Assembly (NCBI GenBank): GCA_964583685.1
Contig: CAZOVJ010000001.1
Location: forward strand, 4,033 to 68,032
DNA from: an uncultured Gammaproteobacteria bacterium
GTDB lineage: Bacteria > Patescibacteriota > Microgenomatia > UBA8517
Length of the DNA stretch: 64,000 nt
Direction of reading: 5' to 3'
Shown: piece after piece, positions 1 through 64,000 of the stretch
Position numbering within the stretch: position 1 is the first letter of the stretch
Layout of the letters: the number at the start of each line of letters is the position of its first letter
Position numbers and translations under genes: made by a program
The notes under the pieces: generated by a model
The model's input: only the letters and a program-made list of their open reading frames with translations
The model's database searches: none
Told to the model about the DNA's origin: nothing

Positions 1-1204
1 GGTTGATGGTAATGGGGAAATCTTTGTCCGCCGGGTTGAAATAAATAGTATCGTTTATCCGGCTTCGGGGGATGTAATCAAGAAGAATTTCGCAAAGGTC
101 TCCATGAGGGTCAATAACGGCTACGCCCCGGCCCTTTTTAAAATCATCAATGGCCATGTTAGCAATCAGAGTTGATTTGCCGGTTCCTGTTTTACCGATT
201 GACCAAATGTGTCGCCGCCGGTCTTGGTTTTTGACGCCAAAAATAGTTTCCCGGTTTTTAAACAGGGTTTTGGCAAAAAAGTTTATTCCCCTTTTGTCTT
301 CCTCGGTTACGTTTAAGGCAACCGGTAGATTGTCTGGGGGTTCGGATAAGACAGATGTTCCCCAGGTAATTGTCGGTGTTTGGATTTTTTCACTGGGTAA
401 GTGCCAGATGGTGGCCAACTCAAGGACATTGAGAATCTGATTACCAACAACTTTACGTTTTATTAAGTTTTTGTTTGCTGAACTTTTTTTAATAAAACCT
501 TTCTTTTTTCTGGTAAATGTATTACCATCAGCCCGGCTAAAAACGCCAAAAGCAGAATAAAGTTCGCTTAGGGTTTTTTTCGTATTTGCCGCTAGACGAA
601 CAGAGACCCTGAATCCTGGGTAAGAAATTTTTTCTTTTATTACATTTTCGTCCGAACGAGGGGAGTAAGTACCATCTTCATTTTTCACCCCTTTTTCAGC
701 ATACAGTTGGCCCTTTCTTTGCCAAGAGGTAGAGATTGACTGGAGGGCGTATTGGACCAGACCAATCTCGTCAGGACTTCCTTTTGAAAGAACAGAAAGG
801 ATAGAAGCAAGGGGGTCAACATCTTGGAAGTTACCAAAGGTTGCAAGTGGATAGTAATTTCCCTGTTTTAATTTAAGATTAATGACCTCTAATCCAGCGA
901 CTGGCTTAGTAACAGAAGGGCTGAGCGGGTCTTTGATTTTTTCAATAATGACCAAGGGATAATTGGATTGAATTTGGGTTTCAACAAAAGGGACTAAGTC
1001 AACATCGCAGGTTATTTGAAATCTGATTTGTTGGTTGATGAGCATGATTTCCAAGGCCAATGCTTGTGACTTATTGCCCAGAAGTTTTTGTAAGAAAGGG
1101 AGTTTGTTTATTTGGATTAGGGCAGACAAGAAGGTTTGACTGGCTTCGGGAGTTACCTCGGTATTCCGGGGAAGTTTGAGAACAAGGGTGGTTAAATTTT
1201 CCAT
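1..1204 (-). CDS. P-loop ATPase of the TraD/VirD4 (TrwB-like) coupling-protein type; 5' part only, C-terminus lies beyond window start
   Basis: My own minus-strand translation from ATG at 1204-1202 (MENLTTLVLKLPRNTEV...) stays open to position 1. Walker A SIGKTGTGKSTLIANMA (revcomp of ~150-200) is followed by VAVIDPHGDL, the GxTGTGKS...DPxGD pattern of TrwB/TraD ATPases. Absent from the supplied ORF track because there is no in-window stop. Confidence 0.5.
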   Translation of the reverse strand, partial: MENLTTLVLKLPRNTEVTPEASQTFLSALIQINKLPFLQKLLGNKSQALALEIMLINQQIRFQITCDVDLVPFVETQIQSNYPLVIIEKIKDPLSPSVTKPVAGLEVINLKLKQGNYYPLATFGNFQDVDPLASILSVLSKGSPDEIGLVQYALQSISTSWQRKGQLYAEKGVKNEDGTYSPRSDENVIKEKISYPGFRVSVRLAANTKKTLSELYSAFGVFSRADGNTFTRKKKGFIKKSSANKNLIKRKVVGNQILNVLELATIWHLPSEKIQTPTITWGTSVLSEPPDNLPVALNVTEEDKRGINFFAKTLFKNRETIFGVKNQDRRRHIWSIGKTGTGKSTLIANMAIDDFKKGRGVAVIDPHGDLCEILLDYIPRSRINDTIYFNPADKDFPITIN

Positions 1205-1325
1205 ACTATTATTATATAAGCTCGTTTGGAGAAAAGGTAGAGAGTGATTCAGGCGGAGTCATCATTACACAGGGTGTAAGAGGAGGGCTCCGCCTGAGGT
1301 AGACACAAGACGCGCACAGTAGGAG

Positions 1326-1826
1326 CTATGGAAGACTCATCAAGTAGTTCCAGCCATTCCATCCTCCTTGATTGTTAGCAACGACACTGTAACTATCGAG
1401 TCGTAGTTCTTCTCTGAGCTGGCCGTTGACTCTTCCTGTACACTTAACCAGCGGCTGGCCCTTATCTTCATAAGGAAAGCTGGTGATCGCGACAGATTCT
1501 TTGGTACCGTCAATGTGACAGGCCCAAAGCACCATTCCCGGTCTAAGCTGCTTCGGCTCTCGGATTTGCTTGGGGCCGAAATTCGGACGCTCCTGAACAA
1601 TCGGAAGACTGCCAAAATTGATGATCTCATCTCTTATTAGCAGATTCCCGAGAGCTTTTTCAAGCTCATCAAGGTCGATGTTTCTTATTTTCCCCCATGG
1701 GTGTCTCCTAAGAAACTCTCCGAGCTCCGGACAAGATATCACCTGCTGGCTGATGTGCTCTGGCGAGTAGTCTTCTAAGCTTGGCACGGCTTTCTCCTGT
1801 TCTGGTAGTGAGTCTTGTTTGAGCAC
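1326..1826 (-). CDS. hypothetical protein (166 aa), same strand and immediately upstream of the ATPase gene
   Basis: ORF track. No recognisable motifs. GC-richer than flanks. Sits between tRNA-Ile and the ATPase gene on the same strand. Confidence 0.3.
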   Translation of the reverse strand: MLKQDSLPEQEKAVPSLEDYSPEHISQQVISCPELGEFLRRHPWGKIRNIDLDELEKALGNLLIRDEIINFGSLPIVQERPNFGPKQIREPKQLRPGMVLWACHIDGTKESVAITSFPYEDKGQPLVKCTGRVNGQLREELRLDSYSVVANNQGGWNGWNYLMSLP

Positions 1827-1939
1827 AACCCGCTGCTGTGCTACCTTTTGTTAAAGGACTTTGGAATTTTCCGGAGGGTTCAGATTTGTTTTTATCCCTC
1901 CTACTTAAAGAAACGCAAATGTTTTCCGGAAAATCCAAG

Positions 1940-2013
1940 TGGGCCCGTCAGGACTCGAACCTGAGACCTCCAAATTATCAGTTTGGCGCTCTAACCATCT
2001 GAGCTACGGGCCC
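1940..2013 (-). tRNA. tRNA-Ile (anticodon GAT)
   Basis: Revcomp reads gggcccgTAgctcagatggttagagcGccaaaCTGATAAtttggaggtctcaggTTCGAGTcctgacgggcccA. Canonical cloverleaf, T-loop TTCGAGT, anticodon loop CTGATAA, 74 nt, no encoded CCA. Confidence 0.85.
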
Positions 2014-2072
2014 TAAACAATTGCCCCAAGTAAGAATAATTTACCACAAAACAGCCTCAAAAACAACACCTC

Positions 2073-2101
2073 TTGACGGAGTTTGTTCTAGTCTATATAA
2101 T
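2073..2101 (+). promoter_or_regulatory. sigma70-type promoter for the tRNA-Ala/23S/5S operon (TTGACG-17-TATAAT)
   Basis: ttgacg (2073-2078), exact 17-nt spacer, tataat (2096-2101). Lies about 200 nt upstream of tRNA-Ala. Confidence 0.5.
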
Positions 2102-2306
2102 AATGTTTGCCTTTTGAGATACGCCTAGTCGGCGAGGGGCAAATTACTTAATGAGAAGCGCAAAATTAAATTATAAGCGAAACGAGCTCACGCGTTTGCG
2201 TGGGTAGAGAGCGCTAAATTTTTTAGGTAACCAGCCAATCTGCTGACAGGCAGGCTAGCCTGGGCTAGCGAGTCTAGGCAGACCTCAAGGGCTGGTTAAT
2301 TTTTTT

Positions 2307-2381
2307 GGGCCGATAGCTCAGCTGGATTAGAGCATCCGCCTTGCACGCGGAGGGTCGGGAGTTCGAATCTCCCTCGGTCCA
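2307..2381 (+). tRNA. tRNA-Ala (anticodon TGC)
   Basis: gggccgaTAgctcagctggattagagcAtccgcCTTGCACgcggagggtcgggagTTCGAATctccctcggtccA. G3:U70 Ala identity pair, 75 nt, no encoded CCA. Spacer-tRNA position upstream of 23S. Confidence 0.85.
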
Positions 2382-3688
2382 CAATAATTGAAAGATTGTT
2401 TTGCTCTTTGACATCTGAAGAGAAAGTCTACTTGCGCAGGCTTGCCTGCGTAGGTAGGTAGGTCGCAAATTTTATTAACGCAGACAGTGGATGACTTGGT
2501 CTTGTCCACCGAAGAAGGACGTACATGACGGCGAAACTCGTCGGGGAGGAGTCACGATCCTGTGATCCGGCGGTATCCGAATGGGGAAACCCATCCCGCT
2601 TCATAGCGGGATACCCTGTGGTAAAAATCTCGATTTATCGGGACATAGCTACAGGAGAGGGAACCTGGGGAACTGAAACATCTAAGTACCTAGAGGAAAA
2701 GAAATCAATAGAGATTCCGTTAGTAGCGGCGAGCGAAAACGGAAGAGCCTAAACCCTGTGCTTTGCACAGGAATGATGAATAGCCAATGATAAATGGCCA
2801 ATGTATGAAAAGCCTAAATGTTTTTGAGGATTGTATCTAGTACATTCCATTTAGCATTTGGCATTTATAATTTGTCATTCCCGCGCAGAGCGTGGGGGGT
2901 TGTGGGACTTCAAGATAAGAGTTATCGCGATAGCAGAATGACTTGGAATAGTCAACCAAAGAAAGTGAAAGTCTTGTAAGCGAAATCAAGGTAACCTTTA
3001 GAAGTATCCCAAGTACCACGGTGTAGATACTCTGTGGGAATCTGGGGGGACCATCCTCCAAGGCTAAATATGAGACAAGAACCGATAGCGCACTAGTACC
3101 GTGAGGGAAAGCTGAAAAGAAGGGCGAGACGCCCAGTGAAATAGAACCTGAAACTGTTTGCGGACAAGCCGAGAGAGTCCCGCACTGCGGGATGATCTCG
3201 TGCCTATTGAAGAATGAACCGGCGAGTGTCCGATGTTTGCATAGATTAACTCCGATAAATTGGAGGTAGTCGTAGGGAAACCGAGTCTGAATAGGGCGAT
3301 TAGTAAGTATTGGACGACCCGAAACCGGGCGAGCTAACCATGGGCAGGGTGAAATCCCGCGAAAGCGGGATGGAGGCCCGAACCCGTGTAGGTTGCAATC
3401 TGCTGGGATGACCTGTGGTTAGAGGTAATATGCCAATCGAGCCCGGAGATAGCTGGTTCTCCCCGAAAGGTCTATAGGGACCGTGCCCCGCAAAAACATC
3501 TTGGGGGTAGAGCACTGAATGGGCCATCGAGCGTAAGCGAGATGTTTCAATCAAACTCCGAATACCAAGATGGTACGTTGGGTAGACAGCCATATCGGGA
3601 TAAGCTGATATGACGAGAGGGAAACAACCCAGATTTTCGTCTAAGGCCTCTAAATTTACCTTAAGTTTGAAAGGAAGTCTTTTTTCGT

Positions 3689-3725
<37 letters not shown>

Positions 3726-4636
3726 TAAAGAAAGCGTAACAGCTCACTGGTCGATTATCCCGCTTAGCGGGATAGAGAAAGGGCGCCGAAAATTTATCGA
3801 GGATTAAAGGTAATGCCGAAGACAAAAATTCTCCGATTTTATCGGAGGGTGGTAGGGGAGCGCTCCGGCGACGGTGAAGGTCAAGCGGAAGCGAGGCTGG
3901 AGTCCGCCGGAGGTGAGAATGCCGGTATGAGTAGCGTACAACTCCGATGAGAATTCGGAGCGCCGAATGCCCAAGGTTTCCCCCGCTATGTTCGTCAACG
4001 GGGGGTTAGTCGGCACCTAAGGTAAGTCCCGATTTATATTGGGAGTAGTCGATGGACAAACGGTTAAAATTCCGTTACTTGTTTTGGATCGTCAACCTCG
4101 TGCTTTGCATGAGTAACTGGGGGTTGACTGGATAGGATAGCTAGAGCCAGGAGTTGAAGCTTGGTGTAAGCTGCAAAGTAGGGTCAGTTGGAAAATCCGC
4201 TGAAACGATTAATTGAGCAGTGATGCAAAATCCTAAGAGATTAGGGTGATTCTAGTGTGTTCAATCTACAAGAAAAGGCTCGCAGTGAGATCCAAAATAA
4301 GCCGTACCGCAAACCGACACAGGTGGGCTGGTAGAGAATACTAAGGCGAGCGAGAGAAGGATGCTTAAGGAACTCGGCAAACAAGCTACCCGTAACTTCG
4401 GGAGATGGGTTGCCCCGCTTAGCGGGGTCGCAGCGAAAGTTTGCTAGTCGGCTGTTTATCAAAAACACAGGTCCATGCAAAAGCGTAAGCTAAGGTATAT
4501 GGGCTGACGCCTGCCCAGTGCCGGTAAGTTAAAGGGAGGGGTTCCCCGACTTTGTCGGGATGGCTCTGAACCGAAGCTCCGGTAAACGGCAGCAATAACT
4601 ATAATTGTTCTACGGTAGCGAAGTCCCTTGTCGGGT

Positions 4637-5348
4637 AAACCAATCGGAATTTGCCCGAATATTGTGGCGACGCAATAATAGTAAACTGGCTAATATCGGT
4701 GAAAGCTAAATCTGTGCTACCATTTAATTACAGACATGCCAATACCGAGGGAACCCCCGCTTAGCGGGGGACTCCGTAACGACTGATCCGAAAGGTGAGG
4801 TCCCGATTTAATCGGGACAATACGCCAGCCCTTGTTTTGATATAATAAGCTATGGAGTTTACTTCGTATTTAACTGGGTTTGTAGATGGTGAAGGAACTT
4901 TTTCAGTTTCCTTTAACTATCGATCCAAGCTCAAAACTAATATCGAGGTAAGACCTAGTTTTTCTGTTTCTCAACACAAGAGAAATCTGAAAGTTTTAAG
5001 AGAAATTAGGGAATATTTTGGAGTAGGGGGAATCCGTTTTTCTAAGCGAGATCAAAACTACAAATATGAGGTTAGGTCCATTAAGGATCTAGTTACAAAG
5101 ATTATTCCTCATTTTGAAAAGTTTCCCCTTAGGACAAACAAACAAAAAGATTTTGAGCTTTTTGTTGATATTTGTAAGATGATATCTGCAAATTACCATT
5201 TAAATTCTTTGTATTTAGCCCGGATTATTGATAAGGCTTATAAAATGAATGAAAGTGGAAAACGCAGATACAAAAAACGCAAGCTCCTAAGGCTTATGGC
5301 AAGGTGAAGATATAGTCTAATCCATTGCGAAAGCAATCGGTAGAGTTG
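4637..5348 (+). mobile_element. group I intron in 23S at the helix-69 site (E. coli ~U1917|A1918) carrying a LAGLIDADG ORF
   Basis: Exon reads ...cttgtcgggt | intron | aagttccgacccgcacg, which rebuilds conserved GGGUAAGUUCCGACC. Exon ends in U and the intron ends in G, as expected for group I. About 712 nt. Confidence 0.75.
4852..5307 (+). CDS. LAGLIDADG homing endonuclease (single-motif, intron-encoded)
   Basis: ORF track 151 aa with motif LTGFVDGEGTF near the N-terminus. Lies wholly inside the 23S intron. Confidence 0.8.
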   Translation: MEFTSYLTGFVDGEGTFSVSFNYRSKLKTNIEVRPSFSVSQHKRNLKVLREIREYFGVGGIRFSKRDQNYKYEVRSIKDLVTKIIPHFEKFPLRTNKQKDFELFVDICKMISANYHLNSLYLARIIDKAYKMNESGKRRYKKRKLLRLMAR

Positions 5349-5979
5349 AAGTTCCGACCCGCACGAAAGGCGTCACGAACTAGCAACTGTCTTGAGCATT
5401 CACTCGGCGAAATTGCGATGGCTGTGAAGACGCGGCCTACTTGTACCAGGACGAAAAGACCCCGTGGAGCTTCACTGCAGTTTGACATTGCTTTCATACT
5501 TTTGAATTGTCAAGAATAGGAGGGAGTCCCGCTTTTGCGGGACGACAGTGTGATACCTCTCATTCAAGAGTGTGAGGCTTACTTGGGTCCGATGGAGACT
5601 CGGACAGGGAAAGTGTTAGATGGGCAGTTTTTCTGGGGCGGAACCCTGCTAAAAGGTAACGCAGGGGTACAAAGGTTGGCTTGGTCCGAATGGAAACCGG
5701 ACTGAAAGTATAAAGGTTTAAGCCAGCTTGACTGCGAGGCCGACGGGCCGAGCAGGTGCGAAAGCAGGTCTTAATGATCCTCCGATCCTCAATGGGTGAG
5801 GACGGAGCTTAACGGATAAAAGCTACCCCGGGGATAACAGAGTAGTCGCGCCCGAGAGTCCATATCGACGGCGCGGATCGCTACCTCGATGTCGGCTCAC
5901 CGCATCCTGGGGCCGGAGAAGGTCCCAAGGGTTGGTCTGTTCGCCCATTAAAGCGGTACGTGAGCTGGGTTCAGAACGT

Positions 5980-6727
5980 AAGTTACGTTGCGTTCTACAT
6001 CAGTAATGGTGTATGATGAAACCGACTAAAATCGGTGAAACCTAAGTCCGTTTTCCGAATGCGGATAAGGCAATACCGAGGGTAAGACAGAGGGTTGTTC
6101 TATGACAAAAGAAGAATTGGCTTACATTGCTGGTTTTTTAGATGGAGATGGTTGTATTATGCTTCAATTGATTTCTAGGCATGATTACAGGCTTGGGTAT
6201 CAGATAAGAGCAAGTATAGTTTTCTATCAAAAAACCAAGTACAGAAACTTTTTGGAGTGGTTAAAGAAGAAACTCAAGGACGGATATATACGGAACAGAA
6301 ACGATGGTATGAGTGAATATACCATTGTGGGTATATCTCCAGTAAGGGCGATATTAAAGCTTCTTTATCCATATTTGAGATTGAAAAAGAAACATGCAGA
6401 ACTTGCAGTTTCGGTTTTAGACCAAATGCCAAAAAGTGGTTGGCAGATGAAGCCAGAGCTTTTACTTAATTTATCTTATAAGGTAGACAAGTTTGCAAAA
6501 TTGAATTATTCAAAAAAGCGAACTAATACCTCTAAAAAAGTAAAGCAATTCTTGAAGTCACGAAACCTTCTGGATCCCGTAGAGACTGATCCGAAAGGAG
6601 AGATTCCGATTTAATCGGAATAATACGTCGGCTCCCGCTATTAGTTTTAGGGTATGGTTTTATAAACCTAAGCCCAAAAGCGGGATGAAGATATAGTCCA
6701 TGCCACACGAAAGTGGGGAATAACATG
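5980..6727 (+). mobile_element. group I intron in 23S at the I-CreI-type site (E. coli ~2593) carrying a LAGLIDADG ORF
   Basis: Exon reads ...ggttcagaacgt | intron | cgcgagacagttcgg, rebuilding AGAACGUCGUGAGACAGUUCGG. Exon ends in U, intron ends in G. Shares the 3' core block gatccgaaagg...gattccgatttaatcgg...gaagatatagtc with intron 1. Confidence 0.75.
6102..6614 (+). CDS. LAGLIDADG homing endonuclease (single-motif, intron-encoded)
   Basis: ORF track 170 aa with motif LAYIAGFLDGDGCI. Inside the second 23S intron. Confidence 0.8.
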   Translation: MTKEELAYIAGFLDGDGCIMLQLISRHDYRLGYQIRASIVFYQKTKYRNFLEWLKKKLKDGYIRNRNDGMSEYTIVGISPVRAILKLLYPYLRLKKKHAELAVSVLDQMPKSGWQMKPELLLNLSYKVDKFAKLNYSKKRTNTSKKVKQFLKSRNLLDPVETDPKGEIPI

Positions 6728-6868
6728 CGCGAGACAGTTCGGACTTTATCCGGTACAAGCGTAGAGTCTTGAGGAGAGCTGGCCTTAGTACGAGAGGACC
6801 AGGCTGGAGGAATCCCTAGTGTGCCGGTTGTCATGTCAATGGCAACGCCGGGTAGCTACATTCCTTAA

Positions 6869-6905
<37 letters not shown>

Positions 6906-7063
6906 CCAAGATAAGGACTCATCCCCGCTCAGCGGGGGAAGACCCCTGGGAGACTACCAGGTTAATCGGCAGGCGGTGGAAGTCCCGTAAGGGATTAAGC
7001 CTACCTGTGCGAATAGGTCGAAAGATTTTGCGAGCTCTTTCTCTTCAGATTCAAGGAGCAAAG

Positions 7064-7204
7064 TGCCCTGGTGATTAGAGCGGTGTGGAACTACTCTTAT
7101 CCCGTCTCGATTCGTCGAAGCGGGCTATTCCGAACAAGGCAGTAAAACGCACCAGCGCCGACGATAGTGCTTCTCGGAGTGCGAAAATAGGTCATTGCCA
7201 GGGC
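7064..7204 (+). rRNA. rrf: 5S rRNA
   Basis: gccctggtg...ccgaacaaggcagtaaaacgcaccagcgccgacgatagtg...gccagggc. Terminal helix pairs, and CGCCGAyGGUAGUG-like loop E/helix IV motif is present. About 140 nt, directly after 23S. Confidence 0.8.
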
Positions 7205-7279
7205 AATTTTTATGGACTATAATTTTTACACTTAAAATAAAAGAAAGGTGGTCCCCGTAGAGCGGGGTAGATATGAAAT

Positions 7280-8413
7280 TTGGCATCAAAAAAGAAACCC
7301 TCTAAAAAAACTTCAAAACTTAAACCAACAACAATGAGAGAGTTGTTGGCAAAAACAGGTTACAAAGTTAAAAGATTTGTTCCCGGGGAAAAAATAGATG
7401 CAAAGTTTATAAAACTTAACGGAAAATCGGCATCTTTCGATATAGGTGGGAAGAGCGAAGGAGTTGTATCCGATATTTATTTTGAAGAAGTGAGGGATTT
7501 TATCAAATCTTTAAAATCAGGAGATATTCTTAAGGCCACAGTTATTGATCCAGAGGCGGCTGACGGAAGTATCCTTCTTTCTTTACGACAAATTGCTTTG
7601 GAAAGTAGTTGGGAAAAACTGCAAAGAGCAAAAAAAAATAATTTGCCTGTTTCAGTCATGGTTAAAAGTCTAAGTAGAGCAGGTCTTCTGGTTGATGCCT
7701 ATTCTATAGACGGTTTTATTCCCATTTCCCAGCTTGGCAAAAAAGCAGGGCTAAACTCAGAAAAGCTTATTGGCAAGCATCTACAAACAAAGATTATTGA
7801 TATGGATAGAGGTAGGAATAAACTGGTCCTTTCGGAAAAGGCGGTCTCAGAAGCGAACGAGCTGGGTTATTTACAAAAGGCAGCCAAGAAAATTATCGAG
7901 GGAGAGATTTACGACGGAGTGGTGACAGCAGTTAAGGATTTCGGCGCATTTGTGGAAGTTTCGGTGGAGATAAATAAGAGGAGGGTTAAGATGGAAGGAT
8001 TGGTACATATTTCTGAGCTTGCCTGGGAAAAAGTAGATAATCCAGCTGATGTTGTTTCTATAGGTGACAAGGTGAAGGTAAAAGCTATCGGCACAAGGGA
8101 TGGCAGGCCCGCCTCGGCCGGCAGACTGGCCTTTTCCATTAGGCAAGCCCAGAAGGATCCCTGGGAAGAAGTGGATAAAAAATATAAAGTGGACACAAAA
8201 GCAAAAGGAAAGATTGTTCGCAGGTCTGATTTTGGCATTTTTGTTCAACTTGAACCCGGAATTGAAGGCTTGGTCCACATGACTAAGATTCCTCCGGGAA
8301 CAAAACTTTCTCTTGGCCAGGAGCTTGATTGTTATGTTGAGGAGATAAATGCTAAAGAACATAGAATTTCATTGGGTCTGGTCCTTACGACAAAGCCAGT
8401 GGGATATAAATAA
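7280..8413 (+). CDS. rpsA: 30S ribosomal protein S1 (short four-S1-domain form), TTG start
   Basis: Repeated S1 OB-fold signatures (GEIYDGVVTAVKDFGAFVEV, EGLVHISELAWEKV, GKIVRRSDFGIFVQL...GLVHMTK). 377 aa. Contains a GC-rich palindromic insert at 8101-8133. Confidence 0.7.
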   Translation: MASKKKPSKKTSKLKPTTMRELLAKTGYKVKRFVPGEKIDAKFIKLNGKSASFDIGGKSEGVVSDIYFEEVRDFIKSLKSGDILKATVIDPEAADGSILLSLRQIALESSWEKLQRAKKNNLPVSVMVKSLSRAGLLVDAYSIDGFIPISQLGKKAGLNSEKLIGKHLQTKIIDMDRGRNKLVLSEKAVSEANELGYLQKAAKKIIEGEIYDGVVTAVKDFGAFVEVSVEINKRRVKMEGLVHISELAWEKVDNPADVVSIGDKVKVKAIGTRDGRPASAGRLAFSIRQAQKDPWEEVDKKYKVDTKAKGKIVRRSDFGIFVQLEPGIEGLVHMTKIPPGTKLSLGQELDCYVEEINAKEHRISLGLVLTTKPVGYK

Positions 8414-9726
8414 TGACCAAGTCGTCCTTTGTTTGTCAGCAGTGTGGTTATTCCCAAGTAGGTTGGGCAGGAAGATGCCCGAATTGCGGCACTTGGGGAA
8501 GTCTAATAGAAACAGTTGTTCCAAAATCAAAAATCTCCCGCGGGGGGAAAAAACGAATTTCTAAAACCAGCAAGCCGATTTCGTTGGCTTCGATTCCTTC
8601 TAAAAAGACTTCACGGATTTTAACTAAAATTTCCGAGCTCGACCGGGTTTTGGGCGGTGGCCTGGTTGCCGGACAAGTAGTTCTCTTAGCCGGAGAGCCG
8701 GGAATTGGAAAGTCAACCCTTCTTTTAGAGGTGGCTAGTATGTTGGGCGACACCCTTTATGTCGCTGCTGAGGAATCAGTTGTTCAAATTAAATTAAGGG
8801 CGGACAGGCTCGGTATCAAGAAGAAAAGTATCAGGATATTGGAAGAGACGAATGTTGATGAGGTAATAGATCAAGTCTTGAATTTCAAGGAGCAGGGACT
8901 GAAGTTAATAGTTATCGATAGTATTCAGGCAATGAATACTTCTGATTTATCAGGCATGGCCGGCTCTGTCGGCCAGGTGCGGGAATGTAGTTATCGTCTT
9001 GTCCGTATGGCCAAGGCTGATAACATTCCTCTCTTTCTTGTTGGTCATGTTACCAAGGAGGGGACGGTGGCCGGACCGGCTGTTCTCAGCCACATTGTTG
9101 ACAGCGTTCTCTGGTTTGAGGGAGATAAAAATCTTACCTTCCGGCTTCTTAGAGCGGTGAAGAATCGTTTTGGTCCAACTGATGAGGTTGGCATCTTTAA
9201 TATGGAAGCCAAAGGCCTGATTCCTATTGAAGATACCAAAAATCTCTTTTTGAGCAAAAAAAAGAGGATGCTCTCAGGCTCGGTGGTAACTTCTGTCATG
9301 GAAGGTACTAGGCCGCTCTTGGTGGAAATCCAATCCCTGGTAGTACCCACAAAAATGGCCTTTCCCAGACGGGTTGTCAGGGGTCTTGATCCTAAAAGAG
9401 TAGAGCTGATTTTAGCTGTTCTCCAAAGAAGAATTGGCCTGGCTTTTCAGGATTATGATGTTTTTGTTAATGCTGTTGGAGGAATAGTGATTAAGGAACC
9501 GGCCGTTGATTTGGCGGTTGCCCTGTCTGTTGTTTCTTCTCTTTTTGATAAACCCTTGGCCAATAATCTTTTGGCAATTGGAGAAATAGGTTTACTGGGA
9601 GAGATTAGAGAGGTAATTGCCGAGGAGAAAAGGCTGAAAGAGGCAAAAAGATTGGGTTTTAGAACCTTTGTTACTCAGAAAGAAGTTAAATATCTAAATC
9701 AGGCAATAAAGAAATACCTAAAATAA
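8413..9726 (+). CDS. radA: DNA repair protein RadA/Sms
   Basis: N-terminal C4 zinc finger (CQQCGY...CPNCGTWGS), Walker A GEPGIGKSTLLL, Lon-like C-terminal domain. Start overlaps the rpsA stop (TAATG). Confidence 0.9.
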   Translation: MTKSSFVCQQCGYSQVGWAGRCPNCGTWGSLIETVVPKSKISRGGKKRISKTSKPISLASIPSKKTSRILTKISELDRVLGGGLVAGQVVLLAGEPGIGKSTLLLEVASMLGDTLYVAAEESVVQIKLRADRLGIKKKSIRILEETNVDEVIDQVLNFKEQGLKLIVIDSIQAMNTSDLSGMAGSVGQVRECSYRLVRMAKADNIPLFLVGHVTKEGTVAGPAVLSHIVDSVLWFEGDKNLTFRLLRAVKNRFGPTDEVGIFNMEAKGLIPIEDTKNLFLSKKKRMLSGSVVTSVMEGTRPLLVEIQSLVVPTKMAFPRRVVRGLDPKRVELILAVLQRRIGLAFQDYDVFVNAVGGIVIKEPAVDLAVALSVVSSLFDKPLANNLLAIGEIGLLGEIREVIAEEKRLKEAKRLGFRTFVTQKEVKYLNQAIKKYLK

Positions 9727-10206
9727 TTAATCTTTCCTCATTTTATCCACAATTTTTAATTTCCCCGAAGATTTAGCGAAGAACAAAGCTAATTTTGACA
9801 ATAGGTAAACTATAGGTAGGGAGATTTTGATAACCTTTCCTATTATGGGATTGACAGGATTGACAGAGGGTGTTAGAGTATTTGTAGTACATTTAAAAAC
9901 AAAAAGAGCATCGCTATCGTTGGTCTATTCTGAAAAAATCGGAACCTTACCACGAATAGAAATGCTCTTTAAATGCAATCTATCTTGTGTTTCCCGCAGA
10001 GCGGGAGAGGACAGGCAACAAGATAAATCAAATTCAGACTAATCGTAAAGAGAGTCTTTTGTCAAGCCCTAGTTTGCCGCGTATGACGCGGTTTACCACG
10101 TCTGACGTGGTTTGATTCGGCCCCGAAAGGGACGGGTGGTGTGTAGGGCAGGCGCACTACCCGCTCCTTTTGGAGCCGAATTTTAATTACCATTGGGCTA
10201 GTTTTT

Positions 10207-10872
10207 ATGCAAGAAATAATTGTTTATCATGCTTATAACTGTTCTGATTATGCTCATGGAGAGCTCTGGCTAGCAGGCTATTCCTGGGCTAGGTTTTTAA
10301 GAAGAAGTAGCAAGATTTTGGCAGGCTTAGGCATCCTGGTTTTCCTCATTTCTTTTATACCCTCGTTTTACTATTCGTTCAAGCCAACAAAGGCGGTTGT
10401 TGTTTCTCAAGCAAAAGTGGAAGAAAACAGGCCAGTATATCAACCAAATTATAACTCTCAGCTTCCCAAACAAAATCGCTTGCTCATTAACTCTATTGGC
10501 GTAGATACCCCAATAAAGGAAGCATTGAACGAGAATAGTGAGGATGCCCTCAGGCAGGGAGCTTGGCGGGTTCCTGAGTTTGGCTCTCCGGCCAGCCGTG
10601 AACAACCGTTGATTTTGGCTGCCCATAGATTTGGCTATTTAAAGTGGAGTGATAGTTATCGCCGTCAGAATTCTTTTTACAATTTACCCAAATTAAAAAA
10701 AGGAGATGTTGTTAGGATTATTTGGAAACAGAGAAAATATGTTTACGAAATTTATGGCTTAGAAGAGGGGGAAGAGATTCTTGACTATAGTGCAGACCTT
10801 ATTCTTTATACCTGTAAATTTTTAGATTCATCGGTACGGATTTTTCGTTACGGCCGTTTGCTAGAAGTATAA
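10207..10872 (+). CDS. sortase-family transpeptidase (N-terminal membrane anchor)
   Basis: Catalytic triad context is present: LILAAHR (His), LILYTCKF (TLxTC-like Cys) and VRIFRY (Arg). Hydrophobic N-terminal segment. Confidence 0.65.
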   Translation: MQEIIVYHAYNCSDYAHGELWLAGYSWARFLRRSSKILAGLGILVFLISFIPSFYYSFKPTKAVVVSQAKVEENRPVYQPNYNSQLPKQNRLLINSIGVDTPIKEALNENSEDALRQGAWRVPEFGSPASREQPLILAAHRFGYLKWSDSYRRQNSFYNLPKLKKGDVVRIIWKQRKYVYEIYGLEEGEEILDYSADLILYTCKFLDSSVRIFRYGRLLEV

Positions 10873-10933
10873 CCTATAATTTGACATTTGCTGGAAATTT
10901 ATATAAAATTGCCTTTGTTACTTTTTATTTAAG

Positions 10934-11191
10934 ATGGCGAGACGAATCTTGACGACATTGACAATTTTTTGTGCAGCTTTGACAAGACCGCAGGTTATTC
11001 ATGCCCAGCAATATGGTCAGGAAGCCGAGGTTCTGGGCGCCCAAGCACCAGAAATTGTTCATGAACCCATTCCTGCAGCCCTGGGTGATTTTAACTTTCT
11101 AGCTCTTGGTCTAGGCTTGCTTCTGGCTTCAGCTGTTCTTTTTTATCTTTCCAAAAGAATGCAATCTCGCTCCAGGTCGATTATCAACTAA
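10934..11191 (+). CDS. small secreted protein with signal peptide, C-terminal hydrophobic helix and basic tail (candidate sortase or exosortase-type substrate)
   Basis: 85 aa. N-terminal signal-like LTIFCAALTRPQVIHA. C-terminus ...HEPIPAALGDFNFLALGLGLLLASAVLFYLSKRMQSRSRS. No canonical LPXTG. Confidence 0.4.
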   Translation: MARRILTTLTIFCAALTRPQVIHAQQYGQEAEVLGAQAPEIVHEPIPAALGDFNFLALGLGLLLASAVLFYLSKRMQSRSRSIIN

Positions 11192-11526
11192 TTCACCTTA
11201 AAAAATAGGGAGCAGATCGAGGAAACGGAAAATTTGTAAGCAGAAAAATGTCCGTGAGAGGTTCACGAATAGTTTTCTGCTTGTAAACGGCAGAAGCTTT
11301 ACTAGGTTCAAGAAACTTGAAAGCCAAGTTTCTTTTGGGTTTAGCGAAGAGCACATTTAAAGAGGCAAGGGAGCACCTTTGGGTGCGACCGCAAGGCATG
11401 GCATCTCCTGATTGGGCAGCCTGTTTTGGATATGATTTTTGCTTGATTTTGAATTTGTTGTTATTAAAAATTGTGTCCAATACGGGCTTGCCCAATCAAG
11501 AAAGCTAGTTTTTAGGAGGTGCGCCA

Positions 11527-12306
11527 ATGATGAAGCGCATTCGCAAAGTGGCCGTTTTTCTTGCGGAATTGGTGGTTATTGCTGCTGCTCTGATTCTGTT
11601 GGTCCTGGGACTGGCAACTGCGCTGAATTCGGATAAATTCCTTCTCGCATTTGGCCCAGGAACTACGGGAATCACTTCGGCACAAACACCAGCGGCAGCT
11701 CTACAACGCCCAGTCCAGCCAGTGCTGACACCGCAGCCGGTGGCAATCCCAGCCGTAAATGGATGGCCAGAGACTTTGTTTCGATCGCCAGTCCAAAGAA
11801 CGGCCGTGTTTAATCAAGAAAGCTCCTGGCTAATTGCTGAGCCAGGTGTGCTGTTGGATAACACTACAGCCTGGACAGTGGCGTCCGTCGATACTTCCTA
11901 TTGGGCAAATGTGCCCGAGGGAGGTTTTACCTTCTTCTCGATGGGAGAAGGTACAATCGCTATCGATGGAGTAGATCTGGCGCTTCCCGGTGAGGAGGGT
12001 CTAAACTACCTAGTCCTCGTTCGGGGAAGAATTGATGACAACATCATTGATTCCGATCTGAACGAGACAGCGAGGGTTGCTGATTTCGTGCCCGGCCACG
12101 CTATTTGGAGTCATATGCCCACAGGGGCATACATCTCCAAGGACTGGTTTCGTGAGCAGCTAGTTGCCAGTACGACTAGAGGCTTTACGAATTGCGGTGC
12201 CACGGGATGCAGTAGAGTTAGGGTAGTCCTGTTCGATGTCGGTTCACATTTCCATCAGATGTTCGAAGTGAAAGCCGGCACATTGAATTGGACATTGCTC
12301 GGGTAA
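11527..12306 (+). CDS. membrane-anchored hypothetical protein (N-terminal TM, extracytoplasmic domain)
   Basis: ORF track 259 aa. Good RBS (aggagg). Noticeably GC-richer than its surroundings. Confidence 0.5.
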   Translation: MMKRIRKVAVFLAELVVIAAALILLVLGLATALNSDKFLLAFGPGTTGITSAQTPAAALQRPVQPVLTPQPVAIPAVNGWPETLFRSPVQRTAVFNQESSWLIAEPGVLLDNTTAWTVASVDTSYWANVPEGGFTFFSMGEGTIAIDGVDLALPGEEGLNYLVLVRGRIDDNIIDSDLNETARVADFVPGHAIWSHMPTGAYISKDWFREQLVASTTRGFTNCGATGCSRVRVVLFDVGSHFHQMFEVKAGTLNWTLLG

Positions 12307-12464
12307 AAACCCTGCGCTTATGGAGTGTTGGACCCGTCTGTTTTGTCTCTCACCCTAGTACCTCAAAGGGCAACTTCGCAGTCTTCGGACATGCAATAGT
12401 AGGTTGCCCTTTCATCTGAATTAGTAATTTATTGATATGAAATTGCTAACTGAGATGAGAGAGT

Positions 12465-15400
12465 ATGGTTAAGAAAATTTTCAGAAAACTTCAGAAACTG
12501 GCTTTCCCAACGTTTTTGCTTTTAATAGTTGGAATTGTTTGCTGGCAAAACTTTGAGCCCAGAACTTGGTTTTCAGGTTGGGATACACTTCATCCAGAAT
12601 TCAATTTTCCCTTGTACTTTAAACGAACTTTTTCTGGTGCTTGGCAAGAACACCAAGGAGTGGGGGCGCCTGCGGCCCAAGCCCATGTCGCTGAGTTACC
12701 CAGGCTTTTTATTGTCTTTCTTTTAGATATTTTTTTCCCCGACTCTTTTGTTCGTTATGGATTTTTCTTTTTAACTCTCTTTGTCGGTGCCTTAGGAATG
12801 TATTTTTTACTGGTTTATGTTCTGAAAGGGCAAAAGAGTTTAAAAAAATCTGGGGCCTCGTTTTTAGGAGCTCTTTTTTACTTACTTAACTTAACCACAC
12901 TGCAACACTTTTATGTGCCCCTAGAGATGTTTGCGACTTACTTTGCTGTCCTCCCTTGGCTTTTTTTGTTTACTTTGCGGTTTTTGCAAAAAGGGAGAAG
13001 GGCTGATCTTTTATTTTTCTGCCTCGTCACAATTTTTGCCGCTCCTATGGCCCACACAGCCACCCTCTTTTATGTTTATTTTGTTTTATGGCTGGTTTTC
13101 CTTTTTGGTTTTCAAGTTTTAACAAGAAAAGATTACATTTTGGCGAGGACAGTAAAGCTAGTGGTTTTGAGTTTGATCCTTAATACCTACTGGCTTTTAC
13201 CAAATATCTATTATGTGGCTAGGCATGCCAGAGATGTAGAGATTTCAAGAATTCATAGTAATTTTAGTGACGAAGCCTTTTTACAAAGCAAATCTTTTGG
13301 AACTTTTTCAGATTTAGCTCTTCAAAAAAACTTTCTTTTTAATTGGCGAGAATATAATTTTGAAAGTCAAGAGTTTGTCAAGCTTCTTGATGAGTGGCAA
13401 ATCCATTTGGCCAGGCCAGGAGTTGAGCTAGTGGGATATATTGTTTTTGGCATTGCAATGGTTGGAGTTATTGTTTCAGTTTTTAAAAAATCAAAATTAG
13501 GTTTCTCTTTATTGCCAGTCTTGGGAATTGTCATCTTTTTTTGGATTAACGAAAACTTTCCCTTTACCTTGATTTACAGCTTTCTGCGCGCAAATATTTC
13601 TTTATTTCGTGAGTCTTTGAGATTTCCTTTTACTAAATTTTCTATTTTCTTAGCATTTTCTCTTGCTGTTTACTTTGCTTATGGATTGTCCTTCCTTCTA
13701 GGAAAGTTGAATTCAATTAAGTTGAGCTTACCCATCTCGGTTATAATATTTTCTGGTCTTATTTATTTTTCCTGGCCTGCCTTTAGAGGATACCTCATAA
13801 GTCCCTCGATGAAGGTGGGAATACCCCAAGAGTATTTTGAAATGTTTGAATGGTTTGAGAGTCAAAATGATAATGGCAGAGTAGCTGGGCTTCCCCTGTA
13901 CACACTTTGGGGGTGGGGTTTTTATTCTTGGGGGTATCAGGGAGCGGGCTTTAGCTGGTTTGGTATTCCCCAACCTATTTTAGATAGAGAATTTGATCGC
14001 TGGAGTCCTTATAATGAAAGTTTTTACAATGAGGCGAGTTTTGCCCTTTATCAGGAAAACCTGGAAGCTTTTGAGGAAGTCTTGGAAAAATATCAAGTTC
14101 AATATTTGTTGCTTGATGAGTCTCTCATCAACGCCGGGGGAGATGAGAAGCTTTTATACATTCCTGAAATCAAAGAATTGTTAAACAAATCTGAGCATAT
14201 AAATAAAGAAAAAGAGTTTAACTACACCTTGCCGACAGGGGGGTTCCTGAGTGTTTACAAAACAGATTTCGAAGCCAGTTTTGTTTGGACGCCAGAAAAA
14301 TTTGCCAGTGTTAAGGCTGATTTGACTTATTCTGAATATGATCCGCTTTATCAAGAGTTTGGAACATATATTTTGGCTGAAGATGGGGTTCTATATCCAT
14401 TTGTTAACTTTGACCCGCGTTCAAATATTCAAATATTAATTAAAGATAGTAATATACACTTTGTTAGGAATTTTGATCGTCCAATTGAGGCTAAAGAATT
14501 GAGACTACCTGATTTAACTGAGAAAGAGGAAGTTTTACAGATAATGCCTGATTTAACAAAAGGAGAAGGTAGGTATGATATTGTTTTAGGTTTGTTAAGT
14601 CAAACTGCCCGATTATGTTCGAGCCCAAAGCAAAAGTTTGATTTGAACCTGCAAGGTGGAGGATTTGAGCTGGAGGTTGGTAAGGAATCTGTTTGTTTGG
14701 GGCAACATTTTTCTTTGGAAGAAGAGCGTTTATTGCAAGTTTCTTACGACTTTGAGTCAGCGGCTGGATTATCTCCCCAATATTGTGTTACCAAAGTAGG
14801 TGAACAAGGATGTTTAAATGATGGTTTATCTCAATTTGTTCGGCTAGAAGCGGGAGAATATTGGCTTGATTTTGTGGCCCAAGCACAAGAATTTGCTAAA
14901 GCAAAAATTGTCTATAAAAATTTGGAGATTAAAACTTTTCCTTACAAGACAAACAAGCTCTCCTCTGTCTTGTCTGTATCAACTGGGGAGGGAAAGGAAA
15001 TAAGAGTGGCTGTCTCTGGCCTGGCGAAGATAGGAGAGACTTTTTCTCCTGGCAGGGGCAATGCAAAAGCTATTAATTGTGATTCTGCCAAACAGGGAGC
15101 AGTTAAGAGGCAAAATACAGACAGAGGAGTGCTGTACAGGGCTGAGGAGGGGGGTGTGAGTTGCGATTCCTTTTATTATCCTAGTCTTGATTATTCCCGT
15201 GCTTATCTGATGAGATTGAAAGGAGAGAACAGAGAAGGTAGGAGTTTGAAGATTTATTTACAGAACAATAAGACTAAAAGGTTTGACATAGAAGAACTTT
15301 TACCAGAAGGTGAATTTGATGTTTTTTTTGTCATTTTGCCAAAAGAAATAGAGGGTGCAGGTTATACCTTGAATTTGGAAACTCGCTCATTTGGTAGGAT

Positions 15401-15860
15401 TTTCTCAGAGAATGTTTTGGAAAAAATAGAGTTTGTGCCGATTCCTTTAGATTGGCTGTCGGAAATACGCTTTGTCGGCGATACTGAGACGGGTAATTCT
15501 GTAAACAATTTGGAGATAAAAAGTACTCAGAAAATTGGTACGGCCTTTTATAAAGTGCGGACAAAAGGAGATGGATTGCTTGTTCTTGGCCAAGGTTATG
15601 AGGAGGGATGGGGGGCTTTTTCAATGACCAATGCTAAATGGCCAATGCTAAAAAAACTTGAACACCCAAAGGTTAATTCCTGGGCCAATGGCTGGCTAAT
15701 TCCAACCGCGCCGTCCACCGTCCACCGTTCACCGACCACTATTTTCATCTTTTATTGGCCCCAGCTTTTAGAATATCTAGGATTCCTCTTTTTACTGGCC
15801 ATTCCTGTCATATTAAAGCTTGAGAACAGGGGAACAAAAAACAGGCAGGAAATGATATAA
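12465..15860 (+). CDS. large polytopic membrane protein (about 12+ TM N-terminal half plus large extracytoplasmic C-terminal half), possible YfhO/AftD-like glycosyltransferase
   Basis: ORF track 1131 aa. Many hydrophobic helices in the first ~450 aa followed by a soluble domain. Family assignment is only by overall architecture. Confidence 0.45.
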   Translation: MVKKIFRKLQKLAFPTFLLLIVGIVCWQNFEPRTWFSGWDTLHPEFNFPLYFKRTFSGAWQEHQGVGAPAAQAHVAELPRLFIVFLLDIFFPDSFVRYGFFFLTLFVGALGMYFLLVYVLKGQKSLKKSGASFLGALFYLLNLTTLQHFYVPLEMFATYFAVLPWLFLFTLRFLQKGRRADLLFFCLVTIFAAPMAHTATLFYVYFVLWLVFLFGFQVLTRKDYILARTVKLVVLSLILNTYWLLPNIYYVARHARDVEISRIHSNFSDEAFLQSKSFGTFSDLALQKNFLFNWREYNFESQEFVKLLDEWQIHLARPGVELVGYIVFGIAMVGVIVSVFKKSKLGFSLLPVLGIVIFFWINENFPFTLIYSFLRANISLFRESLRFPFTKFSIFLAFSLAVYFAYGLSFLLGKLNSIKLSLPISVIIFSGLIYFSWPAFRGYLISPSMKVGIPQEYFEMFEWFESQNDNGRVAGLPLYTLWGWGFYSWGYQGAGFSWFGIPQPILDREFDRWSPYNESFYNEASFALYQENLEAFEEVLEKYQVQYLLLDESLINAGGDEKLLYIPEIKELLNKSEHINKEKEFNYTLPTGGFLSVYKTDFEASFVWTPEKFASVKADLTYSEYDPLYQEFGTYILAEDGVLYPFVNFDPRSNIQILIKDSNIHFVRNFDRPIEAKELRLPDLTEKEEVLQIMPDLTKGEGRYDIVLGLLSQTARLCSSPKQKFDLNLQGGGFELEVGKESVCLGQHFSLEEERLLQVSYDFESAAGLSPQYCVTKVGEQGCLNDGLSQFVRLEAGEYWLDFVAQAQEFAKAKIVYKNLEIKTFPYKTNKLSSVLSVSTGEGKEIRVAVSGLAKIGETFSPGRGNAKAINCDSAKQGAVKRQNTDRGVLYRAEEGGVSCDSFYYPSLDYSRAYLMRLKGENREGRSLKIYLQNNKTKRFDIEELLPEGEFDVFFVILPKEIEGAGYTLNLETRSFGRIFSENVLEKIEFVPIPLDWLSEIRFVGDTETGNSVNNLEIKSTQKIGTAFYKVRTKGDGLLVLGQGYEEGWGAFSMTNAKWPMLKKLEHPKVNSWANGWLIPTAPSTVHRSPTTIFIFYWPQLLEYLGFLFLLAIPVILKLENRGTKNRQEMI

Positions 15861-15868
15861 TTGTAAGG

Positions 15869-16156
15869 ATGGCACTACCCAAATTTTTACAACCATATCT
15901 TGCCTCTTATGACCTGTCTAAGTTGGACATCAAAAAAGATAGAGAGTTAATTATCACCGAACTTCTCAATAAAGGAGATTCCAGAGCACTTTCCTGGTTG
16001 GGAAAAACCTGTTCCCGGAAAGAAATCAAAGAGGTCATCAGCAATCCTATAAAAGGGATGTGGATGGAAAGCGTTCTCTCTTATTGGCTGCGTATTTTGG
16101 ATATTAAGCTGCCAGAAAAGACTTTTAAACAGGCACTGATTAATTTACACCCTTAA
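15869..16156 (+). CDS. hypothetical small protein, probable cognate partner (antitoxin-like) of the downstream AbiEii-like nucleotidyltransferase
   Basis: 95 aa. Stop abuts the ATG of the next gene (taaATG), a typical toxin-antitoxin coupling. Confidence 0.35.
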   Translation: MALPKFLQPYLASYDLSKLDIKKDRELIITELLNKGDSRALSWLGKTCSRKEIKEVISNPIKGMWMESVLSYWLRILDIKLPEKTFKQALINLHP

Positions 16157-16801
16157 ATGAAAGACATCTATCCGGAGATTCTTGGTAAAAACCAAGCCCT
16201 TATTCTTCCCAGGTTTAGCTTTCTAAAAAAGAAAGGGTTTTATTTGGCTGGAGGTACTGCCCTAGCTCTTCAAGTTGGACATCGTAGTTCGGTTGATTTT
16301 GACTTTTATAATCCTCAAAAATTCGATATAAAAGAGCTCTATGATGAAATTGAAAAAGTCTTTGGGAAAAAGACCCAGAAAACTCTCCAAGAAAAAGATA
16401 CTCTTTTTTGTACAATCAATGACAAAGTAGGGGTATCTTTCTTTTACTACGACTATTCTCTAATTAAAAAACCCAGAGTAGTGAAGGGTATTCTTTTAGC
16501 TAGCATCGAAGATATCGCTGCCATGAAGCTCATTGCTATTAGCCAAAGGCCGCTTAAAAGAGATTATATTGACATCTTCTTTATTTTAAAAATTTTTAGT
16601 CTTAAAAAAATATTCTCTTTTGCTAAGAAAAAATATCCCAGGTTTAATGAATATTATGTTTTGCGAGCCTTAACTTATTTTGAAGACATAAAAGACGAAG
16701 GGGAGAGAGCGATTAAAATCTTGGCCAAAAATTTCTCCTGGGAAAAGGCGAAAAAGAAAATTTTTGAGGAAGTCAAGGATTATCAAATGGTGATGATATA
16801 G
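16157..16801 (+). CDS. nucleotidyltransferase of the AbiEii/AbiGii (DUF1814) toxin family
   Basis: Motif FYLAGGTALALQVGHRSSVDFDFY matches the GGTAL...R.S.D.D signature of AbiEii. Confidence 0.6.
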   Translation: MKDIYPEILGKNQALILPRFSFLKKKGFYLAGGTALALQVGHRSSVDFDFYNPQKFDIKELYDEIEKVFGKKTQKTLQEKDTLFCTINDKVGVSFFYYDYSLIKKPRVVKGILLASIEDIAAMKLIAISQRPLKRDYIDIFFILKIFSLKKIFSFAKKKYPRFNEYYVLRALTYFEDIKDEGERAIKILAKNFSWEKAKKKIFEEVKDYQMVMI

Positions 16802-16804
16802 GCT

Positions 16805-16832
16805 AATCCCGCTCAGCGGGATTTTTCTTTTT
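16805..16832 (+). terminator. rho-independent terminator (cccgc-tcag-gcggg hairpin plus T-run)
   Basis: aatcccgctcagcgggatttttctttt lies directly after the stop of the 16157-16801 gene. Confidence 0.7.
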
Positions 16833-17004
16833 ATAGACATTATAATTCAAGTAGTATCTGGTTCTTTAGAATTCAATTTTTAAAAAGGCCAGTAAATAAT
16901 GATGTTTTATCTCCAAGAATAGCCAGCAATGAAAAAGTGTGAGGTAGTATTTATAGGTTGGAACAGTACCCTGCAACGAAACTGGCCTATACAAAACAAA
17001 TAGT

Positions 17005-17033
17005 TTGCATAGTAACAAATTTAGTCCTATAAT
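17005..17033 (+). promoter_or_regulatory. sigma70-type promoter of the rSAM-peptide-peptidase operon (TTGCAT-17-TATAAT)
   Basis: ttgcat 17005-17010, 17-nt spacer, tataat 17028-17033. AAGGAG RBS sits 8 nt before the ATG at 17078. Confidence 0.5.
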
Positions 17034-17077
17034 AGCTCTTAGCACATTAACACGATAACAATATAAGGAGAACTACT

Positions 17078-18382
17078 ATGTTCTTAGCATTGTCTGCACC
17101 GGTAACTACCCAGTGGGAGTTAACAGATTGGTGCAACCTTTTGTGTGTACACTGTTACAACTACTGGCGTGCCGGAAAAAGGAGGGGTAAGGTTACAATT
17201 ACACCACAGTTCCACGCAACATCACAGCGAGTTGTAAGTGAACTTGTAAAGAATGGGGTGTTTTCTGTAACTATTACTGGCGGTGAACCACTTGTGGTTC
17301 TTAATGATGTTTATCCATATCTTGAGTTGTTGAGGGACAATGGGATCCAAATTAATGTTAATTCAAATTTAACATTGATGACAGATAAAGTGGCCCAGAA
17401 ACTCCGCAGACTGGGAATCCGTGGGGTGTTAACCTCACTTATGACTGATGATCCTTCTCTCAATGACCAGCTAGCTTGTACGCCAGGGGCACACAAAAGG
17501 ACTGTTCGCGGCATAAAAATCGCACAAGAACATGGCTTCAAGGTCTTTGTTAACATGGTGGTAACAAAGAAAAACCTTAAACGTGTATTTCCAACTGCGT
17601 CATTTGTGGCGAGCTTGGGTGTTACCAACTTCTCTGCTACAAAAGCCGCGACGCCCGGTAATGCTTTTGATTTCAGTGAATATCGTCTATCCCGGGAGGA
17701 ATTCCACGAGATGCTTAGAGAACTTGTTCGCGCGAGAGACGAACTTGGCCTAAGTATTGATTCACTGGAATTTTATCCAGCCTGTGCCTTTCCCAACGCG
17801 GAGCTGGCAAAACCGTTCTCGCATCGCCGATGCACGGCAGGAAGAACAATGTGCACAATTGGATCCAACGGTGAAATTCGTCCATGTTCCCACGCACCAA
17901 TGAACTATGGAAATATCAACGAGGGATTAAAGGTTGTCTGGGAAAGGCTCAGCTCCTGGAGAACCGATGAATTTCTACCGGATGAATGTAGGGATTGCCC
18001 CCTCCGCTTCACTTGTGGGGGTGGCTGTAAAACTGAAGCTTACATAACAAATGGCAGCTTGAAATCGCTCGACCCCTACGGCAGTGGTATTCCAGTAATA
18101 GTGCAATATAGCATGGAAACACGAGACTTTCCTGCTCAGGCTATCTTCACGGTAAACCCCCTAGTACGAATGCGTCCTGAGTCATTCGGGGGCATTTTGT
18201 TCCGCAGGTCAAGGAGCTGGATACCGGTAACCCGAGACCTGTTTAGACTTGTAAAACTGTACAGGCAAACGGGCTTCACGGCACAATACCTGGCAGAAAC
18301 TCTGGGTACAAGTATCGAGGAAGTTCTCCCGACATTGACATTGTTGGTCAACAAGGATATAATCCTTGCCAACGGTTCGTGA
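17078..18382 (+). CDS. radical SAM enzyme with C-terminal SPASM domain (peptide-modifying maturase type)
   Basis: N-terminal CNLLCVHC (CX3CX2C) at residues ~19-26. C-terminal CRDCPLRFTCGGGC (CX2CX5CX3C SPASM motif), preceded by extra Cys (CTAGRTMC...C). 434 aa. Confidence 0.8.
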   Translation: MFLALSAPVTTQWELTDWCNLLCVHCYNYWRAGKRRGKVTITPQFHATSQRVVSELVKNGVFSVTITGGEPLVVLNDVYPYLELLRDNGIQINVNSNLTLMTDKVAQKLRRLGIRGVLTSLMTDDPSLNDQLACTPGAHKRTVRGIKIAQEHGFKVFVNMVVTKKNLKRVFPTASFVASLGVTNFSATKAATPGNAFDFSEYRLSREEFHEMLRELVRARDELGLSIDSLEFYPACAFPNAELAKPFSHRRCTAGRTMCTIGSNGEIRPCSHAPMNYGNINEGLKVVWERLSSWRTDEFLPDECRDCPLRFTCGGGCKTEAYITNGSLKSLDPYGSGIPVIVQYSMETRDFPAQAIFTVNPLVRMRPESFGGILFRRSRSWIPVTRDLFRLVKLYRQTGFTAQYLAETLGTSIEEVLPTLTLLVNKDIILANGS

Positions 18383-18418
18383 ACAACTTGTTGCTTGTTG
18401 TTAAGGAGGCTTAAGGCC

Positions 18419-18586
18419 ATGAACGAACCTTGCGAGGTGCTGCCAGGGATTGTATCTCTGTATGCAGCAGGTGCCTGTGATTGCGACGGAGCCGACTGCG
18501 ACTCAGCTGCCGGGCAAGACTCAGGTTGCGACAGTGGTTGCGTCTGTGATGCCGGAGGCGATTCCGGAGATTGTTACGGCGGTTAG
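18419..18586 (+). CDS. Cys/Asp/Gly-rich 55-aa peptide, candidate RiPP precursor (ranthipeptide/SCIFF-like) for the adjacent rSAM/SPASM enzyme
   Basis: ATG at 18419 is preceded by AAGGAGG (18403-18409). Peptide MNEPCEVLPGIVSLYAAGACDCDGADCDSAAGQDSGCDSGCVCDAGGDSGDCYGG has 8 Cys and 10 Asp in the C-terminal 37 residues. Sits 36 nt after the rSAM stop. The ORF track shows a longer TTG-initiated version from 18395. Confidence 0.6.
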   Translation: MNEPCEVLPGIVSLYAAGACDCDGADCDSAAGQDSGCDSGCVCDAGGDSGDCYGG

Positions 18587-18722
18587 TGCAAGATAGGCAC
18601 CAACACACAGAGAGCATCCATTGAGTTTAACTCAAAATCACACTCGTGATTGCCTAATAAGCTGGATGCTCCTCTTCATTTATAATGCGAGACATTATCC
18701 ATAGTATAATAAAATAATAAAA

Positions 18723-19385
18723 ATGATATTTGTTGTTAAATATTCAAAAGAAAAAGATATCTGGAATCATCTTAATACCAACTGGAAATTTTCATATCGA
18801 AAACACGGCAGGGAAGATATTCTGGAGAGAATCCGTAAAAGTTATCCTGATGAGTTCATCAACAATCTTCAGAAAGCCAAAAGCGAAAAGAGGGCAAGGG
18901 TGGTAATTAACAACTTTCTCGATACACTACCTAAGAGTTTCCACGACATTACACCGCTTATTGTACGAGGCGTTGAGCAGCTGCTCAACGAAAAGAAGAG
19001 TGAAATTGTGGGCAAATTGGAGAAAGTATTTGAAGAAAAGTTCCCCTTCAGTAATATCACTGTATATCTCTCAACTTGTCTTTTTTACCCTTACAGCTAT
19101 AAACAAAGATGGTACCTGTTAGGAAGAAACTCAAGCGAAGAGAATCACATAAAGATAACACTTCATGAACTAAACCACTTTATGTTCTACTATTATTATC
19201 CTCACTTGAAAAAAGATTTAGGAAAGGAAAAATACGAAGTATTGAAAGAAGCGCTGGCAATTTACACCAATCCGGAAGGAAACGACAAACCGGGAGTACA
19301 AAGGCTGGAAAGCTATTTTAAAGAAAATGCAAGCAAGTCATTAAAAAAACTTCTTGCAAAAAAGGACTGGAGAAAACTTTTATAG
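18723..19385 (+). CDS. putative zinc metallopeptidase (HExxH, gluzincin-like); candidate leader peptidase of the cluster
   Basis: ORF track 220 aa. LHELNHF motif with Glu residues 17-24 aa downstream. Last gene before the terminator at 19409. Confidence 0.45.
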   Translation: MIFVVKYSKEKDIWNHLNTNWKFSYRKHGREDILERIRKSYPDEFINNLQKAKSEKRARVVINNFLDTLPKSFHDITPLIVRGVEQLLNEKKSEIVGKLEKVFEEKFPFSNITVYLSTCLFYPYSYKQRWYLLGRNSSEENHIKITLHELNHFMFYYYYPHLKKDLGKEKYEVLKEALAIYTNPEGNDKPGVQRLESYFKENASKSLKKLLAKKDWRKLL

Positions 19386-19408
19386 TTTACCAGTCTTTGT
19401 TACAAGCT

Positions 19409-19437
19409 AATCCCGCTCAGCGGGATTTTTCTTTTTT
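19409..19437 (+). terminator. rho-independent terminator (same hairpin family as 16805)
   Basis: aatcccgctcagcgggatttttcttttttagg. Confidence 0.7.
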
Positions 19438-19449
19438 AGGCAGAGAAAG

Positions 19450-19478
19450 TTGAGAAATTTGACAATCTCTGGTATTAT
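19450..19478 (+). promoter_or_regulatory. promoter TTGAGA-17-TATTAT upstream of paralog A
   Basis: ttgaga 19450-55, 17-nt spacer, tattat 19473-78, then AGGAGG and ATG at 19505. Nearly identical copy at 22248-22276. Confidence 0.45.
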
Positions 19479-19504
19479 AGGGCAGATTTTCTAGGAGGTA
19501 GGCA

Positions 19505-21223
19505 ATGGCAAAAGAAAGAGCAGAAAAGCCAGGAAAATTCACAGGAAGAAAAATTTTAGAGCTTGGTGCTAGAGCGGCAGTGGTAACGCCATTGATCCTT
19601 GGTCCTCTAGGTGAGGCTTTAACTCCTAAAGATGGTAATGAACCCAATCCCCAAACCTCGCCCAACACCTTAATCCTTTCTCCAGATGACCCCACTAATC
19701 CTCTTTCTCAGCGAAGACAGCTAGACTCTCACATTGGCTTTGCTTCGCCTTGGCAACAGGAAGAACAGGTAGAAGCAGAAGAACAACAGGAATACTTTCC
19801 TGATAATACAGTAACAATCGCGGCTAATCCTCAAGAACTGGGTGTCAGTAGTCTAAGCGAGATAGATAATATAGAAACAGTTTTAGATAATCCCACTATT
19901 GGCCAAGAGAATAAAGATGAAATTTACAGCCTTTTAGAAAAGTTTGGTTGGGCAACAGCCAGTGGCTTAAACACCAATCTCTATCTGGCCGAAACAGAAC
20001 AGGGGATAATAGCCTCCGCTGCTGTTGAGGCAAGGATGGAAGGCCAAAATTGGGTCTTTCTCTGGCACCCCGTTCTCCAACAAACAATCGGTGTACCAAT
20101 AGAAGAAGGAATGAGCTTTGGCTTCTTCTTTGTTCAAGAAAATGGTTCTCAGTTTCTAGTTCCCGGTCTGATTGATGAAAACAACAATGCCTATCCTTTC
20201 CCAGATTATGACCCAGAGACTCAAGGTTTTGGCACCTTAATAGGCCTTAACCAACAAGAAAGACTAGATATGCAAATCTCTGGTCCTACCAGAATCTATA
20301 CAGACAGAACAACCCCAGCCATCTTGCCTGGCCTGGAGGAGCCACGGGAAGGTATTACCCAAGAAGAAATAGAAGCGGCCATTTTGAATTCCGGAAATAG
20401 AGTGGTTTACGCTAAGGAACTTCCAGAGAGTGCTTGTAAACTTCTCTTTAGGAGCCAAGCAGGGATTGATGCTTTCCTGGACAATTCCTGGGTTGATGTT
20501 GAGGGGAAATATGTTCCCCAAATAGAGGCTATTGATGAAAATAGAATGGCAATCTTTAGAACCTACATGGAATGGCTGGCAGTAAAGACTAATACCCCGG
20601 GCATGGCTAGTTTAAGTTTTGATAACTTTTTAGCAAGAAGGGCCGGTGGTGAGCAATTCAATATGCGTTTCCAGGCAAGGGATATTAATACAGGAGAGTT
20701 TCAAGAAAGACAAGAGCCTCTTGGCAGGATTGAGTATCAGGGCTCATTGGTGGCTGACAACCTGGAAATTACTATCCCAGCAGAGGGAAACCCAGTTTAT
20801 GAAATATATTTGGCCAACACTTTGGCAGGTGCTTACTTACCAACTCTTTCTTATCATGAAGGCAGTGGGGATATGCACGGTGGTGTTTTCTACGACAATG
20901 AAAGACCAAACACAATCATTTTCTATTTTGCATTTCCAGTGACGGAAGATCTTATGTGGTGGCCTTATGAAGGTGTTGGGTATGTATACAATTACCCCCT
21001 CATCATCCAAACTCTAATGAGGAATTTTGCCTTTTTTACCATTCAGATGAGTGATCAAGAAAGGGTTCATAATGGTAGGGTGCATCATATGTCAATGCTA
21101 TTAAACGTTGGGATATCGCCATTAAGAGAAGCTTATCACGATATACTACTTGGTAGAACGCCTACGGGAAATGAGTGGAACCCCATGATATCCGTGATCA
21201 GTGCCGCAGGCCACGAAGACTAA
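19505..21223 (+). CDS. large hypothetical protein, paralog A (hydrophobic N-terminal anchor, acidic Pro-rich linker)
   Basis: ORF track 572 aa. N-terminus (KFTGRKILELGARAAVVTPLILGP...) is near-identical to the 22293 gene. Confidence 0.55.
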   Translation: MAKERAEKPGKFTGRKILELGARAAVVTPLILGPLGEALTPKDGNEPNPQTSPNTLILSPDDPTNPLSQRRQLDSHIGFASPWQQEEQVEAEEQQEYFPDNTVTIAANPQELGVSSLSEIDNIETVLDNPTIGQENKDEIYSLLEKFGWATASGLNTNLYLAETEQGIIASAAVEARMEGQNWVFLWHPVLQQTIGVPIEEGMSFGFFFVQENGSQFLVPGLIDENNNAYPFPDYDPETQGFGTLIGLNQQERLDMQISGPTRIYTDRTTPAILPGLEEPREGITQEEIEAAILNSGNRVVYAKELPESACKLLFRSQAGIDAFLDNSWVDVEGKYVPQIEAIDENRMAIFRTYMEWLAVKTNTPGMASLSFDNFLARRAGGEQFNMRFQARDINTGEFQERQEPLGRIEYQGSLVADNLEITIPAEGNPVYEIYLANTLAGAYLPTLSYHEGSGDMHGGVFYDNERPNTIIFYFAFPVTEDLMWWPYEGVGYVYNYPLIIQTLMRNFAFFTIQMSDQERVHNGRVHHMSMLLNVGISPLREAYHDILLGRTPTGNEWNPMISVISAAGHED

Positions 21224-21267
21224 GTATAACTCTTGATTTTGAGCAAACTCTTTCTTATACTAAAAAT

Positions 21268-21975
21268 ATGCCCAAAAGCTTGAAACTCTTCCTTTTTGGA
21301 GGTGTTTTAATTTTTGCCTTGATAGTTCTCGCTTTTGTTATATATGCTTTCCGCGTACCAGGTTTTCTATTTCCAGAAGAAGCGGTTAGTTTAAAGGGAA
21401 CTGTTTTTAATTTCAAATCGGAAATATCGCCTTATAAAATAGAAAAGGGCTCGGTAGACTCAAGAGTATTGGAAAAGATTCTCGTGGGGGTGGGTTTTAG
21501 GGAAAATACATCAAGTTTTGGCATTTTTGGCCAAAATGAACTGGTTCTTCCCAGTAAAATAAAAACTGTTTACAAAGATATTAGCGGTCAAAGTCTAGAG
21601 TCTGTTATAAACCCCACCCGGAGTGGTGGTGACTTGATAAGTGGTTTCGGTTCATCATATAACGAAGAGTCTCGAGAACTCACCTATTTTGTCTTTGTTA
21701 ACCCAGAAGTGTTTGAAGGACAAAGTGAAAAGGAAATTTCAGAAGCTTTAACTGGCCTTACTGTCAGACTTTTCTGTTTGGCCCTGAACAATATCATAGA
21801 ACCAGAAGTTCTTGATAGAGTTACTTATGAGCTAAATGCAGAACTAAGAAACTCCGGGGAATCACTTTTCGCCATAGAACTCCAGAAGAGGACATTGGGG
21901 CTTATAAAAGAGGTGTATGCCGAGTGCCGAGGGGCTTATTCGTGTGGACGATATGATACAAAAGAATCTCCATAG
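21268..21975 (+). CDS. membrane-anchored hypothetical protein
   Basis: ORF track 21175..21975. Likely true start is the ATG at 21268 (MPKSLKLFLFGGVLIFALIVLAFVIY), which removes the overlap with the upstream gene. Confidence 0.45.
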   Translation: MPKSLKLFLFGGVLIFALIVLAFVIYAFRVPGFLFPEEAVSLKGTVFNFKSEISPYKIEKGSVDSRVLEKILVGVGFRENTSSFGIFGQNELVLPSKIKTVYKDISGQSLESVINPTRSGGDLISGFGSSYNEESRELTYFVFVNPEVFEGQSEKEISEALTGLTVRLFCLALNNIIEPEVLDRVTYELNAELRNSGESLFAIELQKRTLGLIKEVYAECRGAYSCGRYDTKESP

Positions 21976-22205
21976 TCGGCAACGTCTAGGGTAGAGCAAT
22001 AAGCATTATAAACCTTATTGCCGTTAGGATAGGTTTCAGGTTCTATAATAACCCGATAGTTTAAAACTTTTGTTTCCATATGTAGCTAGTTTAGCATTGA
22101 CAATTTTCCCTGTCAAAATTTGCCAAGGGTGCTAAAATATCTTTAAGATGGCAAGAATTGAAAAATTATTCTTGGTTAGTTCTATAATATAGGTTCCCCG
22201 CAACT

Positions 22206-22232
22206 GCGGGATTTTTCTTTTTCCTGGGCAGA
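22206..22232 (+). terminator. rho-independent terminator (ccccgc-aact-gcgggg plus T-run)
   Basis: ccccgcaactgcgggatttttctttttcc. Confidence 0.6.
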
Positions 22233-22247
22233 GAAAATTGAGAATAT

Positions 22248-22276
22248 TGACAGATTTTGGTATTATAAGGCATAGT
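22248..22276 (+). promoter_or_regulatory. promoter TTGAGA-17-TATTAT upstream of paralog B (duplicate of 19450-19478)
   Basis: ttgaga, 17-nt spacer, tattat, then aggagg and ATG at 22293. Confidence 0.45.
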
Positions 22277-22292
22277 TTCTAGGAGGTAGGCA

Positions 22293-24314
22293 ATGGCGGA
22301 AACAAAGCCGGAAAAGTTAGGAAAGTCAGGAAAATTCACAAAAAAGATTTTAGAGCTTGGTGCTAGAGCGGCAGTGGCTGTTCCATTGGCTGTTGGTCCT
22401 GTGAGTGAGGCTTCTACTCCCAAACCTGGACAGAAACTTGATCCCCAATCTCCTTCAACTACCCTAGAACTTTCTCCAGATGACCGTGTTTTAGAACAAA
22501 AGCAAGAAATAGATTCTCATATTAAGATTGCTTCTCCTGAAGAGCAGCTAATTAGGTCTGAAGAACAAAGAGTTTGGAATTTACCCCGGTATGAAGCTGA
22601 AGGTATAGAAACAGAGGTTTTCGCTCAAGGAGAAGAAAGATTGGATTTGCTGCCTTTGTCTTTAAGGGATGGAGAGAACGGGTTAGAAGCGGTAGCTAAT
22701 TATTTGGATAGAGAAACAGATAGTGTTTGGTTCTTGGTCTTTGACAGTCAGGGTGGAGAATGGAAAGAGGAAAGGGGAGCAGAAGGAGAGAAAATAAGAG
22801 GAGAAGAGAACCAGACTTCATTAAGCCGGGAGGTAGCCAGGAATCTTCGGGAGATAATGGTCTTTGAGTCCCAGGAAAGCCAGAAAAAAGCAGCTAGGTT
22901 TAATCTCTTACTGGACAGGCGGGCCCAAACAACCTTGGTTACTCCCATGATTGAAGTCAGAGAAACAGCCAAGGATGGCGAGATTGATCTAGCTCCTGGT
23001 TCCTTGCTTTTGGTAGACAGGCAAGATGAGGTTCATTATTTCAACCCCTTAGATATCTTTGGAGAAACAGAAACTGGGGTTGTTGAAATTGATCTTGACT
23101 ACGCCCAATGGCTAAGAGACTATGGTTTGGCAGTCAATGAAGGTGATTTAGTCCTGGTTCAGCGGTATACCAATGCTGCTGTTAATGGAGACCTGGCTGG
23201 TAAACCCATCTCCCTGGCCCTAATAGGAGGAGAAGCGGTAGTCTTCGTTCGGGAATTTGCAGAAGGAAACAATATTAATGCTCGTTCTTTACCAGGTACA
23301 GACAATAATTTACCGGGAATGGAAATCTTGGGTCAAGTTAGTCACAATCTCTTGATTACTCAGGAAGAACTTAATTCCTTCCCTGAGCTCCAAGAATACC
23401 TCAATCAATTAGCCACTTCTTTAGCTAGAGAAGAAAGCTCTGAGACAGTCCATGAAATTGATGAACAAGGCAGAATAGTCGTTAACAATGACAATCATAA
23501 TTGGTATCTTGTCTGGTGGGATAGAGAAGCCGGCAAGTTTGCCTGGGTCAGTGACCTAGTTGAATTGGTACAAAGAGTTCCCACTGATATTCCTTCTACT
23601 CCAGAGCCAGTGGCAGCAATATACAGTCAAAATGAAATAAACTTGGAAAGTTACAACGGAAATCTATACCCAGATAATCCCTATCCCGTCAGATTAGATA
23701 GTGATATTCGAATAGCAAATAGAGTTCTATTTGTTGATGATCATCAATATTCAATAGAACAATCACAGTTTCTTGACAATGTAACATGTAGTCTAGACGA
23801 TGGCTGTTCAATCTACTGCAGTGTAATGGGGACCGTTGTAGGAATATTAGGTGAGAGAAGATTGGAAAATATGGGGTTGGTCGACAAAGAAGGTAACCCA
23901 ATAGAGGATTTTTGGATTGATAATTTGAAAGTTACCGACTACTTGATGGTCGCTCGAAAAGAAGATGGTTCGTTACTTAAGATAGTCTTTTCTATTCCTG
24001 AAGACTATGTACTTGCAGCCATAGCAGGGCAAAGTGGGAATTTTAACCCCAGAAGGTCATCAAAAATTACTGAAGGATCCCTACCAGGATCCCGTCTCGG
24101 ATTGGGCATATCTATGCTGACCAATATTGACAGGGCATTAGCAAGCGTACGTTCAAACCCTCTTGAAAGGGTAGGTAATGCTCTAAGGGTATCTAGGGTT
24201 TCAATTTCCAGTTTGCAATCTCTGCAAAACACAGAGGCTTTGAGAAGATACACAGCTGATGAATCAATAATTGTTTATGTAGGTATCCAAGCCCTGAATC
24301 TAGTTACTAGGTAA
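22293..24314 (+). CDS. large hypothetical protein, paralog B
   Basis: ORF track 673 aa. N-terminal ~55 aa and the 5' leader are duplicated from the 19505 gene. Confidence 0.55.
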   Translation: MAETKPEKLGKSGKFTKKILELGARAAVAVPLAVGPVSEASTPKPGQKLDPQSPSTTLELSPDDRVLEQKQEIDSHIKIASPEEQLIRSEEQRVWNLPRYEAEGIETEVFAQGEERLDLLPLSLRDGENGLEAVANYLDRETDSVWFLVFDSQGGEWKEERGAEGEKIRGEENQTSLSREVARNLREIMVFESQESQKKAARFNLLLDRRAQTTLVTPMIEVRETAKDGEIDLAPGSLLLVDRQDEVHYFNPLDIFGETETGVVEIDLDYAQWLRDYGLAVNEGDLVLVQRYTNAAVNGDLAGKPISLALIGGEAVVFVREFAEGNNINARSLPGTDNNLPGMEILGQVSHNLLITQEELNSFPELQEYLNQLATSLAREESSETVHEIDEQGRIVVNNDNHNWYLVWWDREAGKFAWVSDLVELVQRVPTDIPSTPEPVAAIYSQNEINLESYNGNLYPDNPYPVRLDSDIRIANRVLFVDDHQYSIEQSQFLDNVTCSLDDGCSIYCSVMGTVVGILGERRLENMGLVDKEGNPIEDFWIDNLKVTDYLMVARKEDGSLLKIVFSIPEDYVLAAIAGQSGNFNPRRSSKITEGSLPGSRLGLGISMLTNIDRALASVRSNPLERVGNALRVSRVSISSLQSLQNTEALRRYTADESIIVYVGIQALNLVTR

Positions 24315-24350
24315 TACAACCCTTGTTTCTTCACAAACAACTCAAAAATA

Positions 24351-24884
24351 GTGTATTGTAAATATATGGGAAGTTTTAAGCAAGTTTTTCTAGTGGGACT
24401 ACTTATTTTAACCATATTTGCAATTTGCTATACATTCAGCCGTTATACTTGCTACGATAGTTCAAAATCATTATTTACTCAAGGTTTCTATCGAGGGCAG
24501 AAAACTAGTTTTGAATATGTTTATGATGAAATGGAAAGAAAAACCGTGCTATCAGGTATCCTTGTTTCTTACGAGCCATCCTCAAACAATCCTACAATAA
24601 CTTTGAGTACATCCCCCACAAATTATTGTCTTCCAGTTGGCAGAAAAAAAGTAAAGTTAAGTTTCTCTGGAATTAAAACGCTTTTTTTACTCCTGGAAAA
24701 AGAGGACCAAACCACATTCCGGTGGAGAGCCTTGGCGGCCGAAAAGCTACGAAACATACTTAAACGTGGGGTACTTGTAACCGTTCAATTCGCCGATGGT
24801 CAGGAAAAAACAGTAGTTGACGCAAAATTGGGCGCTGCATCTCATGTAATTATTCATAAGTATAAAGAATCTGAACAAAAATGA
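24351..24884 (+). CDS. small membrane-anchored hypothetical protein
   Basis: ORF track 177 aa. Hydrophobic N-terminus. Stop overlaps the next start (ATGA). Confidence 0.4.
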   Translation: MYCKYMGSFKQVFLVGLLILTIFAICYTFSRYTCYDSSKSLFTQGFYRGQKTSFEYVYDEMERKTVLSGILVSYEPSSNNPTITLSTSPTNYCLPVGRKKVKLSFSGIKTLFLLLEKEDQTTFRWRALAAEKLRNILKRGVLVTVQFADGQEKTVVDAKLGAASHVIIHKYKESEQK

Positions 24885-26905
24885 GGATTAAGCTTTTCTT
24901 TCTAATAATCATATTTTCCGCTTTATCTACTGTTTCCTTTGCAAAGACAAACACAATCCAGGCGCAAACCTGCAGTGGAGTTGCTTATTTTAGTGAAACA
25001 AATTATGCATGTAGAGGAAGTGATATTGGTGGTGGATACAGATGCGAAGCAATCACTGTAGTTCAAGCAGCCGCATGTGGATGGTGGGGGGGGAGATGTA
25101 GGGCTGTGTCGTCATACACAGACACATGCAGAGTCCTTCTTGACGGTTGTGAAATTACGTCCCATAGCTACAGCAGCAGTGCGGGATGCACTGTGTCAGA
25201 TGATGGTGATGACGGTGATGGGAATGGTGATGATGGTGGAGTTCCGTGTTATAAAGCAGGATTTCAAAACTGTGTTGGTTCGTGCGGGGGTGGAGGAAGC
25301 TGTACATGGGTACCAGATAGAGAAACCTGTGTCTGTATGGGTGGGGGGGGAGGACCTGGACCAGGTGCATGTGATGGTCCGGGGCTGGGGATTTCTTCAT
25401 GCTTGATTGATAGCAGTGGCATGCACATTGTCTGGCGGTGGGGCTACTGGGGTTGGTTTCCGCCTGCTTGGGTCAGAGGCTATAGGTACCGGCTGCAAAC
25501 AGGCGCTCCCTTAAGAATCGAGGCTAACTATATTAAACAAGCTTGGAGCACTTGGAATACATATACTACACATCATGAAACAATCCAGTCAACCTGGGCC
25601 CGAGTACAAGTCAGTCGCACAGAATGTGCTGCTTCTTGGCTAGGACCAGGACATGATTGCGAGTACTGTCCTTGGGAATGTGATTGCACGACTCCTGGAA
25701 AGTGGTCAAAAACATTCATCGTTAATCCTGAAGACTGCACCATGGCTCCAGCCTCCATCACCGGAACAGTTTTTTCTGACCCAGAAAGGGATGCCTATCC
25801 CTCAGGCGATAGCTGCACAGATAGTTCAGCCTCACCCCTGACTGATTCAGGCTATCAGGTTAGGGCAACAAATTTGAGCACCAGCGACAGCCAGACAACA
25901 CCTGTTGGCGCTGACGGTAATTATACTCTGAGCAATGTAGAGCCTGGTGATAGTTATATTATCGCCCTTGAAGATGGATCAGGAGCATTAGTAAGTAGTT
26001 GTTCCTGCCCAGGTAATTGTCAATTTGTGGGTGCAGTGCCAATTGGAGCCACCATTACCCGTGATTTTTACACTGGCCCTCCTGGGCCCTGGTGGCAGGT
26101 GATTGATGGAGATGTTTTGACTAATGGAAGCCTCAGTTCCCTTATTCCTTCATCTTGCAGCCTGCCCGGTTGTAATCCCAACTTTATACTTGATGGGCCA
26201 GGAGGTTATCCGGGAGTAGCCATCTATGGAGGTAGTTCCTATGATTTTAGCACTGGCAGTTCAGATGGCAGAGACCAGGTTTCTTCTCAAGGCTGGTTAG
26301 CCAATTCCTCTTATCTGGGCAAGGAATATCATTATAGCTATTTTGCCAGATTAGTGCCCAGTGATGTCCAAGAGCAGACCGATGAGATAACTGAGGAGAC
26401 AGTCACTGGCGGTGATTTTAATTCCGGGGGAAGTCCTGCCAGGGGCTATATTTGGTACAAAAGAGAGGGAGACCTGACTATTAACGGCAATGTCAATTTG
26501 GTTGGCACCAGAAAGGTGGTTCTCTTTGTCAATGGAGGTGATTTAAACATCAATGGTCGAATCAATCTCCAATCAGGTGAGAGCTTTTTTATGGCCATTG
26601 TCGGCAAAGACGATAGCGGAAACAAAGGAAACATTATTGTTGACCCCTCAGTTTCCCATCCGGTCAAACCCGGTCTTGAGGGCATCTTCCTGGCTGATTC
26701 TCAATTTAAAACAGGCAGTGATGATAAACAGCTCTATATTCGTGGTTCAGTGGCTGCCTGGGAAGGTATTGTCTTAGAAAGAGACTTAGATGATGACAAT
26801 AGTGATACTCCTGCAGAACTCTTTGAATATGCTCCGGACCTTATCTTTAACTATCCTCAAGAAATGCTCAGAGACGTTATCCGCTGGAGAGAAGTAGCAC
26901 CCTAA
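24881..26905 (+). CDS. secreted Cys-rich/Gly-rich hypothetical protein with a Cna-B/carboxypeptidase-regulatory-like middle domain
   Basis: ORF track 674 aa. Signal peptide (LFFLIIIFSALSTVSFA). Many Cys in the first 200 aa. GC-richer than flanks. Confidence 0.5.
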   Translation: MRIKLFFLIIIFSALSTVSFAKTNTIQAQTCSGVAYFSETNYACRGSDIGGGYRCEAITVVQAAACGWWGGRCRAVSSYTDTCRVLLDGCEITSHSYSSSAGCTVSDDGDDGDGNGDDGGVPCYKAGFQNCVGSCGGGGSCTWVPDRETCVCMGGGGGPGPGACDGPGLGISSCLIDSSGMHIVWRWGYWGWFPPAWVRGYRYRLQTGAPLRIEANYIKQAWSTWNTYTTHHETIQSTWARVQVSRTECAASWLGPGHDCEYCPWECDCTTPGKWSKTFIVNPEDCTMAPASITGTVFSDPERDAYPSGDSCTDSSASPLTDSGYQVRATNLSTSDSQTTPVGADGNYTLSNVEPGDSYIIALEDGSGALVSSCSCPGNCQFVGAVPIGATITRDFYTGPPGPWWQVIDGDVLTNGSLSSLIPSSCSLPGCNPNFILDGPGGYPGVAIYGGSSYDFSTGSSDGRDQVSSQGWLANSSYLGKEYHYSYFARLVPSDVQEQTDEITEETVTGGDFNSGGSPARGYIWYKREGDLTINGNVNLVGTRKVVLFVNGGDLNINGRINLQSGESFFMAIVGKDDSGNKGNIIVDPSVSHPVKPGLEGIFLADSQFKTGSDDKQLYIRGSVAAWEGIVLERDLDDDNSDTPAELFEYAPDLIFNYPQEMLRDVIRWREVAP

Positions 26906-26906
26906 A
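26869..26906 (+). repeat. direct repeat copy 1 (3' end of the 24881 gene)
   Basis: cagagacgttatccgctggagagaagtagcaccctaaa. Second copy at 27352-27389 with 36/38 identity. Confidence 0.8.
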
Positions 26907-26923
26907 AATGTTATACTTCTTTT

Positions 26924-27238
26924 ATGAAGCAGCAAACTGATTTAATTGTCAGAGCTATCAACGCCAACACAAAGCCACTGAAGATTGTATTATTTGGATC
27001 GCAGGCTAGGAAACAATCTCATGAGAAAAGCGACTTGGACATTGCTGTAATTCAAAATAATCCTCCACAGATAGGACAAAAGGCTAAAATCTTTTTAACT
27101 TTAACAAAGCTCGGTTATGATTGGAAAACAGAACCAGACATTCATCTCTTTTCCCAAAAGGATTTTCTACAAAGACTAAAACAAAAAGACCTTTTTGCTA
27201 GCCAGATTTCTAAAGGAGAAACCATCTATGCCCGATAG
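26924..27238 (+). CDS. minimal nucleotidyltransferase (MNT) antitoxin-type protein
   Basis: LFGSQARKQSHEKSDLDIAV matches the GS..R....SD.D..V pol-beta NTase signature. 104 aa. Confidence 0.7.
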   Translation: MKQQTDLIVRAINANTKPLKIVLFGSQARKQSHEKSDLDIAVIQNNPPQIGQKAKIFLTLTKLGYDWKTEPDIHLFSQKDFLQRLKQKDLFASQISKGETIYAR

Positions 27239-27380
27239 CTACAGAATTTGGTTGAAAAAATCAACTGATAACTTAAAGGAAACCGCTTCTAGGGCGCTCG
27301 ATGCCGCTCATAAAGTCAGCCAAGAAATTTCCAAGAATTTTCCAAAAAAACCAGAGACGTTATCCGCTGGAGAGAGGTAG
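27228..27380 (+). pseudogene. truncated HEPN-type partner of the MNT gene
   Basis: Overlaps the MNT 3' end as HEPN/MNT pairs do. Only ~50 aa long. The reading frame runs into the duplicated 38-bp repeat (27352-27389) and stops there. Confidence 0.4.
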
Positions 27381-27389
27381 CACCGTAAA
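27352..27389 (+). repeat. direct repeat copy 2 flanking the MNT/HEPN cassette
   Basis: cagagacgttatccgctggagagaggtagcaccgtaaa. Confidence 0.8.
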
Positions 27390-27459
27390 TAGTTGACAGG
27401 AAGGGGAGAGAAGGTTAAAATTAGTCAACTTTCTATTCTACATTGCTTCCTTAATTTAA

Positions 27460-28644
27460 ATGACAGTAAAAAAGACAAGCTCGTCCCTTATTGTAGATAA
27501 TCGCATTTTACCTGATTCCAGTTTGCCCACGGAAAAGGTGAGTGGTGTTTTGGATATTGCCAATGAAGGTTCCGGACTTCTCAGGCCGAACCTTGCTCCT
27601 TCAGAGAATGATATTTATATTTCAGCTTCACAGATAAGAAGATTTAATTTAAGGAATGGAGATTTTGTCAAAGGTCAAGCCAGACGACCTAAAGAGAACG
27701 AACGCTTTTGGGGTCTTTTGAAAGTAGAAAAGGTGAATGGCAAGTCAGCTGAAAAGATGGGCCAACGGGTTGATTTTGAGGAATTGACTGCCATCTATCC
27801 TGATACCCACATAGTTCTTTCAACAGACAAGGAAACATTAACTACCCGGGTAATAGACCTGATTGCCCCAATTGGTTTTGGCCAGAGAGGCTTGATTGTT
27901 TCTCCTCCCAAGGCCGGTAAGACCTGGCTTTTGAAAGATATGATTGCCGGAATCGCCAAGAATTATCCCAAGGTCCATCTGATGGCTGTTTTAATTGGTG
28001 AGCGGCCTGAGGAAGTAACGGACATCAGAAGGCATATGGAAAAAGTGAGCAAGGGAAAAGGGGAAGTGGTGGCTTCAAACTTTGATGAAGCCCCGGAGGA
28101 CCAGACCCGGGTTGGAGAACTAGCTTTGGAGCGAGCTAGGAGATTGGTGGAGATAGGCAAGGATGTGGTAATTGTTTTGGATTCGATTACTCGGATGGCC
28201 CGGGCCTATAACTTGGCCCTGCCCACTTCGGGTAGAACCTTAAGCGGAGGTTTTGACCCCATGGCCCTTTTTCCGGCTAAAAAGTTCTTTGGCGCCGCCA
28301 GGAAGATTGAGAAAGCTGGTTCATTGACGATTATTGGTACCTGTCTTATTGAAACCGGCTCAAGAATGGACGATTTGATTTACGAGGAATTTAAGGGAAC
28401 TGGCAATATGGAGGTTCATCTTACCAGGCGCTTGGCTGACAAGAGAATATTTCCGGCCATTAATGTTAGTATCTCAGGTACCAGGCAGGAAGAGCTTTTG
28501 TATAAAAAGCTTTTGCCTCAGGTTCATACCCTGCGCCGTATGCTTGAGATGATGCCTGAGGATGAACGGACCGAGGCTCTTCTTGAGCGTTTGAAAAAGA
28601 CAGAAGATAACAAAGAATTCCTCAAGAGTATGAAAACAAGCTAA
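27460..28644 (+). CDS. rho: transcription termination factor Rho
   Basis: N-terminal RNA-binding domain. Walker A GQRGLIVSPPKAGKTWLL. 394 aa. A possible TTGACA-17-TAAAAT promoter at 27393-27421 sits inside an inverted repeat (agttgac...gtcaact). Confidence 0.9.
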   Translation: MTVKKTSSSLIVDNRILPDSSLPTEKVSGVLDIANEGSGLLRPNLAPSENDIYISASQIRRFNLRNGDFVKGQARRPKENERFWGLLKVEKVNGKSAEKMGQRVDFEELTAIYPDTHIVLSTDKETLTTRVIDLIAPIGFGQRGLIVSPPKAGKTWLLKDMIAGIAKNYPKVHLMAVLIGERPEEVTDIRRHMEKVSKGKGEVVASNFDEAPEDQTRVGELALERARRLVEIGKDVVIVLDSITRMARAYNLALPTSGRTLSGGFDPMALFPAKKFFGAARKIEKAGSLTIIGTCLIETGSRMDDLIYEEFKGTGNMEVHLTRRLADKRIFPAINVSISGTRQEELLYKKLLPQVHTLRRMLEMMPEDERTEALLERLKKTEDNKEFLKSMKTS

Positions 28645-28865
28645 ACCTCACTAGGTGCTTGATTAGATTAATCAGAGCCATTAGAATGATTAGACATTTT
28701 CTGATGGAAGAAGTTTATGATTGGCTTTTTGACCTAGCGAAAGACCTAAGAGATTTTGCTGCTGAACTTTCCAATTTTCTCCTTCAGGTGCTTCATCTCC
28801 AATTTTTGCGTTTTGAAGAGAAAAAGGGAATTTTTGTCTTTTTCTTATATAAACAAAGGGGAAAA

Positions 28866-29810
28866 ATGGCCAGGCGGTTCGTTCATTCGGGAATGGTGGT
28901 TTTGTCTGCGTTAGGCGTGATTATTGCCCCGGTTATTGCCGAAGAATTTCCTGGTCGAAATGTAGACCCCTGGGATATTCCTCCGCCATCTTTGGTTCTT
29001 TCTGCTTCTAGCCAAAATCCCCAGACAACAACTTTTTTCTCGGAAAAACAACGGGCTGAGATTATTGAGTATAAAGTTCAGAAAGGGGACACTATTAGCA
29101 CAATCGCCGAAAAGTTTGATATATCGATTGACACCATTCGCTGGCAGAATAATCTTAAAAGTCGGGATGCAATCAAGGTTGGTCAAGTATTGGAAATATT
29201 GCCAGTGAGTGGCGTTTCTCATAAGGTTCGCAAGGGTGATACTGTCTATTCTCTTGCCAAAAAGTATGACATTGACCCCCAGGTGATTGTCAATTTTCCC
29301 TTTAATACTTTTATGAATGATGAAACCTTTGAACTGGCCATTGGCCAAAATATTATTGTTCCTGATGGTGTCAAGCCGGCCGAGGTTCCCTGGTCAGCTG
29401 TTGCTAGAGTTCGCCAGATTACCCCTGATGCTGGAACAGTCGTGGGCTCGGGCGCTTTTGTTTGGCCAACAGCCGGAACGATCAGCCAAAGATTTACCTG
29501 GTATCATAAGGCCATCGATATTGCCAACAAAGCAGCGCCGGCAGTTTTGGCAGCCGATAGCGGTCAGGTAGTTGTTGCCGGCTATCCGGACAATAGGGGA
29601 TATGGAAATCGGGTGCTTATTGACCATGGAAACGGCTATCGAACCCTTTATGCCCATTTGGCCAAGATTTATGTTGTTGTTGGCCAGACAGTTAGTCGAG
29701 GAAACGCCATTGGCAAGATGGGCTCGAGTGGTAGATCTACTGGCATCCATCTTCATTTTGAGGTGATTAAGAGTGGAGTCTATCTTAATCCTCTCAGTGT
29801 GCTGAAGTAG
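28866..29810 (+). CDS. LysM-LysM-M23 family peptidoglycan endopeptidase
   Basis: Two LysM motifs (YKVQKGDTISTIAEKF, HKVRKGDTVYSLAKKY). M23 catalytic motifs (HKAIDIAN, GYGNRVLIDHGNGYRTLYAHL, GIHLHFEV). ORF track starts at 28659; I prefer the ATG at 28866, which precedes the signal anchor. Confidence 0.8.
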   Translation: MARRFVHSGMVVLSALGVIIAPVIAEEFPGRNVDPWDIPPPSLVLSASSQNPQTTTFFSEKQRAEIIEYKVQKGDTISTIAEKFDISIDTIRWQNNLKSRDAIKVGQVLEILPVSGVSHKVRKGDTVYSLAKKYDIDPQVIVNFPFNTFMNDETFELAIGQNIIVPDGVKPAEVPWSAVARVRQITPDAGTVVGSGAFVWPTAGTISQRFTWYHKAIDIANKAAPAVLAADSGQVVVAGYPDNRGYGNRVLIDHGNGYRTLYAHLAKIYVVVGQTVSRGNAIGKMGSSGRSTGIHLHFEVIKSGVYLNPLSVLK

Positions 29811-29821
29811 GAGATTAAAGT

Positions 29822-30250
29822 TCAAAGCCCTAATTTTTTGATTGCTGATTTCGGGGGAATAATATTTATACCAAATTTTTTCTTTAGGTTTTTAACTGAA
29901 AAATCTTTGATATTACCAGTTACAAAGAGTTGCACTCTCGCATTTACGGCTGCTTGAAAGATTGATTTATCTTTAGCATCGACCCACTTTTCTATTTCAG
30001 GAGATATTTGTGTTGGAGTCATGACTATTTGTGGCGGCGCTGATTCTAAAAGGCGTTGCAAGACCTCTCTGGCTTGAGGCATTTTATCCTTAATATTTTT
30101 TACCAACTCTTCCAGAACTTGCTGTGATATTACTGCCCTTATTTTTCCTTCGATATGTGCCCTGAGTATCTTTTCGGAATTATCTGAACCGTAAAAAGCA
30201 GAGAACCAGATATTGGTATCCACAAAGACTTTCTGGGGGTCTGGCTCCAT
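29822..30250 (-). CDS. vapC: PIN-domain ribonuclease toxin VapC
   Basis: VFVDTNIWFSAF N-terminal PIN signature. 142 aa. Confidence 0.7.
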   Translation of the reverse strand: MEPDPQKVFVDTNIWFSAFYGSDNSEKILRAHIEGKIRAVISQQVLEELVKNIKDKMPQAREVLQRLLESAPPQIVMTPTQISPEIEKWVDAKDKSIFQAAVNARVQLFVTGNIKDFSVKNLKKKFGINIIPPKSAIKKLGL

Positions 30251-30256
30251 AGGTTT

Positions 30257-30565
30257 TTATGCGGAAGTTATACGTTGCTGTCTGGCTGTTTCCTCTAATT
30301 CCTTCTCAGTTATTTTTGATTTATTAAATATCTTCTGAATTTCCTTTAGAGCCTCAAGAGCTATTTGTTTTTTTGGTTTCAAGATTGCTTCTTTCCCTTT
30401 AACTTTAGCTTCCAAAGCGTCACCTACACCTACACCTAATTGTCTTAGCAACTCGGCTGGGAAAGTGGCTTGCCTTCTTTTTCTGATGTCGATTAGGTAA
30501 TTTGCCATTACCGATTCCTTTTCTAATGTCAGATGTATGATATCAGACATCTGAGGGTTTGTCAA
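30257..30565 (-). CDS. vapB: AbrB/MazE/SpoVT-type antitoxin VapB
   Basis: ATFPAELLRQLGVGVGDALEAKVKGKEAIL swapped-hairpin motif. Directly upstream of vapC. Confidence 0.6.
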   Translation of the reverse strand: MTNPQMSDIIHLTLEKESVMANYLIDIRKRRQATFPAELLRQLGVGVGDALEAKVKGKEAILKPKKQIALEALKEIQKIFNKSKITEKELEETARQQRITSA

Positions 30566-30615
30566 AGTTGACTTATTGAATTTTGGAATTTAATATTTGA
30601 ATATTGTTTGAGATT

Positions 30616-30756
30616 TGTCCCGCGGAGCGAGATCCCGCTCTGCGGGAAAAAATCAAAAATACAAGTAATAACTCAAAAGTGTTAAAATATAATCGATTAA
30701 TTTTAATTTTTGAATTGCAATTTTGAACTTTAAATTTTGAATTTTGAATTGATTTC
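30616..30756 (+). repeat. composite repeat region (family-1 palindrome cccgcggagcgagatcccgctctgcggg + aaaatcaaaaat, then inverted AATTTTGAA tracts)
   Basis: Same palindrome as inside leuS (52307-52334) but in the opposite orientation, followed by A-rich hexamer tracts. Confidence 0.6.
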
Positions 30757-30828
30757 GGGCCTGTAGCTCAGAGGTAGAGTGCCCCGGTCGCAACGGGGAG
30801 GTCAGGGGTTCGATTCCCCTCGGGTCCA
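30757..30828 (+). tRNA. tRNA-Ala (anticodon CGC)
   Basis: gggcctgTAgctcagaggtagagtGccccgGTCGCAAcggggaggtcaggggTTCGATTcccctcgggtccA. G3:U70 identity pair, 72 nt. Confidence 0.8.
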
Positions 30829-30891
30829 CTTGATTGATAAAACACACCTCTAAGGTGAAATAGGTAGACATCTCCAAGGGTGTGAGGTGTT

Positions 30892-32880
30892 TTAAGAGGA
30901 TGGACCTTCGGGAACTGGAGCTGGTGTACCCTCTGGTGCGGCCGGTGGAGATGATTCCTCGGGCAACTCAATTGGCGGTTGAATAACTGATTCTTCTACT
31001 GGTTGGGGAGGGACAAGCTCTCCACCCTCTGGGGCTTCAACCGGAGGTAGGTTCTTTTGTAGATTCTCTAATTCTGCTTTAGCCAGTTGATAATCTGATG
31101 ATAGAGGATCGATTAGGGAAAGAACAACATTCATCTCATTGATGGCCTTTTCTGTTTCCCCTTTTTCTCTATAGCTAGCCGCCAAGTTGTAATGAGCATT
31201 GGCAAAATCAGGCTTGGCAAAGGTGGCCAGTTCAAAGATTCTGATGGCCTGGTCATAATTACCCAGGGCATAATAAATACCGCCTAGACTGATTCTCAAA
31301 GCCGGATTAATCGGGTCCAGGGAAACTGCCTGGCTCAGGGTTTGAACACTAAAGATATCTGCTCCCTGGGCAAAGGGAATGATGGCTCTGTAGGTTGCAG
31401 CCATAATCTCCCAATTTCCCGCTCTTTGAGGATTGAGAGCAACCGTGGCTTTGCCTTCTCGGATTGCCTGCTGAACCAGTTGGGTGATTGTTGTCCTATC
31501 TTGATCACTAATTTCTTCTTTTTGGCTAAGAGCTTGGGCTAGGCCGATATTCACTTGGGCATAGGAAGCGTGATAGCGATCAACATAGGGGTTGAGATTG
31601 ATTGCCTCTCGTATCAGATTGTAGGTTAGGGTACCGTCGTTGCGGGCCAGGGCATCCAAGGCTTGTTTAAATTTGGCCTCGGCAATCAGGTAGCGAGAGC
31701 TGAAAAAGGCAAAAACAACAATAGCGATTATCAAGGGAAGGCTGATAAGTAGAGAGGGGATACGGGGAGCAAAAGATGATTCAGAGGAAAGGAGAAGATT
31801 GAGCTTCATTTTTTCGGTCTTGGTGGCTGCTACCAAAAGCAAGAATAATAAGACAACGAGAACCGGTGGGGCAGAGAAAAGGGCGAGCAAGACTAAAAGA
31901 GTAAGCAGAGAAACAAGATCAGTATTTTTGAGAATTTCCTCTGGCTTTTGATTTTTTAATATTTTAAAAATAACAAGAAAAAGGAATATCAGGCCGGCTG
32001 CACCGCTAAATCCGGTTTCAGTCAGGACAGTGAAATAAAAGTTTCGGCTAGAGGTAAATTTGACTGCCCAGAGGTCACTTTGATTGTAACTTAACGGTCG
32101 GAAGCGATTAAAGGCAGTTAAATAATTTCCCGGCCCAATGCCTAGAACAGGGCTGTCTTTCATGGTATCCACGGCTACAGCCCAGGATGTCTTGTAATCC
32201 AGCAAAAGGAGTTTGGCCGGCCCAGTAGATACAACGTTGTAAAAAGAGATTCCCAGACCAAAAACCAAAACTATTAAGCAGACGCCAAAAAAGATTGTCT
32301 TAAAGTATTCTTTTTCAAAAACAATAAAGCCGATACCCAAAGGCAACAAAGTTCCCAAAAAGAGAATGGCCGGCAAACTGCCACCCAAGCTATTAAAGCT
32401 GGAGATTTTGAGCATGGCCGGTAGCTGAGGAATTTTAACCAGAATGCCGGAAATTGACAGCAAACAGATAAGAGAAACAAGAATTCCGGAAAGAAAAGTA
32501 ACTAATAGAACATTCTTTTTTTCCTCGAGCTTAAGCTGATTAAGTAAAAAGTAGAGAAGGGCTCCGGCCAAGATTACTGTCGCATTGCCGGGGATAAAAA
32601 ATGCTTCCATTTTGTTTGGAGTGCGCAGGATTGCACTAACCAGATAGGCGAGGGCCAATAAAATTATTGGTAAATCGAATTTCCCATAGGAGAATTCCAG
32701 TGAGCCCGAGACAATTGTTCTCATTGCCCTAAGGAGTAAAGCCAAGGTTATACCAAAACACAAGATTGCCAGCTTTGGCAGGAAAAAGGGATTGGGAAAG
32801 ATAGGAAGAACAACAAGTGGGAGCAAAAAAACCGTGGTATATAAAATGTAGGTTTCGATTTTCTCTAAGATTCTTGCCAT
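30892..32880 (-). CDS. O-antigen ligase/polymerase-like polytopic membrane protein with C-terminal TPR repeats and Pro-rich tail
   Basis: ORF track 662 aa. About 10 TM helices, then TPR-like repeats (GNYDQAIRIFE..., AHYNLAASYREKGETEKAI), then PPQPVEESVIQPP. Confidence 0.5.
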   Translation of the reverse strand: MARILEKIETYILYTTVFLLPLVVLPIFPNPFFLPKLAILCFGITLALLLRAMRTIVSGSLEFSYGKFDLPIILLALAYLVSAILRTPNKMEAFFIPGNATVILAGALLYFLLNQLKLEEKKNVLLVTFLSGILVSLICLLSISGILVKIPQLPAMLKISSFNSLGGSLPAILFLGTLLPLGIGFIVFEKEYFKTIFFGVCLIVLVFGLGISFYNVVSTGPAKLLLLDYKTSWAVAVDTMKDSPVLGIGPGNYLTAFNRFRPLSYNQSDLWAVKFTSSRNFYFTVLTETGFSGAAGLIFLFLVIFKILKNQKPEEILKNTDLVSLLTLLVLLALFSAPPVLVVLLFLLLVAATKTEKMKLNLLLSSESSFAPRIPSLLISLPLIIAIVVFAFFSSRYLIAEAKFKQALDALARNDGTLTYNLIREAINLNPYVDRYHASYAQVNIGLAQALSQKEEISDQDRTTITQLVQQAIREGKATVALNPQRAGNWEIMAATYRAIIPFAQGADIFSVQTLSQAVSLDPINPALRISLGGIYYALGNYDQAIRIFELATFAKPDFANAHYNLAASYREKGETEKAINEMNVVLSLIDPLSSDYQLAKAELENLQKNLPPVEAPEGGELVPPQPVEESVIQPPIELPEESSPPAAPEGTPAPVPEGPSS

Positions 32881-33019
32881 AGTTTATCTAATTTGTGATT
32901 TAATATTGTTTATTTTGTATTTTTTGTCAAGCCCCGTTTTCTAACAAAATATTATTCTATACAATTCTTTATATAAAAATATATATTAGAGTATATATTG
33001 ATATACTTGCATATTATTT

Positions 33020-36000
33020 TTACTGCAAATCCACGCCCTGTATATTCACTCCCTGAAATTCAAAGGTGGCTGATTCTAGAGAAACAGTGGCGGTGGTACA
33101 CCAGCCTGAATAAAGAGTTTCTCCGCCAACGGTTTTATAAGCCCGGACCCGATAAGCATAGGTATTTGTTTGAGAAATAGTTGAGTCTTGATGAGAAGTA
33201 CTGTCAGCCGGCTTGGTTGTTAAGCTGGTAAATCCAGCAGCGCTCTCATTTCTTTGGATATCAAAGCCGGTTTCATCCCCGGAATTATCCTGCCATTTGA
33301 GATTAAGATAGGAATCGTCTACTGCTTCTTCAATAAGACAATGAGAAGGCGCATTCGGCTTTGCGGCCGTGGTGAAGGAATAAGGAGTTTCCTGGGTACT
33401 GCTCCATAAATTGGTGCCTGCAGGGTCAATGGCATATGACCGCCAATAATAGGTAGTGTTGTTGTCTAAGGCCGTTTGGATGGTGTAGGTTGCTTGGGTT
33501 CCCGAGGCATAGGCGGTTTCGGACTGAGCATCTTGGCCGCTCCAGCCAGTCTGAGATTCTGTTTGGTCAAAGGTTTGTAAATTGGCGCTGTCAAAAGTAT
33601 TGACAGTATCAAGTTCTATTTTATAGTGCAAATAATCACTGTCAGCATCAGTGGTTGTGGTTTTAAGGACAGTATAAAGTATCTGATTGCTGGCAGTGTC
33701 TGAGGGTAAATCAAGAGAAGGGGTATTAGGCTTGGTATTAAGGGAAAGCTGCCAGTCTTGAAGTTGGGGTGAGCCCCCGGAATAGGTCAGAGTTCCTTGG
33801 ACATAAAGAATGGGGTAGCTGGTTGTGTCAAGAGAGGTTAAATCAACCGGAGAAGTATCAAAGCCACTGGAATTATCAGTTAAGTCTCCATCAGGAACAA
33901 TCGTCGGCGTACCCGAATCATCATAATAAATTTTGTACTTTATATCTCCATTGGCTTCATCATCAGTGAACAACAATTGTTTCCAATGACTGGCAGAGGA
34001 ATAAATGTTGACGACAGTAATCGAGGTGCTCATAATGGTGCCGGAGCTATAGGTAGCTTGAATGTCGTCAAAATAAAAGGCAAAGGCGCTGTCGGCATTG
34101 GTTACCTTATAGGCGAATTTGGTGACCGCATCTCTGTCCGCTGCTGAGATTCCCGAGATATCCCAGGTTTTCTTTTCCCAAGTATCAGCCGAATTGATGG
34201 TGATATCATAGGTTTGCTCATCTGAGGCAGATTCTCCAAATTGGAAGCGCATAAATTGGCCGGTTCTATCAGAACGGGCCCAGAAAGTAATAAAAGAAGT
34301 GATTGAAAGGTCTGTAGCTGATTTGGTCAGGGTGGCCGTCTCATTGAGGGCATCGCCCGATGGAGAACCGGTAGTTGAGGCAGCAGGGGATGTAGTGCCA
34401 GTGATGGAATCAGCCTCAACCCTGATACGGCCACTACCGCCACTTCCACCAGCCCCTCCCCAAACGTATCCGCTTCCTCCTGAACCCCCACCGGCCTTAA
34501 CAAGACTAGAGCCCAAGGTGGCGGTGTTTGCTTGGAGGAGAATAGAACCGCCACTGCCACCGCCTCCGCCCGCTGTGTAGGGTTCGCTTGGCTGACCTGG
34601 CCAGCCGTTCCTACCATTAGCCTTGATATATCCAGAGACTGAGATTGTGTCAGTACCTATAAATACTATTCCTCCAGCGTTTCCTCCATTTCCACCACTC
34701 CTAGGGTCCTTAGAGCCTCCTTCACCTCCACCTGATCCGAGATAAAGTTTATCAAGAGAACTACTGCCATAGGTATGGCCACCAGCCCCGACCCCTCCGC
34801 CTTGAGTACAAGGTTTTCCGTTACTACCATTTGTTCCATAACCGCCACCACCGCCACCACTTGCATTATGAGCAGCGGGAACATGTTTGTCTCCACCACC
34901 ACCACCACCTTGTTGTTTATAAGACATAGATTTGCTTCCCGTTCCACTGGTTGATTCTCCCTGGTAACCATAGTTGTCACCGCTGCTTCCTGAACCACCC
35001 CGGTATCCTTTTTCGTAGGTATCGATTGTTCCGGTTACTGTTACTGTACCGTTGGCCCTAAAAGCAATAAGTCCGCCATAGGTCCCATTCCAACTGTTGA
35101 CAGTTAAGGTGATGCCATTATTGATAGTTACATTGGTGTAATTAGGAACGCGTTGAACGACTACATTCTGTCCGGTTAAATCCGAGTTGGAAGACTCACC
35201 ATATGTTTTCTGGATGTTGATATTACAGGTGATGGTAGCAGAGGATATAGAAGATACTTGACAAAACTCATAATTGCCAACGTTTGTATATGTAGAAGAA
35301 GAATCCCGGAGATTGATTAAGATTATTTCATCGTCGCTCGAAATAGAATTAGACAAGGACGAAGCAGCTGTCCCATCAGTTCCAGTGCCGGTAACTGTTA
35401 TTATGTTTGTTCCAATACTTGATACTTGGAAGGCTTCAGCGTCGGCTACCGATCTGCCTGAGGCGATAGGATCAGTATTTAGGTTCTTATTACTAGAGAC
35501 TGTTATTGCACCGTCAGCGCCGTCGCCGGTAAAGTTGTTAGAAAGCTTCACCGAACCGGTTCCTTCTTGTTTGAGACTTGTTTCTTGTTCAACTAAAAGG
35601 TCGCCTGTGTCTGAACTGACCCAATTGGAAGCAGTATCGGCATTGTCAATTTGAAATGATGATAGGGTATAGACATAGTTGCTGCTATCATCAACCGTCG
35701 CTCCATTAGCCAAAGTATCGGTAGAAAATTGGTCGGCGTGAGTCTGAAACCAGGCATCGTTGGTCAGGGAGGTATCAATGGTAAAAGAACGTACGCTTGA
35801 CCAGTTGCCATAGGTATTGCTTCCTCCCGGGTCCTTAGCATGGACTTTATAGAAGTAAGTAGTATTGTTGGTCAAAGCAGCCTGGAATGTGTAGGAAATC
35901 GTATCACCGGAATTGAAGGGGTCATCATCACCGCCATCATCTACATTGGTAAAACCAGGATTAGTATCCGAAACCGCGCTTGAGGGAGAGGGGAAACTAG

Positions 36001-39000
36001 TATCCGTATCCCATTGAATTTGATAGGTTAGATTATCACTCTCGGGATCAGTAGCCGCGAACCTAATTTCCGGAGTAGTGTCGTTGGTCTTGAGATTGTC
36101 ATGAAGATAGGCATCGCTAAGTGTTGTTGCACCCGGAGGATTGTTCTCTGTATAGTTCAAAGTAACACTGGTGAGCGAAGGAGAAGGGGAGTGATTGCTG
36201 ATAATAGCCCGATATTGGAAATAGCGCTGGGCAGTGGAGGAAATGGAAGAGCCTCCGGGAGTAGCCATGTAATCGCTGGCGCTTTCAAAATCATCTAGCC
36301 AAACAGTTCGGCCCTCATCAGCATTAGTCACCCGTAAAGTCAGCTGGGTGCAGGTATCAAGTTGATTGTCGGGGGGGTCGCTGATATCCCAATATTCTCT
36401 TTGCCACTTAAAGACAGAGGCATTAGAAGTAAAGCAGTGGGTGTCAGAACCTCCGCAGACCCCTGTGTCGGGGTTGGGCACAGTCCCGGTCCAAGAATCA
36501 ACCGTTACCGCGCCGGTCGAGGTGGTGATTGAACTGACTGTTCCTTGGGCAATGTATTCGGTTCCGCCATAATTCTCGCGAACTATAATTTTGTCGTCTT
36601 CGTAAAGATTGCTGCCTTTATCTGTTAAGCCAAAATGAGTGGCATCAATAGTGATAGAGGTATCGGTTTTAGCATTAGCTTCCGAGGTGCCCTTGATATC
36701 ATTAGCATCTAGTTTGGCAGCAAAATCAATGGTTATCGGGTGAGTTCTTTGGCCAATCTCATAGGCCTGCCGAATCTGAGCAGCCGTGCGGGCCGTATCT
36801 GAAATTCTCACCTCATCAATGGTACCGTCAAAGGGATTTTCCACCCCGCCTGTTGAACTTTTCCTGGCTCCAATCCAGAGAGGATAATTATTAGCTGTGG
36901 GGGTGCCGTTATCAGTAGCAGACGCGACTTCTGCTCCATTTATGTATAATTTGGATGTGTTTCCAGAGTTGTCAAAGACGCCTACAATATAGTACCACTC
37001 ACCTGTATTAGGAGTTAAGGTATAGGTGACGGCAGCTCCTCCAGTGGGAGACCCGTAAAATCTAAAATTATCTGTGGTAGTCCAATCCAGGCCTCCATTA
37101 TAGACATCACCCGATTTTCCCTTGGCGTAAATTACTTGATTGGAGCTGGTAGTGTCGAAACGCACCCACGCTTCTGTTGTATATGAATCCGTCATGTCTA
37201 AAGAAGCTGAGTCGTTTACATTTATATAATTACTACTGCCATTAAGATCCCGGGCTTTGCCAATTTTTCCTTGAAGAAAAGTTGTGCCGCTTGGATAACC
37301 ATGATTTCCGTTTCCTGAAGAGTCTTTAATTTCATCTAAACTGTGAATTTCGATTGATTCCCAATCGAAATTAATTTGGCTAGAATAGAATTTGAAATAA
37401 CTAGGATTAATCGCCGTAGTATTAGTAGTGGTAATGTCTTTTCTAACTGTTCCATCAATAGCTAATTTCATTGAGCTTGGTGTCCACCACATTTCTATAG
37501 TGTATTCATTACCATTTGTATCTACAGTGCCTCTTTCTGCTGAGGAATCCACAGTTGAACTTCCAACAACCTTGTAGACCCCTTGGGTTGAATAACCAGA
37601 ACCTTGCCAATTAAATTGATAGTAATTATTAGCATCTTGGAAAAGATAAAGGGACTGAACATTGTCTGTAGGATAATCCAATCTTTTGATAAAAACAATT
37701 TTCGCATAGCCGCTGGTGGGAATATCAGCATAAGCAGTGGCATTTTCAGCATCATTATCTCCAGTTAGGACATGCAACCAGTGGTTGCTAGAATCCCAAG
37801 CGTGAGAGTTAGTCGGAGCATTTGTGTCAACAGTTTCCCAACTGTATCTACCGGTAGTATCAGTTAAAAAATAGTCATAAAAAATGGGTTGGTTTTCTTC
37901 CAGGTGCCACAATCCTTTAGTATTACCGTCTGGTTGGTTATTAGTATAGGCTGATTCGCCGATAGTGGTTTCAAGGTAAGTTCCCGGCCGGTCAGCTGCT
38001 ATATAAAAAGGAAGTTTACCTTTACTGGAAAGGTCAGTGGAGGAGATTGTTCGGCCCAGACGATGGTCGCGGCCAGCCCGATACGCCTCGCTAATCTCCT
38101 CGGCACTGCGGGCGACATTGGAGATACGGACTTCGTCGATGATACCGTCAAACTCGTCAGTGTAGCCTGAATAATGTCGTTTTCCTATTAAAAGGTTAGT
38201 TACTGTAGAATCCATTGTTCCATGTGTTCCGGAAGTTGTTCCTGAATTGTCTAATACTCCATCAATGTAAATTTCAAAAGAATCACCGTTTCTTTGACCT
38301 GCTAAGTAGTGCCACTCATTGTCTGTTATTGTTGATGAAGAGTCGAGATAGATCTGGTTGTCTCCAGTGTCAGTGTAGGAAAATCGAATGTCGTCATCGC
38401 TATGTATGAGCATAAAAAACTGTCTATTTCCACTACCATCATCGTCCTTTCCTATTATCATGTCGTTTGTATTAAAGGAGTTTCTTTTCACCCAAGCCTC
38501 TATTGCATAATTGCCACTTCCAAAATCCCAAATATTATCATCTCCGCAATCAACATAATCATCCGTCCCATTAAAATCCCTTGCCTTGCCAAAGATACTT
38601 TCAACAGGTTCCGGGCCAGGAGCAGTGCCGTAAAGTTCTCCATCATTGTTATTAGCTGTTTCATCAAAAACATCATCTCCTTCCAAATCGCCGTTGGTTT
38701 CATCCAGATGCCAGAGGGCAACGGTATGACTATCTACTTGTGGGGCACCGAGTATGGTTTTTAGTGAGCCGTTTCCCTCAATAGCTAGGCTGGAGGAAGA
38801 AGTAGCTATTGGGACTCCTTCCCAAATCGAAGCAGAGGGAGTGGCCCAGTTGAGAGGATTATCCATGCTGTCAATTTGGGTTTCGTTGGCCGTTGGTTTC
38901 CAGGCTTCCCAGGACGAATTATCAGCGCTGGTTCGAGTTTGGAATTCAATTTGTCCAGACTGGTAGTTGGAGAGAATTTCATCTGCGCCTAGGGCGCGGG

Positions 39001-41272
39001 AGTAGATGCGGAAGGAGTCGATAATGCCATTGAAGTAACCACCGGGGCTTCCTCCGGAATTCCATCTACCAATATCTCTGGTGTTTGTTGTTATAGTGCC
39101 TCCAGCATCATTATCACTGCCTTCAAGCACTCCGTTTAGATAAACATACACATTGGCTCCATCTCTTACACCTACAGCGTGATACCAAGTGCCATTTTGT
39201 AAAGTTGTAGTTCCTTGGGCTAAAGCAGAATTTCCTCCGGTGTCGTTTCTAGTGATAAAAGCAATGTTGCTACTCGGTGTATAGAGTTGACCCAAAATCG
39301 AATCGCTATCTGTTGTGCTTCTTTGGGCAAAAATACTTTTTGTTGTACTAGGATCAGATGTTCTAAACCAGGCTTCTACAGTATAAGTAGTTCCAGATAA
39401 TGGATTGTTGGAGAGTGAAACATAATCATTACTTCCGTCAAACATCAATGCTGCCGGATTATTTTGAGGCCAGCGGCCGTTATTGGTTGTCCAGCCGCTT
39501 CCGGCAACAACATCCTGGCCTGAGGTATTAGAGAAACTATTGAGTGTACCAGTGTTTCCTTGACCAGATGAGTCAGCTGCAGAAGTATCTGAAGTCTCGT
39601 TGAACTTCCAAAAGCCTGCAAGATTACTAGACGAATATGGAGTCTCGCCATCGCCGGTTTGGACGCCTGACTCTGTCCATTCAAGTGAGTCAAGGCTGGC
39701 TACTAATGTTCCCAGGTCAATTGAATCCGAGGTATAAACAGCATATGGCCGGCGCTGGGCAGCAAGCTTAATTTCTTCCGGTGTCCGGGCAATATTGGAG
39801 ATGCGAACTTCGTCAATAAGGCCATCAAAACGATAAGAAGCCCAACTTGTTCCTCCAGCTCCAAGGTGTAGTGCTCCCCCGTTGGTACCTGCTGTTGCTG
39901 TGACAGTTTTTACAGATTTACCATCTACATAGAAAATGCCTGTAGTCCCCGAACGAGTATAAGCCACATGTTTCCATTCGCCGTCTTCTTTAATTTCATG
40001 TCCACTGTAAGCCCAAGTGCCTCCACCCCAAAAACTTAATTCATTAGTGCTGTTATTTCTTAGAGCGAAAATGAAGCCGTTACTGCCACCAGTATATGTT
40101 CCTACAATACCCTTCGAATCGTCGGCAATATTGTCTGGGTTGATCCAAACTTCTACTGTATAGTCACCTGATAGGGTGAATTGATCGCTATCCGAAATAG
40201 AAACATAGTCGGTATCAGCATCGAAACTACCAGAATGAGACCCGAGCTTGGCAGGGGTTGAAAATGTGGGGGTTCCTTGAGCAGTACCATTGTGGCCATT
40301 TTTAGAACTATCATTCCAGCTGTTATTCATATGCCAAAGGCCGACGGTGTGCCCGTCGGCCGGTAGCTCTTGATAATAGGTTTCCAGGCTGGGAGAGGCG
40401 CCTGAACCAGTGTCTTTTACCCGGTTGAATTGGCCGTTAGCAAACTCGCTTGATTCATCATGAACAACCGTTGGATCAATGAGTACAGGAAATACTCGTT
40501 CCGGAGAATTAAGCCAATTCGGGTCAATGGTAATAATGGCGCTATAATTTTTTGTTTCTAAATCCCTTTTGATTAAGATTTGTACATTATCGGTCTGAGA
40601 AGTCTTTGCATCATAAGCAAAAGGCTTTTCAAAATGGAAGAGGTAATTGCCATCTTTATCAAAAAAAGCGGTGCCGCTAATATTTTCGGTGATATATTGG
40701 GGAATTGCCCCTTCTGTTTTTAAGCCAAAGGGAAACCTAACAATTTGAGAAGGCTGGTTGATGATTATTTCTTCTTTGACTCCCAGGGGAATAGTTTGAT
40801 ATTCAAAGTCTATGTTTGGATATACATTTTTAAAAAGCAGTTTTTTATCTTCTTTAATTGGAACTTGCAGTTTTTTATTGACGCCGGCAGGAACAAAAGC
40901 GATTTTATTGTTCTCGGAAGTGCTAAATTCAACAATTGGCAGATTTGAATTTTTATCGCCTAACTGAACCTGAAATTTTTTGGATTTGGCCGTATAAAGA
41001 TAAAGCGAGTTTTGGGCAGCCATTTTCAGTTTAGGGGCCCGAGGAATCGAAGCCCATTTTTTATAAAGGGGAGCAATAATGGCGATAAGTAAAATACTAA
41101 TTCCGAAAGTAAGGGCTATTCTTTTCTTTCTCCGGCTGCTATGTTTGCATTTCCAGACTACCAGCTTGAGCAAATAATGGCAGTATTTGAGATAATAAGA
41201 AAAATAGGCAGGAATTTTCTTCTTACTGATTTTACCTCTAGGGTATACGCGAGGCCTTGACATATTAGTCAT
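33020..41272 (-). CDS. giant cell-surface protein (2750 aa): N-terminal TM anchor, at least 5 LamG/concanavalin-like domains, Gly-rich beta-rich region, C-terminal FN3-like domain
   Basis: ORF track. Recurrent LamG signatures (FDG.IDEVRISN.ARS/T..EI about five times). Gly runs (GGGGGGDKH, GGGGGGYGTNG). FN3-like WQDNSGDETGFDIQR near the C-terminus. Confidence 0.8.
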   Translation of the reverse strand: MTNMSRPRVYPRGKISKKKIPAYFSYYLKYCHYLLKLVVWKCKHSSRRKKRIALTFGISILLIAIIAPLYKKWASIPRAPKLKMAAQNSLYLYTAKSKKFQVQLGDKNSNLPIVEFSTSENNKIAFVPAGVNKKLQVPIKEDKKLLFKNVYPNIDFEYQTIPLGVKEEIIINQPSQIVRFPFGLKTEGAIPQYITENISGTAFFDKDGNYLFHFEKPFAYDAKTSQTDNVQILIKRDLETKNYSAIITIDPNWLNSPERVFPVLIDPTVVHDESSEFANGQFNRVKDTGSGASPSLETYYQELPADGHTVGLWHMNNSWNDSSKNGHNGTAQGTPTFSTPAKLGSHSGSFDADTDYVSISDSDQFTLSGDYTVEVWINPDNIADDSKGIVGTYTGGSNGFIFALRNNSTNELSFWGGGTWAYSGHEIKEDGEWKHVAYTRSGTTGIFYVDGKSVKTVTATAGTNGGALHLGAGGTSWASYRFDGLIDEVRISNIARTPEEIKLAAQRRPYAVYTSDSIDLGTLVASLDSLEWTESGVQTGDGETPYSSSNLAGFWKFNETSDTSAADSSGQGNTGTLNSFSNTSGQDVVAGSGWTTNNGRWPQNNPAALMFDGSNDYVSLSNNPLSGTTYTVEAWFRTSDPSTTKSIFAQRSTTDSDSILGQLYTPSSNIAFITRNDTGGNSALAQGTTTLQNGTWYHAVGVRDGANVYVYLNGVLEGSDNDAGGTITTNTRDIGRWNSGGSPGGYFNGIIDSFRIYSRALGADEILSNYQSGQIEFQTRTSADNSSWEAWKPTANETQIDSMDNPLNWATPSASIWEGVPIATSSSSLAIEGNGSLKTILGAPQVDSHTVALWHLDETNGDLEGDDVFDETANNNDGELYGTAPGPEPVESIFGKARDFNGTDDYVDCGDDNIWDFGSGNYAIEAWVKRNSFNTNDMIIGKDDDGSGNRQFFMLIHSDDDIRFSYTDTGDNQIYLDSSSTITDNEWHYLAGQRNGDSFEIYIDGVLDNSGTTSGTHGTMDSTVTNLLIGKRHYSGYTDEFDGIIDEVRISNVARSAEEISEAYRAGRDHRLGRTISSTDLSSKGKLPFYIAADRPGTYLETTIGESAYTNNQPDGNTKGLWHLEENQPIFYDYFLTDTTGRYSWETVDTNAPTNSHAWDSSNHWLHVLTGDNDAENATAYADIPTSGYAKIVFIKRLDYPTDNVQSLYLFQDANNYYQFNWQGSGYSTQGVYKVVGSSTVDSSAERGTVDTNGNEYTIEMWWTPSSMKLAIDGTVRKDITTTNTTAINPSYFKFYSSQINFDWESIEIHSLDEIKDSSGNGNHGYPSGTTFLQGKIGKARDLNGSSNYINVNDSASLDMTDSYTTEAWVRFDTTSSNQVIYAKGKSGDVYNGGLDWTTTDNFRFYGSPTGGAAVTYTLTPNTGEWYYIVGVFDNSGNTSKLYINGAEVASATDNGTPTANNYPLWIGARKSSTGGVENPFDGTIDEVRISDTARTAAQIRQAYEIGQRTHPITIDFAAKLDANDIKGTSEANAKTDTSITIDATHFGLTDKGSNLYEDDKIIVRENYGGTEYIAQGTVSSITTSTGAVTVDSWTGTVPNPDTGVCGGSDTHCFTSNASVFKWQREYWDISDPPDNQLDTCTQLTLRVTNADEGRTVWLDDFESASDYMATPGGSSISSTAQRYFQYRAIISNHSPSPSLTSVTLNYTENNPPGATTLSDAYLHDNLKTNDTTPEIRFAATDPESDNLTYQIQWDTDTSFPSPSSAVSDTNPGFTNVDDGGDDDPFNSGDTISYTFQAALTNNTTYFYKVHAKDPGGSNTYGNWSSVRSFTIDTSLTNDAWFQTHADQFSTDTLANGATVDDSSNYVYTLSSFQIDNADTASNWVSSDTGDLLVEQETSLKQEGTGSVKLSNNFTGDGADGAITVSSNKNLNTDPIASGRSVADAEAFQVSSIGTNIITVTGTGTDGTAASSLSNSISSDDEIILINLRDSSSTYTNVGNYEFCQVSSISSATITCNINIQKTYGESSNSDLTGQNVVVQRVPNYTNVTINNGITLTVNSWNGTYGGLIAFRANGTVTVTGTIDTYEKGYRGGSGSSGDNYGYQGESTSGTGSKSMSYKQQGGGGGGDKHVPAAHNASGGGGGGYGTNGSNGKPCTQGGGVGAGGHTYGSSSLDKLYLGSGGGEGGSKDPRSGGNGGNAGGIVFIGTDTISVSGYIKANGRNGWPGQPSEPYTAGGGGGSGGSILLQANTATLGSSLVKAGGGSGGSGYVWGGAGGSGGSGRIRVEADSITGTTSPAASTTGSPSGDALNETATLTKSATDLSITSFITFWARSDRTGQFMRFQFGESASDEQTYDITINSADTWEKKTWDISGISAADRDAVTKFAYKVTNADSAFAFYFDDIQATYSSGTIMSTSITVVNIYSSASHWKQLLFTDDEANGDIKYKIYYDDSGTPTIVPDGDLTDNSSGFDTSPVDLTSLDTTSYPILYVQGTLTYSGGSPQLQDWQLSLNTKPNTPSLDLPSDTASNQILYTVLKTTTTDADSDYLHYKIELDTVNTFDSANLQTFDQTESQTGWSGQDAQSETAYASGTQATYTIQTALDNNTTYYWRSYAIDPAGTNLWSSTQETPYSFTTAAKPNAPSHCLIEEAVDDSYLNLKWQDNSGDETGFDIQRNESAAGFTSLTTKPADSTSHQDSTISQTNTYAYRVRAYKTVGGETLYSGWCTTATVSLESATFEFQGVNIQGVDLQ

Positions 41273-41324
41273 AATTTGTTACTATACTTTCAATCACGCC
41301 CCTCGGGAAACCGGGGGGACATTT

Positions 41325-41897
41325 TTAGCTACACCCCGCCTTTGAGTGGGGATGATTTTTGAAAACAGGCATTTTGTTTATTTCGGTTTTGAAAATCCCC
41401 TTTTTCATTTCCCATACTTCTTTGCCCAAATGATGTTTGGCGTAGATGACAATTACTTGTTTTTTCTGTTTGATCAAATATCTATAAAGGGGGGCGAAGT
41501 CACCATCACCAGAAAAGAAGATATATGAATCGAATTTATTGGGATTGAGCAAAATCTCCATACATATTTCTAAATCAAAGTCGCATTTCCTTTTGAAAAT
41601 GGGAGGATGATCATTGATTTTTATATGTTTGACCGGCTTGGTGCGGAGATGGAAGCCAATGTTTTTGATTCTGGTTAAAAAGGCTTTGGATTTTGGGTGA
41701 TTGTCGGTGCCGTAGTAAAAATTGATCTGCTTGATTTTTTTATATGATTTGAGATAGCGGAAGAGTTTGATAGGGGAGATGGCTTTTTTAAGCGAATTTC
41801 TCCAGCCATAAACGTTGGCCCAATCAATAAATACAGCAGTTTTGCCTTTAAGCTTCAAGAATGTTGTTGATTTTTGTTTGTGTTTTAAGTTTTTCAT
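41325..41897 (-). CDS. NYN/LabA-like (DUF88) predicted ribonuclease
   Basis: AVFIDWANV ... GTDNH ... FFSGDGDFAPL motifs typical of NYN domains. 190 aa. Confidence 0.6.
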   Translation of the reverse strand: MKNLKHKQKSTTFLKLKGKTAVFIDWANVYGWRNSLKKAISPIKLFRYLKSYKKIKQINFYYGTDNHPKSKAFLTRIKNIGFHLRTKPVKHIKINDHPPIFKRKCDFDLEICMEILLNPNKFDSYIFFSGDGDFAPLYRYLIKQKKQVIVIYAKHHLGKEVWEMKKGIFKTEINKMPVFKNHPHSKAGCS

Positions 41898-41949
41898 TTC
41901 TGTTTTATCACACCTCTAAGGTGTCTCCATTTTTCACCTTAGAGGTGTG

Positions 41950-44900
41950 CTATTCTGTGACATCAATAATCCACCAGTTGAATTCCACGTCTACTTCTAG
42001 GGCCTGATTAAATCCGACGACAAAGTTGGGCTTACATTCCTGAGTTTCTTCAGTACAGCTATTCTTGCTCTTGACATAGAGAACATTGTTCAGAGTAGAG
42101 GAGGTGGGTGTAACATAAATCAGGCTGTAGTCGGTCACCCTTGGATTCTTGATGGTTATTTCTCGACTGCCAGCCGGAATCATGGCCTTGCCGGCCGTGG
42201 CATTGGTTTCCGTCACCAGGCCAGTGAGCAAGGTGGCCGAGGTGGTTGCTTCGCTGCCGGCAATAATTAGCTTATCAGTGCTGACGGTTTTGAACTGGCC
42301 AGAGCCTGAGGCATCAATACTGGCAATCTCATTGCCTTCCGCATCAAGCAGATTGAGTAATTTTCCAAACCCGCCTGCCGGCGAGGCAGGCCCGCCATTT
42401 TCCTGTTCACTTTCTCTCAGAGTCAGGCCCGAGGCTTCAATCTGGCCCCCAACATAAAGATTGCCTGTAATTTGCATGTTTCCATCAGTGTCTATCCTCA
42501 CCTTACCGGCCATGATTTCCAAAGGCGCCAGGGCCAGGGACTGTAATTTCAAAGGAGCAGAGAGGGTGTCAATAGAATTAATGGTCAGTGATTGGTCATC
42601 GGTCATTTGTGATTGGATTATTAAATCGGGGCCGATGGTCAGAGATTGAGAAAGTGATAGGCTATTCATGGCAGCCGTTTCAGTGACATAAAGATTGTTA
42701 AGAGCCAACTCATCGAGATTGCTAGAATCTGTGGCTGTATTAATATTCCAATCCGTGGAATCAGCCAAAAGTGATTGCTCTTCTTCTGCCTCCCTCAATA
42801 ATTCTTCAATTTCCTCAAGCGTGATAGACTGCTCACTGTCCACTGTTGACAGTTCACTGGTAACTATTTCATCGGCGTAGATTTTTTTAGCATGTAATTC
42901 TCCAGCAATAGTGGCATCGCTGGCTACTGCTAGCTGGTTGCTGCTCATCTTTCCACTAAAGCTGGCCTGCCTCGCCTCAAGGTCTCCGGCAAGGCGGGCG
43001 TTCCCCTCAGCATCAATTGAGGCTACTTCCTCGCCTCCTTCACCTTTAACAATTAACTTTCCAAAGGCCGATTCCGAAGCATCCGGGCTGCTGTTATCCA
43101 AATCAATGACCAAATTACCATCAGGCACGGGCGAGATGAGCTCGGTTTCAATCAAGGCTGTCTTTATTCCCACCGCCCGCAAGCCATCAACAGCCAATTC
43201 TCTGGCCGTTATTGCCCCGGCTTTGATATTTTCTGTTACTTCAAGGGCAAAGGTCTTTATCTCTTTTGCAGATAGGGTTTCATAAATATTGACAACAGCG
43301 GCCGAAAGGGTTTTACTAGCCAGATTGCCAAGTTGGCTTAATTGTTCAAGAATGGCTTGGCTTTCACCTTCAGAGATAGTGATCGGACTGCTGTCTTCCA
43401 ATTTGCTGTGCCATGCACCGAGTCCCAGAAGATTGCCGGTCTGGTCAATGGCATAGGTGCCGGCTTCTCTGTCAGTAATCTTGACCTGATCAAAAACTTC
43501 ATCCCCAGTATCAACGCCAGGGTTGTAGTAGGAAAGGTTGACAAAAGCCATGACTTGACCAGAGTAGCCATTGAATTCTTCCATGGCCTTGCCAATAATC
43601 GGTCCAGCAGAATTGGCTTTCATGGCTACACCAGGGACAGAAGAGCTAGTCAAGGGGTCGCCGCGCTTAATTACGCCACCTTCAAGGCTAACCTTGACCG
43701 GAACCCGGCCGGCCAAAGCAACAGGGTAGGCATCTGACTGCTGACGAGTGCCATCAATGTTACCCAGTACCATGCCCGGTTCAGAGGAAACAATACCAAT
43801 GCTGCTGGGGTCATAAGCTTGGCTAGATTTGTTAATCTTTTTGTCTTCATTAAAGTTAATGGCAACAACATCACCCGCCCCAAGAGGCTCGGTGCTTCGG
43901 TAGTATTCGGCCAAATCAGCACCAGCCCCAGTCCTTCTGCAATAAATGGCCCACCAAAACAAGCGAAGATATGATCCTGAGCCAGGAACCTTACCCCGAA
44001 CCCTGAAAGTTACGGTTCCGCTGCTGGGCATCGTGACGCCCGTCGCCGAGAGGGCAATCGGGGAGCGTGATGTGAAGCTGACCTCAGACCCAGAGATGGA
44101 CTGCGAGTTGGTCACGTCGTAGAGTTCAAGGTAGCCCGTGCCGTCCTGATCCATCTGGGTGAGTACCCAGAAGTCGAAGGTCCAATGTGTGCCTAGACCG
44201 CCCATGTTCACTGTCACACTCGATTGGGAGGCGAAGTCTGCATAGGTGGCTGATGTGGTTACTCTTTGATTTGGGTCAGTGGCGACGTATTGGATATCGG
44301 GGGCTGTTTCCAGGTCTCCTTCATCTATACAACCGTCGCACTCAAAGTCGGTTGCAGTAACAGTACCACTAACTTCAAGAGCGGTTGAGGGATTCGTTGT
44401 GCCAATTCCTACCTTGCCAGAATTATCGATGACAAATTTAGGCGTTCCTGAAGCGGAAGCGGTAAAGATGTCTCCACCTTTGGTTTGATTGACCATTAGG
44501 GCCGCCTGGCCAAGATTGGCCGTATTCTCAATCAACCAACTGGAAGCAGACAGAGTATTATAAGCAGTGGTCGGAGTATCGGTGAAGGTGATGGTTGATG
44601 TTCCCAAGGTTTTATTGGCAATAATTAAGCCATCCAGAAACAAAACTCCGTCAATTTCCAGGTCGCCGCTGATAAGCAAGTCATCTGCGGCAGTCAGGTT
44701 GCCTGAGTGGCCAGTTGTTGCTGTGCCAAATCGAGAATAGGCGGCGGTTGTTGTCGAGCCGACCTGCAGAGCATCATTGATGCCGACCCTACCAGAGTGC
44801 TCAATAACGAATTTGGTTGTTCCCGAGGCCGAGGCTGTAAAGATGGCCTGGTCACCGGTTTCATTGAAGATTGCTAAGGCTTTACCGACAACAGCTCCAT

Positions 44901-47900
44901 CAACATGAAGTTTGGAGATTGGAGAAGCGGTGCCAATACCGACCTGACCGGCAAAATAGGCGTCATTGACATTAATCAGATTGTCGCTGGCCAGAGAAAT
45001 GTTGTCAGATGCAGCGTTGATGGTAATATCCCCGGAGTCGTTGGAAATTGTCGAGGTTGCATTATAAAGCTTGAGAACACCCGCGTTGGTTAAAGCCATT
45101 TTTGGCGTGCCCGAAGCAGAGGCTGTTAGTATATCTCCATCTTTGGTTTGGTTGACCATCAAGGCAGCTAGACCAACATTGGCCGTGTTTTCAATCAGCC
45201 AACTGGAAGCAGAAAGTGAATTGTAGGAAGTGGTCGGCGTATCGGTGAAGGTGATTGTTGATGTTCCCAGGGTTTTATTGGCAATAATTAAGCCATCCAG
45301 AAACAAAACCCCATCAATTTCCAGGTCGCCGCTTACAAGTAAATCATCAGCAGTTGTCAGATTACCGGCATGACCCGTGGTAGCAGTGCCAAATCGGGAA
45401 TAGCTAACATCAGCTGCCGCCCCTCCAGCCTGAAGGTCTCCAGACAGGCCTACATGGAAAGTAGCAGAAGAAGTAGAGGTTCCTCCTACAGCTAGTTCAT
45501 AGACACTCTCATGCCTGGGAGCAATGACATTGGAGGAGAGTTGCCAGTAACCAGAGAAACTAGTTTCACCAGCAGCTATCTCTCTAACATAATTAAGGGC
45601 ATCAACCAAGGCTCTGTCTCCAGAGGGGAAAGGGCTGAGGTCTGTATCAGAGACAGTTAAAGGAATATTGGTCGCATTATCATCTGTAAACAAAAGATCT
45701 CCTACAGAAGAGAGAGTAAGATTACCAGAGGTTGTTGTAGAAAAGGTTAGATTTGCATCTGAGCGGGTAATTAAACCTCCATCGGCAGTAATGGTACCAG
45801 TAGCTGTCAAAGCATCATCTACATTGACTGTGCCTCCAGCAGAATCAAGGGTTAAGTTACCAGAAACAGTATCTATTTCCTCGTCTCCGGTTACTCCTAC
45901 CTTAATATTACCAGCTGTTACTCCAGCAAAAGAGGGATTGGCATCAGTGGTTAAGTCCTGATTAACATAAGTATCATCTTCTACTGTTAAGGTCTTACTA
46001 GCAGCAGAGAAGGTGAGGGTACCAGCATGACCATCTCCAATGGTAAAATCTTCATTTAAGGTCAGGCTTCTATCACCAGCAGCTACCAGGAAATTCAAGG
46101 TTCTGTCTGCTACTGTTTCATTTTCATTCCAAACAAGACTTAATTGATGGGAATCATTAGTATCCTGTATCTGCAGATAATCAGCCAAAACATAGGAAGA
46201 GAAACTACCATAACCTCCAGTGGTAGTAATATTACCAGTGGCTGTCAAAGTGCCATTAACACTCAAGGCACCAGAAGCCAGTTGTATTAAATCAGTATCA
46301 GTAGAGATGCCAATATCTCCACCGTTAACTTGAAGATTATCAGTAATAGCTAGATAACTACCAGTAACATCAATAGTTAAGTTTCCAGCATTACTAACAG
46401 TAAACCTGGCATCATATGTATCATCAGTATGTGTCAGTCTTAATTGTTCTGAGCTTGAAGATACTTCTAATTTAGCATCTGGACTTGAATCTCCAATGCC
46501 AATATTGTCTGCTCCCGCATCAACAAAGAACAAATTAACATCTGTATCTCCTTCTATTCTCAAATCAGCATCATTGCCTTGTTCATTAAAGACAGCACCT
46601 CCATCAGCATGGAAGATAATATCTGCAGAAGAGCTGGCCGTGTCGCCAATAAGAACATCAAGGGTAGTATTGATAGGATAGAGAGCGCCGCTACTTTCAG
46701 TCCACCAGCCCTCACCACCTCCGCTTTGGGCTACCCAGGATAAAGTGCCTGTACTATTGGTGGAAAGAATATCACCAGAAGAACCATCACTCCCAGGCCA
46801 GGTATATACCACTGTATTAAATTGAGTAGTCCCTATATTGGCCAGATTGCCTGAATTATCTATCCTGTTAGTAGAATTAGTCTGAATTACTCCTCCAGAG
46901 GAATCAATATTACCAGTAGCTGTCAAAGCATCATCTACATTGACTGTGCCTCCAGCAGAATCAAGGGTTAAGTTACCAGAAACAGTATCTATTTCCTCGT
47001 CTCCGGTTACTCCTACCTTAATATTACCAGCTGTTACTCCAGCAAAAGAGGGATTGGCATCAGTGGTTAAGTCCTGATTAACATAAGTATCATCTTCTAC
47101 TGTTAAGGTCTTACTAGCAGCAGAGAAGGTGAGGGTACCAGCATGACCATCTCCAATGGTAAAATCTTCATTTAAGGTCAGGCTTCTATCACCAGCAGCT
47201 ACCAGGAAATTCAAGGTTCTGTCTGCTACTGTTTCATTTTCATTCCAAACAAGACTTAATTGATGGGAATCATTAGTATCCTGTATCTGCAGATAATCAG
47301 CCAAAACATAGGAAGAGAAACTACCATAACCTCCAGTGGTAGTAATGTTGCTATCAGAGGTAATACTGCCTACATCACTAATATTACCTGAACTATCTAT
47401 ATCAAAAGCACCATTAGCTGCCTTCACTGCTCCTGTATTGGCTGCAACATGGAAGGTAGCAGCTGCAGTAGAGGTTCCTCCTATCCCCAAATCATGCCAA
47501 AGGGCATTCTTGGGATGAATAGTTTCTCCGGTTAAGGTCCAATATATTCCTCCAGCTACAGCCACATCAGGATCTACCCAAGAAAGAGTGCCTGTACTAT
47601 TGGTGGAAAGAATATCACCAGAAGAACCATCACTCCCAGGCCAGGTATATACCACTGTATTAAATTGAGTAGTCCCTATATTGGCCAGATTGCCTGAATT
47701 ATCTATCCTGTTAGTAGAATTAGTCTGAATTACTCCTCCAGAGGAATCAATATTACCAGTAGCTGTCAAAGTGCCATTAACACTCAAGGCACCAGAAGCC
47801 AGTTGTATTAAATCAGTATCAGTAGAGATGCCAATATCTCCACCGTTAACTTGAAGATTATCAGTAATAGCTAGATAACTACCAGTAACATCAATAGTTA

Positions 47901-49731
47901 AGTTTCCAGCATTACTAACAGTAAACCTGGCATCATATGTATCATCAGTATGTGTCAGTCTTAATTGTTCTGAGCTTGAAGATACTTCTAATTTAGCATC
48001 TGGACTTGAATCTCCAATGCCAATATTGTCTGCTCCCGCATCAACAAAGAACAAATTAACATCTGTATCTCCTTCTATTCTCAAATCAGCATCATTGCCT
48101 TGTTCATTAAAGACAGCACCTCCATCAGCATGGAAGATAATATCTGCAGCTGAAGTAGAGGAACCACCAATGGCTAAATCATCACTGGTGGTTACTGGCG
48201 AAAGAACTCCAGAAATTCGTTGCCAAAAGCTGGAGACAGAACCTCCACCTAAATTAACCCAACTAGTACCGTTCCAAATATAGAGTGAGGTATCTGAAGT
48301 ATTAAAAACAAGCGTTCCTTGACCTATTGCGTTGGGGTTTGAAATAAATCGACCTAGTTGTACTTGTCCATCAAAGCGAGTATTACCCTCATCCACAAAA
48401 AGGGCCATAGCTTCGATGGCTCCATTATAACGTTTTAGTTTAAGGGTAGAGTAAATAGAATTTGAATATCCACGCTCGTCAAGAGTCAAGGTTAGGGCAT
48501 CGGAGAGGCCGGAGGCTTTTTTGGTAATTGTTGCACTACTACCAGCTTGCTGGCTTATTGAGAAATTTCCTGAAGTTTGAGAATAGCCAGTTATATTTTT
48601 TAACTTTCCCCCAGAGGTTAGGCGAGTAGTTTCGGCAGTTGAAATATCCTTTTCAACATTCAGATCTCCGGCAATTTGGGTATTACCGAGACTATCAACG
48701 CTGAAGCGGGTTTGGTTTGGAGAGCCGCTTTCTAGCTTTATAAGGTTGTAACCACTGGCATTATTGGCGACAATGCCATAATAAAGTGAGCCGGAGATTA
48801 AATTTGGTGCTTGGGCATTAAGAAAATTTCCCCTATAACCCTCAAAAAGGAAATGGGCGGTGCCAGAACCATCTGGATTTATTTCAATGTTTCCATCTGA
48901 GCCGGTAGGCGTGCTGATTGTTATTGCCTGGCCTTCAATTAAAAGATTGCCATCTGTTGCCTTTACGGCTGGAGCTTCCGAGGCCAGGAGAAGTTCGCCA
49001 TTCTCTGAAATAAGAGGGATTGTAGTTGGGCCGGCTTCAATAGAGGGATAGAATCCTTGCAAGCTTGCTGCTGTGTTGGCGGTCGAGACTGGAATAAGCC
49101 TGTCTGGTTCGCCTTCACTGGTGACCGCCGACAAAAACAGTTTTTCATTTTCAAAAAAGAGTTCAGTTGGAACATCATCTAATAATATCAAAATATCTCC
49201 ATTTGTATCAGGAGTAATTTGTTTTTGTTCAGAGGTCCAGACAGATTGATTTTTGTCTTCATCTTTATAGAGCCTGAAGGTTATTGATCGAGTAGTTGTA
49301 ATGGGAGCGTTTGCTTGATTTTTCAAGTTCATCTTGGCAAAAATTGTCCAGGGAGAAAGAATAGCTATTTCTTGCTCGCCAGAAGGCTCAATCTTTGTCG
49401 GTTCAGCTTGCTCAGCTGGAAAGACAGGCAAAAAGGGGATAGGAAGTTGTAATTTTTGGACAAGAAGGAAGATTAGGACAGCTGACCCGACGATTATACT
49501 ACCTCGGAAAAGATTAGTCAGATTAAACCGAGGAAGTCTGACCGGTTGAGGTTTTACCTCAGGAATTTGCTCAAAAGGATTTTGCTCAAGATGTCCTTCC
49601 TTCCGGGCCCAGTTAAAGAAGCGCTTTAAAGAAGACATTTTGCGCTTTGTGGTCGCAGCCGAGGAACGTTCGGCAATCTCTTCTTTATATTTTTTTACTA
49701 ATTCTGGTGTGATATTACTAAAATGGTCCAT
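41950..49731 (-). CDS. giant surface protein (2593 aa): N-terminal phage-integrase SAM-like domain, TM anchor, large repetitive beta-rich ectodomain with tail-fibre-like motifs
   Basis: N-terminus ITPELVKKYKEEIAERSSAATTKRKMSSLKRFFNWARKEGHLEQNPF matches the integrase core-binding fold. TM segment LFRGSIIVGSAVLIFLLVQKL. Internal ~1.3 kb near-identical DNA repeats. IGIGTTNPSTALEV / GIGTASPISKLHV tail-fibre-like motifs. Confidence 0.8.
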   Translation of the reverse strand: MDHFSNITPELVKKYKEEIAERSSAATTKRKMSSLKRFFNWARKEGHLEQNPFEQIPEVKPQPVRLPRFNLTNLFRGSIIVGSAVLIFLLVQKLQLPIPFLPVFPAEQAEPTKIEPSGEQEIAILSPWTIFAKMNLKNQANAPITTTRSITFRLYKDEDKNQSVWTSEQKQITPDTNGDILILLDDVPTELFFENEKLFLSAVTSEGEPDRLIPVSTANTAASLQGFYPSIEAGPTTIPLISENGELLLASEAPAVKATDGNLLIEGQAITISTPTGSDGNIEINPDGSGTAHFLFEGYRGNFLNAQAPNLISGSLYYGIVANNASGYNLIKLESGSPNQTRFSVDSLGNTQIAGDLNVEKDISTAETTRLTSGGKLKNITGYSQTSGNFSISQQAGSSATITKKASGLSDALTLTLDERGYSNSIYSTLKLKRYNGAIEAMALFVDEGNTRFDGQVQLGRFISNPNAIGQGTLVFNTSDTSLYIWNGTSWVNLGGGSVSSFWQRISGVLSPVTTSDDLAIGGSSTSAADIIFHADGGAVFNEQGNDADLRIEGDTDVNLFFVDAGADNIGIGDSSPDAKLEVSSSSEQLRLTHTDDTYDARFTVSNAGNLTIDVTGSYLAITDNLQVNGGDIGISTDTDLIQLASGALSVNGTLTATGNIDSSGGVIQTNSTNRIDNSGNLANIGTTQFNTVVYTWPGSDGSSGDILSTNSTGTLSWVDPDVAVAGGIYWTLTGETIHPKNALWHDLGIGGTSTAAATFHVAANTGAVKAANGAFDIDSSGNISDVGSITSDSNITTTGGYGSFSSYVLADYLQIQDTNDSHQLSLVWNENETVADRTLNFLVAAGDRSLTLNEDFTIGDGHAGTLTFSAASKTLTVEDDTYVNQDLTTDANPSFAGVTAGNIKVGVTGDEEIDTVSGNLTLDSAGGTVNVDDALTATGNIDSSGGVIQTNSTNRIDNSGNLANIGTTQFNTVVYTWPGSDGSSGDILSTNSTGTLSWVAQSGGGEGWWTESSGALYPINTTLDVLIGDTASSSADIIFHADGGAVFNEQGNDADLRIEGDTDVNLFFVDAGADNIGIGDSSPDAKLEVSSSSEQLRLTHTDDTYDARFTVSNAGNLTIDVTGSYLAITDNLQVNGGDIGISTDTDLIQLASGALSVNGTLTATGNITTTGGYGSFSSYVLADYLQIQDTNDSHQLSLVWNENETVADRTLNFLVAAGDRSLTLNEDFTIGDGHAGTLTFSAASKTLTVEDDTYVNQDLTTDANPSFAGVTAGNIKVGVTGDEEIDTVSGNLTLDSAGGTVNVDDALTATGTITADGGLITRSDANLTFSTTTSGNLTLSSVGDLLFTDDNATNIPLTVSDTDLSPFPSGDRALVDALNYVREIAAGETSFSGYWQLSSNVIAPRHESVYELAVGGTSTSSATFHVGLSGDLQAGGAAADVSYSRFGTATTGHAGNLTTADDLLVSGDLEIDGVLFLDGLIIANKTLGTSTITFTDTPTTSYNSLSASSWLIENTANVGLAALMVNQTKDGDILTASASGTPKMALTNAGVLKLYNATSTISNDSGDITINAASDNISLASDNLINVNDAYFAGQVGIGTASPISKLHVDGAVVGKALAIFNETGDQAIFTASASGTTKFVIEHSGRVGINDALQVGSTTTAAYSRFGTATTGHSGNLTAADDLLISGDLEIDGVLFLDGLIIANKTLGTSTITFTDTPTTAYNTLSASSWLIENTANLGQAALMVNQTKGGDIFTASASGTPKFVIDNSGKVGIGTTNPSTALEVSGTVTATDFECDGCIDEGDLETAPDIQYVATDPNQRVTTSATYADFASQSSVTVNMGGLGTHWTFDFWVLTQMDQDGTGYLELYDVTNSQSISGSEVSFTSRSPIALSATGVTMPSSGTVTFRVRGKVPGSGSYLRLFWWAIYCRRTGAGADLAEYYRSTEPLGAGDVVAINFNEDKKINKSSQAYDPSSIGIVSSEPGMVLGNIDGTRQQSDAYPVALAGRVPVKVSLEGGVIKRGDPLTSSSVPGVAMKANSAGPIIGKAMEEFNGYSGQVMAFVNLSYYNPGVDTGDEVFDQVKITDREAGTYAIDQTGNLLGLGAWHSKLEDSSPITISEGESQAILEQLSQLGNLASKTLSAAVVNIYETLSAKEIKTFALEVTENIKAGAITARELAVDGLRAVGIKTALIETELISPVPDGNLVIDLDNSSPDASESAFGKLIVKGEGGEEVASIDAEGNARLAGDLEARQASFSGKMSSNQLAVASDATIAGELHAKKIYADEIVTSELSTVDSEQSITLEEIEELLREAEEEQSLLADSTDWNINTATDSSNLDELALNNLYVTETAAMNSLSLSQSLTIGPDLIIQSQMTDDQSLTINSIDTLSAPLKLQSLALAPLEIMAGKVRIDTDGNMQITGNLYVGGQIEASGLTLRESEQENGGPASPAGGFGKLLNLLDAEGNEIASIDASGSGQFKTVSTDKLIIAGSEATTSATLLTGLVTETNATAGKAMIPAGSREITIKNPRVTDYSLIYVTPTSSTLNNVLYVKSKNSCTEETQECKPNFVVGFNQALEVDVEFNWWIIDVTE

Positions 49732-49858
49732 ATTAAGGATGTCTAAAATCTAGCCACTTTTTCCGTCCGCCTAGAGTACTTGGCCAGCTAGAGGCAGTTG
49801 TGGTGTTCTTGAGGTTGATACCTTTTAATGTTGTTTGTGGCAGTTTTGTCATGGACAG

Positions 49859-50368
49859 TTATTGGATACGAGATGCTGAATTTTCAGCTTCTAGCCAAGA
49901 AATGAATTGTTTTATATCAGAAAGATAGTTTTTGATAGTATTGTGAGATACTTTTTCGCTTTGGAGATGGTTTTTGAATGAGCCAGCAATTGACTGTGAG
50001 AAGTCTTTGGAGGGTAGAGAGATCTCTCCCGAAGAGGGAATGTTGCTAATTTCTTCGGTAAAGTTGTAGTCTATGGTCTGAATTCCCTGAAGAAAACGAC
50101 CGAAATGACGGAGAGTGGACAACCGACGATTAATGGTTTTGTTGGCAATCTTATTTTGGACAAGAAAATTTTTATATTCCTGAGCCAGCTTTTTGGACAG
50201 ATAGGGAAGGATGTCATCTAAGCCTTCGGCCAAGGCGCCCCAATTACGGGCCTTGAGTAAAATCCAGCCGGTAAAATGGGAAAGGTCTGAACGATAAAAC
50301 TTTAAGCTTTTTGGAGAAATGCCAATTTCTTCTGTGAGATAGGTTTCAAATTTCTTTTTGATGGGCAT
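49859..50368 (-). CDS. protein made of tandem phage-integrase N-terminal SAM-like (core-binding) domains, no catalytic domain
   Basis: Two repeats of the motif seen at the N-terminus of the giant gene: ...SPKSLKFYRSDLSHFTGWI...TINRRLSTLRHFGRFL and ...VSHNTIKNYLSDIKQFISWL. 169 aa. Confidence 0.55.
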   Translation of the reverse strand: MPIKKKFETYLTEEIGISPKSLKFYRSDLSHFTGWILLKARNWGALAEGLDDILPYLSKKLAQEYKNFLVQNKIANKTINRRLSTLRHFGRFLQGIQTIDYNFTEEISNIPSSGEISLPSKDFSQSIAGSFKNHLQSEKVSHNTIKNYLSDIKQFISWLEAENSASRIQ

Positions 50369-50954
50369 GGTTAGATCGAGAGTAAATTATACTGATTATA
50401 CTAATTATACTATTTCTAAAAGGCCTAAAAGAGTTTGTCAAGGGGCATTTTAGCTCAAAATTAATTTGAATCTATTAATTTTTCACGCATGATGATAGTT
50501 TAATTTCCGCGGGCAAATTTGCCTATCTCTTTATATTAAAATATGTCAATCTATTATCCTATAAGAAGGAATTCTTGCTTAAAAACTTTTAAAACACGTG
50601 CCTGGCTTGAGGCTTGCGGTAATCTGCGGAAAAAGAGATTTTAATGAAGAATTTAAATTGAGATTGCGCAAATTGAGCTGATTTACTGGCTATTTATCTT
50701 TTAGCAGCTCATTATCTTAAGTGCTAGGAAAAATCATGTTTGAAAATGGCCAAGAAATAGGAGTTTCTTTATTTTTTAATCCCTAAACTTTTCTTGCTTA
50801 ATAATTGAGCGACAATATAAACAACAATCAAAAAGGCGATGAGTTGGAGACTGTAATGGGCCAAGGGGCTTTTTAGTCGAAAAAAAGGCAAAAGCGACTG
50901 AGATACCGAGAATTAAGCTGTTGACAATGAATTGCAGTCGGGCAGAAAGCATTT

Positions 50955-51218
50955 TTATCTACTCAAACCTTCAAAAATCCACCTTTTGATAAGTGATTGG
51001 TAAGGAATATCTATTTTATGAGCTTTGATTTTGACTCTCTCGATTAGAGTTTGTGGCAAGCGAATAGTTATTGGTTTGCTTGTTAATTTTAAGTTTGGAA
51101 ACTTCCAATTCTCCAATGATTTGTATTCCACATATTCAGTTGAGTCGACCTTTTGCCAGAACCTGCGTTCTTCTGCCTCTGATTTAAATTTTGGAATCCT
51201 TTTTAGTCTTTTCTTCAT
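50955..51218 (-). CDS. brnA: BrnA antitoxin (RHH)
   Basis: KPITIRLPQTLIERVKIKAHKIDIPYQSLIKRWIFEGL matches the BrnA C-terminal signature. Overlaps upstream brnT. Confidence 0.7.
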   Translation of the reverse strand: MKKRLKRIPKFKSEAEERRFWQKVDSTEYVEYKSLENWKFPNLKLTSKPITIRLPQTLIERVKIKAHKIDIPYQSLIKRWIFEGLSR

Positions 51219-51537
51219 ATATACTCCTTTCTCTTTTATTGGCAGCTCTTCCTGAGATTACCCTGATTTTATCTTTTCTAATGGTAAAAACTACAAATAG
51301 TATCTTCTCTTCAAAATCTTTACCTATTGCTATAAATCGCTTTTCTTCCTGGCTATGTTTTATGTCCCTTTCTATTCGTAAATTGTCGTCTAAAAAAACT
51401 TCCTCTGTTTGATTCGGTGTAATTCCGTGCTTTTTATAACTTTTGTCTATGTTGTTTTTATCCCATTCAAAACCCTTAGTTTTACCAAAATCAACCACTG
51501 TACATGTATTATATGTACATAGCGAATCTTTTGTCAA
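51184..51537 (-). CDS. brnT: BrnT ribonuclease toxin (DUF497)
   Basis: FEWDKNNIDKSYKKHGITPNQTEEVF...RFIAIG...IRVISGRAANKRERSIYE matches the BrnT consensus. Confidence 0.7.
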   Translation of the reverse strand: MTKDSLCTYNTCTVVDFGKTKGFEWDKNNIDKSYKKHGITPNQTEEVFLDDNLRIERDIKHSQEEKRFIAIGKDFEEKILFVVFTIRKDKIRVISGRAANKRERSIYEEKTKKDSKI

Positions 51538-51572
51538 TAATGTGTATTGGAACTTATTGAGGATGTGATAAA

Positions 51573-54161
51573 ATGACAGCCAAGGTGGCTGAAAAATACA
51601 ATCATCAAAAGATAGAAAAGAAGTGGCAAAAAAAATGGGAGAAGACGGGCTTATACACTCCGGATATCCCTTCGGCCAAAAGGCCTTTTTATAATCTTTG
51701 GATGTTTCCTTATCCCTCGGCTGAAGGTCTCCATGCTGGTCATGTCTTTGCCTCGACTGGCTCAGATGTTTACGGCCGCTTTATGCGCATGCGGGGCAAG
51801 GATGTTTTTCAGCCGATTGGCTATGATTCTTTTGGTATCCATTCCGAGAATTTTGCCCTAAAAATTGGTGAGCATCCTCAAAAAATGCTGAGCCGAACCA
51901 TCAAAAACTATGAACGACAATTGATGAGTTTGGGGCATGGCTATGATTGGAACCGAACACTGATGACTTCTGATATAGATTATTATAGATGGACACAGTG
52001 GCTTTTTATCCAGATGTTCAAAGCAGGCCTGGCTTATCGGGCCAAGGCAAGGGTTAATTGGTGTCCTTCTTGCAAGACGGTTTTGGCTGACGAGCAGGTG
52101 ATTAGCGGCAGATGCGAAAGATGTTCAGCTGAGGTTGAGCACAAAGAATTGGAGCAATGGTTTTTCAAGATTACCAGCTATGCTGACAGATTATTGGCCA
52201 ACTTAGAAAAGATTGACTGGCCGGAAAAGATAAAGACCATTCAGAAAAACTGGATCGGCCGGTCAAAGGGAATGATAATAAAATTCAAAAATCAAAATTC
52301 AAAAATCTCCCGCAGAGCGGGATCCCGTCTCGCGGGAAAAATTTCCGTTTTTACTACCCGGCCGGATACCCTTTTTGGTACGACTTTTTTGGTTCTGTCG
52401 CCAGAGAAGGCGAAAAAATTTCTCAGCCTTGTTCCCTTGAGCAAAAAAGCTACTATATCAAAATATATCGAAAGAACACTGAGGAGAACAAAACAAGAAA
52501 GAAAATTGGAGGAAAAAGAGAGAATTGGGCTGGATATGGGCTTTAAGGCAATTAATCCGGCAAACCAAGAGAGGGTGCCGGTTTTTGTGGCTGATTATGT
52601 TTTAATGGAGCATGGTACGGGGGCAGTCATGGGCGTGCCCGGACATGATCATCGGGATTGGGATTTTGCCAAAAAATACAATTTACCGATTATTGAAGTG
52701 GTTGGCGGTGGACAGATGCAAAAGGCTGCTTATACCGGGCCGGGCAAGCTGATTAATTCTGATGAATGGAACGGCTGGCAAATGCCTCAGCAGTTGGACA
52801 AGGTTTTAGATTATCTGGAAAAAAAGAAATGGGCTAAAAAAACCACTACTTATCATCTTCGCGATTGGTTGATTTCCCGGCAGCGCTATTGGGGTCCGCC
52901 CATTCCCATGATTTATTGTCCAAAGTGTGCCAAAAAAGGGAAAGCTAGCTCTATGTCCGGATGGTATCCGGTGGAGGAGAGCGAGTTGCCAGTAGAATTG
53001 CCTTATTATAGGGACTATCAACCCAAGGGTGGAGGAAGGGGGCCGTTGGCCGACCATCCGGAGTTTTATCAAACAAAATGCCCGGTTTGTGGGGCTGAGG
53101 CTCAACGGGAGACTGATGTTTCCGATACTTTTCTTGATTCTTCCTGGTATTTTTTGCGCTATCCTTCGACTCGCTCCGCTCGCTCAGGACAGGTCCCTTT
53201 TGATCCAAAGATTACCAAGAAGTGGTTACCGGTTAATCTTTATTTTGGCGGAGCTGAGCATGCTGTCCTCCATCTTTTGTATGCCCGCTTTATTAGTCTA
53301 GCCCTTGATGACATGGGCTATTTGAAGTTTTCCTCCAGAGTGAGAGGAGAGCCTTTTCCTTGGTTTTATAGCCATGGCTTGATGATTAAGGACGGAGCCA
53401 AGATGAGCAAGTCAAGAGGCAATGTGGTTAATCCCGATGAGTATATTGAGAAATTTGGGGCCGATACATTGCGTCTTTACCTGATATTTATGGGGCCGAT
53501 GGATGGAACTCCGGATTTTAGGGATACGGGCATTGAGGGAATGCATCGTTTCTTAATGCGGGTTTGGGGATTATTTCAAAGTCAAGGGGCTGAGCAACTC
53601 GAGAAGGAGTTGCTGGTCAAAATGCATCAAACTATAAAGAAAGTGACGGAAGACATTGAGAAATTTCATTATAATACGGCCATTTCCAGCATTATGGAGT
53701 ATGTCAACGTGCTCCGCACTCAAACTCAAAACTCAAATCTCAAAACTCAAAACAATAGGGAATGGTCTGAATGTCTGCGGGTATTGGTCCTTTTGCTCGC
53801 CCCTTTTGCTCCCCATCTGGCGGAGGAGATATGGCAAAATCTCTCCCGCGGAGCGGGGTCCCTGCCTGGGCAGACAGGACAAAAATCTTTTAAATCCATC
53901 CATCTTGAGGCCTGGCCAAAATATAATTCCAAATTGATAAAAGAGACTTTGGTGAGAATTGTTGTACAGGTCAATGACCGGGTTCGCAGTCAGATAGATG
54001 TTGATAGCCTGAGGTTGAAGGATGAGACCTATGTTGAGGAAATGGCTAAAAAGGATGAAAAGGCAAGGAATTGGCTGAAGTCCAGGAAAATTAGAAGGGT
54101 TGTTTATGTGCCTGGTCGGCTAATCAATTTTCTCGTCACTCCTGGCCATGGAAAAAATTGA
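51573..54161 (+). CDS. leuS: leucyl-tRNA synthetase, carrying two in-frame repeat-element insertions
   Basis: Class I HIGH (PYPSAEGLHAGHV) and KMSKS motifs. NWIGRS...TTRPDT block. 862 aa. Inserts at 52281-52345 and 53718-53880. Confidence 0.95.
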   Translation: MTAKVAEKYNHQKIEKKWQKKWEKTGLYTPDIPSAKRPFYNLWMFPYPSAEGLHAGHVFASTGSDVYGRFMRMRGKDVFQPIGYDSFGIHSENFALKIGEHPQKMLSRTIKNYERQLMSLGHGYDWNRTLMTSDIDYYRWTQWLFIQMFKAGLAYRAKARVNWCPSCKTVLADEQVISGRCERCSAEVEHKELEQWFFKITSYADRLLANLEKIDWPEKIKTIQKNWIGRSKGMIIKFKNQNSKISRRAGSRLAGKISVFTTRPDTLFGTTFLVLSPEKAKKFLSLVPLSKKATISKYIERTLRRTKQERKLEEKERIGLDMGFKAINPANQERVPVFVADYVLMEHGTGAVMGVPGHDHRDWDFAKKYNLPIIEVVGGGQMQKAAYTGPGKLINSDEWNGWQMPQQLDKVLDYLEKKKWAKKTTTYHLRDWLISRQRYWGPPIPMIYCPKCAKKGKASSMSGWYPVEESELPVELPYYRDYQPKGGGRGPLADHPEFYQTKCPVCGAEAQRETDVSDTFLDSSWYFLRYPSTRSARSGQVPFDPKITKKWLPVNLYFGGAEHAVLHLLYARFISLALDDMGYLKFSSRVRGEPFPWFYSHGLMIKDGAKMSKSRGNVVNPDEYIEKFGADTLRLYLIFMGPMDGTPDFRDTGIEGMHRFLMRVWGLFQSQGAEQLEKELLVKMHQTIKKVTEDIEKFHYNTAISSIMEYVNVLRTQTQNSNLKTQNNREWSECLRVLVLLLAPFAPHLAEEIWQNLSRGAGSLPGQTGQKSFKSIHLEAWPKYNSKLIKETLVRIVVQVNDRVRSQIDVDSLRLKDETYVEEMAKKDEKARNWLKSRKIRRVVYVPGRLINFLVTPGHGKN
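52281..52345 (+). repeat. family-1 repeat element (AAATTCAAAAATC... + cccgcagagcggg-atc-ccgtctcgcggg) inserted in frame in leuS
   Basis: Encodes KNQNSKISRRAGSRLAGKIS between the conserved NWIGRS and TTRPDT blocks. Same palindrome in reverse orientation at 30621-30648. Confidence 0.7.
53718..53880 (+). repeat. family-1 composite insert in leuS (CAAAACTCAAA tracts + cccgcggagcgggg palindrome)
   Basis: Encodes QTQNSNLKTQNN ... NLSRGAGSLPGQTGQ in regions that are short in other LeuRS. Confidence 0.55.
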
Positions 54162-54771
54162 TTGGCAAGAGCTGCTTTTCAAATTTCGTTGGCAGATTGT
54201 CTTTCTTCTTTTGGGTCTTATCTTGGTTGCTGGGGGCTTGATTTTAGCCAAAAGCGATATTTTCTCTCCTAAACCTCAGATAGAGATTCTAGAGAGCGTT
54301 TCAGAAGGAGAGGGGGCAAATAAGCATGTTATTGTCGAAATAGCCGGTAGTGTGGAAAAGCCTGGGGTTTATAAATTGCCGGCTAGTTCGCGAATTGAAG
54401 ATTTACTGATTGCTTGTGGTGGAGTTTCAGCTGACGCGGACCGTGAATGGATGGAAAAAACTCTGAATCGAGCCGCCAAGTTGGTTGATGGCCAAAAGAT
54501 TTTTATTCCCGCCTTCGCCAAGGCTTCGGCGGGTGGGCCAAGGGAAACTCAAAACAACGGAACCGCGGTGGCGGGGAGTTATATCTCCGAGTTGATAAAC
54601 ATCAATACGGCCAGTCAAAAAGAACTGGAAACACTGTGGGGAATTGGCCCTGTTACAGCCCAAAACATCATTGAACACAGACCTTACTCATCTGTCGAAG
54701 AACTGCTTTCCAAAAAGATTTTAAAGACAAATGTTTATGAAAGGACCAAAGATAAGCTATCAGTCTATTAA
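54148..54771 (+). CDS. comEA: competence protein ComEA (TM anchor, SLBB domain, C-terminal HhH DNA-binding)
   Basis: NINTASQKELETLWGIGPVTAQNIIEHRP HhH signature. Contains a family-2 repeat encoding PAFAKASAGGPR. Confidence 0.8.
   Translation: MEKIDWQELLFKFRWQIVFLLLGLILVAGGLILAKSDIFSPKPQIEILESVSEGEGANKHVIVEIAGSVEKPGVYKLPASSRIEDLLIACGGVSADADREWMEKTLNRAAKLVDGQKIFIPAFAKASAGGPRETQNNGTAVAGSYISELININTASQKELETLWGIGPVTAQNIIEHRPYSSVEELLSKKILKTNVYERTKDKLSVY
54508..54538 (+). repeat. family-2 GC-rich palindromic repeat (cccgccttcgccaaggcttcggcgggtgggcc) in comEA
   Basis: Near-identical copies at 56367-56400, 58717-58764 and 62725-62788. Diverged copies at 8101-8133, 59091-59124, 61731-61775 and 62915-62962. 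Confidence 0.75.
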
Positions 54772-54825
54772 AAAATCAAAATTACAAGTTAAAATTCAAA
54801 AATTTTAAGATTTTGCATTGTCATT

Positions 54826-55899
54826 TTGCATTTTCTTAAGATGAGATATTCGTTATGGTTCTTTTTAATTTTCCTGGTTGTTTTTCGCTTTTTAACAACC
54901 CGGCCGATTTATAAAAACGGCGATAAGGTACGGTTAAGAGGTCAGGTTTCTTCAGAACCAACAAGATATAGCCAGCAGCAAGGATTAAACCTAGCAGGCC
55001 TCAAAATTTATTTGCCGCTTTACCCGGAAATCAATTATGGAGACAGAATTGTTGTCAGGGGAGTGGTGGAAGATAGAGTTTTGAAAAATGCTCAGCTAAT
55101 CAGGTTTGAAGAAAGCAAGAGCCTTTTTTTTAAAGTGAGAAAAAAGCTGGTCGCATTTTATCAAAGCTCCCTAGCCGAGCCTCATTCGGCTTTGCTTGGA
55201 GGAGTGGTTTTGGGCACTAAAGCCAGTCTGCCTAAGGATTTTTGGCAGGCTTTGAAAAAGACCGGCACCGCTCATGTCGTTGTTGCTTCGGGAATGAATG
55301 TTACCTTGGTAGCCAATTTTTTAATTAGCCTGCTCATTTCATTTTTACCCCGAAAAAAAGCTATTCCAGTTGCTCTGTTGGGAATTTGGGCCTATTCTTT
55401 TGTTTCTGGTTTTGATGCTCCGATTATCAGGGCGGCCATCATGAGCTCTTTGGCCTTTAGTGGCCAGGCTCTGGGCAAGCTTTACCAAGCTTGGCGAGCT
55501 CTGTTTCTGTCAGCTGGGGTTATGCTTGTAGTTAAGCCGGATTGGCTCTTTGATTTGGGTTTTATCTTATCCTTTGCGGCCACGGCCTCACTGATGCTTT
55601 TTGGGAGTAAAATTTACCGTTTGATACAGTTTATGCCGGGAATATTCAGAGAGGGATTGGCAACCTCTCTGGCCGCCCAGATTGGAGTAGCGCCCTTACT
55701 TTATCTGAGCTTTGGCCAATTTAATCTTCTTACTCCTTTAATCAATGCCCTGGTTCTTTGGACAATTCCGATAATGACAGTCATTGGTTTTGTTGCTGGA
55801 CTGCTGGGCTTAATTGTGCCCTTTCTTGGTAGTTTGATATTGTTTTTGTGCTATCCTTTGACCAGCTGGTTTATAAGTATAGTTGGCTTGTTTGGTTAA
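54826..55899 (+). CDS. comEC: ComEC/Rec2 membrane channel (competence domain), N-terminal part of a split comEC
   Basis: Polytopic competence-domain segment. Stops 12 nt before the next ORF, which carries the MBL domain. Confidence 0.65.
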   Translation: MHFLKMRYSLWFFLIFLVVFRFLTTRPIYKNGDKVRLRGQVSSEPTRYSQQQGLNLAGLKIYLPLYPEINYGDRIVVRGVVEDRVLKNAQLIRFEESKSLFFKVRKKLVAFYQSSLAEPHSALLGGVVLGTKASLPKDFWQALKKTGTAHVVVASGMNVTLVANFLISLLISFLPRKKAIPVALLGIWAYSFVSGFDAPIIRAAIMSSLAFSGQALGKLYQAWRALFLSAGVMLVVKPDWLFDLGFILSFAATASLMLFGSKIYRLIQFMPGIFREGLATSLAAQIGVAPLLYLSFGQFNLLTPLINALVLWTIPIMTVIGFVAGLLGLIVPFLGSLILFLCYPLTSWFISIVGLFG

Positions 55900-55911
55900 C
55901 AAGGTTCTGAA

Positions 55912-56781
55912 ATGAAATCTCGCTGGAAATTTATTTTGGCAGGATTAGGCTTGTTTAGTCTTAGTCTCTGGCTGGCTGTTTTTACTCTTCCGGATAAAAA
56001 TCTCCATTTAATAGCCTGCGATGTGGGCCAGGGAGATGCGATTTTGTTAACCCTGGACTCAACTCAAATTTTGATTGATGGAGGACCGAATAACTCGGTT
56101 CTTGATTGTTTAGGAGAAAATATGCCTTTCTGGGACAGAAAAATAGAGTTGGTTGTCCTTTCTCACCCCCAGAAAGACCATTTTATGGGTTTAATAGATG
56201 TTTTTAAGCGATATAAAGTGGATACTGTACTGGCAAGCGGGCTTGATTCTAGCACTCAAGGATATCAAGTGCTAAAAAAGGAGGCAGGGGGTAGTGGGGC
56301 GAGAGTAGTTACTCCAGATATAGGTACGATTCTCAGGTTGGGTTTGATGGAGTTAGAGGTGGTCTGGCCCGCCTTCGCCAAGGCTTCGGCGGGCGGGCCC
56401 AGGGGTTTGGGAACATTTACTTCTAACCAAGACCCGAATGATTTTTCAATTGTTCTTAATTTAAAGCTGGTTGATTTTGATGCCTTGTTCACCGGTGATA
56501 TTGGTCCAAAGGTAACCCCCAAAATTCTTGAGACCGGTAGAATTAGGCATGTAAACTATCTCAAAGTGCCTCATCATGGCTCAAAAAATGGCCTGACAGA
56601 GGAATTACTAGAGCAAAGTAAACCGGAAATAGCCGTCATTTCTGTTGGCAAAAATCAGTGGGGCCACCCTCATCAAGAAGTGTTGGAGATGTTGGCCGAT
56701 TACGGGTTACGGGTTTTTCGGACGGATTTGGATGGAAATGTAGAGATCGTCACCGATGGACAAGATTGGTGGATACCCTAA
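55912..56781 (+). CDS. comEC: ComEC metallo-beta-lactamase domain (C-terminal part of split comEC)
   Basis: LSHPQKDHFMGL and VPHHGSKNG motifs. Contains a family-2 repeat encoding PAFAKASAGGPRG. Confidence 0.7.
   Translation: MKSRWKFILAGLGLFSLSLWLAVFTLPDKNLHLIACDVGQGDAILLTLDSTQILIDGGPNNSVLDCLGENMPFWDRKIELVVLSHPQKDHFMGLIDVFKRYKVDTVLASGLDSSTQGYQVLKKEAGGSGARVVTPDIGTILRLGLMELEVVWPAFAKASAGGPRGLGTFTSNQDPNDFSIVLNLKLVDFDALFTGDIGPKVTPKILETGRIRHVNYLKVPHHGSKNGLTEELLEQSKPEIAVISVGKNQWGHPHQEVLEMLADYGLRVFRTDLDGNVEIVTDGQDWWIP
56367..56400 (+). repeat. family-2 repeat in comEC MBL-domain ORF
   Basis: gcccgccttcgccaaggcttcggcgggcgggccc. Confidence 0.75.
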
Positions 56782-56808
56782 ATTATCTTTTGATATAAAA
56801 TATACTAC

Positions 56809-57765
56809 ATGTCGCATGAAAGAGTTGGAGAAGATATTTTTTCTATTTATCAGGAGGAGACTCTTGGTCATAGGCTACCGACAGAAGGGGAAGAGCGAGA
56901 GTTAGGGGAATATATAAGAGGAAACAAAGAGTATGATCCGGAAGAGTTGGAAGAGAGATTTCAGATGGAAGGTAACCCAGCCCAAATCTTAGCAGCTCAC
57001 TGTTATAGGCTTGCTGCCAATATCGCTAAAAAATATCAAGGATTAGGACTTCCTTATATGGATTTGATACAGGAGGGCAATGTTGGTCTATATAAAGCAG
57101 CTAAAAGATTTGATCCTGGGAAGGGTGTTAGGTTTACTAGTTTCGCGACCCTGTGGATACGTCGGGAGATTTTGCGTGCCCTGGCTAATCGAGGCCGGAT
57201 GATCAGAATTCCAGTTTATATGTTGGCACAACTTAGGGGGATGAAAAAAATAAGGGCATTTCTCAATCAAGAGCTGGGGAGGGAGCCTACCAGAGAGGAA
57301 GTTGCCCTGGAGTTAGCCAGAAGGACATTTGAGAAGAGGGAGGGTCGATCGGTCGGATTTGAAGAAATTGGTGAAGCCGCCAGAAAAAAAGCAAAAAAGA
57401 AGGTTGACCTACTCTCTAAAATAAGCCCTAGGCCATTGAGCCTTCAGCAACCAATTAATCCAGGAGATGAAGATAGTGACCTTCAGATTGATTTTATTAA
57501 GGACCAGGCACCTCAACCTGAAAGTGTTCTCTCAGAAGATAGTGAGCTTAAAGAATGCATTGCCGCCACCTTGTCTCAATTGACTCCCAGGCAAGAAAGG
57601 ATAATTAGACTGCGATTTGGTATTGACGATGGTAGAGAGCGCACACGGGAGGAAATTGCTAGAATGTTTGGTTTAAGCAGGCAGCGGATAGAGCAGATCG
57701 AAAAGGTGGCCCTTAAAAGACTTCGTCACCCGGCAAGGTCGAGGAAATTAAAACCTTTTCTTTAG
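56809..57765 (+). CDS. RNA polymerase sigma-70 family factor (primary-sigma-like, short)
   Basis: Region 2 (DLIQEGNVGLYKAAKRFDPGKGVRFTSFATLWIRREI) and region 4 HTH (TREEIARMFGLSRQRIEQIEKVALKRLRH). Confidence 0.8.
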   Translation: MSHERVGEDIFSIYQEETLGHRLPTEGEERELGEYIRGNKEYDPEELEERFQMEGNPAQILAAHCYRLAANIAKKYQGLGLPYMDLIQEGNVGLYKAAKRFDPGKGVRFTSFATLWIRREILRALANRGRMIRIPVYMLAQLRGMKKIRAFLNQELGREPTREEVALELARRTFEKREGRSVGFEEIGEAARKKAKKKVDLLSKISPRPLSLQQPINPGDEDSDLQIDFIKDQAPQPESVLSEDSELKECIAATLSQLTPRQERIIRLRFGIDDGRERTREEIARMFGLSRQRIEQIEKVALKRLRHPARSRKLKPFL

Positions 57766-57800
57766 GACTAGTTTTAAAGAAAAAGTGATACAATGGGTCA

Positions 57801-59693
57801 GTGAAGAGAGATATTATTGTTGATGCTCTAAAAGCTGCCTCTGGAGAAAAAGAAATTAATCTTGAATTTCCCGAGAATCAGGCTCATGGAGATTATGCAA
57901 CTAATGTTGCATTGAAAATCAAAAATCAAAAATCAAAAATCAAAAGTACAAATCAAAGATTAAAACTAAAAGAATCCAGAAGTTCAAGAGAATTAGCGGA
58001 GGAAATAGCGGGCAAACTGCGAAAAGATAAGGATTTGCAGGGGATTGTTGCCAAGATAGAGGTGGCTGGGCCTGGTTTTATTAATTTCTTTTTGTCTAAA
58101 AAAGTTCTCATTGACAATCTTCAGACAGTGGTTGAGAAAGGAGAGAAATATGGCAGTTCCAATCTGGGTCAAGGCAAGACAGTGATTATTGATTATTCTT
58201 CACCAAATATTGCAAAGTATTTCGCCATAGGTCATTTACGCTCGACAATCATCGGCCAAGCGCTCTATAACATTTATGGTTTTCTTGGCTATAAGATGAT
58301 TGGCGAGAATCATTTGGGAGATTGGGGAACGCAATTTGGCATGCTTATTGCCCAGGTTGTTAGGAAAAACTTGGATATTGAGAAACTTAAAATTGCGGAC
58401 CTGGAAAGACTTTATGTTGAATTTAACCAAGCGGTTGAGAAAAGACCTGAGCTGGCTGAAAATGCAAGAGTTTGGTTTAAGAAGCTGGAGCAGGGTGACA
58501 AGGAAGCCCGAAAGATTTGGCAGGCCGCAGTTGAAATTTCTTCAAAAGAATTTAAGAGAATTTATAAACTGTTGGGGGTTGAAATTGAGAATTGGCATGG
58601 TGAAAGTTTTTATGAGAATAAGACCCAGGTAGTAATCAAGGAGGTTAGGGAAAAGGGCTTGTCCAAGAAAAGCCAGGAAGCTGAAATTATTGAATTTGAT
58701 CGCCCCGCAGTTGACGGGGCAGGCCCACCTTCGCCAAGGCTACGGCGGACAGGCCTGCCGGCAGTAATGTTGCTCAAGAGCGATGGAGCGACCACCTATT
58801 TTACTCGTGATTTGGCGGCCTTGAAATTTAGAATTAAGACCTGGAAGCCGGAGATTATTATCTATGAAGTTGGGGCAGACCAAAAGCTTCATTTTCAACA
58901 ACTATTTAGAATCGCGGATTTGTTGGGTTGGGTTAAGGGAAGAAAATTTGTTCATATTGCTCATGGTTTGATACGTTTTGAGCATGGCAAAATGTCCACC
59001 AGGCGGGGCCAGACAGTTAAATTAGAGAAGGTTCTGGTAGAAGCAATCCAAAGAGCGAGAAAAATCATTGAGGAATCAGGAACAGGCAGTGGCCTGCCTC
59101 GCCGAGTCAAGGCGGGCCTGTCGGAAAAAGAAAAGGAGAGAATTAGCAGGATGGTGGGTATCGGAGCAATTAAATATTTTGATTTGTCCCATCATTATTC
59201 TTCGGACATCATTTTTGATTGGGAAAAGCTTTTTGTTCTGACCGGAAATTCCGGGCCATATTTACAATACACCTGCGCTAGAACACAAAGTGTTCTAGCT
59301 AAAATCAAAAACCTGCCCGTCCGGCAGGCGGGTCAAAAATCAAAAATCAAAACTACAGATGAAAAATCAAATAATAAAAACAGTTTTGATGATTGGGATT
59401 TAGAAATTAACGACGAAGAATCTTTGCTTCTGAGGAGTTTAGGCCAATTTCCCGAAATAATCATTGATGTCGCCAAAAATTACTCACCCAACCTTTTATG
59501 CAACTATCTTTTTGAGCTGGCCCAAAAATATAATACCTTTTATGAGCGTCATCGGATCCTTAACGCTAAAGCAAAAAATAAAGAACAAAGTGCCCAGTTA
59601 AAAAAATTGAGAATCGCTATCACTATGGCTGTTAGCCAGGTTCTTAAAAACGGCCTAACTCTTCTGGGGATAGAGTCTCCGGAGAGAATGTAG
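57801..59693 (+). CDS. argS: arginyl-tRNA synthetase, GTG start, carrying four in-frame repeat insertions
   Basis: HIGH-region IGHLRSTIIG. C-terminal anticodon-binding DALYS-type domain. 630 aa. Inserts at 57915-57960, 58717-58764, 59091-59124 and 59301-59385. Confidence 0.9.
   Translation: MKRDIIVDALKAASGEKEINLEFPENQAHGDYATNVALKIKNQKSKIKSTNQRLKLKESRSSRELAEEIAGKLRKDKDLQGIVAKIEVAGPGFINFFLSKKVLIDNLQTVVEKGEKYGSSNLGQGKTVIIDYSSPNIAKYFAIGHLRSTIIGQALYNIYGFLGYKMIGENHLGDWGTQFGMLIAQVVRKNLDIEKLKIADLERLYVEFNQAVEKRPELAENARVWFKKLEQGDKEARKIWQAAVEISSKEFKRIYKLLGVEIENWHGESFYENKTQVVIKEVREKGLSKKSQEAEIIEFDRPAVDGAGPPSPRLRRTGLPAVMLLKSDGATTYFTRDLAALKFRIKTWKPEIIIYEVGADQKLHFQQLFRIADLLGWVKGRKFVHIAHGLIRFEHGKMSTRRGQTVKLEKVLVEAIQRARKIIEESGTGSGLPRRVKAGLSEKEKERISRMVGIGAIKYFDLSHHYSSDIIFDWEKLFVLTGNSGPYLQYTCARTQSVLAKIKNLPVRQAGQKSKIKTTDEKSNNKNSFDDWDLEINDEESLLLRSLGQFPEIIIDVAKNYSPNLLCNYLFELAQKYNTFYERHRILNAKAKNKEQSAQLKKLRIAITMAVSQVLKNGLTLLGIESPERM
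57915..57960 (+). repeat. family-1 A-rich hexamer tract (AAAATC x4...) in frame in argS
   Basis: Encodes KIKNQKSKIKSTNQ. Confidence 0.6.
59301..59385 (+). repeat. family-1 element (AAAATCAAAAA + cctgcccgtccggcaggcggg palindrome + AAAATC tracts) in frame in argS
   Basis: Encodes KIKNLPVRQAGQKSKIKTTDEKSNNKN. Confidence 0.6.
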
Positions 59694-59726
59694 ATTGAGA
59701 CCTACCGTGATAAAATAAATGAATTT

Positions 59727-61007
59727 ATGAAGCATAAATTGATAACTTTAGAGAATGATTTGCGGCTAATTGTTGCCCCAATTCCCAGTTTGGCCTCAGC
59801 CACCATTACTGTTTGGGTTGGTACTGGCTCAAGGTTTGAAGCTCCAAGAACCAGTGGACTTAGTCACTTTTTGGAGCACATGGTTTTCAAAGGCAGTCAA
59901 AAGAGGCCTTCGGCCAAGCTGATTGCCCAGGCCGTTGATGCGATTGGAGGAGAGTTTAATGCTGGTACAACCAAAGAATGGACCAATTTTTATATCAAAG
60001 TTCGCAATCAAAGGCTTGGACTAGCCTTTGATGTTCTTTCCGATATGGTCCTCAACCCTCTTTTGAAAAAGGAGGATATCGAACGGGAAAAGGGAGTTAT
60101 TGTTGAGGAAATCGCCATGTGTGAGGATACTCCGGCCATGAGAATTGGCCATGTTTTTGAACAAGTAATTTTTCAGGGAACTTCTTTGGCAAGAGATATT
60201 ATTGGTACGGCCAAGACAGTCAAGGGGATGAAGAGAGTGGATTTTCAACGATATAGAAAGAGATATTATTATCCTGAGAATATTGTTCTTACTGTATCCG
60301 GAGGCATTGTTGAAAAAGATGCGTTAAAACTGGCTAAAAAGTATTTTGGGGAAATTAAGCTCGGGGCTAAATCTCAAGTAGGAGAGACAGGCTTTCAGTC
60401 GAGCCAAAAAAAGCCGAGATTTAAACTTTATCCTAAGAAAAAGGAACAGGCCCATTTTATTTTGGGATTTTTGGCTAGTCCCAGGGGTCACAGGGATAGA
60501 TATATTGAGGCTGTGCTTGCCACTATTTTGGGAGGAGGAATGAGCTCACGGCTTTTTAGCGAGATTAGAGAGAAACGGGGATTGGCTTATGCTGTTAAGA
60601 CAGGCGTGGATTCATATCGGGATACCGGTTATCTGGCCACTTATGCAGGTGTTGACCCGAAAAGGATTGAGGAAGCGGTCAAGGTTATGCTTGAAGAGCA
60701 CTCTAAAATCTCCCGCTCCGCGGGAAAAAATCAGGAGTTAAAAAAAGCGAAGGAGTATGTTAAGGGACATTTGGCTCTAGTCCTGGAAGATACCAAGAGT
60801 GTGAATGAGTTTTTTGGTATAGAAGAGCTTCTTTTAGGCAAGACCAGGACTCCGGAGCAAGTTTTTCAAGCGATTGACAAGGTGACGATTCAAGATGTGA
60901 TTCGGGTAGCCAAAAAGTTATTCGTGCCTGAAAAGCTTAATCTGACGATAATCGGACCTTACAGGGCATCTGTCCGTTTTGAGCGGCTCATTTCCAGTTT
61001 CCATTGA
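59727..61007 (+). CDS. M16-family (pitrilysin-like) zinc peptidase
   Basis: Inverted zinc motif HFLEHMVFKGS near the N-terminus. 426 aa. Contains a family-1 insert at 60705-60733. Confidence 0.8.
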   Translation: MKHKLITLENDLRLIVAPIPSLASATITVWVGTGSRFEAPRTSGLSHFLEHMVFKGSQKRPSAKLIAQAVDAIGGEFNAGTTKEWTNFYIKVRNQRLGLAFDVLSDMVLNPLLKKEDIEREKGVIVEEIAMCEDTPAMRIGHVFEQVIFQGTSLARDIIGTAKTVKGMKRVDFQRYRKRYYYPENIVLTVSGGIVEKDALKLAKKYFGEIKLGAKSQVGETGFQSSQKKPRFKLYPKKKEQAHFILGFLASPRGHRDRYIEAVLATILGGGMSSRLFSEIREKRGLAYAVKTGVDSYRDTGYLATYAGVDPKRIEEAVKVMLEEHSKISRSAGKNQELKKAKEYVKGHLALVLEDTKSVNEFFGIEELLLGKTRTPEQVFQAIDKVTIQDVIRVAKKLFVPEKLNLTIIGPYRASVRFERLISSFH

Positions 61008-61010
61008 TTA

Positions 61011-61056
61011 TTAGTCGGGGACCCGGGAGTCGAACCCGGAATCTGTCCGCAAAAAA
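61011..61056 (-). other. tRNA 3'-half-like fragment (anticodon-stem 3' arm, T-arm, acceptor 3' strand) with no adjacent 5' half
   Basis: Minus strand reads gcggac-agatt-ccgggTTCGACTcccgg-gtccccg-a. T-loop is canonical. Confidence 0.5.
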
Positions 61057-61132
61057 TGGTCGGAGCGGGCGGACTCGAACCGCCGACCTCGTCGTCCCGA
61101 ACGACGCGCGCTGCCATCTGCGCTACGCTCCG
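61057..61132 (-). tRNA. tRNA-Pro (anticodon CGG), CCA encoded
   Basis: Minus strand reads cggagcgTAgcgcagatggcagcgcGcgtcgTTCGGGAcgacgaggtcggcggTTCGAGTccgcccgctccgACCA. Perfect 7-bp acceptor, 76 nt. Confidence 0.85.
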
Positions 61133-61171
61133 ATGTTTAGGCGGACCGCTCTACCATTGAGCCAGTCCCTG
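61133..61171 (-). other. tRNA 5'-half-like fragment (acceptor 5' strand, complete D-arm, anticodon-stem 5' arm) abutting tRNA-Pro
   Basis: Minus strand reads cagggac-tg-gctc-aatggta-gagc-g-gtccg-cctaaacat. The gtccg arm is complementary to the cggac in the 61011-61056 fragment. Confidence 0.45.
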
Positions 61172-61189
61172 TAATATTTATTTTAGCAA

Positions 61190-61957
61190 ATGTTAGGCAA
61201 ATTATATATAGTCGCCACTCCAATAGGGAATTTGGCAGATATTAGTCAAAGAGCCCTGGGAATTTTGCGAAAAGTTGATTTGATTTTGGCTGAGGATACC
61301 AGGGTTGTTAAAAAACTTTTGACAAATTACAAAATAAAAAAGACTCTTACTAGCTACCATCAGCATAGTTCTATATCTAAAAAGGAGGGTATTTTAACAC
61401 ATCTTGTCAAGGGCAAAATTTTGGCTTTGGTGAGCGATGCTGGAACCCCGGGGATTTCTGATCCAGGTAATGAATTAATAGATTTCTTACTGGCCAGAGA
61501 GCCGAAGATAAGGATTATCCCGATTCCAGGAGCTTCAGCCTTGACTGCCGCCTTGTCGGTTTGCGGATTTAATATATCAAAATATATATTTCTAGGTTTT
61601 CTAGTCAAAAGAAAACGCCAGAAACTTTTTCAATGGCTGGCTGAAAGTAAGTTAACCTTTGTCTTTTTCGATTCACCAAAGCGGATTTTGAAGACACTTG
61701 AGAGTTTGATAGAGTTTTTTGGTGGCCAGAGGCGGGCCCGCCTCGACTCGCCGTCTTCGGCGAGGCGGGTCTTTGTCGGCCGAGAGATGACCAAGATGCA
61801 CGAAACTTTATATCGGGGGAGTTTGGAAGAGGTAAAGAAGCAATTGGAGCAGGAGAAAAAGATTAGAGGGGAAATAGTGGTGGTGGTGGAAGGGGGTGCC
61901 CTCAGTAGGAATCGAACCTGCATCTCCCCTTTAGGAGAGGGGTGCTCTATCCGTTGA
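61190..61957 (+). CDS. rsmI: 16S rRNA 2'-O-ribose C1402 methyltransferase RsmI
   Basis: N-terminal LYIVATPIGNLADISQRALGILRKVDLILAEDTRVVKKLL tetrapyrrole-methylase-fold signature. 3' ~60 nt overlap the antisense tRNA-Arg. Contains a family-2 insert (RRARLDSPSSARRV). Confidence 0.8.
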   Translation: MLGKLYIVATPIGNLADISQRALGILRKVDLILAEDTRVVKKLLTNYKIKKTLTSYHQHSSISKKEGILTHLVKGKILALVSDAGTPGISDPGNELIDFLLAREPKIRIIPIPGASALTAALSVCGFNISKYIFLGFLVKRKRQKLFQWLAESKLTFVFFDSPKRILKTLESLIEFFGGQRRARLDSPSSARRVFVGREMTKMHETLYRGSLEEVKKQLEQEKKIRGEIVVVVEGGALSRNRTCISPLGEGCSIR

Positions 61958-61968
61958 GCTATGAGGGC
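61896..61968 (-). tRNA. tRNA-Arg (anticodon CCT)
   Basis: Minus strand reads gccctcaTAgctcaacggatagagcAccccTCTCCTAAaggggagatgcaggTTCGATTcctactgagggcA. Perfect acceptor stem, one T-stem mismatch. Confidence 0.75.
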
Positions 61969-62029
61969 CTGCCCGCCATGCTATGCAAGGCGTTGCGGGA
62001 GGACCTGCCTTGATATTATAACAGATTTC

Positions 62030-62057
62030 AAGAAAACCCCGAATTGAAAATTCGGGG
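62030..62057 (-). terminator. rho-independent terminator for minus-strand transcription from the 62144-63391 gene
   Basis: ccccgaattgaaaattcgggg hairpin followed on the minus strand by TTTTC. A second long imperfect inverted repeat lies at 62075-62126. Confidence 0.5.
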
Positions 62058-62143
62058 ATGAATTGAACCTGATATGTCATCCTCCTTTAGAGGAAACTCC
62101 GCACTTTTAGTGCGGAGAGGATGTCATAGCAAATTTCAGGTTT

Positions 62144-63391
62144 TTATTTCAGACTGAGGAAGTAAAGATTGGGTGGGGCTGAATTGGCTCCCAGATTGGT
62201 CAAAATTAGCAATTTTGAGCCGTTGGCAAAGGGGTAAGCATGGGGAGCAACATAAGAACCTGAATATATTGCTTGAAGATTGGTGGCGTCGTAATCTGAA
62301 ATCATAATCTTATCTTTTTTAGGAAGAATGAGGTGCCGGGAGGTTGGAAACCAATAAACAACCTGGTCAGCATCGCTAACCCCAAAATTGCGGTCTTCTT
62401 TGGTATCATAAACATATTTTTTACCTGGTTTTATATTTCTTTTTTGTTTTTGAGTAGAGGAACCGGGCAGAGGTTTAATGAGACCTTCAGGCAGGAAAGC
62501 ACTGGCCGAGGCAGTATAGAGGATTTTTTTTTCGTCTGGCGAAAACTGAATATTACTGGCTTTTCGCTTGAAGATATCTTCCAGTTCGTCGGGAAGTTTA
62601 GCTAGTTGGGCCTGGAGGCGCTTTTCTTTCTTTTTATTCCATTCTGACAAGATTTTGTCTACCTGATTAGTGATGTTTACCCTTTGATTTTGAGGAGTGA
62701 AGTCTCCAGTTTTCAGGAGGAAGACGCCCGCCTGCGCCAAGGCTTCGGCGGGCAGACCCAGCCTGTCGGCGGACAGGCCCGCCCCGGTGGTTAAAAGAAT
62801 TTCTCTGGAATCCGGAGACCATTCCCAGTTGGCTCCGGAGAGGTCGCCATCAGTTATTTGTCGCGGTTCTTTTCGAAAACCAATTGGCAAATCCACCAGT
62901 TCAGTAAGCCAGAGTCCCGCCTTATCGGCGGGCAGACCCAGCCTGTCGGCGGGCAGGCCCGCATTGCTATTAACAACTACAGCATAGGCAATTTTACTGA
63001 GATCCGGAGATATTTGAGGGTTGAACACGCCAGAGAAGGTTAAGGCCGAAAGGGAGGGTGCAGCTGGGAAAAGGACGACATCTATTTGGGTGACAATTTC
63101 CTTTTCAATTACCAATCTTTTTTGCCAGGGTAGGAAACCCTCTTTTTTGATGAGAACATCATAGGTTCTTGGAGAGAGAGAAATTGTATTGTTGGTAGCG
63201 GTTTTCAGTTCACCATTGATAAATACTTGGGCGCCGTTGGGATCAGAATTGGCAACCAAAAGCCCGTTTGGCATTAGACGGAAGGTGTTCGTGTCCAGTC
63301 TATAGCCCCGAACATAGAGTGAAGCGGCAATGGCCAAAGCAAGTATGATAAATAGGCTAAAGAAAAAAATTCCGACACGGACTTTGGTCAT
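62144..63391 (-). CDS. membrane-anchored PEGA-domain / beta-propeller-like hypothetical protein with two in-frame repeat insertions
   Basis: PEGA-like VFINGELKTATNNTISLSPRTYDVLIKKEGFLPWQ. Family-2 repeats at 62725-62788 and 62915-62962 encode AGLPADRLGLPADKAGL and GAGLSADRLGLPAEALAQAG. Confidence 0.55.
   Translation of the reverse strand: MTKVRVGIFFFSLFIILALAIAASLYVRGYRLDTNTFRLMPNGLLVANSDPNGAQVFINGELKTATNNTISLSPRTYDVLIKKEGFLPWQKRLVIEKEIVTQIDVVLFPAAPSLSALTFSGVFNPQISPDLSKIAYAVVVNSNAGLPADRLGLPADKAGLWLTELVDLPIGFRKEPRQITDGDLSGANWEWSPDSREILLTTGAGLSADRLGLPAEALAQAGVFLLKTGDFTPQNQRVNITNQVDKILSEWNKKKEKRLQAQLAKLPDELEDIFKRKASNIQFSPDEKKILYTASASAFLPEGLIKPLPGSSTQKQKRNIKPGKKYVYDTKEDRNFGVSDADQVVYWFPTSRHLILPKKDKIMISDYDATNLQAIYSGSYVAPHAYPFANGSKLLILTNLGANSAPPNLYFLSLK
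62725..62788 (-). repeat. family-2 repeat (double unit) inside the PEGA-protein gene
   Basis: cgcccgcctgcgccaaggcttcggcgggcagacccagcctgtcggcggacaggcccgcccc. Confidence 0.7.
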
Positions 63392-63540
63392 ATGCCAATT
63401 ATACTACTTTTCCTCTTGTTGACTACCAGACTTCTCAATATAATGGCAAAAGAGATAGGAATGAAGAAGTATATCTTATTATTAACAAAATATATTATAC
63501 AATATCATCTAAATTCAAAAGTTAGAGAAATTTCAAATTT

Positions 63541-64000
63541 ATGTTAAGGAAAAAGATAGCCATAGATTTGGGAACGGCAAACACCTTGGTTTGGATTGTT
63601 GGCGAGGGGCTCGTGGCCAATGAGCCTACTGTTGTAGCCATGTCCGTGGAAGACAATAAAATTGTGGCAATAGGAGAAGAGGCCAAGAGGATGATGGGCC
63701 GGACCCCGGAAAATCTTATTGCTTCGCGGCCAATGCGTGAGGGAGTGATTGCTGATTATCGGGTAACAGAAGCAATGCTCAGATATTTTATTACCAAGGT
63801 TTCAGGTAGGTTGCAATTTTTCAAGCCAGAGGTGATGGTTTGTGTTCCGGCAGGTTGTACCCAAGTTGAGCGCCGGGCCGCTCTTGATGCTACCCTGGCG
63901 GCCGGGGTTGCCCGTGCCTATCTTATTGAAGAGCCTTTAGCCGCAGCCATTGGTGCCAATATCCCGGTTTCCGCACCCAGTGGACACATGATAGTTGATA
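63541..64000 (+). CDS. mreB: rod-shape protein MreB, 3'-truncated by window end
   Basis: IAIDLGTANTLVWIVGEG...VAIGEEAKRMMGRTP actin-fold phosphate-1 motif. Confidence 0.85.
   Translation, partial: MLRKKIAIDLGTANTLVWIVGEGLVANEPTVVAMSVEDNKIVAIGEEAKRMMGRTPENLIASRPMREGVIADYRVTEAMLRYFITKVSGRLQFFKPEVMVCVPAGCTQVERRAALDATLAAGVARAYLIEEPLAAAIGANIPVSAPSGHMIVD

What the first reader, a model, noticed from the sequence alone, without database searches (positions are those of the whole stretch)
41325..50368. Giant membrane protein with a cytoplasmic phage-integrase SAM-like N-terminal domain, next to a standalone tandem integrase-SAM protein and an NYN nuclease
Seen in sequence.
- The 2593-aa ORF begins with ~55 residues matching the N-terminal core-binding (SAM-like) fold of tyrosine recombinases: ...TTKRKMSSLKRFFNWARKEGHLEQNPF.
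- One predicted TM helix follows, then a ~2500-aa repetitive ectodomain with tail-fibre-like motifs.
- Immediately upstream, on the same strand, is a 169-aa protein made of about 1.5-2 copies of the same domain and nothing else.
- Downstream is an NYN/LabA-like nuclease.
- No recombinase catalytic domain (R..HxxR..Y) exists in any of these ORFs.

Inference. The DNA-binding module of integrases has been recruited as the cytoplasmic end of a giant surface protein. This could be a membrane-tethered regulator or scaffold (ToxR/CadC-like logic) that couples host-cell contact to gene regulation in an episymbiont. The small tandem-domain protein could be a soluble partner or competitor.
Basis: partly seen in the sequence, partly recalled or inferred. 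Interest (0 to 1): 0.75.

Follow-up and report, generated by a model that had tools for sequence, protein, structure and literature searches.

The report
Giant fibre with split DNA-binding anchor
A 2593-residue surface protein of a Woesebacteria-like ultra-small bacterium carries an integrase-type DNA-binding module on its cytoplasmic end, and that module is encoded in two pieces: the 169-residue upstream gene ends exactly half-way through a four-helix domain and the giant gene begins with the other half, an arrangement conserved across many genomes and not found described in the literature searched.

Summary
All genes are on the minus strand.

- **Small ORF (49859-50368):** one complete integrase core-binding (CB, "SAM-like") domain plus only helices A-B of a second.
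- **Giant (41950-49731):** starts with only helices C-D of that second domain, followed by one N-in transmembrane helix and an acidic 2,500-aa ectodomain.
- **Conservation:** the split is present in all 23 homologous loci that include downstream DNA. Spacing and reading frame vary between loci, so this is a true two-gene fission, not an error, pseudogene or recoding event.
- **Fused versus split:** both forms occur in closely related, syntenic loci, so the 169-aa protein is most likely the giant's own cytoplasmic subunit rather than an independent factor.
- **Family size:** at least 705 clusters, mostly labelled "hypothetical" or wrongly "XerD".
- **NYN gene:** it is real, but no homologue is present in any fetched locus, and two relatives carry an unrelated gene in its slot.
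- **No recombinase catalytic domain** exists here.
- **Untested:** DNA binding and ToxR-like signalling. A strongly conserved promoter with three 9-bp repeats upstream is a candidate operator.

The parts
49859..50368 (-). Small ORF, 169 aa. It is the soluble, basic (pI 9.5) N-terminal piece of the split tandem core-binding (CB) module.
   Evidence: Homologues are present upstream of a split-type giant in all 23 loci that include downstream DNA.
50084..50362 (-). CB domain 1, complete (small ORF aa 3-95).
   Evidence: Pfam Phage_int_SAM_1 profile positions 3-79 of 83. AF2 helices 3-15, 19-42, 50-56, 59-71 and 76-95, pLDDT 93-98. Motif N80-R-R-L-S-T-L-R-H88 is invariant in the 24-sequence alignment A1.
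49880..50008 (-). CB domain 2, helices A and B only (small ORF aa 121-163). The ORF stops 6 residues later, in the B-C loop.
   Evidence: Pfam SAM_4 profile positions 4-34 of 85. AF2 helices 121-137 and 142-163. Invariant positions in alignment A1: F131, L135, S141, T144, K146, N147, Y148, D151, F155, W158.
49732..49858 (-). 127-nt spacer between the two halves. It has stop codons in all frames, and the giant lies in a different frame from the small ORF.
   Evidence: No RNA structure (z -0.01), no Rfam match, and no promoter- or terminator-like site on this strand. In relatives the two ORFs range from a 28-nt overlap to a 15-nt gap, or the spacer is ~405 nt and holds an inserted ORF.
41950..49731 (-). 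Giant ORF, 2593 aa. It is the membrane-anchored piece: CB2 helices C-D, a linker, a TM helix and the ectodomain.
49600..49707 (-). CB domain 2, helices C and D (giant aa 9-44).
   Evidence: Pfam SAM_1 profile positions 40-83 of 83. phrog_1 E 5e-8. AF2 helices at pLDDT ~96. Invariant positions in alignment A2 (concatenated numbering; subtract 169 for the giant's own numbering): Y184, T196, R199, F207, W210, A211.
49438..49515 (-). Single transmembrane helix (giant aa ~73-98), acting as an N-in signal anchor.
   Evidence: It is the only Kyte-Doolittle window of 1.6 or more in the 2593 aa. K/R count is 3 on the N flank and 0 on the C flank. A TM segment is conserved in homologues.
41953..49437 (-). 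Acidic ectodomain (aa 99-2593, pI 4.1). It is repetitive and probably a trimeric fibre.
   Evidence: The segment 44266-44457 (aa 1759-1822) weakly matches MAT fibre chains 8ojn/8ond.
50371..50515 (-). Conserved upstream control region: TTGACA at 50436-50441, three tandem 9-bp AGTATAAT(N) repeats at 50386-50410, and an inverted copy of the motif in a second conserved block at about 50480-50515.
   Evidence: Conserved in all 25 homologous loci. The triple repeat is unique in the 64-kb window, with 0 expected by chance, and occurs at most once per fetched locus: an exact match in 15 of 33 loci, each just upstream of the small ORF. No consensus RNA structure.
33020..41272 (-). Second giant, 2750 aa, with an N-terminal hydrophobic (probable TM) segment and four Laminin_G_3 domains. 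It is a downstream neighbour also seen in relatives.
   Evidence: A LamG giant sits in the same position in L027 and L033.
30892..32880 (-). Wzy_C / TPR membrane protein, 662 aa. It recurs as a downstream partner of CB-anchored giants.
   Evidence: It is 46% identical over its full length to the gene directly after the giant in the non-syntenic locus L031.
41325..41897 (-). NYN-domain gene, 190 aa. It is present here but is not a conserved member of the locus.
   Evidence: Pfam E 6e-19. No homologue in any of 33 fetched loci. In L027 and L033 its slot holds a different, mutually homologous ~195-aa TM protein.

Best explanation
**What is shown**

The small ORF and the giant ORF are the two halves of one ancestral gene. 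That gene encoded a bitopic, N-in giant surface protein whose cytoplasmic N-terminus is a tandem pair of tyrosine-recombinase core-binding (CB) domains with no catalytic domain.

In this Woesebacteria/Microgenomates lineage the gene is cut in the loop between helices B and C of the second CB domain. The 169-aa product carries CB1 plus helices A-B of CB2. The giant starts with helices C-D of CB2, followed by a ~25-aa linker, one TM helix and a ~2,500-aa acidic ectodomain.

**What is inferred**

- The two polypeptides reassemble non-covalently. The A-B hairpin docks on the C-D hairpin to rebuild the four-helix CB2 bundle.
- The 169-aa protein is therefore the giant's own membrane-tethered cytoplasmic subunit. 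Co-transcription, and in most relatives translational coupling, would keep it stoichiometric with the giant.
- Fused and split versions replace each other in closely related, syntenic loci. The module's job must therefore be compatible with permanent tethering, and release of the small protein cannot be essential.

**What is inferred with less confidence**

- The ectodomain is a trimeric, phage-tail-fibre/MAT-like adhesive fibre.
- The basic CB module binds nucleic acid, most likely DNA, at the inner face of the membrane. It would act either as a membrane-bound transcription factor (ToxR-like logic) or as a nucleoid-to-envelope tether.
- A candidate target is the conserved triple 9-bp repeat that lies between the operon's own promoter and its start codon.
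For: **Complementary halves**
- Pfam places the small ORF's C-terminus on profile positions 4-34 and the giant's N-terminus on positions 40-83 of the same domain models.

**Contiguous homologues**
- P0123 is a syntenic orthologue. P0124-P0126 (P0125 is labelled Levyibacteriota), P0177, P0175, P0192, P0198 and others carry CB1 plus an unbroken CB2, then TM and ectodomain.
- The concatenated window halves align colinearly to them, with 18 invariant columns spread over both halves.

**Structure prediction**
- Small ORF plus giant aa 1-105: mean pLDDT 86, with helices C-D at ~96.
- CB2 alone, built from the two pieces: pLDDT 86.7, pTM 0.79.

**Conservation of the split**
- All 19 genome loci with downstream DNA, plus L027, L028, L031 and L033, have the stop in the B-C loop and a next ORF that starts with 'MPxLPxISPELVKxYQ...KRK..SL.RFFDWA'.
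- The two ORFs range from a 28-nt overlap to a 15-nt gap in most loci, and all three frame offsets occur.
- In L004 and L010 an unrelated ORF sits between the halves.
- Of 182 giant relatives, 123 start with the C-D half and 21 have the fused tandem.

**Lability of fission and fusion**
- The N-terminus of fused P0123 is 57-61% identical to split small proteins.
- Fused P0177 is 64% identical to the split small ORF of the syntenic locus L031.

**Topology and charge:**

**Fibre**
- Peptidase_S74 in relative P0133. S74, LamG or beta-helix domains are on record for other relatives.
- Weak MAT-fibre match in the window's own protein (PMC10769870).

**Candidate operator:**
Against: - No physical evidence that the two polypeptides associate. 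AF2 was run on a covalent concatenation, which cannot prove an intermolecular complex.
- The MSA over helices C-D was shallow (4 fused homologues).
- DNA binding is inferred only from fold, basic charge and retained family-signature residues. CB-like four-helix bundles can also serve protein-protein roles.
- The window's own giant N-terminus scores just below Pfam's gathering cut-off (22.2 against 22.3 bits).
- In the window the spacer is 127 nt with no obvious ribosome-binding site, so coupling and stoichiometry are less certain here than in relatives.
- Trimeric-fibre status of this particular ectodomain rests on E ~2e-3 matches.
- The conserved upstream repeats resemble -10 boxes and could be pure promoter architecture.
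Confidence: 0.72

Rival explanations
1. **Releasable regulator (refined version of the first reader's idea).** The giant's C-D hairpin sequesters the small protein at the membrane. A signal such as host contact or fibre strain releases it, and it then acts in the cytoplasm as a soluble DNA-binding regulator. This would be a proteolysis-free analogue of anti-sigma/sigma or RsgI/SigI pairs.
For: - The split is maintained in most close relatives (123 of 182).
- The small protein has one complete CB domain of its own.
- A conserved operator-like triple repeat lies at the operon promoter.
Against: - Fused, non-releasable versions replace split ones in closely related syntenic loci. Release therefore cannot be required for function.
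- A released protein would expose half of a hydrophobic four-helix bundle.
- No sensor or transducer element is identifiable in the ~25-aa linker.
Confidence: 0.13
2. **Non-nucleic-acid scaffold.** The split and complementation are accepted, but the CB module is not a nucleic-acid binder. It would be a cytoplasmic protein scaffold or plug that helps anchoring, oligomerisation, export or assembly of the giant fibre.
For: - In recombinase synapses CB domains also make protein-protein contacts (own knowledge).
- Giants of this family need an anchor for a signal-anchor TM helix.
Against: - The module is basic (pI 9.5-9.9).
- The most conserved residues are polar or basic positions on helices B and D (N-R-R-L-S-T-L-R-H; K-R-K..S-L), the helices I recall as DNA-facing in recombinase-DNA complexes (the helix assignment is own knowledge, not tested here).
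Confidence: 0.22
3. **Recoding.** The two ORFs are translated as one polypeptide by programmed recoding: stop-codon read-through, frameshifting or ribosomal bypass across the junction.
For: In several loci the stop and the next ATG are in frame and only 3-9 nt apart (for example L005, L007, L009).
Against: - Frame offsets of 0, +1 and +2 all occur, and the two ORFs range from a 28-nt overlap to a 15-nt gap, or 127 or ~405 nt apart.
- The window spacer has stops in every frame and no structure.
- In L004 and L010 a whole foreign ORF lies in between.
- The stop is usually TAA, generally considered the least leaky stop codon (own knowledge).
Confidence: 0.04
4. **Decay or artefact.** The small ORF is a remnant of a decayed integrase, or the split is a sequencing or assembly error or a recent pseudogene.
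For: Sources annotate family members as 'site-specific recombinase XerD' or 'site-specific integrase'.
Against: - The same split occurs in independent assemblies from many samples and at 45-50% protein identity.
- Invariant residues occur in both halves.
- No catalytic-domain trace is present.
- The locus is syntenic chromosomal DNA next to leuS, comEA and comEC, not a mobile element.
Confidence: 0.01

Closest known systems
Core-binding (CB, 'SAM-like') N-terminal domain of tyrosine recombinases (XerC/D, lambda Int, Cre, IntI)
   Different: - No catalytic domain anywhere.
- Two CB domains in tandem.
- Attached to a TM helix and a giant ectodomain.
- The second domain is encoded by two genes.
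Exapted recombinase-derived DNA binders: SPbeta MrpR, phi3T SroF, plant ALOG domain, yeast Ndc10
   Different: - They are soluble proteins.
- MrpR and SroF keep the whole recombinase fold.
- None is membrane-anchored or split.
ToxR / CadC / TcpP-type bitopic one-component regulators
   Same: Same layout: cytoplasmic N-terminal DNA-binding domain, a single TM helix, and an extracytoplasmic domain (own knowledge of these families; layout here).
   Different: - Their DNA-binding domain is an OmpR-type winged helix, not CB.
- Their outside domain is a small sensor (~100-250 aa), not a 2,500-aa fibre.
- DNA binding is not shown here.
Phage tail fibres and Bdellovibrio MAT (mosaic adhesive trimer) fibres, with or without a Peptidase_S74 chaperone
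   Same: - A weak sequence match in the window's giant.
- An S74 domain in relative P0133.
- Mosaic, repeat-rich ectodomains with variable tips such as LamG or beta-helix.
- MAT fibres are surface adhesins (PMC10769870).
   Different: - In the MAT paper the fibres' N-terminal domain is only predicted and is presumed to bind a surface element of the predator (PMC10769870), and phage fibres attach to the virion (own knowledge); here the anchor is an N-in TM helix with a cytoplasmic CB module.
- Trimer formation is not tested here.
Naturally split genes of reduced genomes (for example Nanoarchaeum equitans split reverse gyrase and AlaRS)
   Same: Two ORFs encode consecutive parts of a protein that is contiguous in relatives, and both parts are conserved (own knowledge for the examples; for this case).
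   Different: - The cut lies inside a compact ~90-residue four-helix domain rather than between domains.
- The pieces stay adjacent in one operon.
- Fission and fusion have toggled repeatedly.

Membership tests
Tyrosine recombinase / phage integrase | N-terminal core-binding domain (four-helix 'SAM-like' fold) | tested here: met
Tyrosine recombinase / phage integrase | C-terminal catalytic domain (PF00589) with the R-K-H-R-H/W-Y active site | tested here: not met
   No PF00589 hit at E up to 1 in the small ORF, the giant, NYN or the second giant. XerD tblastn finds nothing beyond helix B of CB2. There is no room in the 127-nt spacer. The 'XerD' and 'site-specific integrase' labels on relatives are therefore misnomers.
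ToxR/CadC-type membrane-bound transcription factors | Cytoplasmic N-terminal DNA-binding domain + single TM + extracytoplasmic domain, N-in | tested here: met
   The layout is met. This is a resemblance in architecture only.
ToxR/CadC-type membrane-bound transcription factors | OmpR-type winged-helix DNA-binding domain | tested here: not met
   The domain is CB/SAM-like, and there is no Trans_reg_C hit.
ToxR/CadC-type membrane-bound transcription factors | Sequence-specific promoter binding and transcriptional control | not testable with these tools
   There is only a candidate operator: the conserved triple 9-bp repeat at 50386-50410.
Split (fissioned) gene with fragment complementation | Two ORFs are colinear with one contiguous domain in homologues | tested here: met
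   Alignment A5 against fused P0123-P0126, with 18 invariant columns across both halves. Pfam profile coordinates are complementary.
Split (fissioned) gene with fragment complementation | Split conserved, with both pieces under constraint (not a pseudogene) | tested here: met
   23 loci have the same cut point. Invariant residues occur in both halves. 123 split-type giants were counted.
Split (fissioned) gene with fragment complementation | The pieces physically reassemble into the native fold | tested here: inconclusive
Trimeric phage-tail-fibre / MAT-type fibre | Trimeric beta-helix or prism shaft, often with a C-terminal Peptidase_S74 chaperone | tested here: inconclusive
   Window giant: only E ~2e-3 matches to 8ojn/8ond at aa 1759-1822, and no S74 hit. 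Relative P0133 has S74 at E 6e-15.
NYN/LabA-like nuclease as part of the system | Conserved co-occurrence with the CB-giant pair | tested here: not met
   The NYN domain is real. tblastn finds no homologue in 33 loci, and an unrelated conserved TM protein occupies the slot in L027 and L033.

The most novel reading that the evidence does not exclude
The fibre would be a trans-envelope mechanical or contact sensor wired directly to DNA.

- A trimeric giant adhesin would bring three split CB modules together under the membrane.
- These modules would bind the three conserved 9-bp direct repeats, plus an upstream inverted copy, at the operon's own promoter and possibly at other sites.
- Host-cell contact would then change transcription or nucleoid attachment without any kinase, protease or second messenger.
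- The intra-domain split would provide a reversible, complementation-based switch point.
Probability: 0.1. Interest if true: 0.85.

Novelty: new variant of a known kind. Interest (0 to 1): 0.62.

Why it matters
**A hidden, mislabelled family**
- Patescibacteria (CPR) devote a large share of their tiny genomes to giant surface proteins of unknown function.
- This analysis defines a large family: 705 clusters at 50% identity match the N-terminal 330 residues, and the proteins are 1,400-5,800 aa long.
- Family members are labelled 'hypothetical protein' or wrongly 'XerD/site-specific integrase'.
- Their shared feature is a recombinase-derived, probably DNA-binding module on the cytoplasmic side of a single TM helix.
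- This gives a concrete, testable link between the cell surface and the nucleoid in organisms thought to live attached to other cells.

**A natural split-domain system**
- A ~90-residue four-helix domain is stably split between a soluble and a membrane protein. Fused and split states interconvert between close relatives.
- This is useful for studying gene fission and fragment complementation, and as a possible protein-engineering part.

**Annotation**
- Small 'integrases' of this type should not be counted as mobile-element markers in CPR genomes.

Tried and rejected
- **Length bias in homologue lists.** The search for homologous proteins returned only hits of about the query's length (150-181 aa for a 169-aa query; 402-573 aa for a 399-aa query). 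The uniform '~170 aa' list is therefore not evidence of a conserved stop. I verified the stop directly on DNA of 23 loci instead.
- **Misaligned giant N-termini.** In A3, MAFFT placed the giant N-termini on helices C-D of CB1 instead of CB2. This illustrates the homology but would corrupt the MSA, so P0121 and P0122 were dropped (A4, A6).
- **The 127-nt spacer as an RNA element, intron or bypass signal.** Rejected: fold z-score -0.01, no Rfam family, and no promoter or terminator motif on that strand.
- **The conserved upstream region as an RNA leader.** RNAalifold finds 0 consensus pairs, so it is a DNA-level element.
- **NYN as a system component.** Rejected.
- **Decayed integrase.** Rejected.
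- **comEA/comEC synteny as a functional link.** Not pursued. It holds for the window-type loci but not for L031 and L032, so it is probably ordinary gene-order conservation.
- **PDB sequence searches of the ectodomain.** The membrane-proximal 213 aa and the last 716 aa gave nothing usable. PHROGs gave nothing for the ectodomain.
- **PF26696.** Listed by the source index for some relatives, but not reproduced by hmmscan on P0291.
- **afdb50 fold search.** The library was unavailable.
- **Literature.** Five full-text searches and a check of the giant-gene preprint found no description of CB-anchored giant proteins.

Full report
**1. What is at the coordinates**

All genes of the finding lie on the minus strand:

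| Gene | Coordinates | Length |
|---|---|---|
| Small ORF | 49859-50368 | 169 aa |
| Giant | 41950-49731 | 2593 aa |
| NYN-domain ORF | 41325-41897 | 190 aa |
| Second giant | 33020-41272 | 2750 aa |

The second giant carries four Laminin_G_3 domains. The window is ordinary chromosomal DNA of a Woesebacteria/Microgenomates-like Patescibacterium. It holds rRNA and tRNA genes, rho, radA, leuS, comEA, comEC and a sigma-70 gene. The same contig occurs in a JGI metagenome and in two Logan assemblies.

**2. The key correction: one domain is shared between the two ORFs**

Pfam gives the small ORF a strong Phage_int_SAM_1 hit (60.8 bits). It has a complete domain at aa 6-93. Its second match covers only the first third of the models (SAM_4 positions 4-34 of 85, at aa 130-160).

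The giant's aa 4-46 match only the last half (SAM_1 positions 40-83 of 83). The score is 22.2 bits against a cut-off of 22.3. PHROG's integrase profile supports the match at E 5e-8.

The small ORF therefore ends after helices A-B of a second core-binding (CB) domain, and the giant begins with helices C-D. Between them lie 127 nt with stops in all frames, and the giant is in a different frame from the small ORF.

**3. The two halves form one domain**

- *Contiguous homologues exist.* P0123 is a fused orthologue in a syntenic locus (leuS-comEA-comEC upstream). It reads straight through: '...FVTWAEKASPGNSFSDISTDLVKKYQ...'. Others carry two full CB domains, then a TM helix and a 1,400-3,800-aa ectodomain: P0124-P0126 (P0125 is labelled Levyibacteriota), P0175, P0177, P0192, P0198, P0200 and P0204. 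Some relatives have a single CB domain (P0127, P0298, P0233).
- *Colinear alignment.* Window small ORF aa 120-169 joined to giant aa 1-60 aligns colinearly with the unbroken CB2 of P0123-P0126. There are 18 invariant columns across both halves.
- *Structure prediction of the full module.* AlphaFold2 on the small ORF plus giant aa 1-105 gives mean pLDDT 86.1. The giant-encoded helices C-D reach ~96.
- *Structure prediction of CB2 alone.* The 110-residue CB2, built from both pieces, gives pLDDT 86.7 and pTM 0.79 with four helices.

**4. The split is conserved, not an accident**

A scan of one genome per species found 23 loci. In all 19 that include downstream DNA:
- the small ORF stops at the same place;
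- the next ORF on the same strand starts 'MPxLPxISPELVKxYQxEI...S.AT.KRK..SL.RFFDWA';
- a TM helix and more than 1,300 aa follow.

The relation between the stop and the next start ranges from a 28-nt overlap to a 15-nt gap in most loci, and frame offsets of 0, +1 and +2 all occur. This excludes read-through or a fixed frameshift. In L004 and L010 a ~125-aa ORF sits between the halves; I recognise it from memory, untested here, as a four-helix-bundle '23S rRNA IVS protein' type. Four more loci reached from other directions show the same pair.

Both halves carry invariant residues. An exhaustive HMMER search with the giant's first 330 residues finds 705 clusters at E up to 1e-3, with proteins of up to 5,800 aa.

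| N-terminus | Count |
|---|---|
| Starts with the C-D half (split type) | 123 |
| Fused tandem CB | 21 |
| Other CB-containing N-termini | 28 |
| None detectable | 10 |

**5. Fission and fusion are labile**

- Fused P0123 is 57-61% identical in its first 170 aa to split-type small proteins. That is as close as those proteins are to each other.
- Fused P0177 (L032) and split P0190 with its 172-aa partner (L031) sit in syntenic loci. They are 64% identical in the CB part.
- In L031 the small ORF's TGA overlaps the giant's ATG region by 11 nt.

Inference: whatever the module does, it works when permanently tethered. The 169-aa protein is therefore best read as the giant's detachable cytoplasmic subunit, not a separate competitor.

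**6. Topology and ectodomain**

- The giant has a single hydrophobic segment at aa ~73-98. There are 3 K/R before it and none after, so it is N-in. The small ORF has no such segment.
- The cytoplasmic parts are basic (pI 9.5-9.9) and the ectodomain is acidic (pI 4.1).
- The ectodomain contains 96-98% identical internal DNA duplications.
- It gives only weak database matches. Aa 1759-1822 match Bdellovibrio MAT fibre chains 8ojn/8ond at E ~2e-3.
- According to PMC10769870, MAT proteins are trimeric, phage-tail-fibre-like surface adhesins, some of which carry an S74 chaperone.
- Relatives carry Peptidase_S74 (P0133, E 6e-15), LamG or beta-helix modules.
- A trimeric adhesive fibre is therefore plausible but not shown for this protein.

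**7. Neighbours**

- *NYN gene.* It is real but absent from all 33 fetched loci. In L027 and L033 the slot between the two giants holds a different, mutually homologous ~195-aa TM protein.
- *Recurrent neighbours.* The LamG giant is present in L027 and L033. A Wzy_C/TPR membrane protein (window 30892-32880) is 46% identical to the gene right after the giant in the non-syntenic locus L031, where pilin-like genes follow.

**8. A conserved cis-element upstream**

The ~150 nt before the small ORF are strikingly conserved in all 25 loci, even though the proteins are only 45-50% identical. The consensus is:

'GGCtaTTGACAGGCt-N12-cTTTTAATAAT-AGTCTAAT-CAGTATAAT-TCGTATAAT-CTAGCC'

A second block, 'TGCGGtAATTATACTAC...GTGAAA', lies about 100 nt further upstream and contains the same motif inverted.

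- The triple repeat (window 50386-50410) is unique in the 64 kb, with 0 expected by chance. It occurs at most once per fetched locus: an exact match in 15 of 33 loci, each just upstream of the small ORF.
- No consensus RNA structure exists. The element is therefore at the DNA level: a promoter plus operator-like repeats.
- It is a natural first candidate for a binding site of the CB module. It could equally be promoter architecture alone.

**9. Mechanism**

*Shown:*
- a tandem-CB cytoplasmic module on an N-in giant surface protein;
- a conserved split inside the second domain;
- no recombinase activity possible.

*Inferred:*
- non-covalent reassembly of CB2, which tethers CB1 to the membrane;
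- probable nucleic-acid binding, giving either ToxR-like membrane-bound regulation or nucleoid tethering;
- a probably trimeric fibre outside the cell.

Rivals are listed with their tests. They are a releasable regulator, a non-DNA scaffold, recoding, and decay or artefact.

**10. Novelty**

No paper describing this architecture was found. Each component has a precedent:
- CB-domain exaptation (ALOG, MrpR, SroF, Ndc10);
- bitopic DNA-binding regulators;
- split genes in reduced genomes;
- tail-fibre-like adhesins.

I therefore rate it a new variant of known kinds rather than categorically new. It is nonetheless a large, mis-annotated, lineage-wide family with a clear experimental entry point.

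Noticed in passing
window 50371-50515 (minus strand); the same relative position in L004-L033: The non-coding region upstream of the small ORF is strongly conserved across all 25 loci. It contains TTGACA, an AATAAT-like -10 box, three tandem 9-bp AGTATAAT(N) repeats, and an inverted copy of the motif ~100 nt upstream. The triple repeat is unique in the window and has no RNA consensus structure. It is a candidate operator or an unusual promoter.
   Followed up: partly
window 41325-41897; L027:18618-19193; L033:14309-14908: The NYN gene occupies a slot that holds a different gene in relatives. That gene encodes a conserved ~195-aa protein with an N-terminal TM helix; the L027 and L033 copies match each other at E 4e-20. 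NYN looks like a lineage-specific replacement or insertion between the two giants.
   Followed up: partly
window 30892-32880 (minus strand); L031:12312-14231: A Wzy_C (O-antigen-ligase-like) plus TPR membrane protein follows the giants here. A 46%-identical copy follows the CB-anchored giant in a non-syntenic locus, where three prepilin-type (N_methyl) genes come next. It may glycosylate or help assemble the surface fibres.
   Followed up: partly
L004:4475-4884; L010:2859-3262: In two relatives a ~125-aa ORF is inserted exactly between the two halves of the split CB domain. I recognise it from memory, untested here, as a four-helix-bundle '23S rRNA intervening-sequence protein' type. The insertion shows that the junction tolerates ~400 nt of foreign DNA.
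   Followed up: partly
window 2464-6059: The 23S rRNA match spans 3,596 nt for a 2,925-position model, so it carries ~670 nt of insertions. A 151-aa ORF (4852-5307) lies inside it and could belong to an intron or intervening sequence.
   Followed up: no
window 50955-51537 (minus strand): In the gene calls of the identical contig L001, a BrnT-toxin / CopG-antitoxin pair sits between leuS and the small CB ORF.
   Followed up: no
window 44437-48034: The giant's ectodomain contains pairs of 200-300-nt (or longer) segments that are 96-98% identical at the DNA level. Start-to-start spacings are 843, 1116 and 1521 nt. These are either recent internal duplications or a possible source of assembly collapse or expansion.
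   Followed up: partly
L004, L007, L015, L017, L018, L020 (record titles): Several public MAG records that hold this Woesebacteria-type locus are titled 'uncultured Gammaproteobacteria bacterium'. These are almost certainly taxonomic mislabels.
   Followed up: no
window 22293-24314 and 24881-26905; also 12465-15860 and 19505-21223: Four large ORFs of 572-1131 aa have no Pfam hit at all. Two of them are near-equal in length (673 and 674 aa) and lie almost adjacent, so they may be paralogues.
   Followed up: no

What the first reader, a model, noticed from the sequence alone, without database searches (positions are those of the whole stretch)
61011..61175. tRNA-Pro sitting exactly between a tRNA 5' half and a complementary tRNA 3' half
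Seen in sequence, minus strand, reading 5' to 3':
- 61171-61133 is a tRNA 5' half: acceptor strand, U8, perfect D-arm gctc/aatggta/gagc, and anticodon-stem arm gtccg.
- 61132-61057 is a complete tRNA-Pro(CGG) with encoded CCA.
- A TTTTTT run follows.
- 61056-61011 is a tRNA 3' half: arm cggac complementary to gtccg, a 5-nt variable loop, a canonical T-arm ccggg-TTCGACT-cccgg, and acceptor strand gtccccg. That strand pairs with the 5' half in 6 of 7 positions.

The two halves would together make a class-I tRNA whose anticodon loop, near position 37/38, is interrupted by about 85 nt that is itself a tRNA gene.

Inference, three alternatives:
- A nested or intron-like arrangement, with tRNA-Pro as the intervening sequence of another tRNA.
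- A tRNA gene disrupted by insertion of a tRNA-Pro-carrying fragment.
- Integration-site scars.

None of these is standard for bacteria.
Basis: seen in the sequence. Interest (0 to 1): 0.65.

Follow-up and report, generated by a model that had tools for sequence, protein, structure and literature searches.

The report
tRNA-Pro gene nested inside tRNA relic
A working proline tRNA gene sits exactly where the anticodon loop of a second, proline-type tRNA gene should be; the arrangement is real but seen in only one strain of an uncultured Patescibacteria bacterium, and it is most likely a recently broken gene, not a new kind of intron.

Summary
On the minus strand, 61171-61015 reads: 30 nt of tRNA 5' body, a 9-nt linker, a complete tRNA-Pro(CGG)+CCA, TTTTTTG, then 35 nt of matching tRNA 3' body.

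- **Structure:** the lowest-energy fold is a cloverleaf inside a cloverleaf.
- **Chance:** joining the flanks gives a tRNA call here, but for none of 88 other tRNAs and none of 2000 shuffles.
- **Artefact:** three independent assemblies reproduce the locus exactly.
- **Conservation:** none. All 17 syntenic loci from relatives (peptidase 35-66% identical) carry one plain tRNA-Pro(CGG).
- **Outer gene:** the body is proline-type (C1-G72, A73; best matches are relatives' tRNA-Pro). Its whole anticodon loop is gone, and no excision restores a loop with U33 and a purine at 37.
- **Intron signatures:** no group I core and no bulge-helix-bulge motif. No integrase gene nearby.

Best reading: a strain-specific rearrangement replaced the anticodon loop of one tRNA-Pro gene with a second complete tRNA-Pro(CGG) gene. 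Only the inner gene works, and the outer halves are now its leader and trailer. Which gene was resident first is unresolved. This is a genuine curiosity and a mild new variant of disrupted tRNA genes. Interest is moderate to low.

The parts
61180..61189 (-). Putative extended -10 promoter TTGCTAAAAT (TG at 61188-61187, -10 hexamer 61185-61180). It abuts the rsmI start codon (CAT on this strand, 61192-61190) and lies 8 nt upstream of the outer tRNA's C1.
   Evidence: The same CAT-TTG(A/G)TATAAT block precedes the plain tRNA-Pro(CGG) in L084, L085, L088, L096, L097 and L099. The motif is not enriched in the window (4 found, 2.6 expected), and the generic promoter scan did not call it. This is therefore an inference from positional conservation only.
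61142..61171 (-). Outer tRNA 5' body: acceptor 5' strand, U8 and G9, D-arm, G26, and the 5' strand of the anticodon stem. It now serves as the 5' leader of the inner tRNA.
   Evidence: Read from the sequence. It pairs with the 3' body in the lowest-energy fold. Joined constructs are called as tRNA. The D-arm TGGCTCAATGGTAGAGCG is identical to that of the L005 tRNA-Pro.
61133..61141 (-). 9-nt linker CCTAAACAT between the outer 5' body and the inner tRNA. It is the immediate leader that RNase P would remove.
   Evidence: Read from the sequence. It contains no usable anticodon-loop remnant. The 7-mer CCTAAAC also occurs in the anticodon loop and stem of 5 of 12 tRNA-Arg(CCT) genes from relatives, but a match of that length is expected by chance.
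61057..61132 (-). Inner gene: a complete, canonical tRNA-Pro(CGG) with encoded CCA. It is the functional product of the locus.
   Evidence: ARAGORN. Rfam RF00005 at 62.2 bits, E = 4e-11. It is orthologous in type and position to the tRNA-Pro(CGG) of 17 related loci. It is the only CCA-encoding tRNA among the five in the window.
61050..61056 (-). Trailer TTTTTTG directly after the CCA. It may act as a transcription stop, or may simply be a linker.
   Evidence: Read from the sequence. In the fold, UUU pairs with the AAA of the linker. The pattern scan calls no canonical terminator here.
61015..61049 (-). Outer tRNA 3' body: 3' strand of the anticodon stem, variable loop AGATT, T-arm, acceptor 3' strand, and discriminator A73, followed by CTAA (no CCA).
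   Evidence: Read from the sequence. It holds the only orphan T-arm in the window. Its 3' end (A73, then C, then no CCA) follows the pattern of the other four tRNAs in the window.
59727..61007 (+). Context: M16 (insulinase-family) peptidase gene. Its stop codon lies 7 nt from the outer tRNA's 3' end. It served as the synteny anchor.
   Evidence: ORF. Homologues carry Pfam PF00675 and PF05193. The C-terminus aligns without gaps to homologues.
61190..61957 (+). Context: rsmI-like methyltransferase gene, divergent from the tRNA unit. The block tRNA-Pro(CGG) / rsmI / tRNA-Arg(CCT) is conserved in relatives.
   Evidence: Pfam TP_methylase, E = 1e-26. Synteny is seen in L084, L085, L096 and L097.

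Best explanation
The locus holds one functional gene, tRNA-Pro(CGG) at 61132-61057. It is embedded in the remains of a second, proline-type tRNA gene whose 7-nt anticodon loop was replaced by a 92-nt segment (9-nt leader, tRNA-Pro, TTTTTTG).

**Proposed mechanism (inferred):**
1. Transcription starts at the extended -10 box next to the rsmI start codon.
2. The 39 nt upstream of the inner tRNA (outer 5' body plus linker) are an unusually structured 5' leader, which RNase P removes.
3. The CCA end is encoded.
4. The U-run and the outer 3' body are trailer.
5. The outer halves may still pair with each other in the precursor, but they cannot yield a decoding tRNA because no anticodon loop exists.

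The arrangement arose by a single, evolutionarily recent rearrangement in this strain's lineage. That could be an insertion, or break repair that copied in a tRNA-Pro gene. The inner copy makes the loss of the outer copy harmless.

**Shown:** the anatomy, its reproducibility across assemblies, its absence from relatives, the proline-type outer body, and the lack of any restorable loop.

**Inferred:** the promoter, the processing steps, the direction of the event (outer resident, inner newcomer, which I put at roughly 60:40), and the molecular cause of the event.
For: - **Anatomy and significance:**
- **Reproducibility:** the locus is identical in three independent assemblies.
- **Strain-specific:** 17 syntenic loci from relatives carry a single plain tRNA-Pro(CGG) with unrelated flanks. 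Flank-joining gives 0 tRNA calls there.
- **The outer cannot be restored:** all 13 possible 7-nt loops lack U33 or a purine at 37.
- **The outer is proline-type:** it has C1-G72 and A73. Its three best matches among 85 distinct tRNAs are tRNA-Pro(CGG) genes of relatives. Excluding the anticodon arm, its body averages 36 of 55 matches to Pro(CGG) against 28 of 55 to Arg(CCT).
- **Early decay:** one non-pairing position (A2.C71) sits where relatives have G2-C71.
- **Outer as the resident gene:**
  - It occupies the slot 8 nt after the conserved CAT-TTGnTAwAAT block, as the plain tRNA-Pro does 7-9 nt after the -10 box in L088 and L086.
  - Its 3' end follows the genome's no-CCA pattern, whereas the inner is the only CCA-encoding tRNA of five in the window.
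  - One insertion is more parsimonious than two.
- **No alternative signature:** no group I, group II or other Rfam family, no bulge-helix-bulge motif, no mobile-element genes nearby.
Against: - The relic is almost pristine: 21 of 22 stem pairs and all conserved tertiary nucleotides are intact. With only one strain available, I cannot tell 'very recent' from 'maintained by selection'.
- A simple insertion should leave the old loop bases at the junctions, and none are recognisable. The event was therefore a replacement or something more complex.
- The inner gene is more similar than the outer to the tRNA-Pro(CGG) of most near relatives (52/66 against 42/65 versus L084). This fits the inner being the vertical orthologue and leaves the direction of the event open.
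- The promoter-to-tRNA distance in relatives ranges from 7 to 39 nt, so the promoter-slot argument is not decisive. The motif is also not enriched in the window.
- No pre-insertion allele or intact copy of the outer tRNA was found. The metagenome collection scanned did not return even this strain's own JGI contigs, so that absence is weak evidence.
- There are no expression data.
Confidence: 0.7

Rival explanations
1. Functional nesting. The inner tRNA acts as an 'intron' cut out by RNase P and 3'-end processing. The two outer halves are then ligated, or work as a nicked, base-paired split tRNA or tRNA-like RNA.
For: The outer cloverleaf is almost perfect and is predicted to form around the inner one. 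RNase P and RNase Z cuts would leave 3'-OH and 5'-phosphate ends that an ATP-dependent RNA ligase could in principle join (established enzymology, not tested here). Patescibacteria do carry many interrupted tRNA genes (PMC13011429).
Against: No excision gives a 7-nt loop with U33 and a purine at 37. Direct joining after RNase P and 3'-end processing would give a 16-nt loop. There is no conservation in 17 related loci. ARAGORN's intron mode is silent at default stringency. Bacterial ProRS needs G35 and G36 (established knowledge), and these are absent. The known Patescibacteria tRNA introns are group I ribozymes (PMC13011429), and no such core is present.
Confidence: 0.07
2. Scaffold or processing aid. 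The outer halves are kept because the surrounding tRNA-like fold stabilises the precursor, or recruits RNase P and RNase Z. This would be a natural counterpart of engineered 'tRNA scaffolds', with no decoding role.
For: The double cloverleaf is the lowest-energy fold, with the inner acceptor stem stacked on the outer anticodon stem. The relic is nearly intact.
Against: Seventeen related loci express the same tRNA type without any such scaffold. Only a single strain has it, and the A2.C71 mismatch weakens the outer acceptor stem. The fold's z-score against shuffles is only -1.9.
Confidence: 0.05
3. Integration or recombination scar. A site-specific recombinase, or a homing-endonuclease break, targeted the anticodon loop of the outer tRNA. 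The element was later lost, leaving only a tRNA-Pro gene it carried or a copied-in patch.
For: Anticodon loops are classic integrase targets (established knowledge). This genome does carry homing endonucleases: two LAGLIDADG ORFs in and after the 23S rRNA gene. A composite short match to the outer tRNA lies 40 nt downstream at 60976-60959 and occurred in 0 of 5000 shuffles, which could hint at template switching.
Against: There is no integrase, no att-type direct repeat of a tRNA 3' end, and no island. The insert is 92 nt and the neighbours are housekeeping genes. The downstream match lies in ungapped, conserved peptidase coding sequence, and the test was defined after seeing the data. This rival concerns only the origin of the break and is compatible with the best explanation's present-day mechanism.
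Confidence: 0.1
4. Assembly or chimera artefact.
For: The source is a metagenome-assembled genome, and tRNA genes are repeat-like.
Against: The locus and 4.6-5.3 kb of flanking sequence are identical in three independent assemblies from different samples and pipelines.
Confidence: 0.01

Closest known systems
Group I intron-containing tRNA genes of Patescibacteria and Cyanobacteria (PMC13011429; PMC4033280)
   Same: A bacterial (CPR) tRNA gene interrupted within the anticodon-loop region, so that standard tRNA finders miss the outer gene.
   Different: The intervening sequence is 92 nt and is itself a tRNA. It has no group I core (no Rfam hit). It has no U/G splice boundaries that would restore the anticodon. 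It is not conserved among relatives.
Archaeal intron-containing, split and permuted tRNA genes (bulge-helix-bulge dependent; PMC4033280, PMC3218864)
   Same: Complementary 5' and 3' tRNA halves separated in the anticodon-loop region. The locus resembles proposed intermediates in the origin of split tRNA genes by insertion at the anticodon loop.
   Different: The halves are in cis and only 92 nt apart, in a bacterium. The junctions form 2x2 and 2x4 internal loops around a 3-bp helix, not a bulge-helix-bulge motif. No anticodon can be recovered.
tRNA gene fragments at integration sites of phages and genomic islands
   Same: Partial tRNA sequence lying next to an intact tRNA gene.
   Different: Integration sites give a duplicated 3' segment flanking a kilobase-scale element with an integrase. 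Here there are two complementary halves of one gene, a 92-nt insert, and no recombinase.
Ordinary tRNA pseudogenes or disrupted tRNA genes
   Same: A non-decoding tRNA-derived sequence, strain-specific, with one stem mismatch.
   Different: The disrupting DNA is precisely one complete tRNA gene of the same amino-acid family, placed exactly between the anticodon-stem strands, so the transcript is predicted to fold as a cloverleaf within a cloverleaf. I found no description of this in the literature searched.
Engineered tRNA scaffolds and polycistronic tRNA arrays (my own knowledge, not checked here)
   Same: An RNA of interest placed in the anticodon stem of a tRNA body and released by RNase P and RNase Z.
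   Different: Those are synthetic designs. Nothing here shows that the natural arrangement is selected for that purpose.

Membership tests
tRNA gene with self-splicing group I intron | The intervening sequence contains a group I catalytic core (Rfam Intron_gpI; typically 200 nt or more). | tested here: not met
   No Intron_gpI match at gathering threshold over the window, nor at E<=10 over 60900-61300. The insert is 92 nt, 76 of which are a tRNA.
tRNA gene with self-splicing group I intron | [quoted passage not shown] | tested here: not met
   A U...G pair of boundaries exists (CCU|...G|CGGAC) but would leave a 3-nt loop. None of the 13 possible 7-nt loops has both U33 and a purine at 37.
tRNA gene with self-splicing group I intron | The same interrupted gene is found in related genomes. 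| tested here: not met
   Seventeen syntenic loci from relatives have an uninterrupted tRNA-Pro(CGG) and no outer halves.
Bulge-helix-bulge intron / split tRNA (archaeal-eukaryal type) | Exon-intron junctions lie in two 3-nt bulges separated by a 4-bp helix. | tested here: not met
   The lowest-energy and centroid folds put the junctions in a 2x2 and a 2x4 internal loop around a 3-bp AAA/UUU helix.
Bulge-helix-bulge intron / split tRNA (archaeal-eukaryal type) | The genome encodes an EndA-type splicing endonuclease and a matching ligase. | not testable with these tools
   Only 64 kb of the genome is available. Bacteria are not known to encode EndA (established knowledge).
Integrase att-site scar in a tRNA gene | A direct repeat of the tRNA 3' segment flanks an inserted element. 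| tested here: not met
   The two pieces are complementary halves of one tRNA, not duplicates. The only related repeat is an 11/12 match of 12 nt inside the peptidase coding sequence.
Integrase att-site scar in a tRNA gene | An integrase or recombinase gene, or other element cargo, lies adjacent. | tested here: not met
   The neighbours are sigma-70, ArgRS, M16 peptidase, an RsmI-like methyltransferase, a PEGA-domain protein and MreB.
Canonical elongator tRNA (outer gene, halves joined) | Cloverleaf with four stems and the conserved nucleotides U8, A14, G18 G19, T54 T55 C56, A58 and G53-C61. | tested here: met
   All are present in the sequence. ARAGORN accepts the joined constructs at default stringency. 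The fold confirms the stems.
Canonical elongator tRNA (outer gene, halves joined) | A 7-nt anticodon loop with U33 and a purine at 37. | tested here: not met
   There is no loop in the DNA, and none can be produced by any single excision.
Bacterial tRNA-Pro (outer gene body) | C1-G72 pair and A73 discriminator (bacterial proline identity elements; established knowledge). | tested here: met
   C1 is at 61171, G72 at 61016 and A73 at 61015. The same holds in the tRNA-Pro genes of relatives.
Bacterial tRNA-Pro (outer gene body) | Closest sequence relatives are tRNA-Pro genes. | tested here: met
   The top three of 85 distinct tRNAs are Pro(CGG) from L009, L005 and L004. By arms, Pro(CGG) averages 36/55 matches against 28/55 for Arg(CCT). 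The reference set is enriched in Pro and Arg, so this is supportive and not exhaustive.
Bacterial tRNA-Pro (outer gene body) | Anticodon NGG (G35 and G36). | tested here: not met
   The anticodon loop is absent. The isoacceptor of the outer gene cannot be determined.
Bacterial tRNA-Pro(CGG) (inner gene) | Scores above the tRNA covariance-model threshold, with anticodon CGG, C1-G72 and A73. | tested here: met
   Rfam 62.2 bits against a gathering score of 29. ARAGORN calls Pro(cgg). The 3' end is read.

The most novel reading that the evidence does not exclude
The nested arrangement is functional. A bacterial precursor folds as a cloverleaf within a cloverleaf. RNase P and 3'-end processing release tRNA-Pro(CGG) and at the same time generate a base-paired pair of tRNA halves. 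That pair would be the first bacterial cis-encoded 'split tRNA-like' RNA. It would then be trimmed and ligated, or used as a non-decoding tRNA-like molecule, for example as a decoy, a regulator or a processing scaffold.
Probability: 0.07. Interest if true: 0.8.

Novelty: new variant of a known kind. Interest (0 to 1): 0.35.

Why it matters
If the best explanation holds, the locus captures a rarely seen step in tRNA gene turnover. One tRNA gene is knocked out precisely at its anticodon loop by a second gene of the same amino-acid family, which takes over. The result is a cis-encoded 5' half and 3' half of the kind invoked in models for the origin of split tRNA genes.

It is also a practical warning for annotation. 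Standard tools report only the inner gene. Intron-aware or relaxed-stringency modes can produce spurious calls here, such as the false 'tRNA-Gly' and 'tRNA-Lys'.

Because the precursor should fold as a double cloverleaf, it is a ready-made natural substrate for asking how RNase P and RNase Z choose among nested tRNA structures.

If the unlikely functional reading were true, it would add a new class of interrupted tRNA gene to bacteria.

Tried and rejected
- **ARAGORN intron mode** (-i, -i0,200). No outer tRNA at default stringency. At relaxed thresholds it gave only spurious overlapping calls.
- **Permissive Rfam scan of the locus.** Only the inner tRNA plus sub-threshold noise: mascRNA, Vault, permuted tmRNA and Tymo tRNA-like, all driven by the tRNA arms.
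- **Intact outer tRNA with any 7-nt loop, in metagenome contigs.** 0 hits.
- **5' half as a pattern, in metagenome contigs.** Three unrelated tRNAs sharing the D-arm. The collection did not return this strain's own JGI contigs, so these negatives are weak.
- **Viral contigs and phage genomes.** The 3' half gave 0 hits. The inner anticodon arm hit phage tRNA arrays only through generic tRNA-Pro conservation. The whole unit matched phages only over the inner tRNA, at about 80% identity. No donor was identified.
- **Outer tRNA derived from the neighbouring tRNA-Arg(CCT).** This was prompted by CCTAAAC in the linker and a mirror-image acceptor stem. Rejected: the body is clearly closer to Pro than to Arg, and a 7-mer match is expected by chance given the number of tRNAs compared.
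- **Downstream composite match (60976-60959) as a third decayed tRNA copy.** Rejected as a gene remnant because it lies in ungapped, conserved peptidase coding sequence. Its rarity in shuffles is left unexplained.
- **Promoter motif enrichment.** Not significant.
- **Generic promoter and terminator scan.** It called nothing relevant.
- **Target-site duplication or terminal inverted repeats around the insert.** None found.
- **Five further near relatives**, sampled to find a pre-insertion allele. Three had plain tRNA-Pro, and two loci had no tRNA in reach.

Full report
**What is there**

On the minus strand the sequence reads, 5' to 3':
- CAGGGAC-TG-GCTC-AATGGTA-GAGC-G-GTCCG (61171-61142): a tRNA acceptor strand, U8 and G9, a perfect D-arm, G26, and the 5' strand of an anticodon stem.
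- CCTAAACAT (61141-61133).
- A complete tRNA-Pro(CGG) with encoded CCA (61132-61057).
- TTTTTTG (61056-61050).
- CGGAC-AGATT-CCGGG-TTCGACT-CCCGG-GTCCCCG-A (61049-61015): the matching 3' strand of the anticodon stem, a 5-nt variable loop, a canonical T-arm, an acceptor 3' strand that pairs in 6 of 7 positions (A2.C71 is the exception), and a discriminator A73.

ARAGORN and Rfam both call the inner gene (62.2 bits against a threshold of 29). Neither calls the outer one.

**Is it more than chance, and is it real DNA?**

- The lowest-energy and centroid folds of the 161 nt are a cloverleaf nested in the anticodon stem of a second cloverleaf.
- Any join of the two halves is accepted by ARAGORN as a tRNA at default stringency.
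- With the inner tRNA deleted and the junction varied by 0-11 nt on each side, 66 of 144 constructs give a tRNA spanning the junction.
- The same procedure gives none for 88 other tRNAs in the window and in all fetched loci, and none for 2000 shuffled flanks.
- The T-arm of the 3' half is the only orphan T-arm in the window.
- The locus, with 4.6-5.3 kb around it, is identical in three independent assemblies from different samples. An assembly artefact is effectively excluded.
- Those three copies are the same strain, so they say nothing about conservation.

**Organism and context**

The window comes from a Patescibacteria (CPR) bacterium of the Microgenomates/Woesebacteria type (record titles; names).

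The locus fills the whole 182-nt gap between an M16 peptidase gene and a divergent rsmI-like methyltransferase gene. A tRNA-Arg(CCT) gene follows rsmI.

The block tRNA-Pro(CGG) / rsmI / tRNA-Arg(CCT) is conserved in relatives.

**Comparative test**

I inspected 17 syntenic loci from relatives whose peptidase is 35-66% identical. That is as close as the databases offer: the best non-self hit is 66%.

Every one of them has a single, plain tRNA-Pro(CGG) with unrelated, non-tRNA flanks.

No intact copy of the outer tRNA was found in the metagenome or viral collections. Those collections did not even return this strain's own contigs, so that absence carries little weight.

The nested arrangement is therefore lineage-specific.

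**What the outer gene is**

- It has the bacterial proline identity set in the acceptor: C1-G72 and A73 (established knowledge).
- Its D-arm is identical to that of the L005 tRNA-Pro.
- Its three best matches among 85 distinct tRNAs are tRNA-Pro(CGG) genes of relatives.
- Excluding the anticodon arm, it averages 36 of 55 matches to Pro(CGG) and 28 of 55 to Arg(CCT).
- Relative to the clade consensus CGGGGTG/CACCCCG, it carries compensated changes at pairs 6-67 and 7-66, plus one uncompensated change (G2 to A).

It looks like a genuine, diverged tRNA-Pro gene that has just begun to decay.

It is not a recent copy of the inner gene: the two share only 39 of 65 positions.

**Why it is not an intron**

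- Here the insert is 92 nt, and 76 of them are a tRNA.
- No group I or group II model matches, even at E<=10.
- Of the 13 possible 7-nt loops that any single excision could leave, none has both U33 and a purine at 37.
- The junctions do not form a bulge-helix-bulge motif.
- ARAGORN's intron mode finds nothing at default stringency, and only spurious overlapping genes when relaxed.
- The anticodon loop has been replaced, not split.

**How it most likely works now (inferred)**

- An extended -10 box, TTGCTAAAAT (61189-61180), abuts the rsmI start codon. The same CAT-TTG(A/G)TATAAT block precedes the plain tRNA-Pro in six related loci.
- Transcription from there would give a precursor whose first 39 nt are the outer 5' body plus the linker.
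- RNase P would cut at 61133/61132.
- The CCA end is encoded, and the U-run and the outer 3' body are trailer.
- The two relic halves may remain paired, but they have no anticodon loop and lack G35 and G36, so a decoding role is implausible.
- Caveat: the promoter motif is not statistically enriched in the window, and the generic promoter scan missed it. That step rests on positional conservation only.

**Which gene came first**

For the outer gene being resident and the inner being the newcomer:
- One replacement event is enough.
- The outer starts 8 nt after the -10 box, as the plain tRNA-Pro does 7-9 nt after it in L088 and L086.
- The outer's 3' end follows the pattern of the other four tRNAs in the window (A73, then C, then no CCA). 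The inner is the only CCA-encoding tRNA here, and only 2 of 25 tRNAs in relatives encode CCA.

Against:
- The inner is more similar to the tRNA-Pro of most near relatives (52/66 against 42/65 versus L084).
- Leader lengths in relatives vary from 7 to 39 nt.

I put this at roughly 60:40 in favour of the outer being resident.

The molecular cause could be break repair with a copied-in patch, illegitimate recombination, or a lost mobile element. It is unknown. There are no target-site duplications, terminal repeats or recombinase genes nearby.

**Loose ends**

- On the tRNA strand, 60976-60959 reads CGGACAGATGCC+CCCTGTAA. The first part is an 11/12 copy of the outer anticodon-stem and variable-loop strand. 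The second part is the exact complement of TTACAGGG at the outer 5' end. This composite occurred in 0 of 5000 dinucleotide shuffles. However, I defined the test after seeing the match, and the segment encodes a gap-free, conserved part of the peptidase C-terminus. I leave it unexplained. It could hint at template switching during the rearrangement.
- The linker's CCTAAAC equals the anticodon plus following bases of several relatives' tRNA-Arg(CCT) genes, but a 7-mer match is expected by chance given the comparisons made.

**Comparison with what is known**

The catalogue of disrupted tRNA gene types covers group I intron-containing, single- and multiple-intron, split, tri-split and permuted genes (PMC4033280). 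It has no class in which the intervening sequence is itself a tRNA.

Text searches for nested tRNA arrangements found only a tRNA-Sec nested in a protein gene.

The closest mechanistic analogy is an ordinary insertion-disrupted tRNA pseudogene. Structurally, the locus resembles proposed intermediates on the way to split tRNA genes.

**Verdict**

- It is strain-specific, with no evidence of function for the outer gene.
- It is a new variant of a known kind (a disrupted tRNA gene), of moderate to low interest (0.35).
- The functional nested-tRNA reading is not excluded, but I give it about 7%.

Noticed in passing
window 2464-7203: The 23S rRNA gene (2464-6059) is about 670 nt longer than the Rfam model. 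It contains an ORF (4852-5307) with a strong LAGLIDADG_1 match (E = 3e-29), preceded by TTGATATAAT at 4837. A second LAGLIDADG ORF (6102-6614, E = 4e-12) lies in the 1-kb gap between the 23S 3' end and the 5S gene (7067-7203). No Rfam group I intron was called there at gathering threshold.
   Followed up: partly
window 1939-2382: tRNA-Ile(GAT) lies on the strand opposite to tRNA-Ala(TGC)-23S-5S. No 16S rRNA gene lies upstream within the window. This is an unusual rRNA operon layout.
   Followed up: no
window 61895-61968: The rsmI-like ORF (61190-61957, 255 aa, against 221-227 aa in relatives) runs about 63 nt antisense into the tRNA-Arg(CCT) gene. Its stop codon seems to have shifted compared with relatives, where rsmI ends about 10 nt before the tRNA.
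   Followed up: no
window 60959-60976 (and 61001-61007): Inside the peptidase C-terminal codons there is a composite match to the outer tRNA: an 11/12 copy of CGGACAGATTCC, followed by the exact complement of TTACAGGG at the outer 5' end. TCAATGG, which equals part of the outer D-arm (last two D-stem bases plus the start of the D-loop), spans the peptidase stop codon. The composite occurred in 0 of 5000 shuffles, but the test was post hoc and the segment is conserved, ungapped coding sequence.
   Followed up: partly
L092 2683-3361 (Ga0213870_1000034): A tandem 310-nt repeat. Each unit is the 5' two-thirds of a tRNA (through the variable loop) followed by a GIY-YIG-like ORF (MLPTVYILKCSNNRYYVGSTNNLKRRFEEH...). 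The array ends in a complete tRNA-Val(TAC). It looks like a free-standing homing-endonuclease gene duplicating part of a tRNA gene.
   Followed up: no
L094 about 4140-4200 and L095 about 4030-4090 (IMG/VR contigs): Truncated tRNA-Pro(CGG) copies that break off in the T-arm. In L094 one lies beside an intact tRNA-Pro(CGG) within a 29-gene phage tRNA array. In L095 ARAGORN finds no intact tRNA gene. They may be att-site remnants or decayed duplicates.
   Followed up: no
L084, L085, L096, L097 and L089, between the peptidase and rsmI: The interval between the peptidase and the tRNA-Pro/rsmI block is a hotspot for small toxin-antitoxin cassettes in relatives: ParE/Phd, PIN/RHH and DUF433/DUF5615. 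The window has none. The neighbourhood is therefore recombinationally active in this clade.
   Followed up: no
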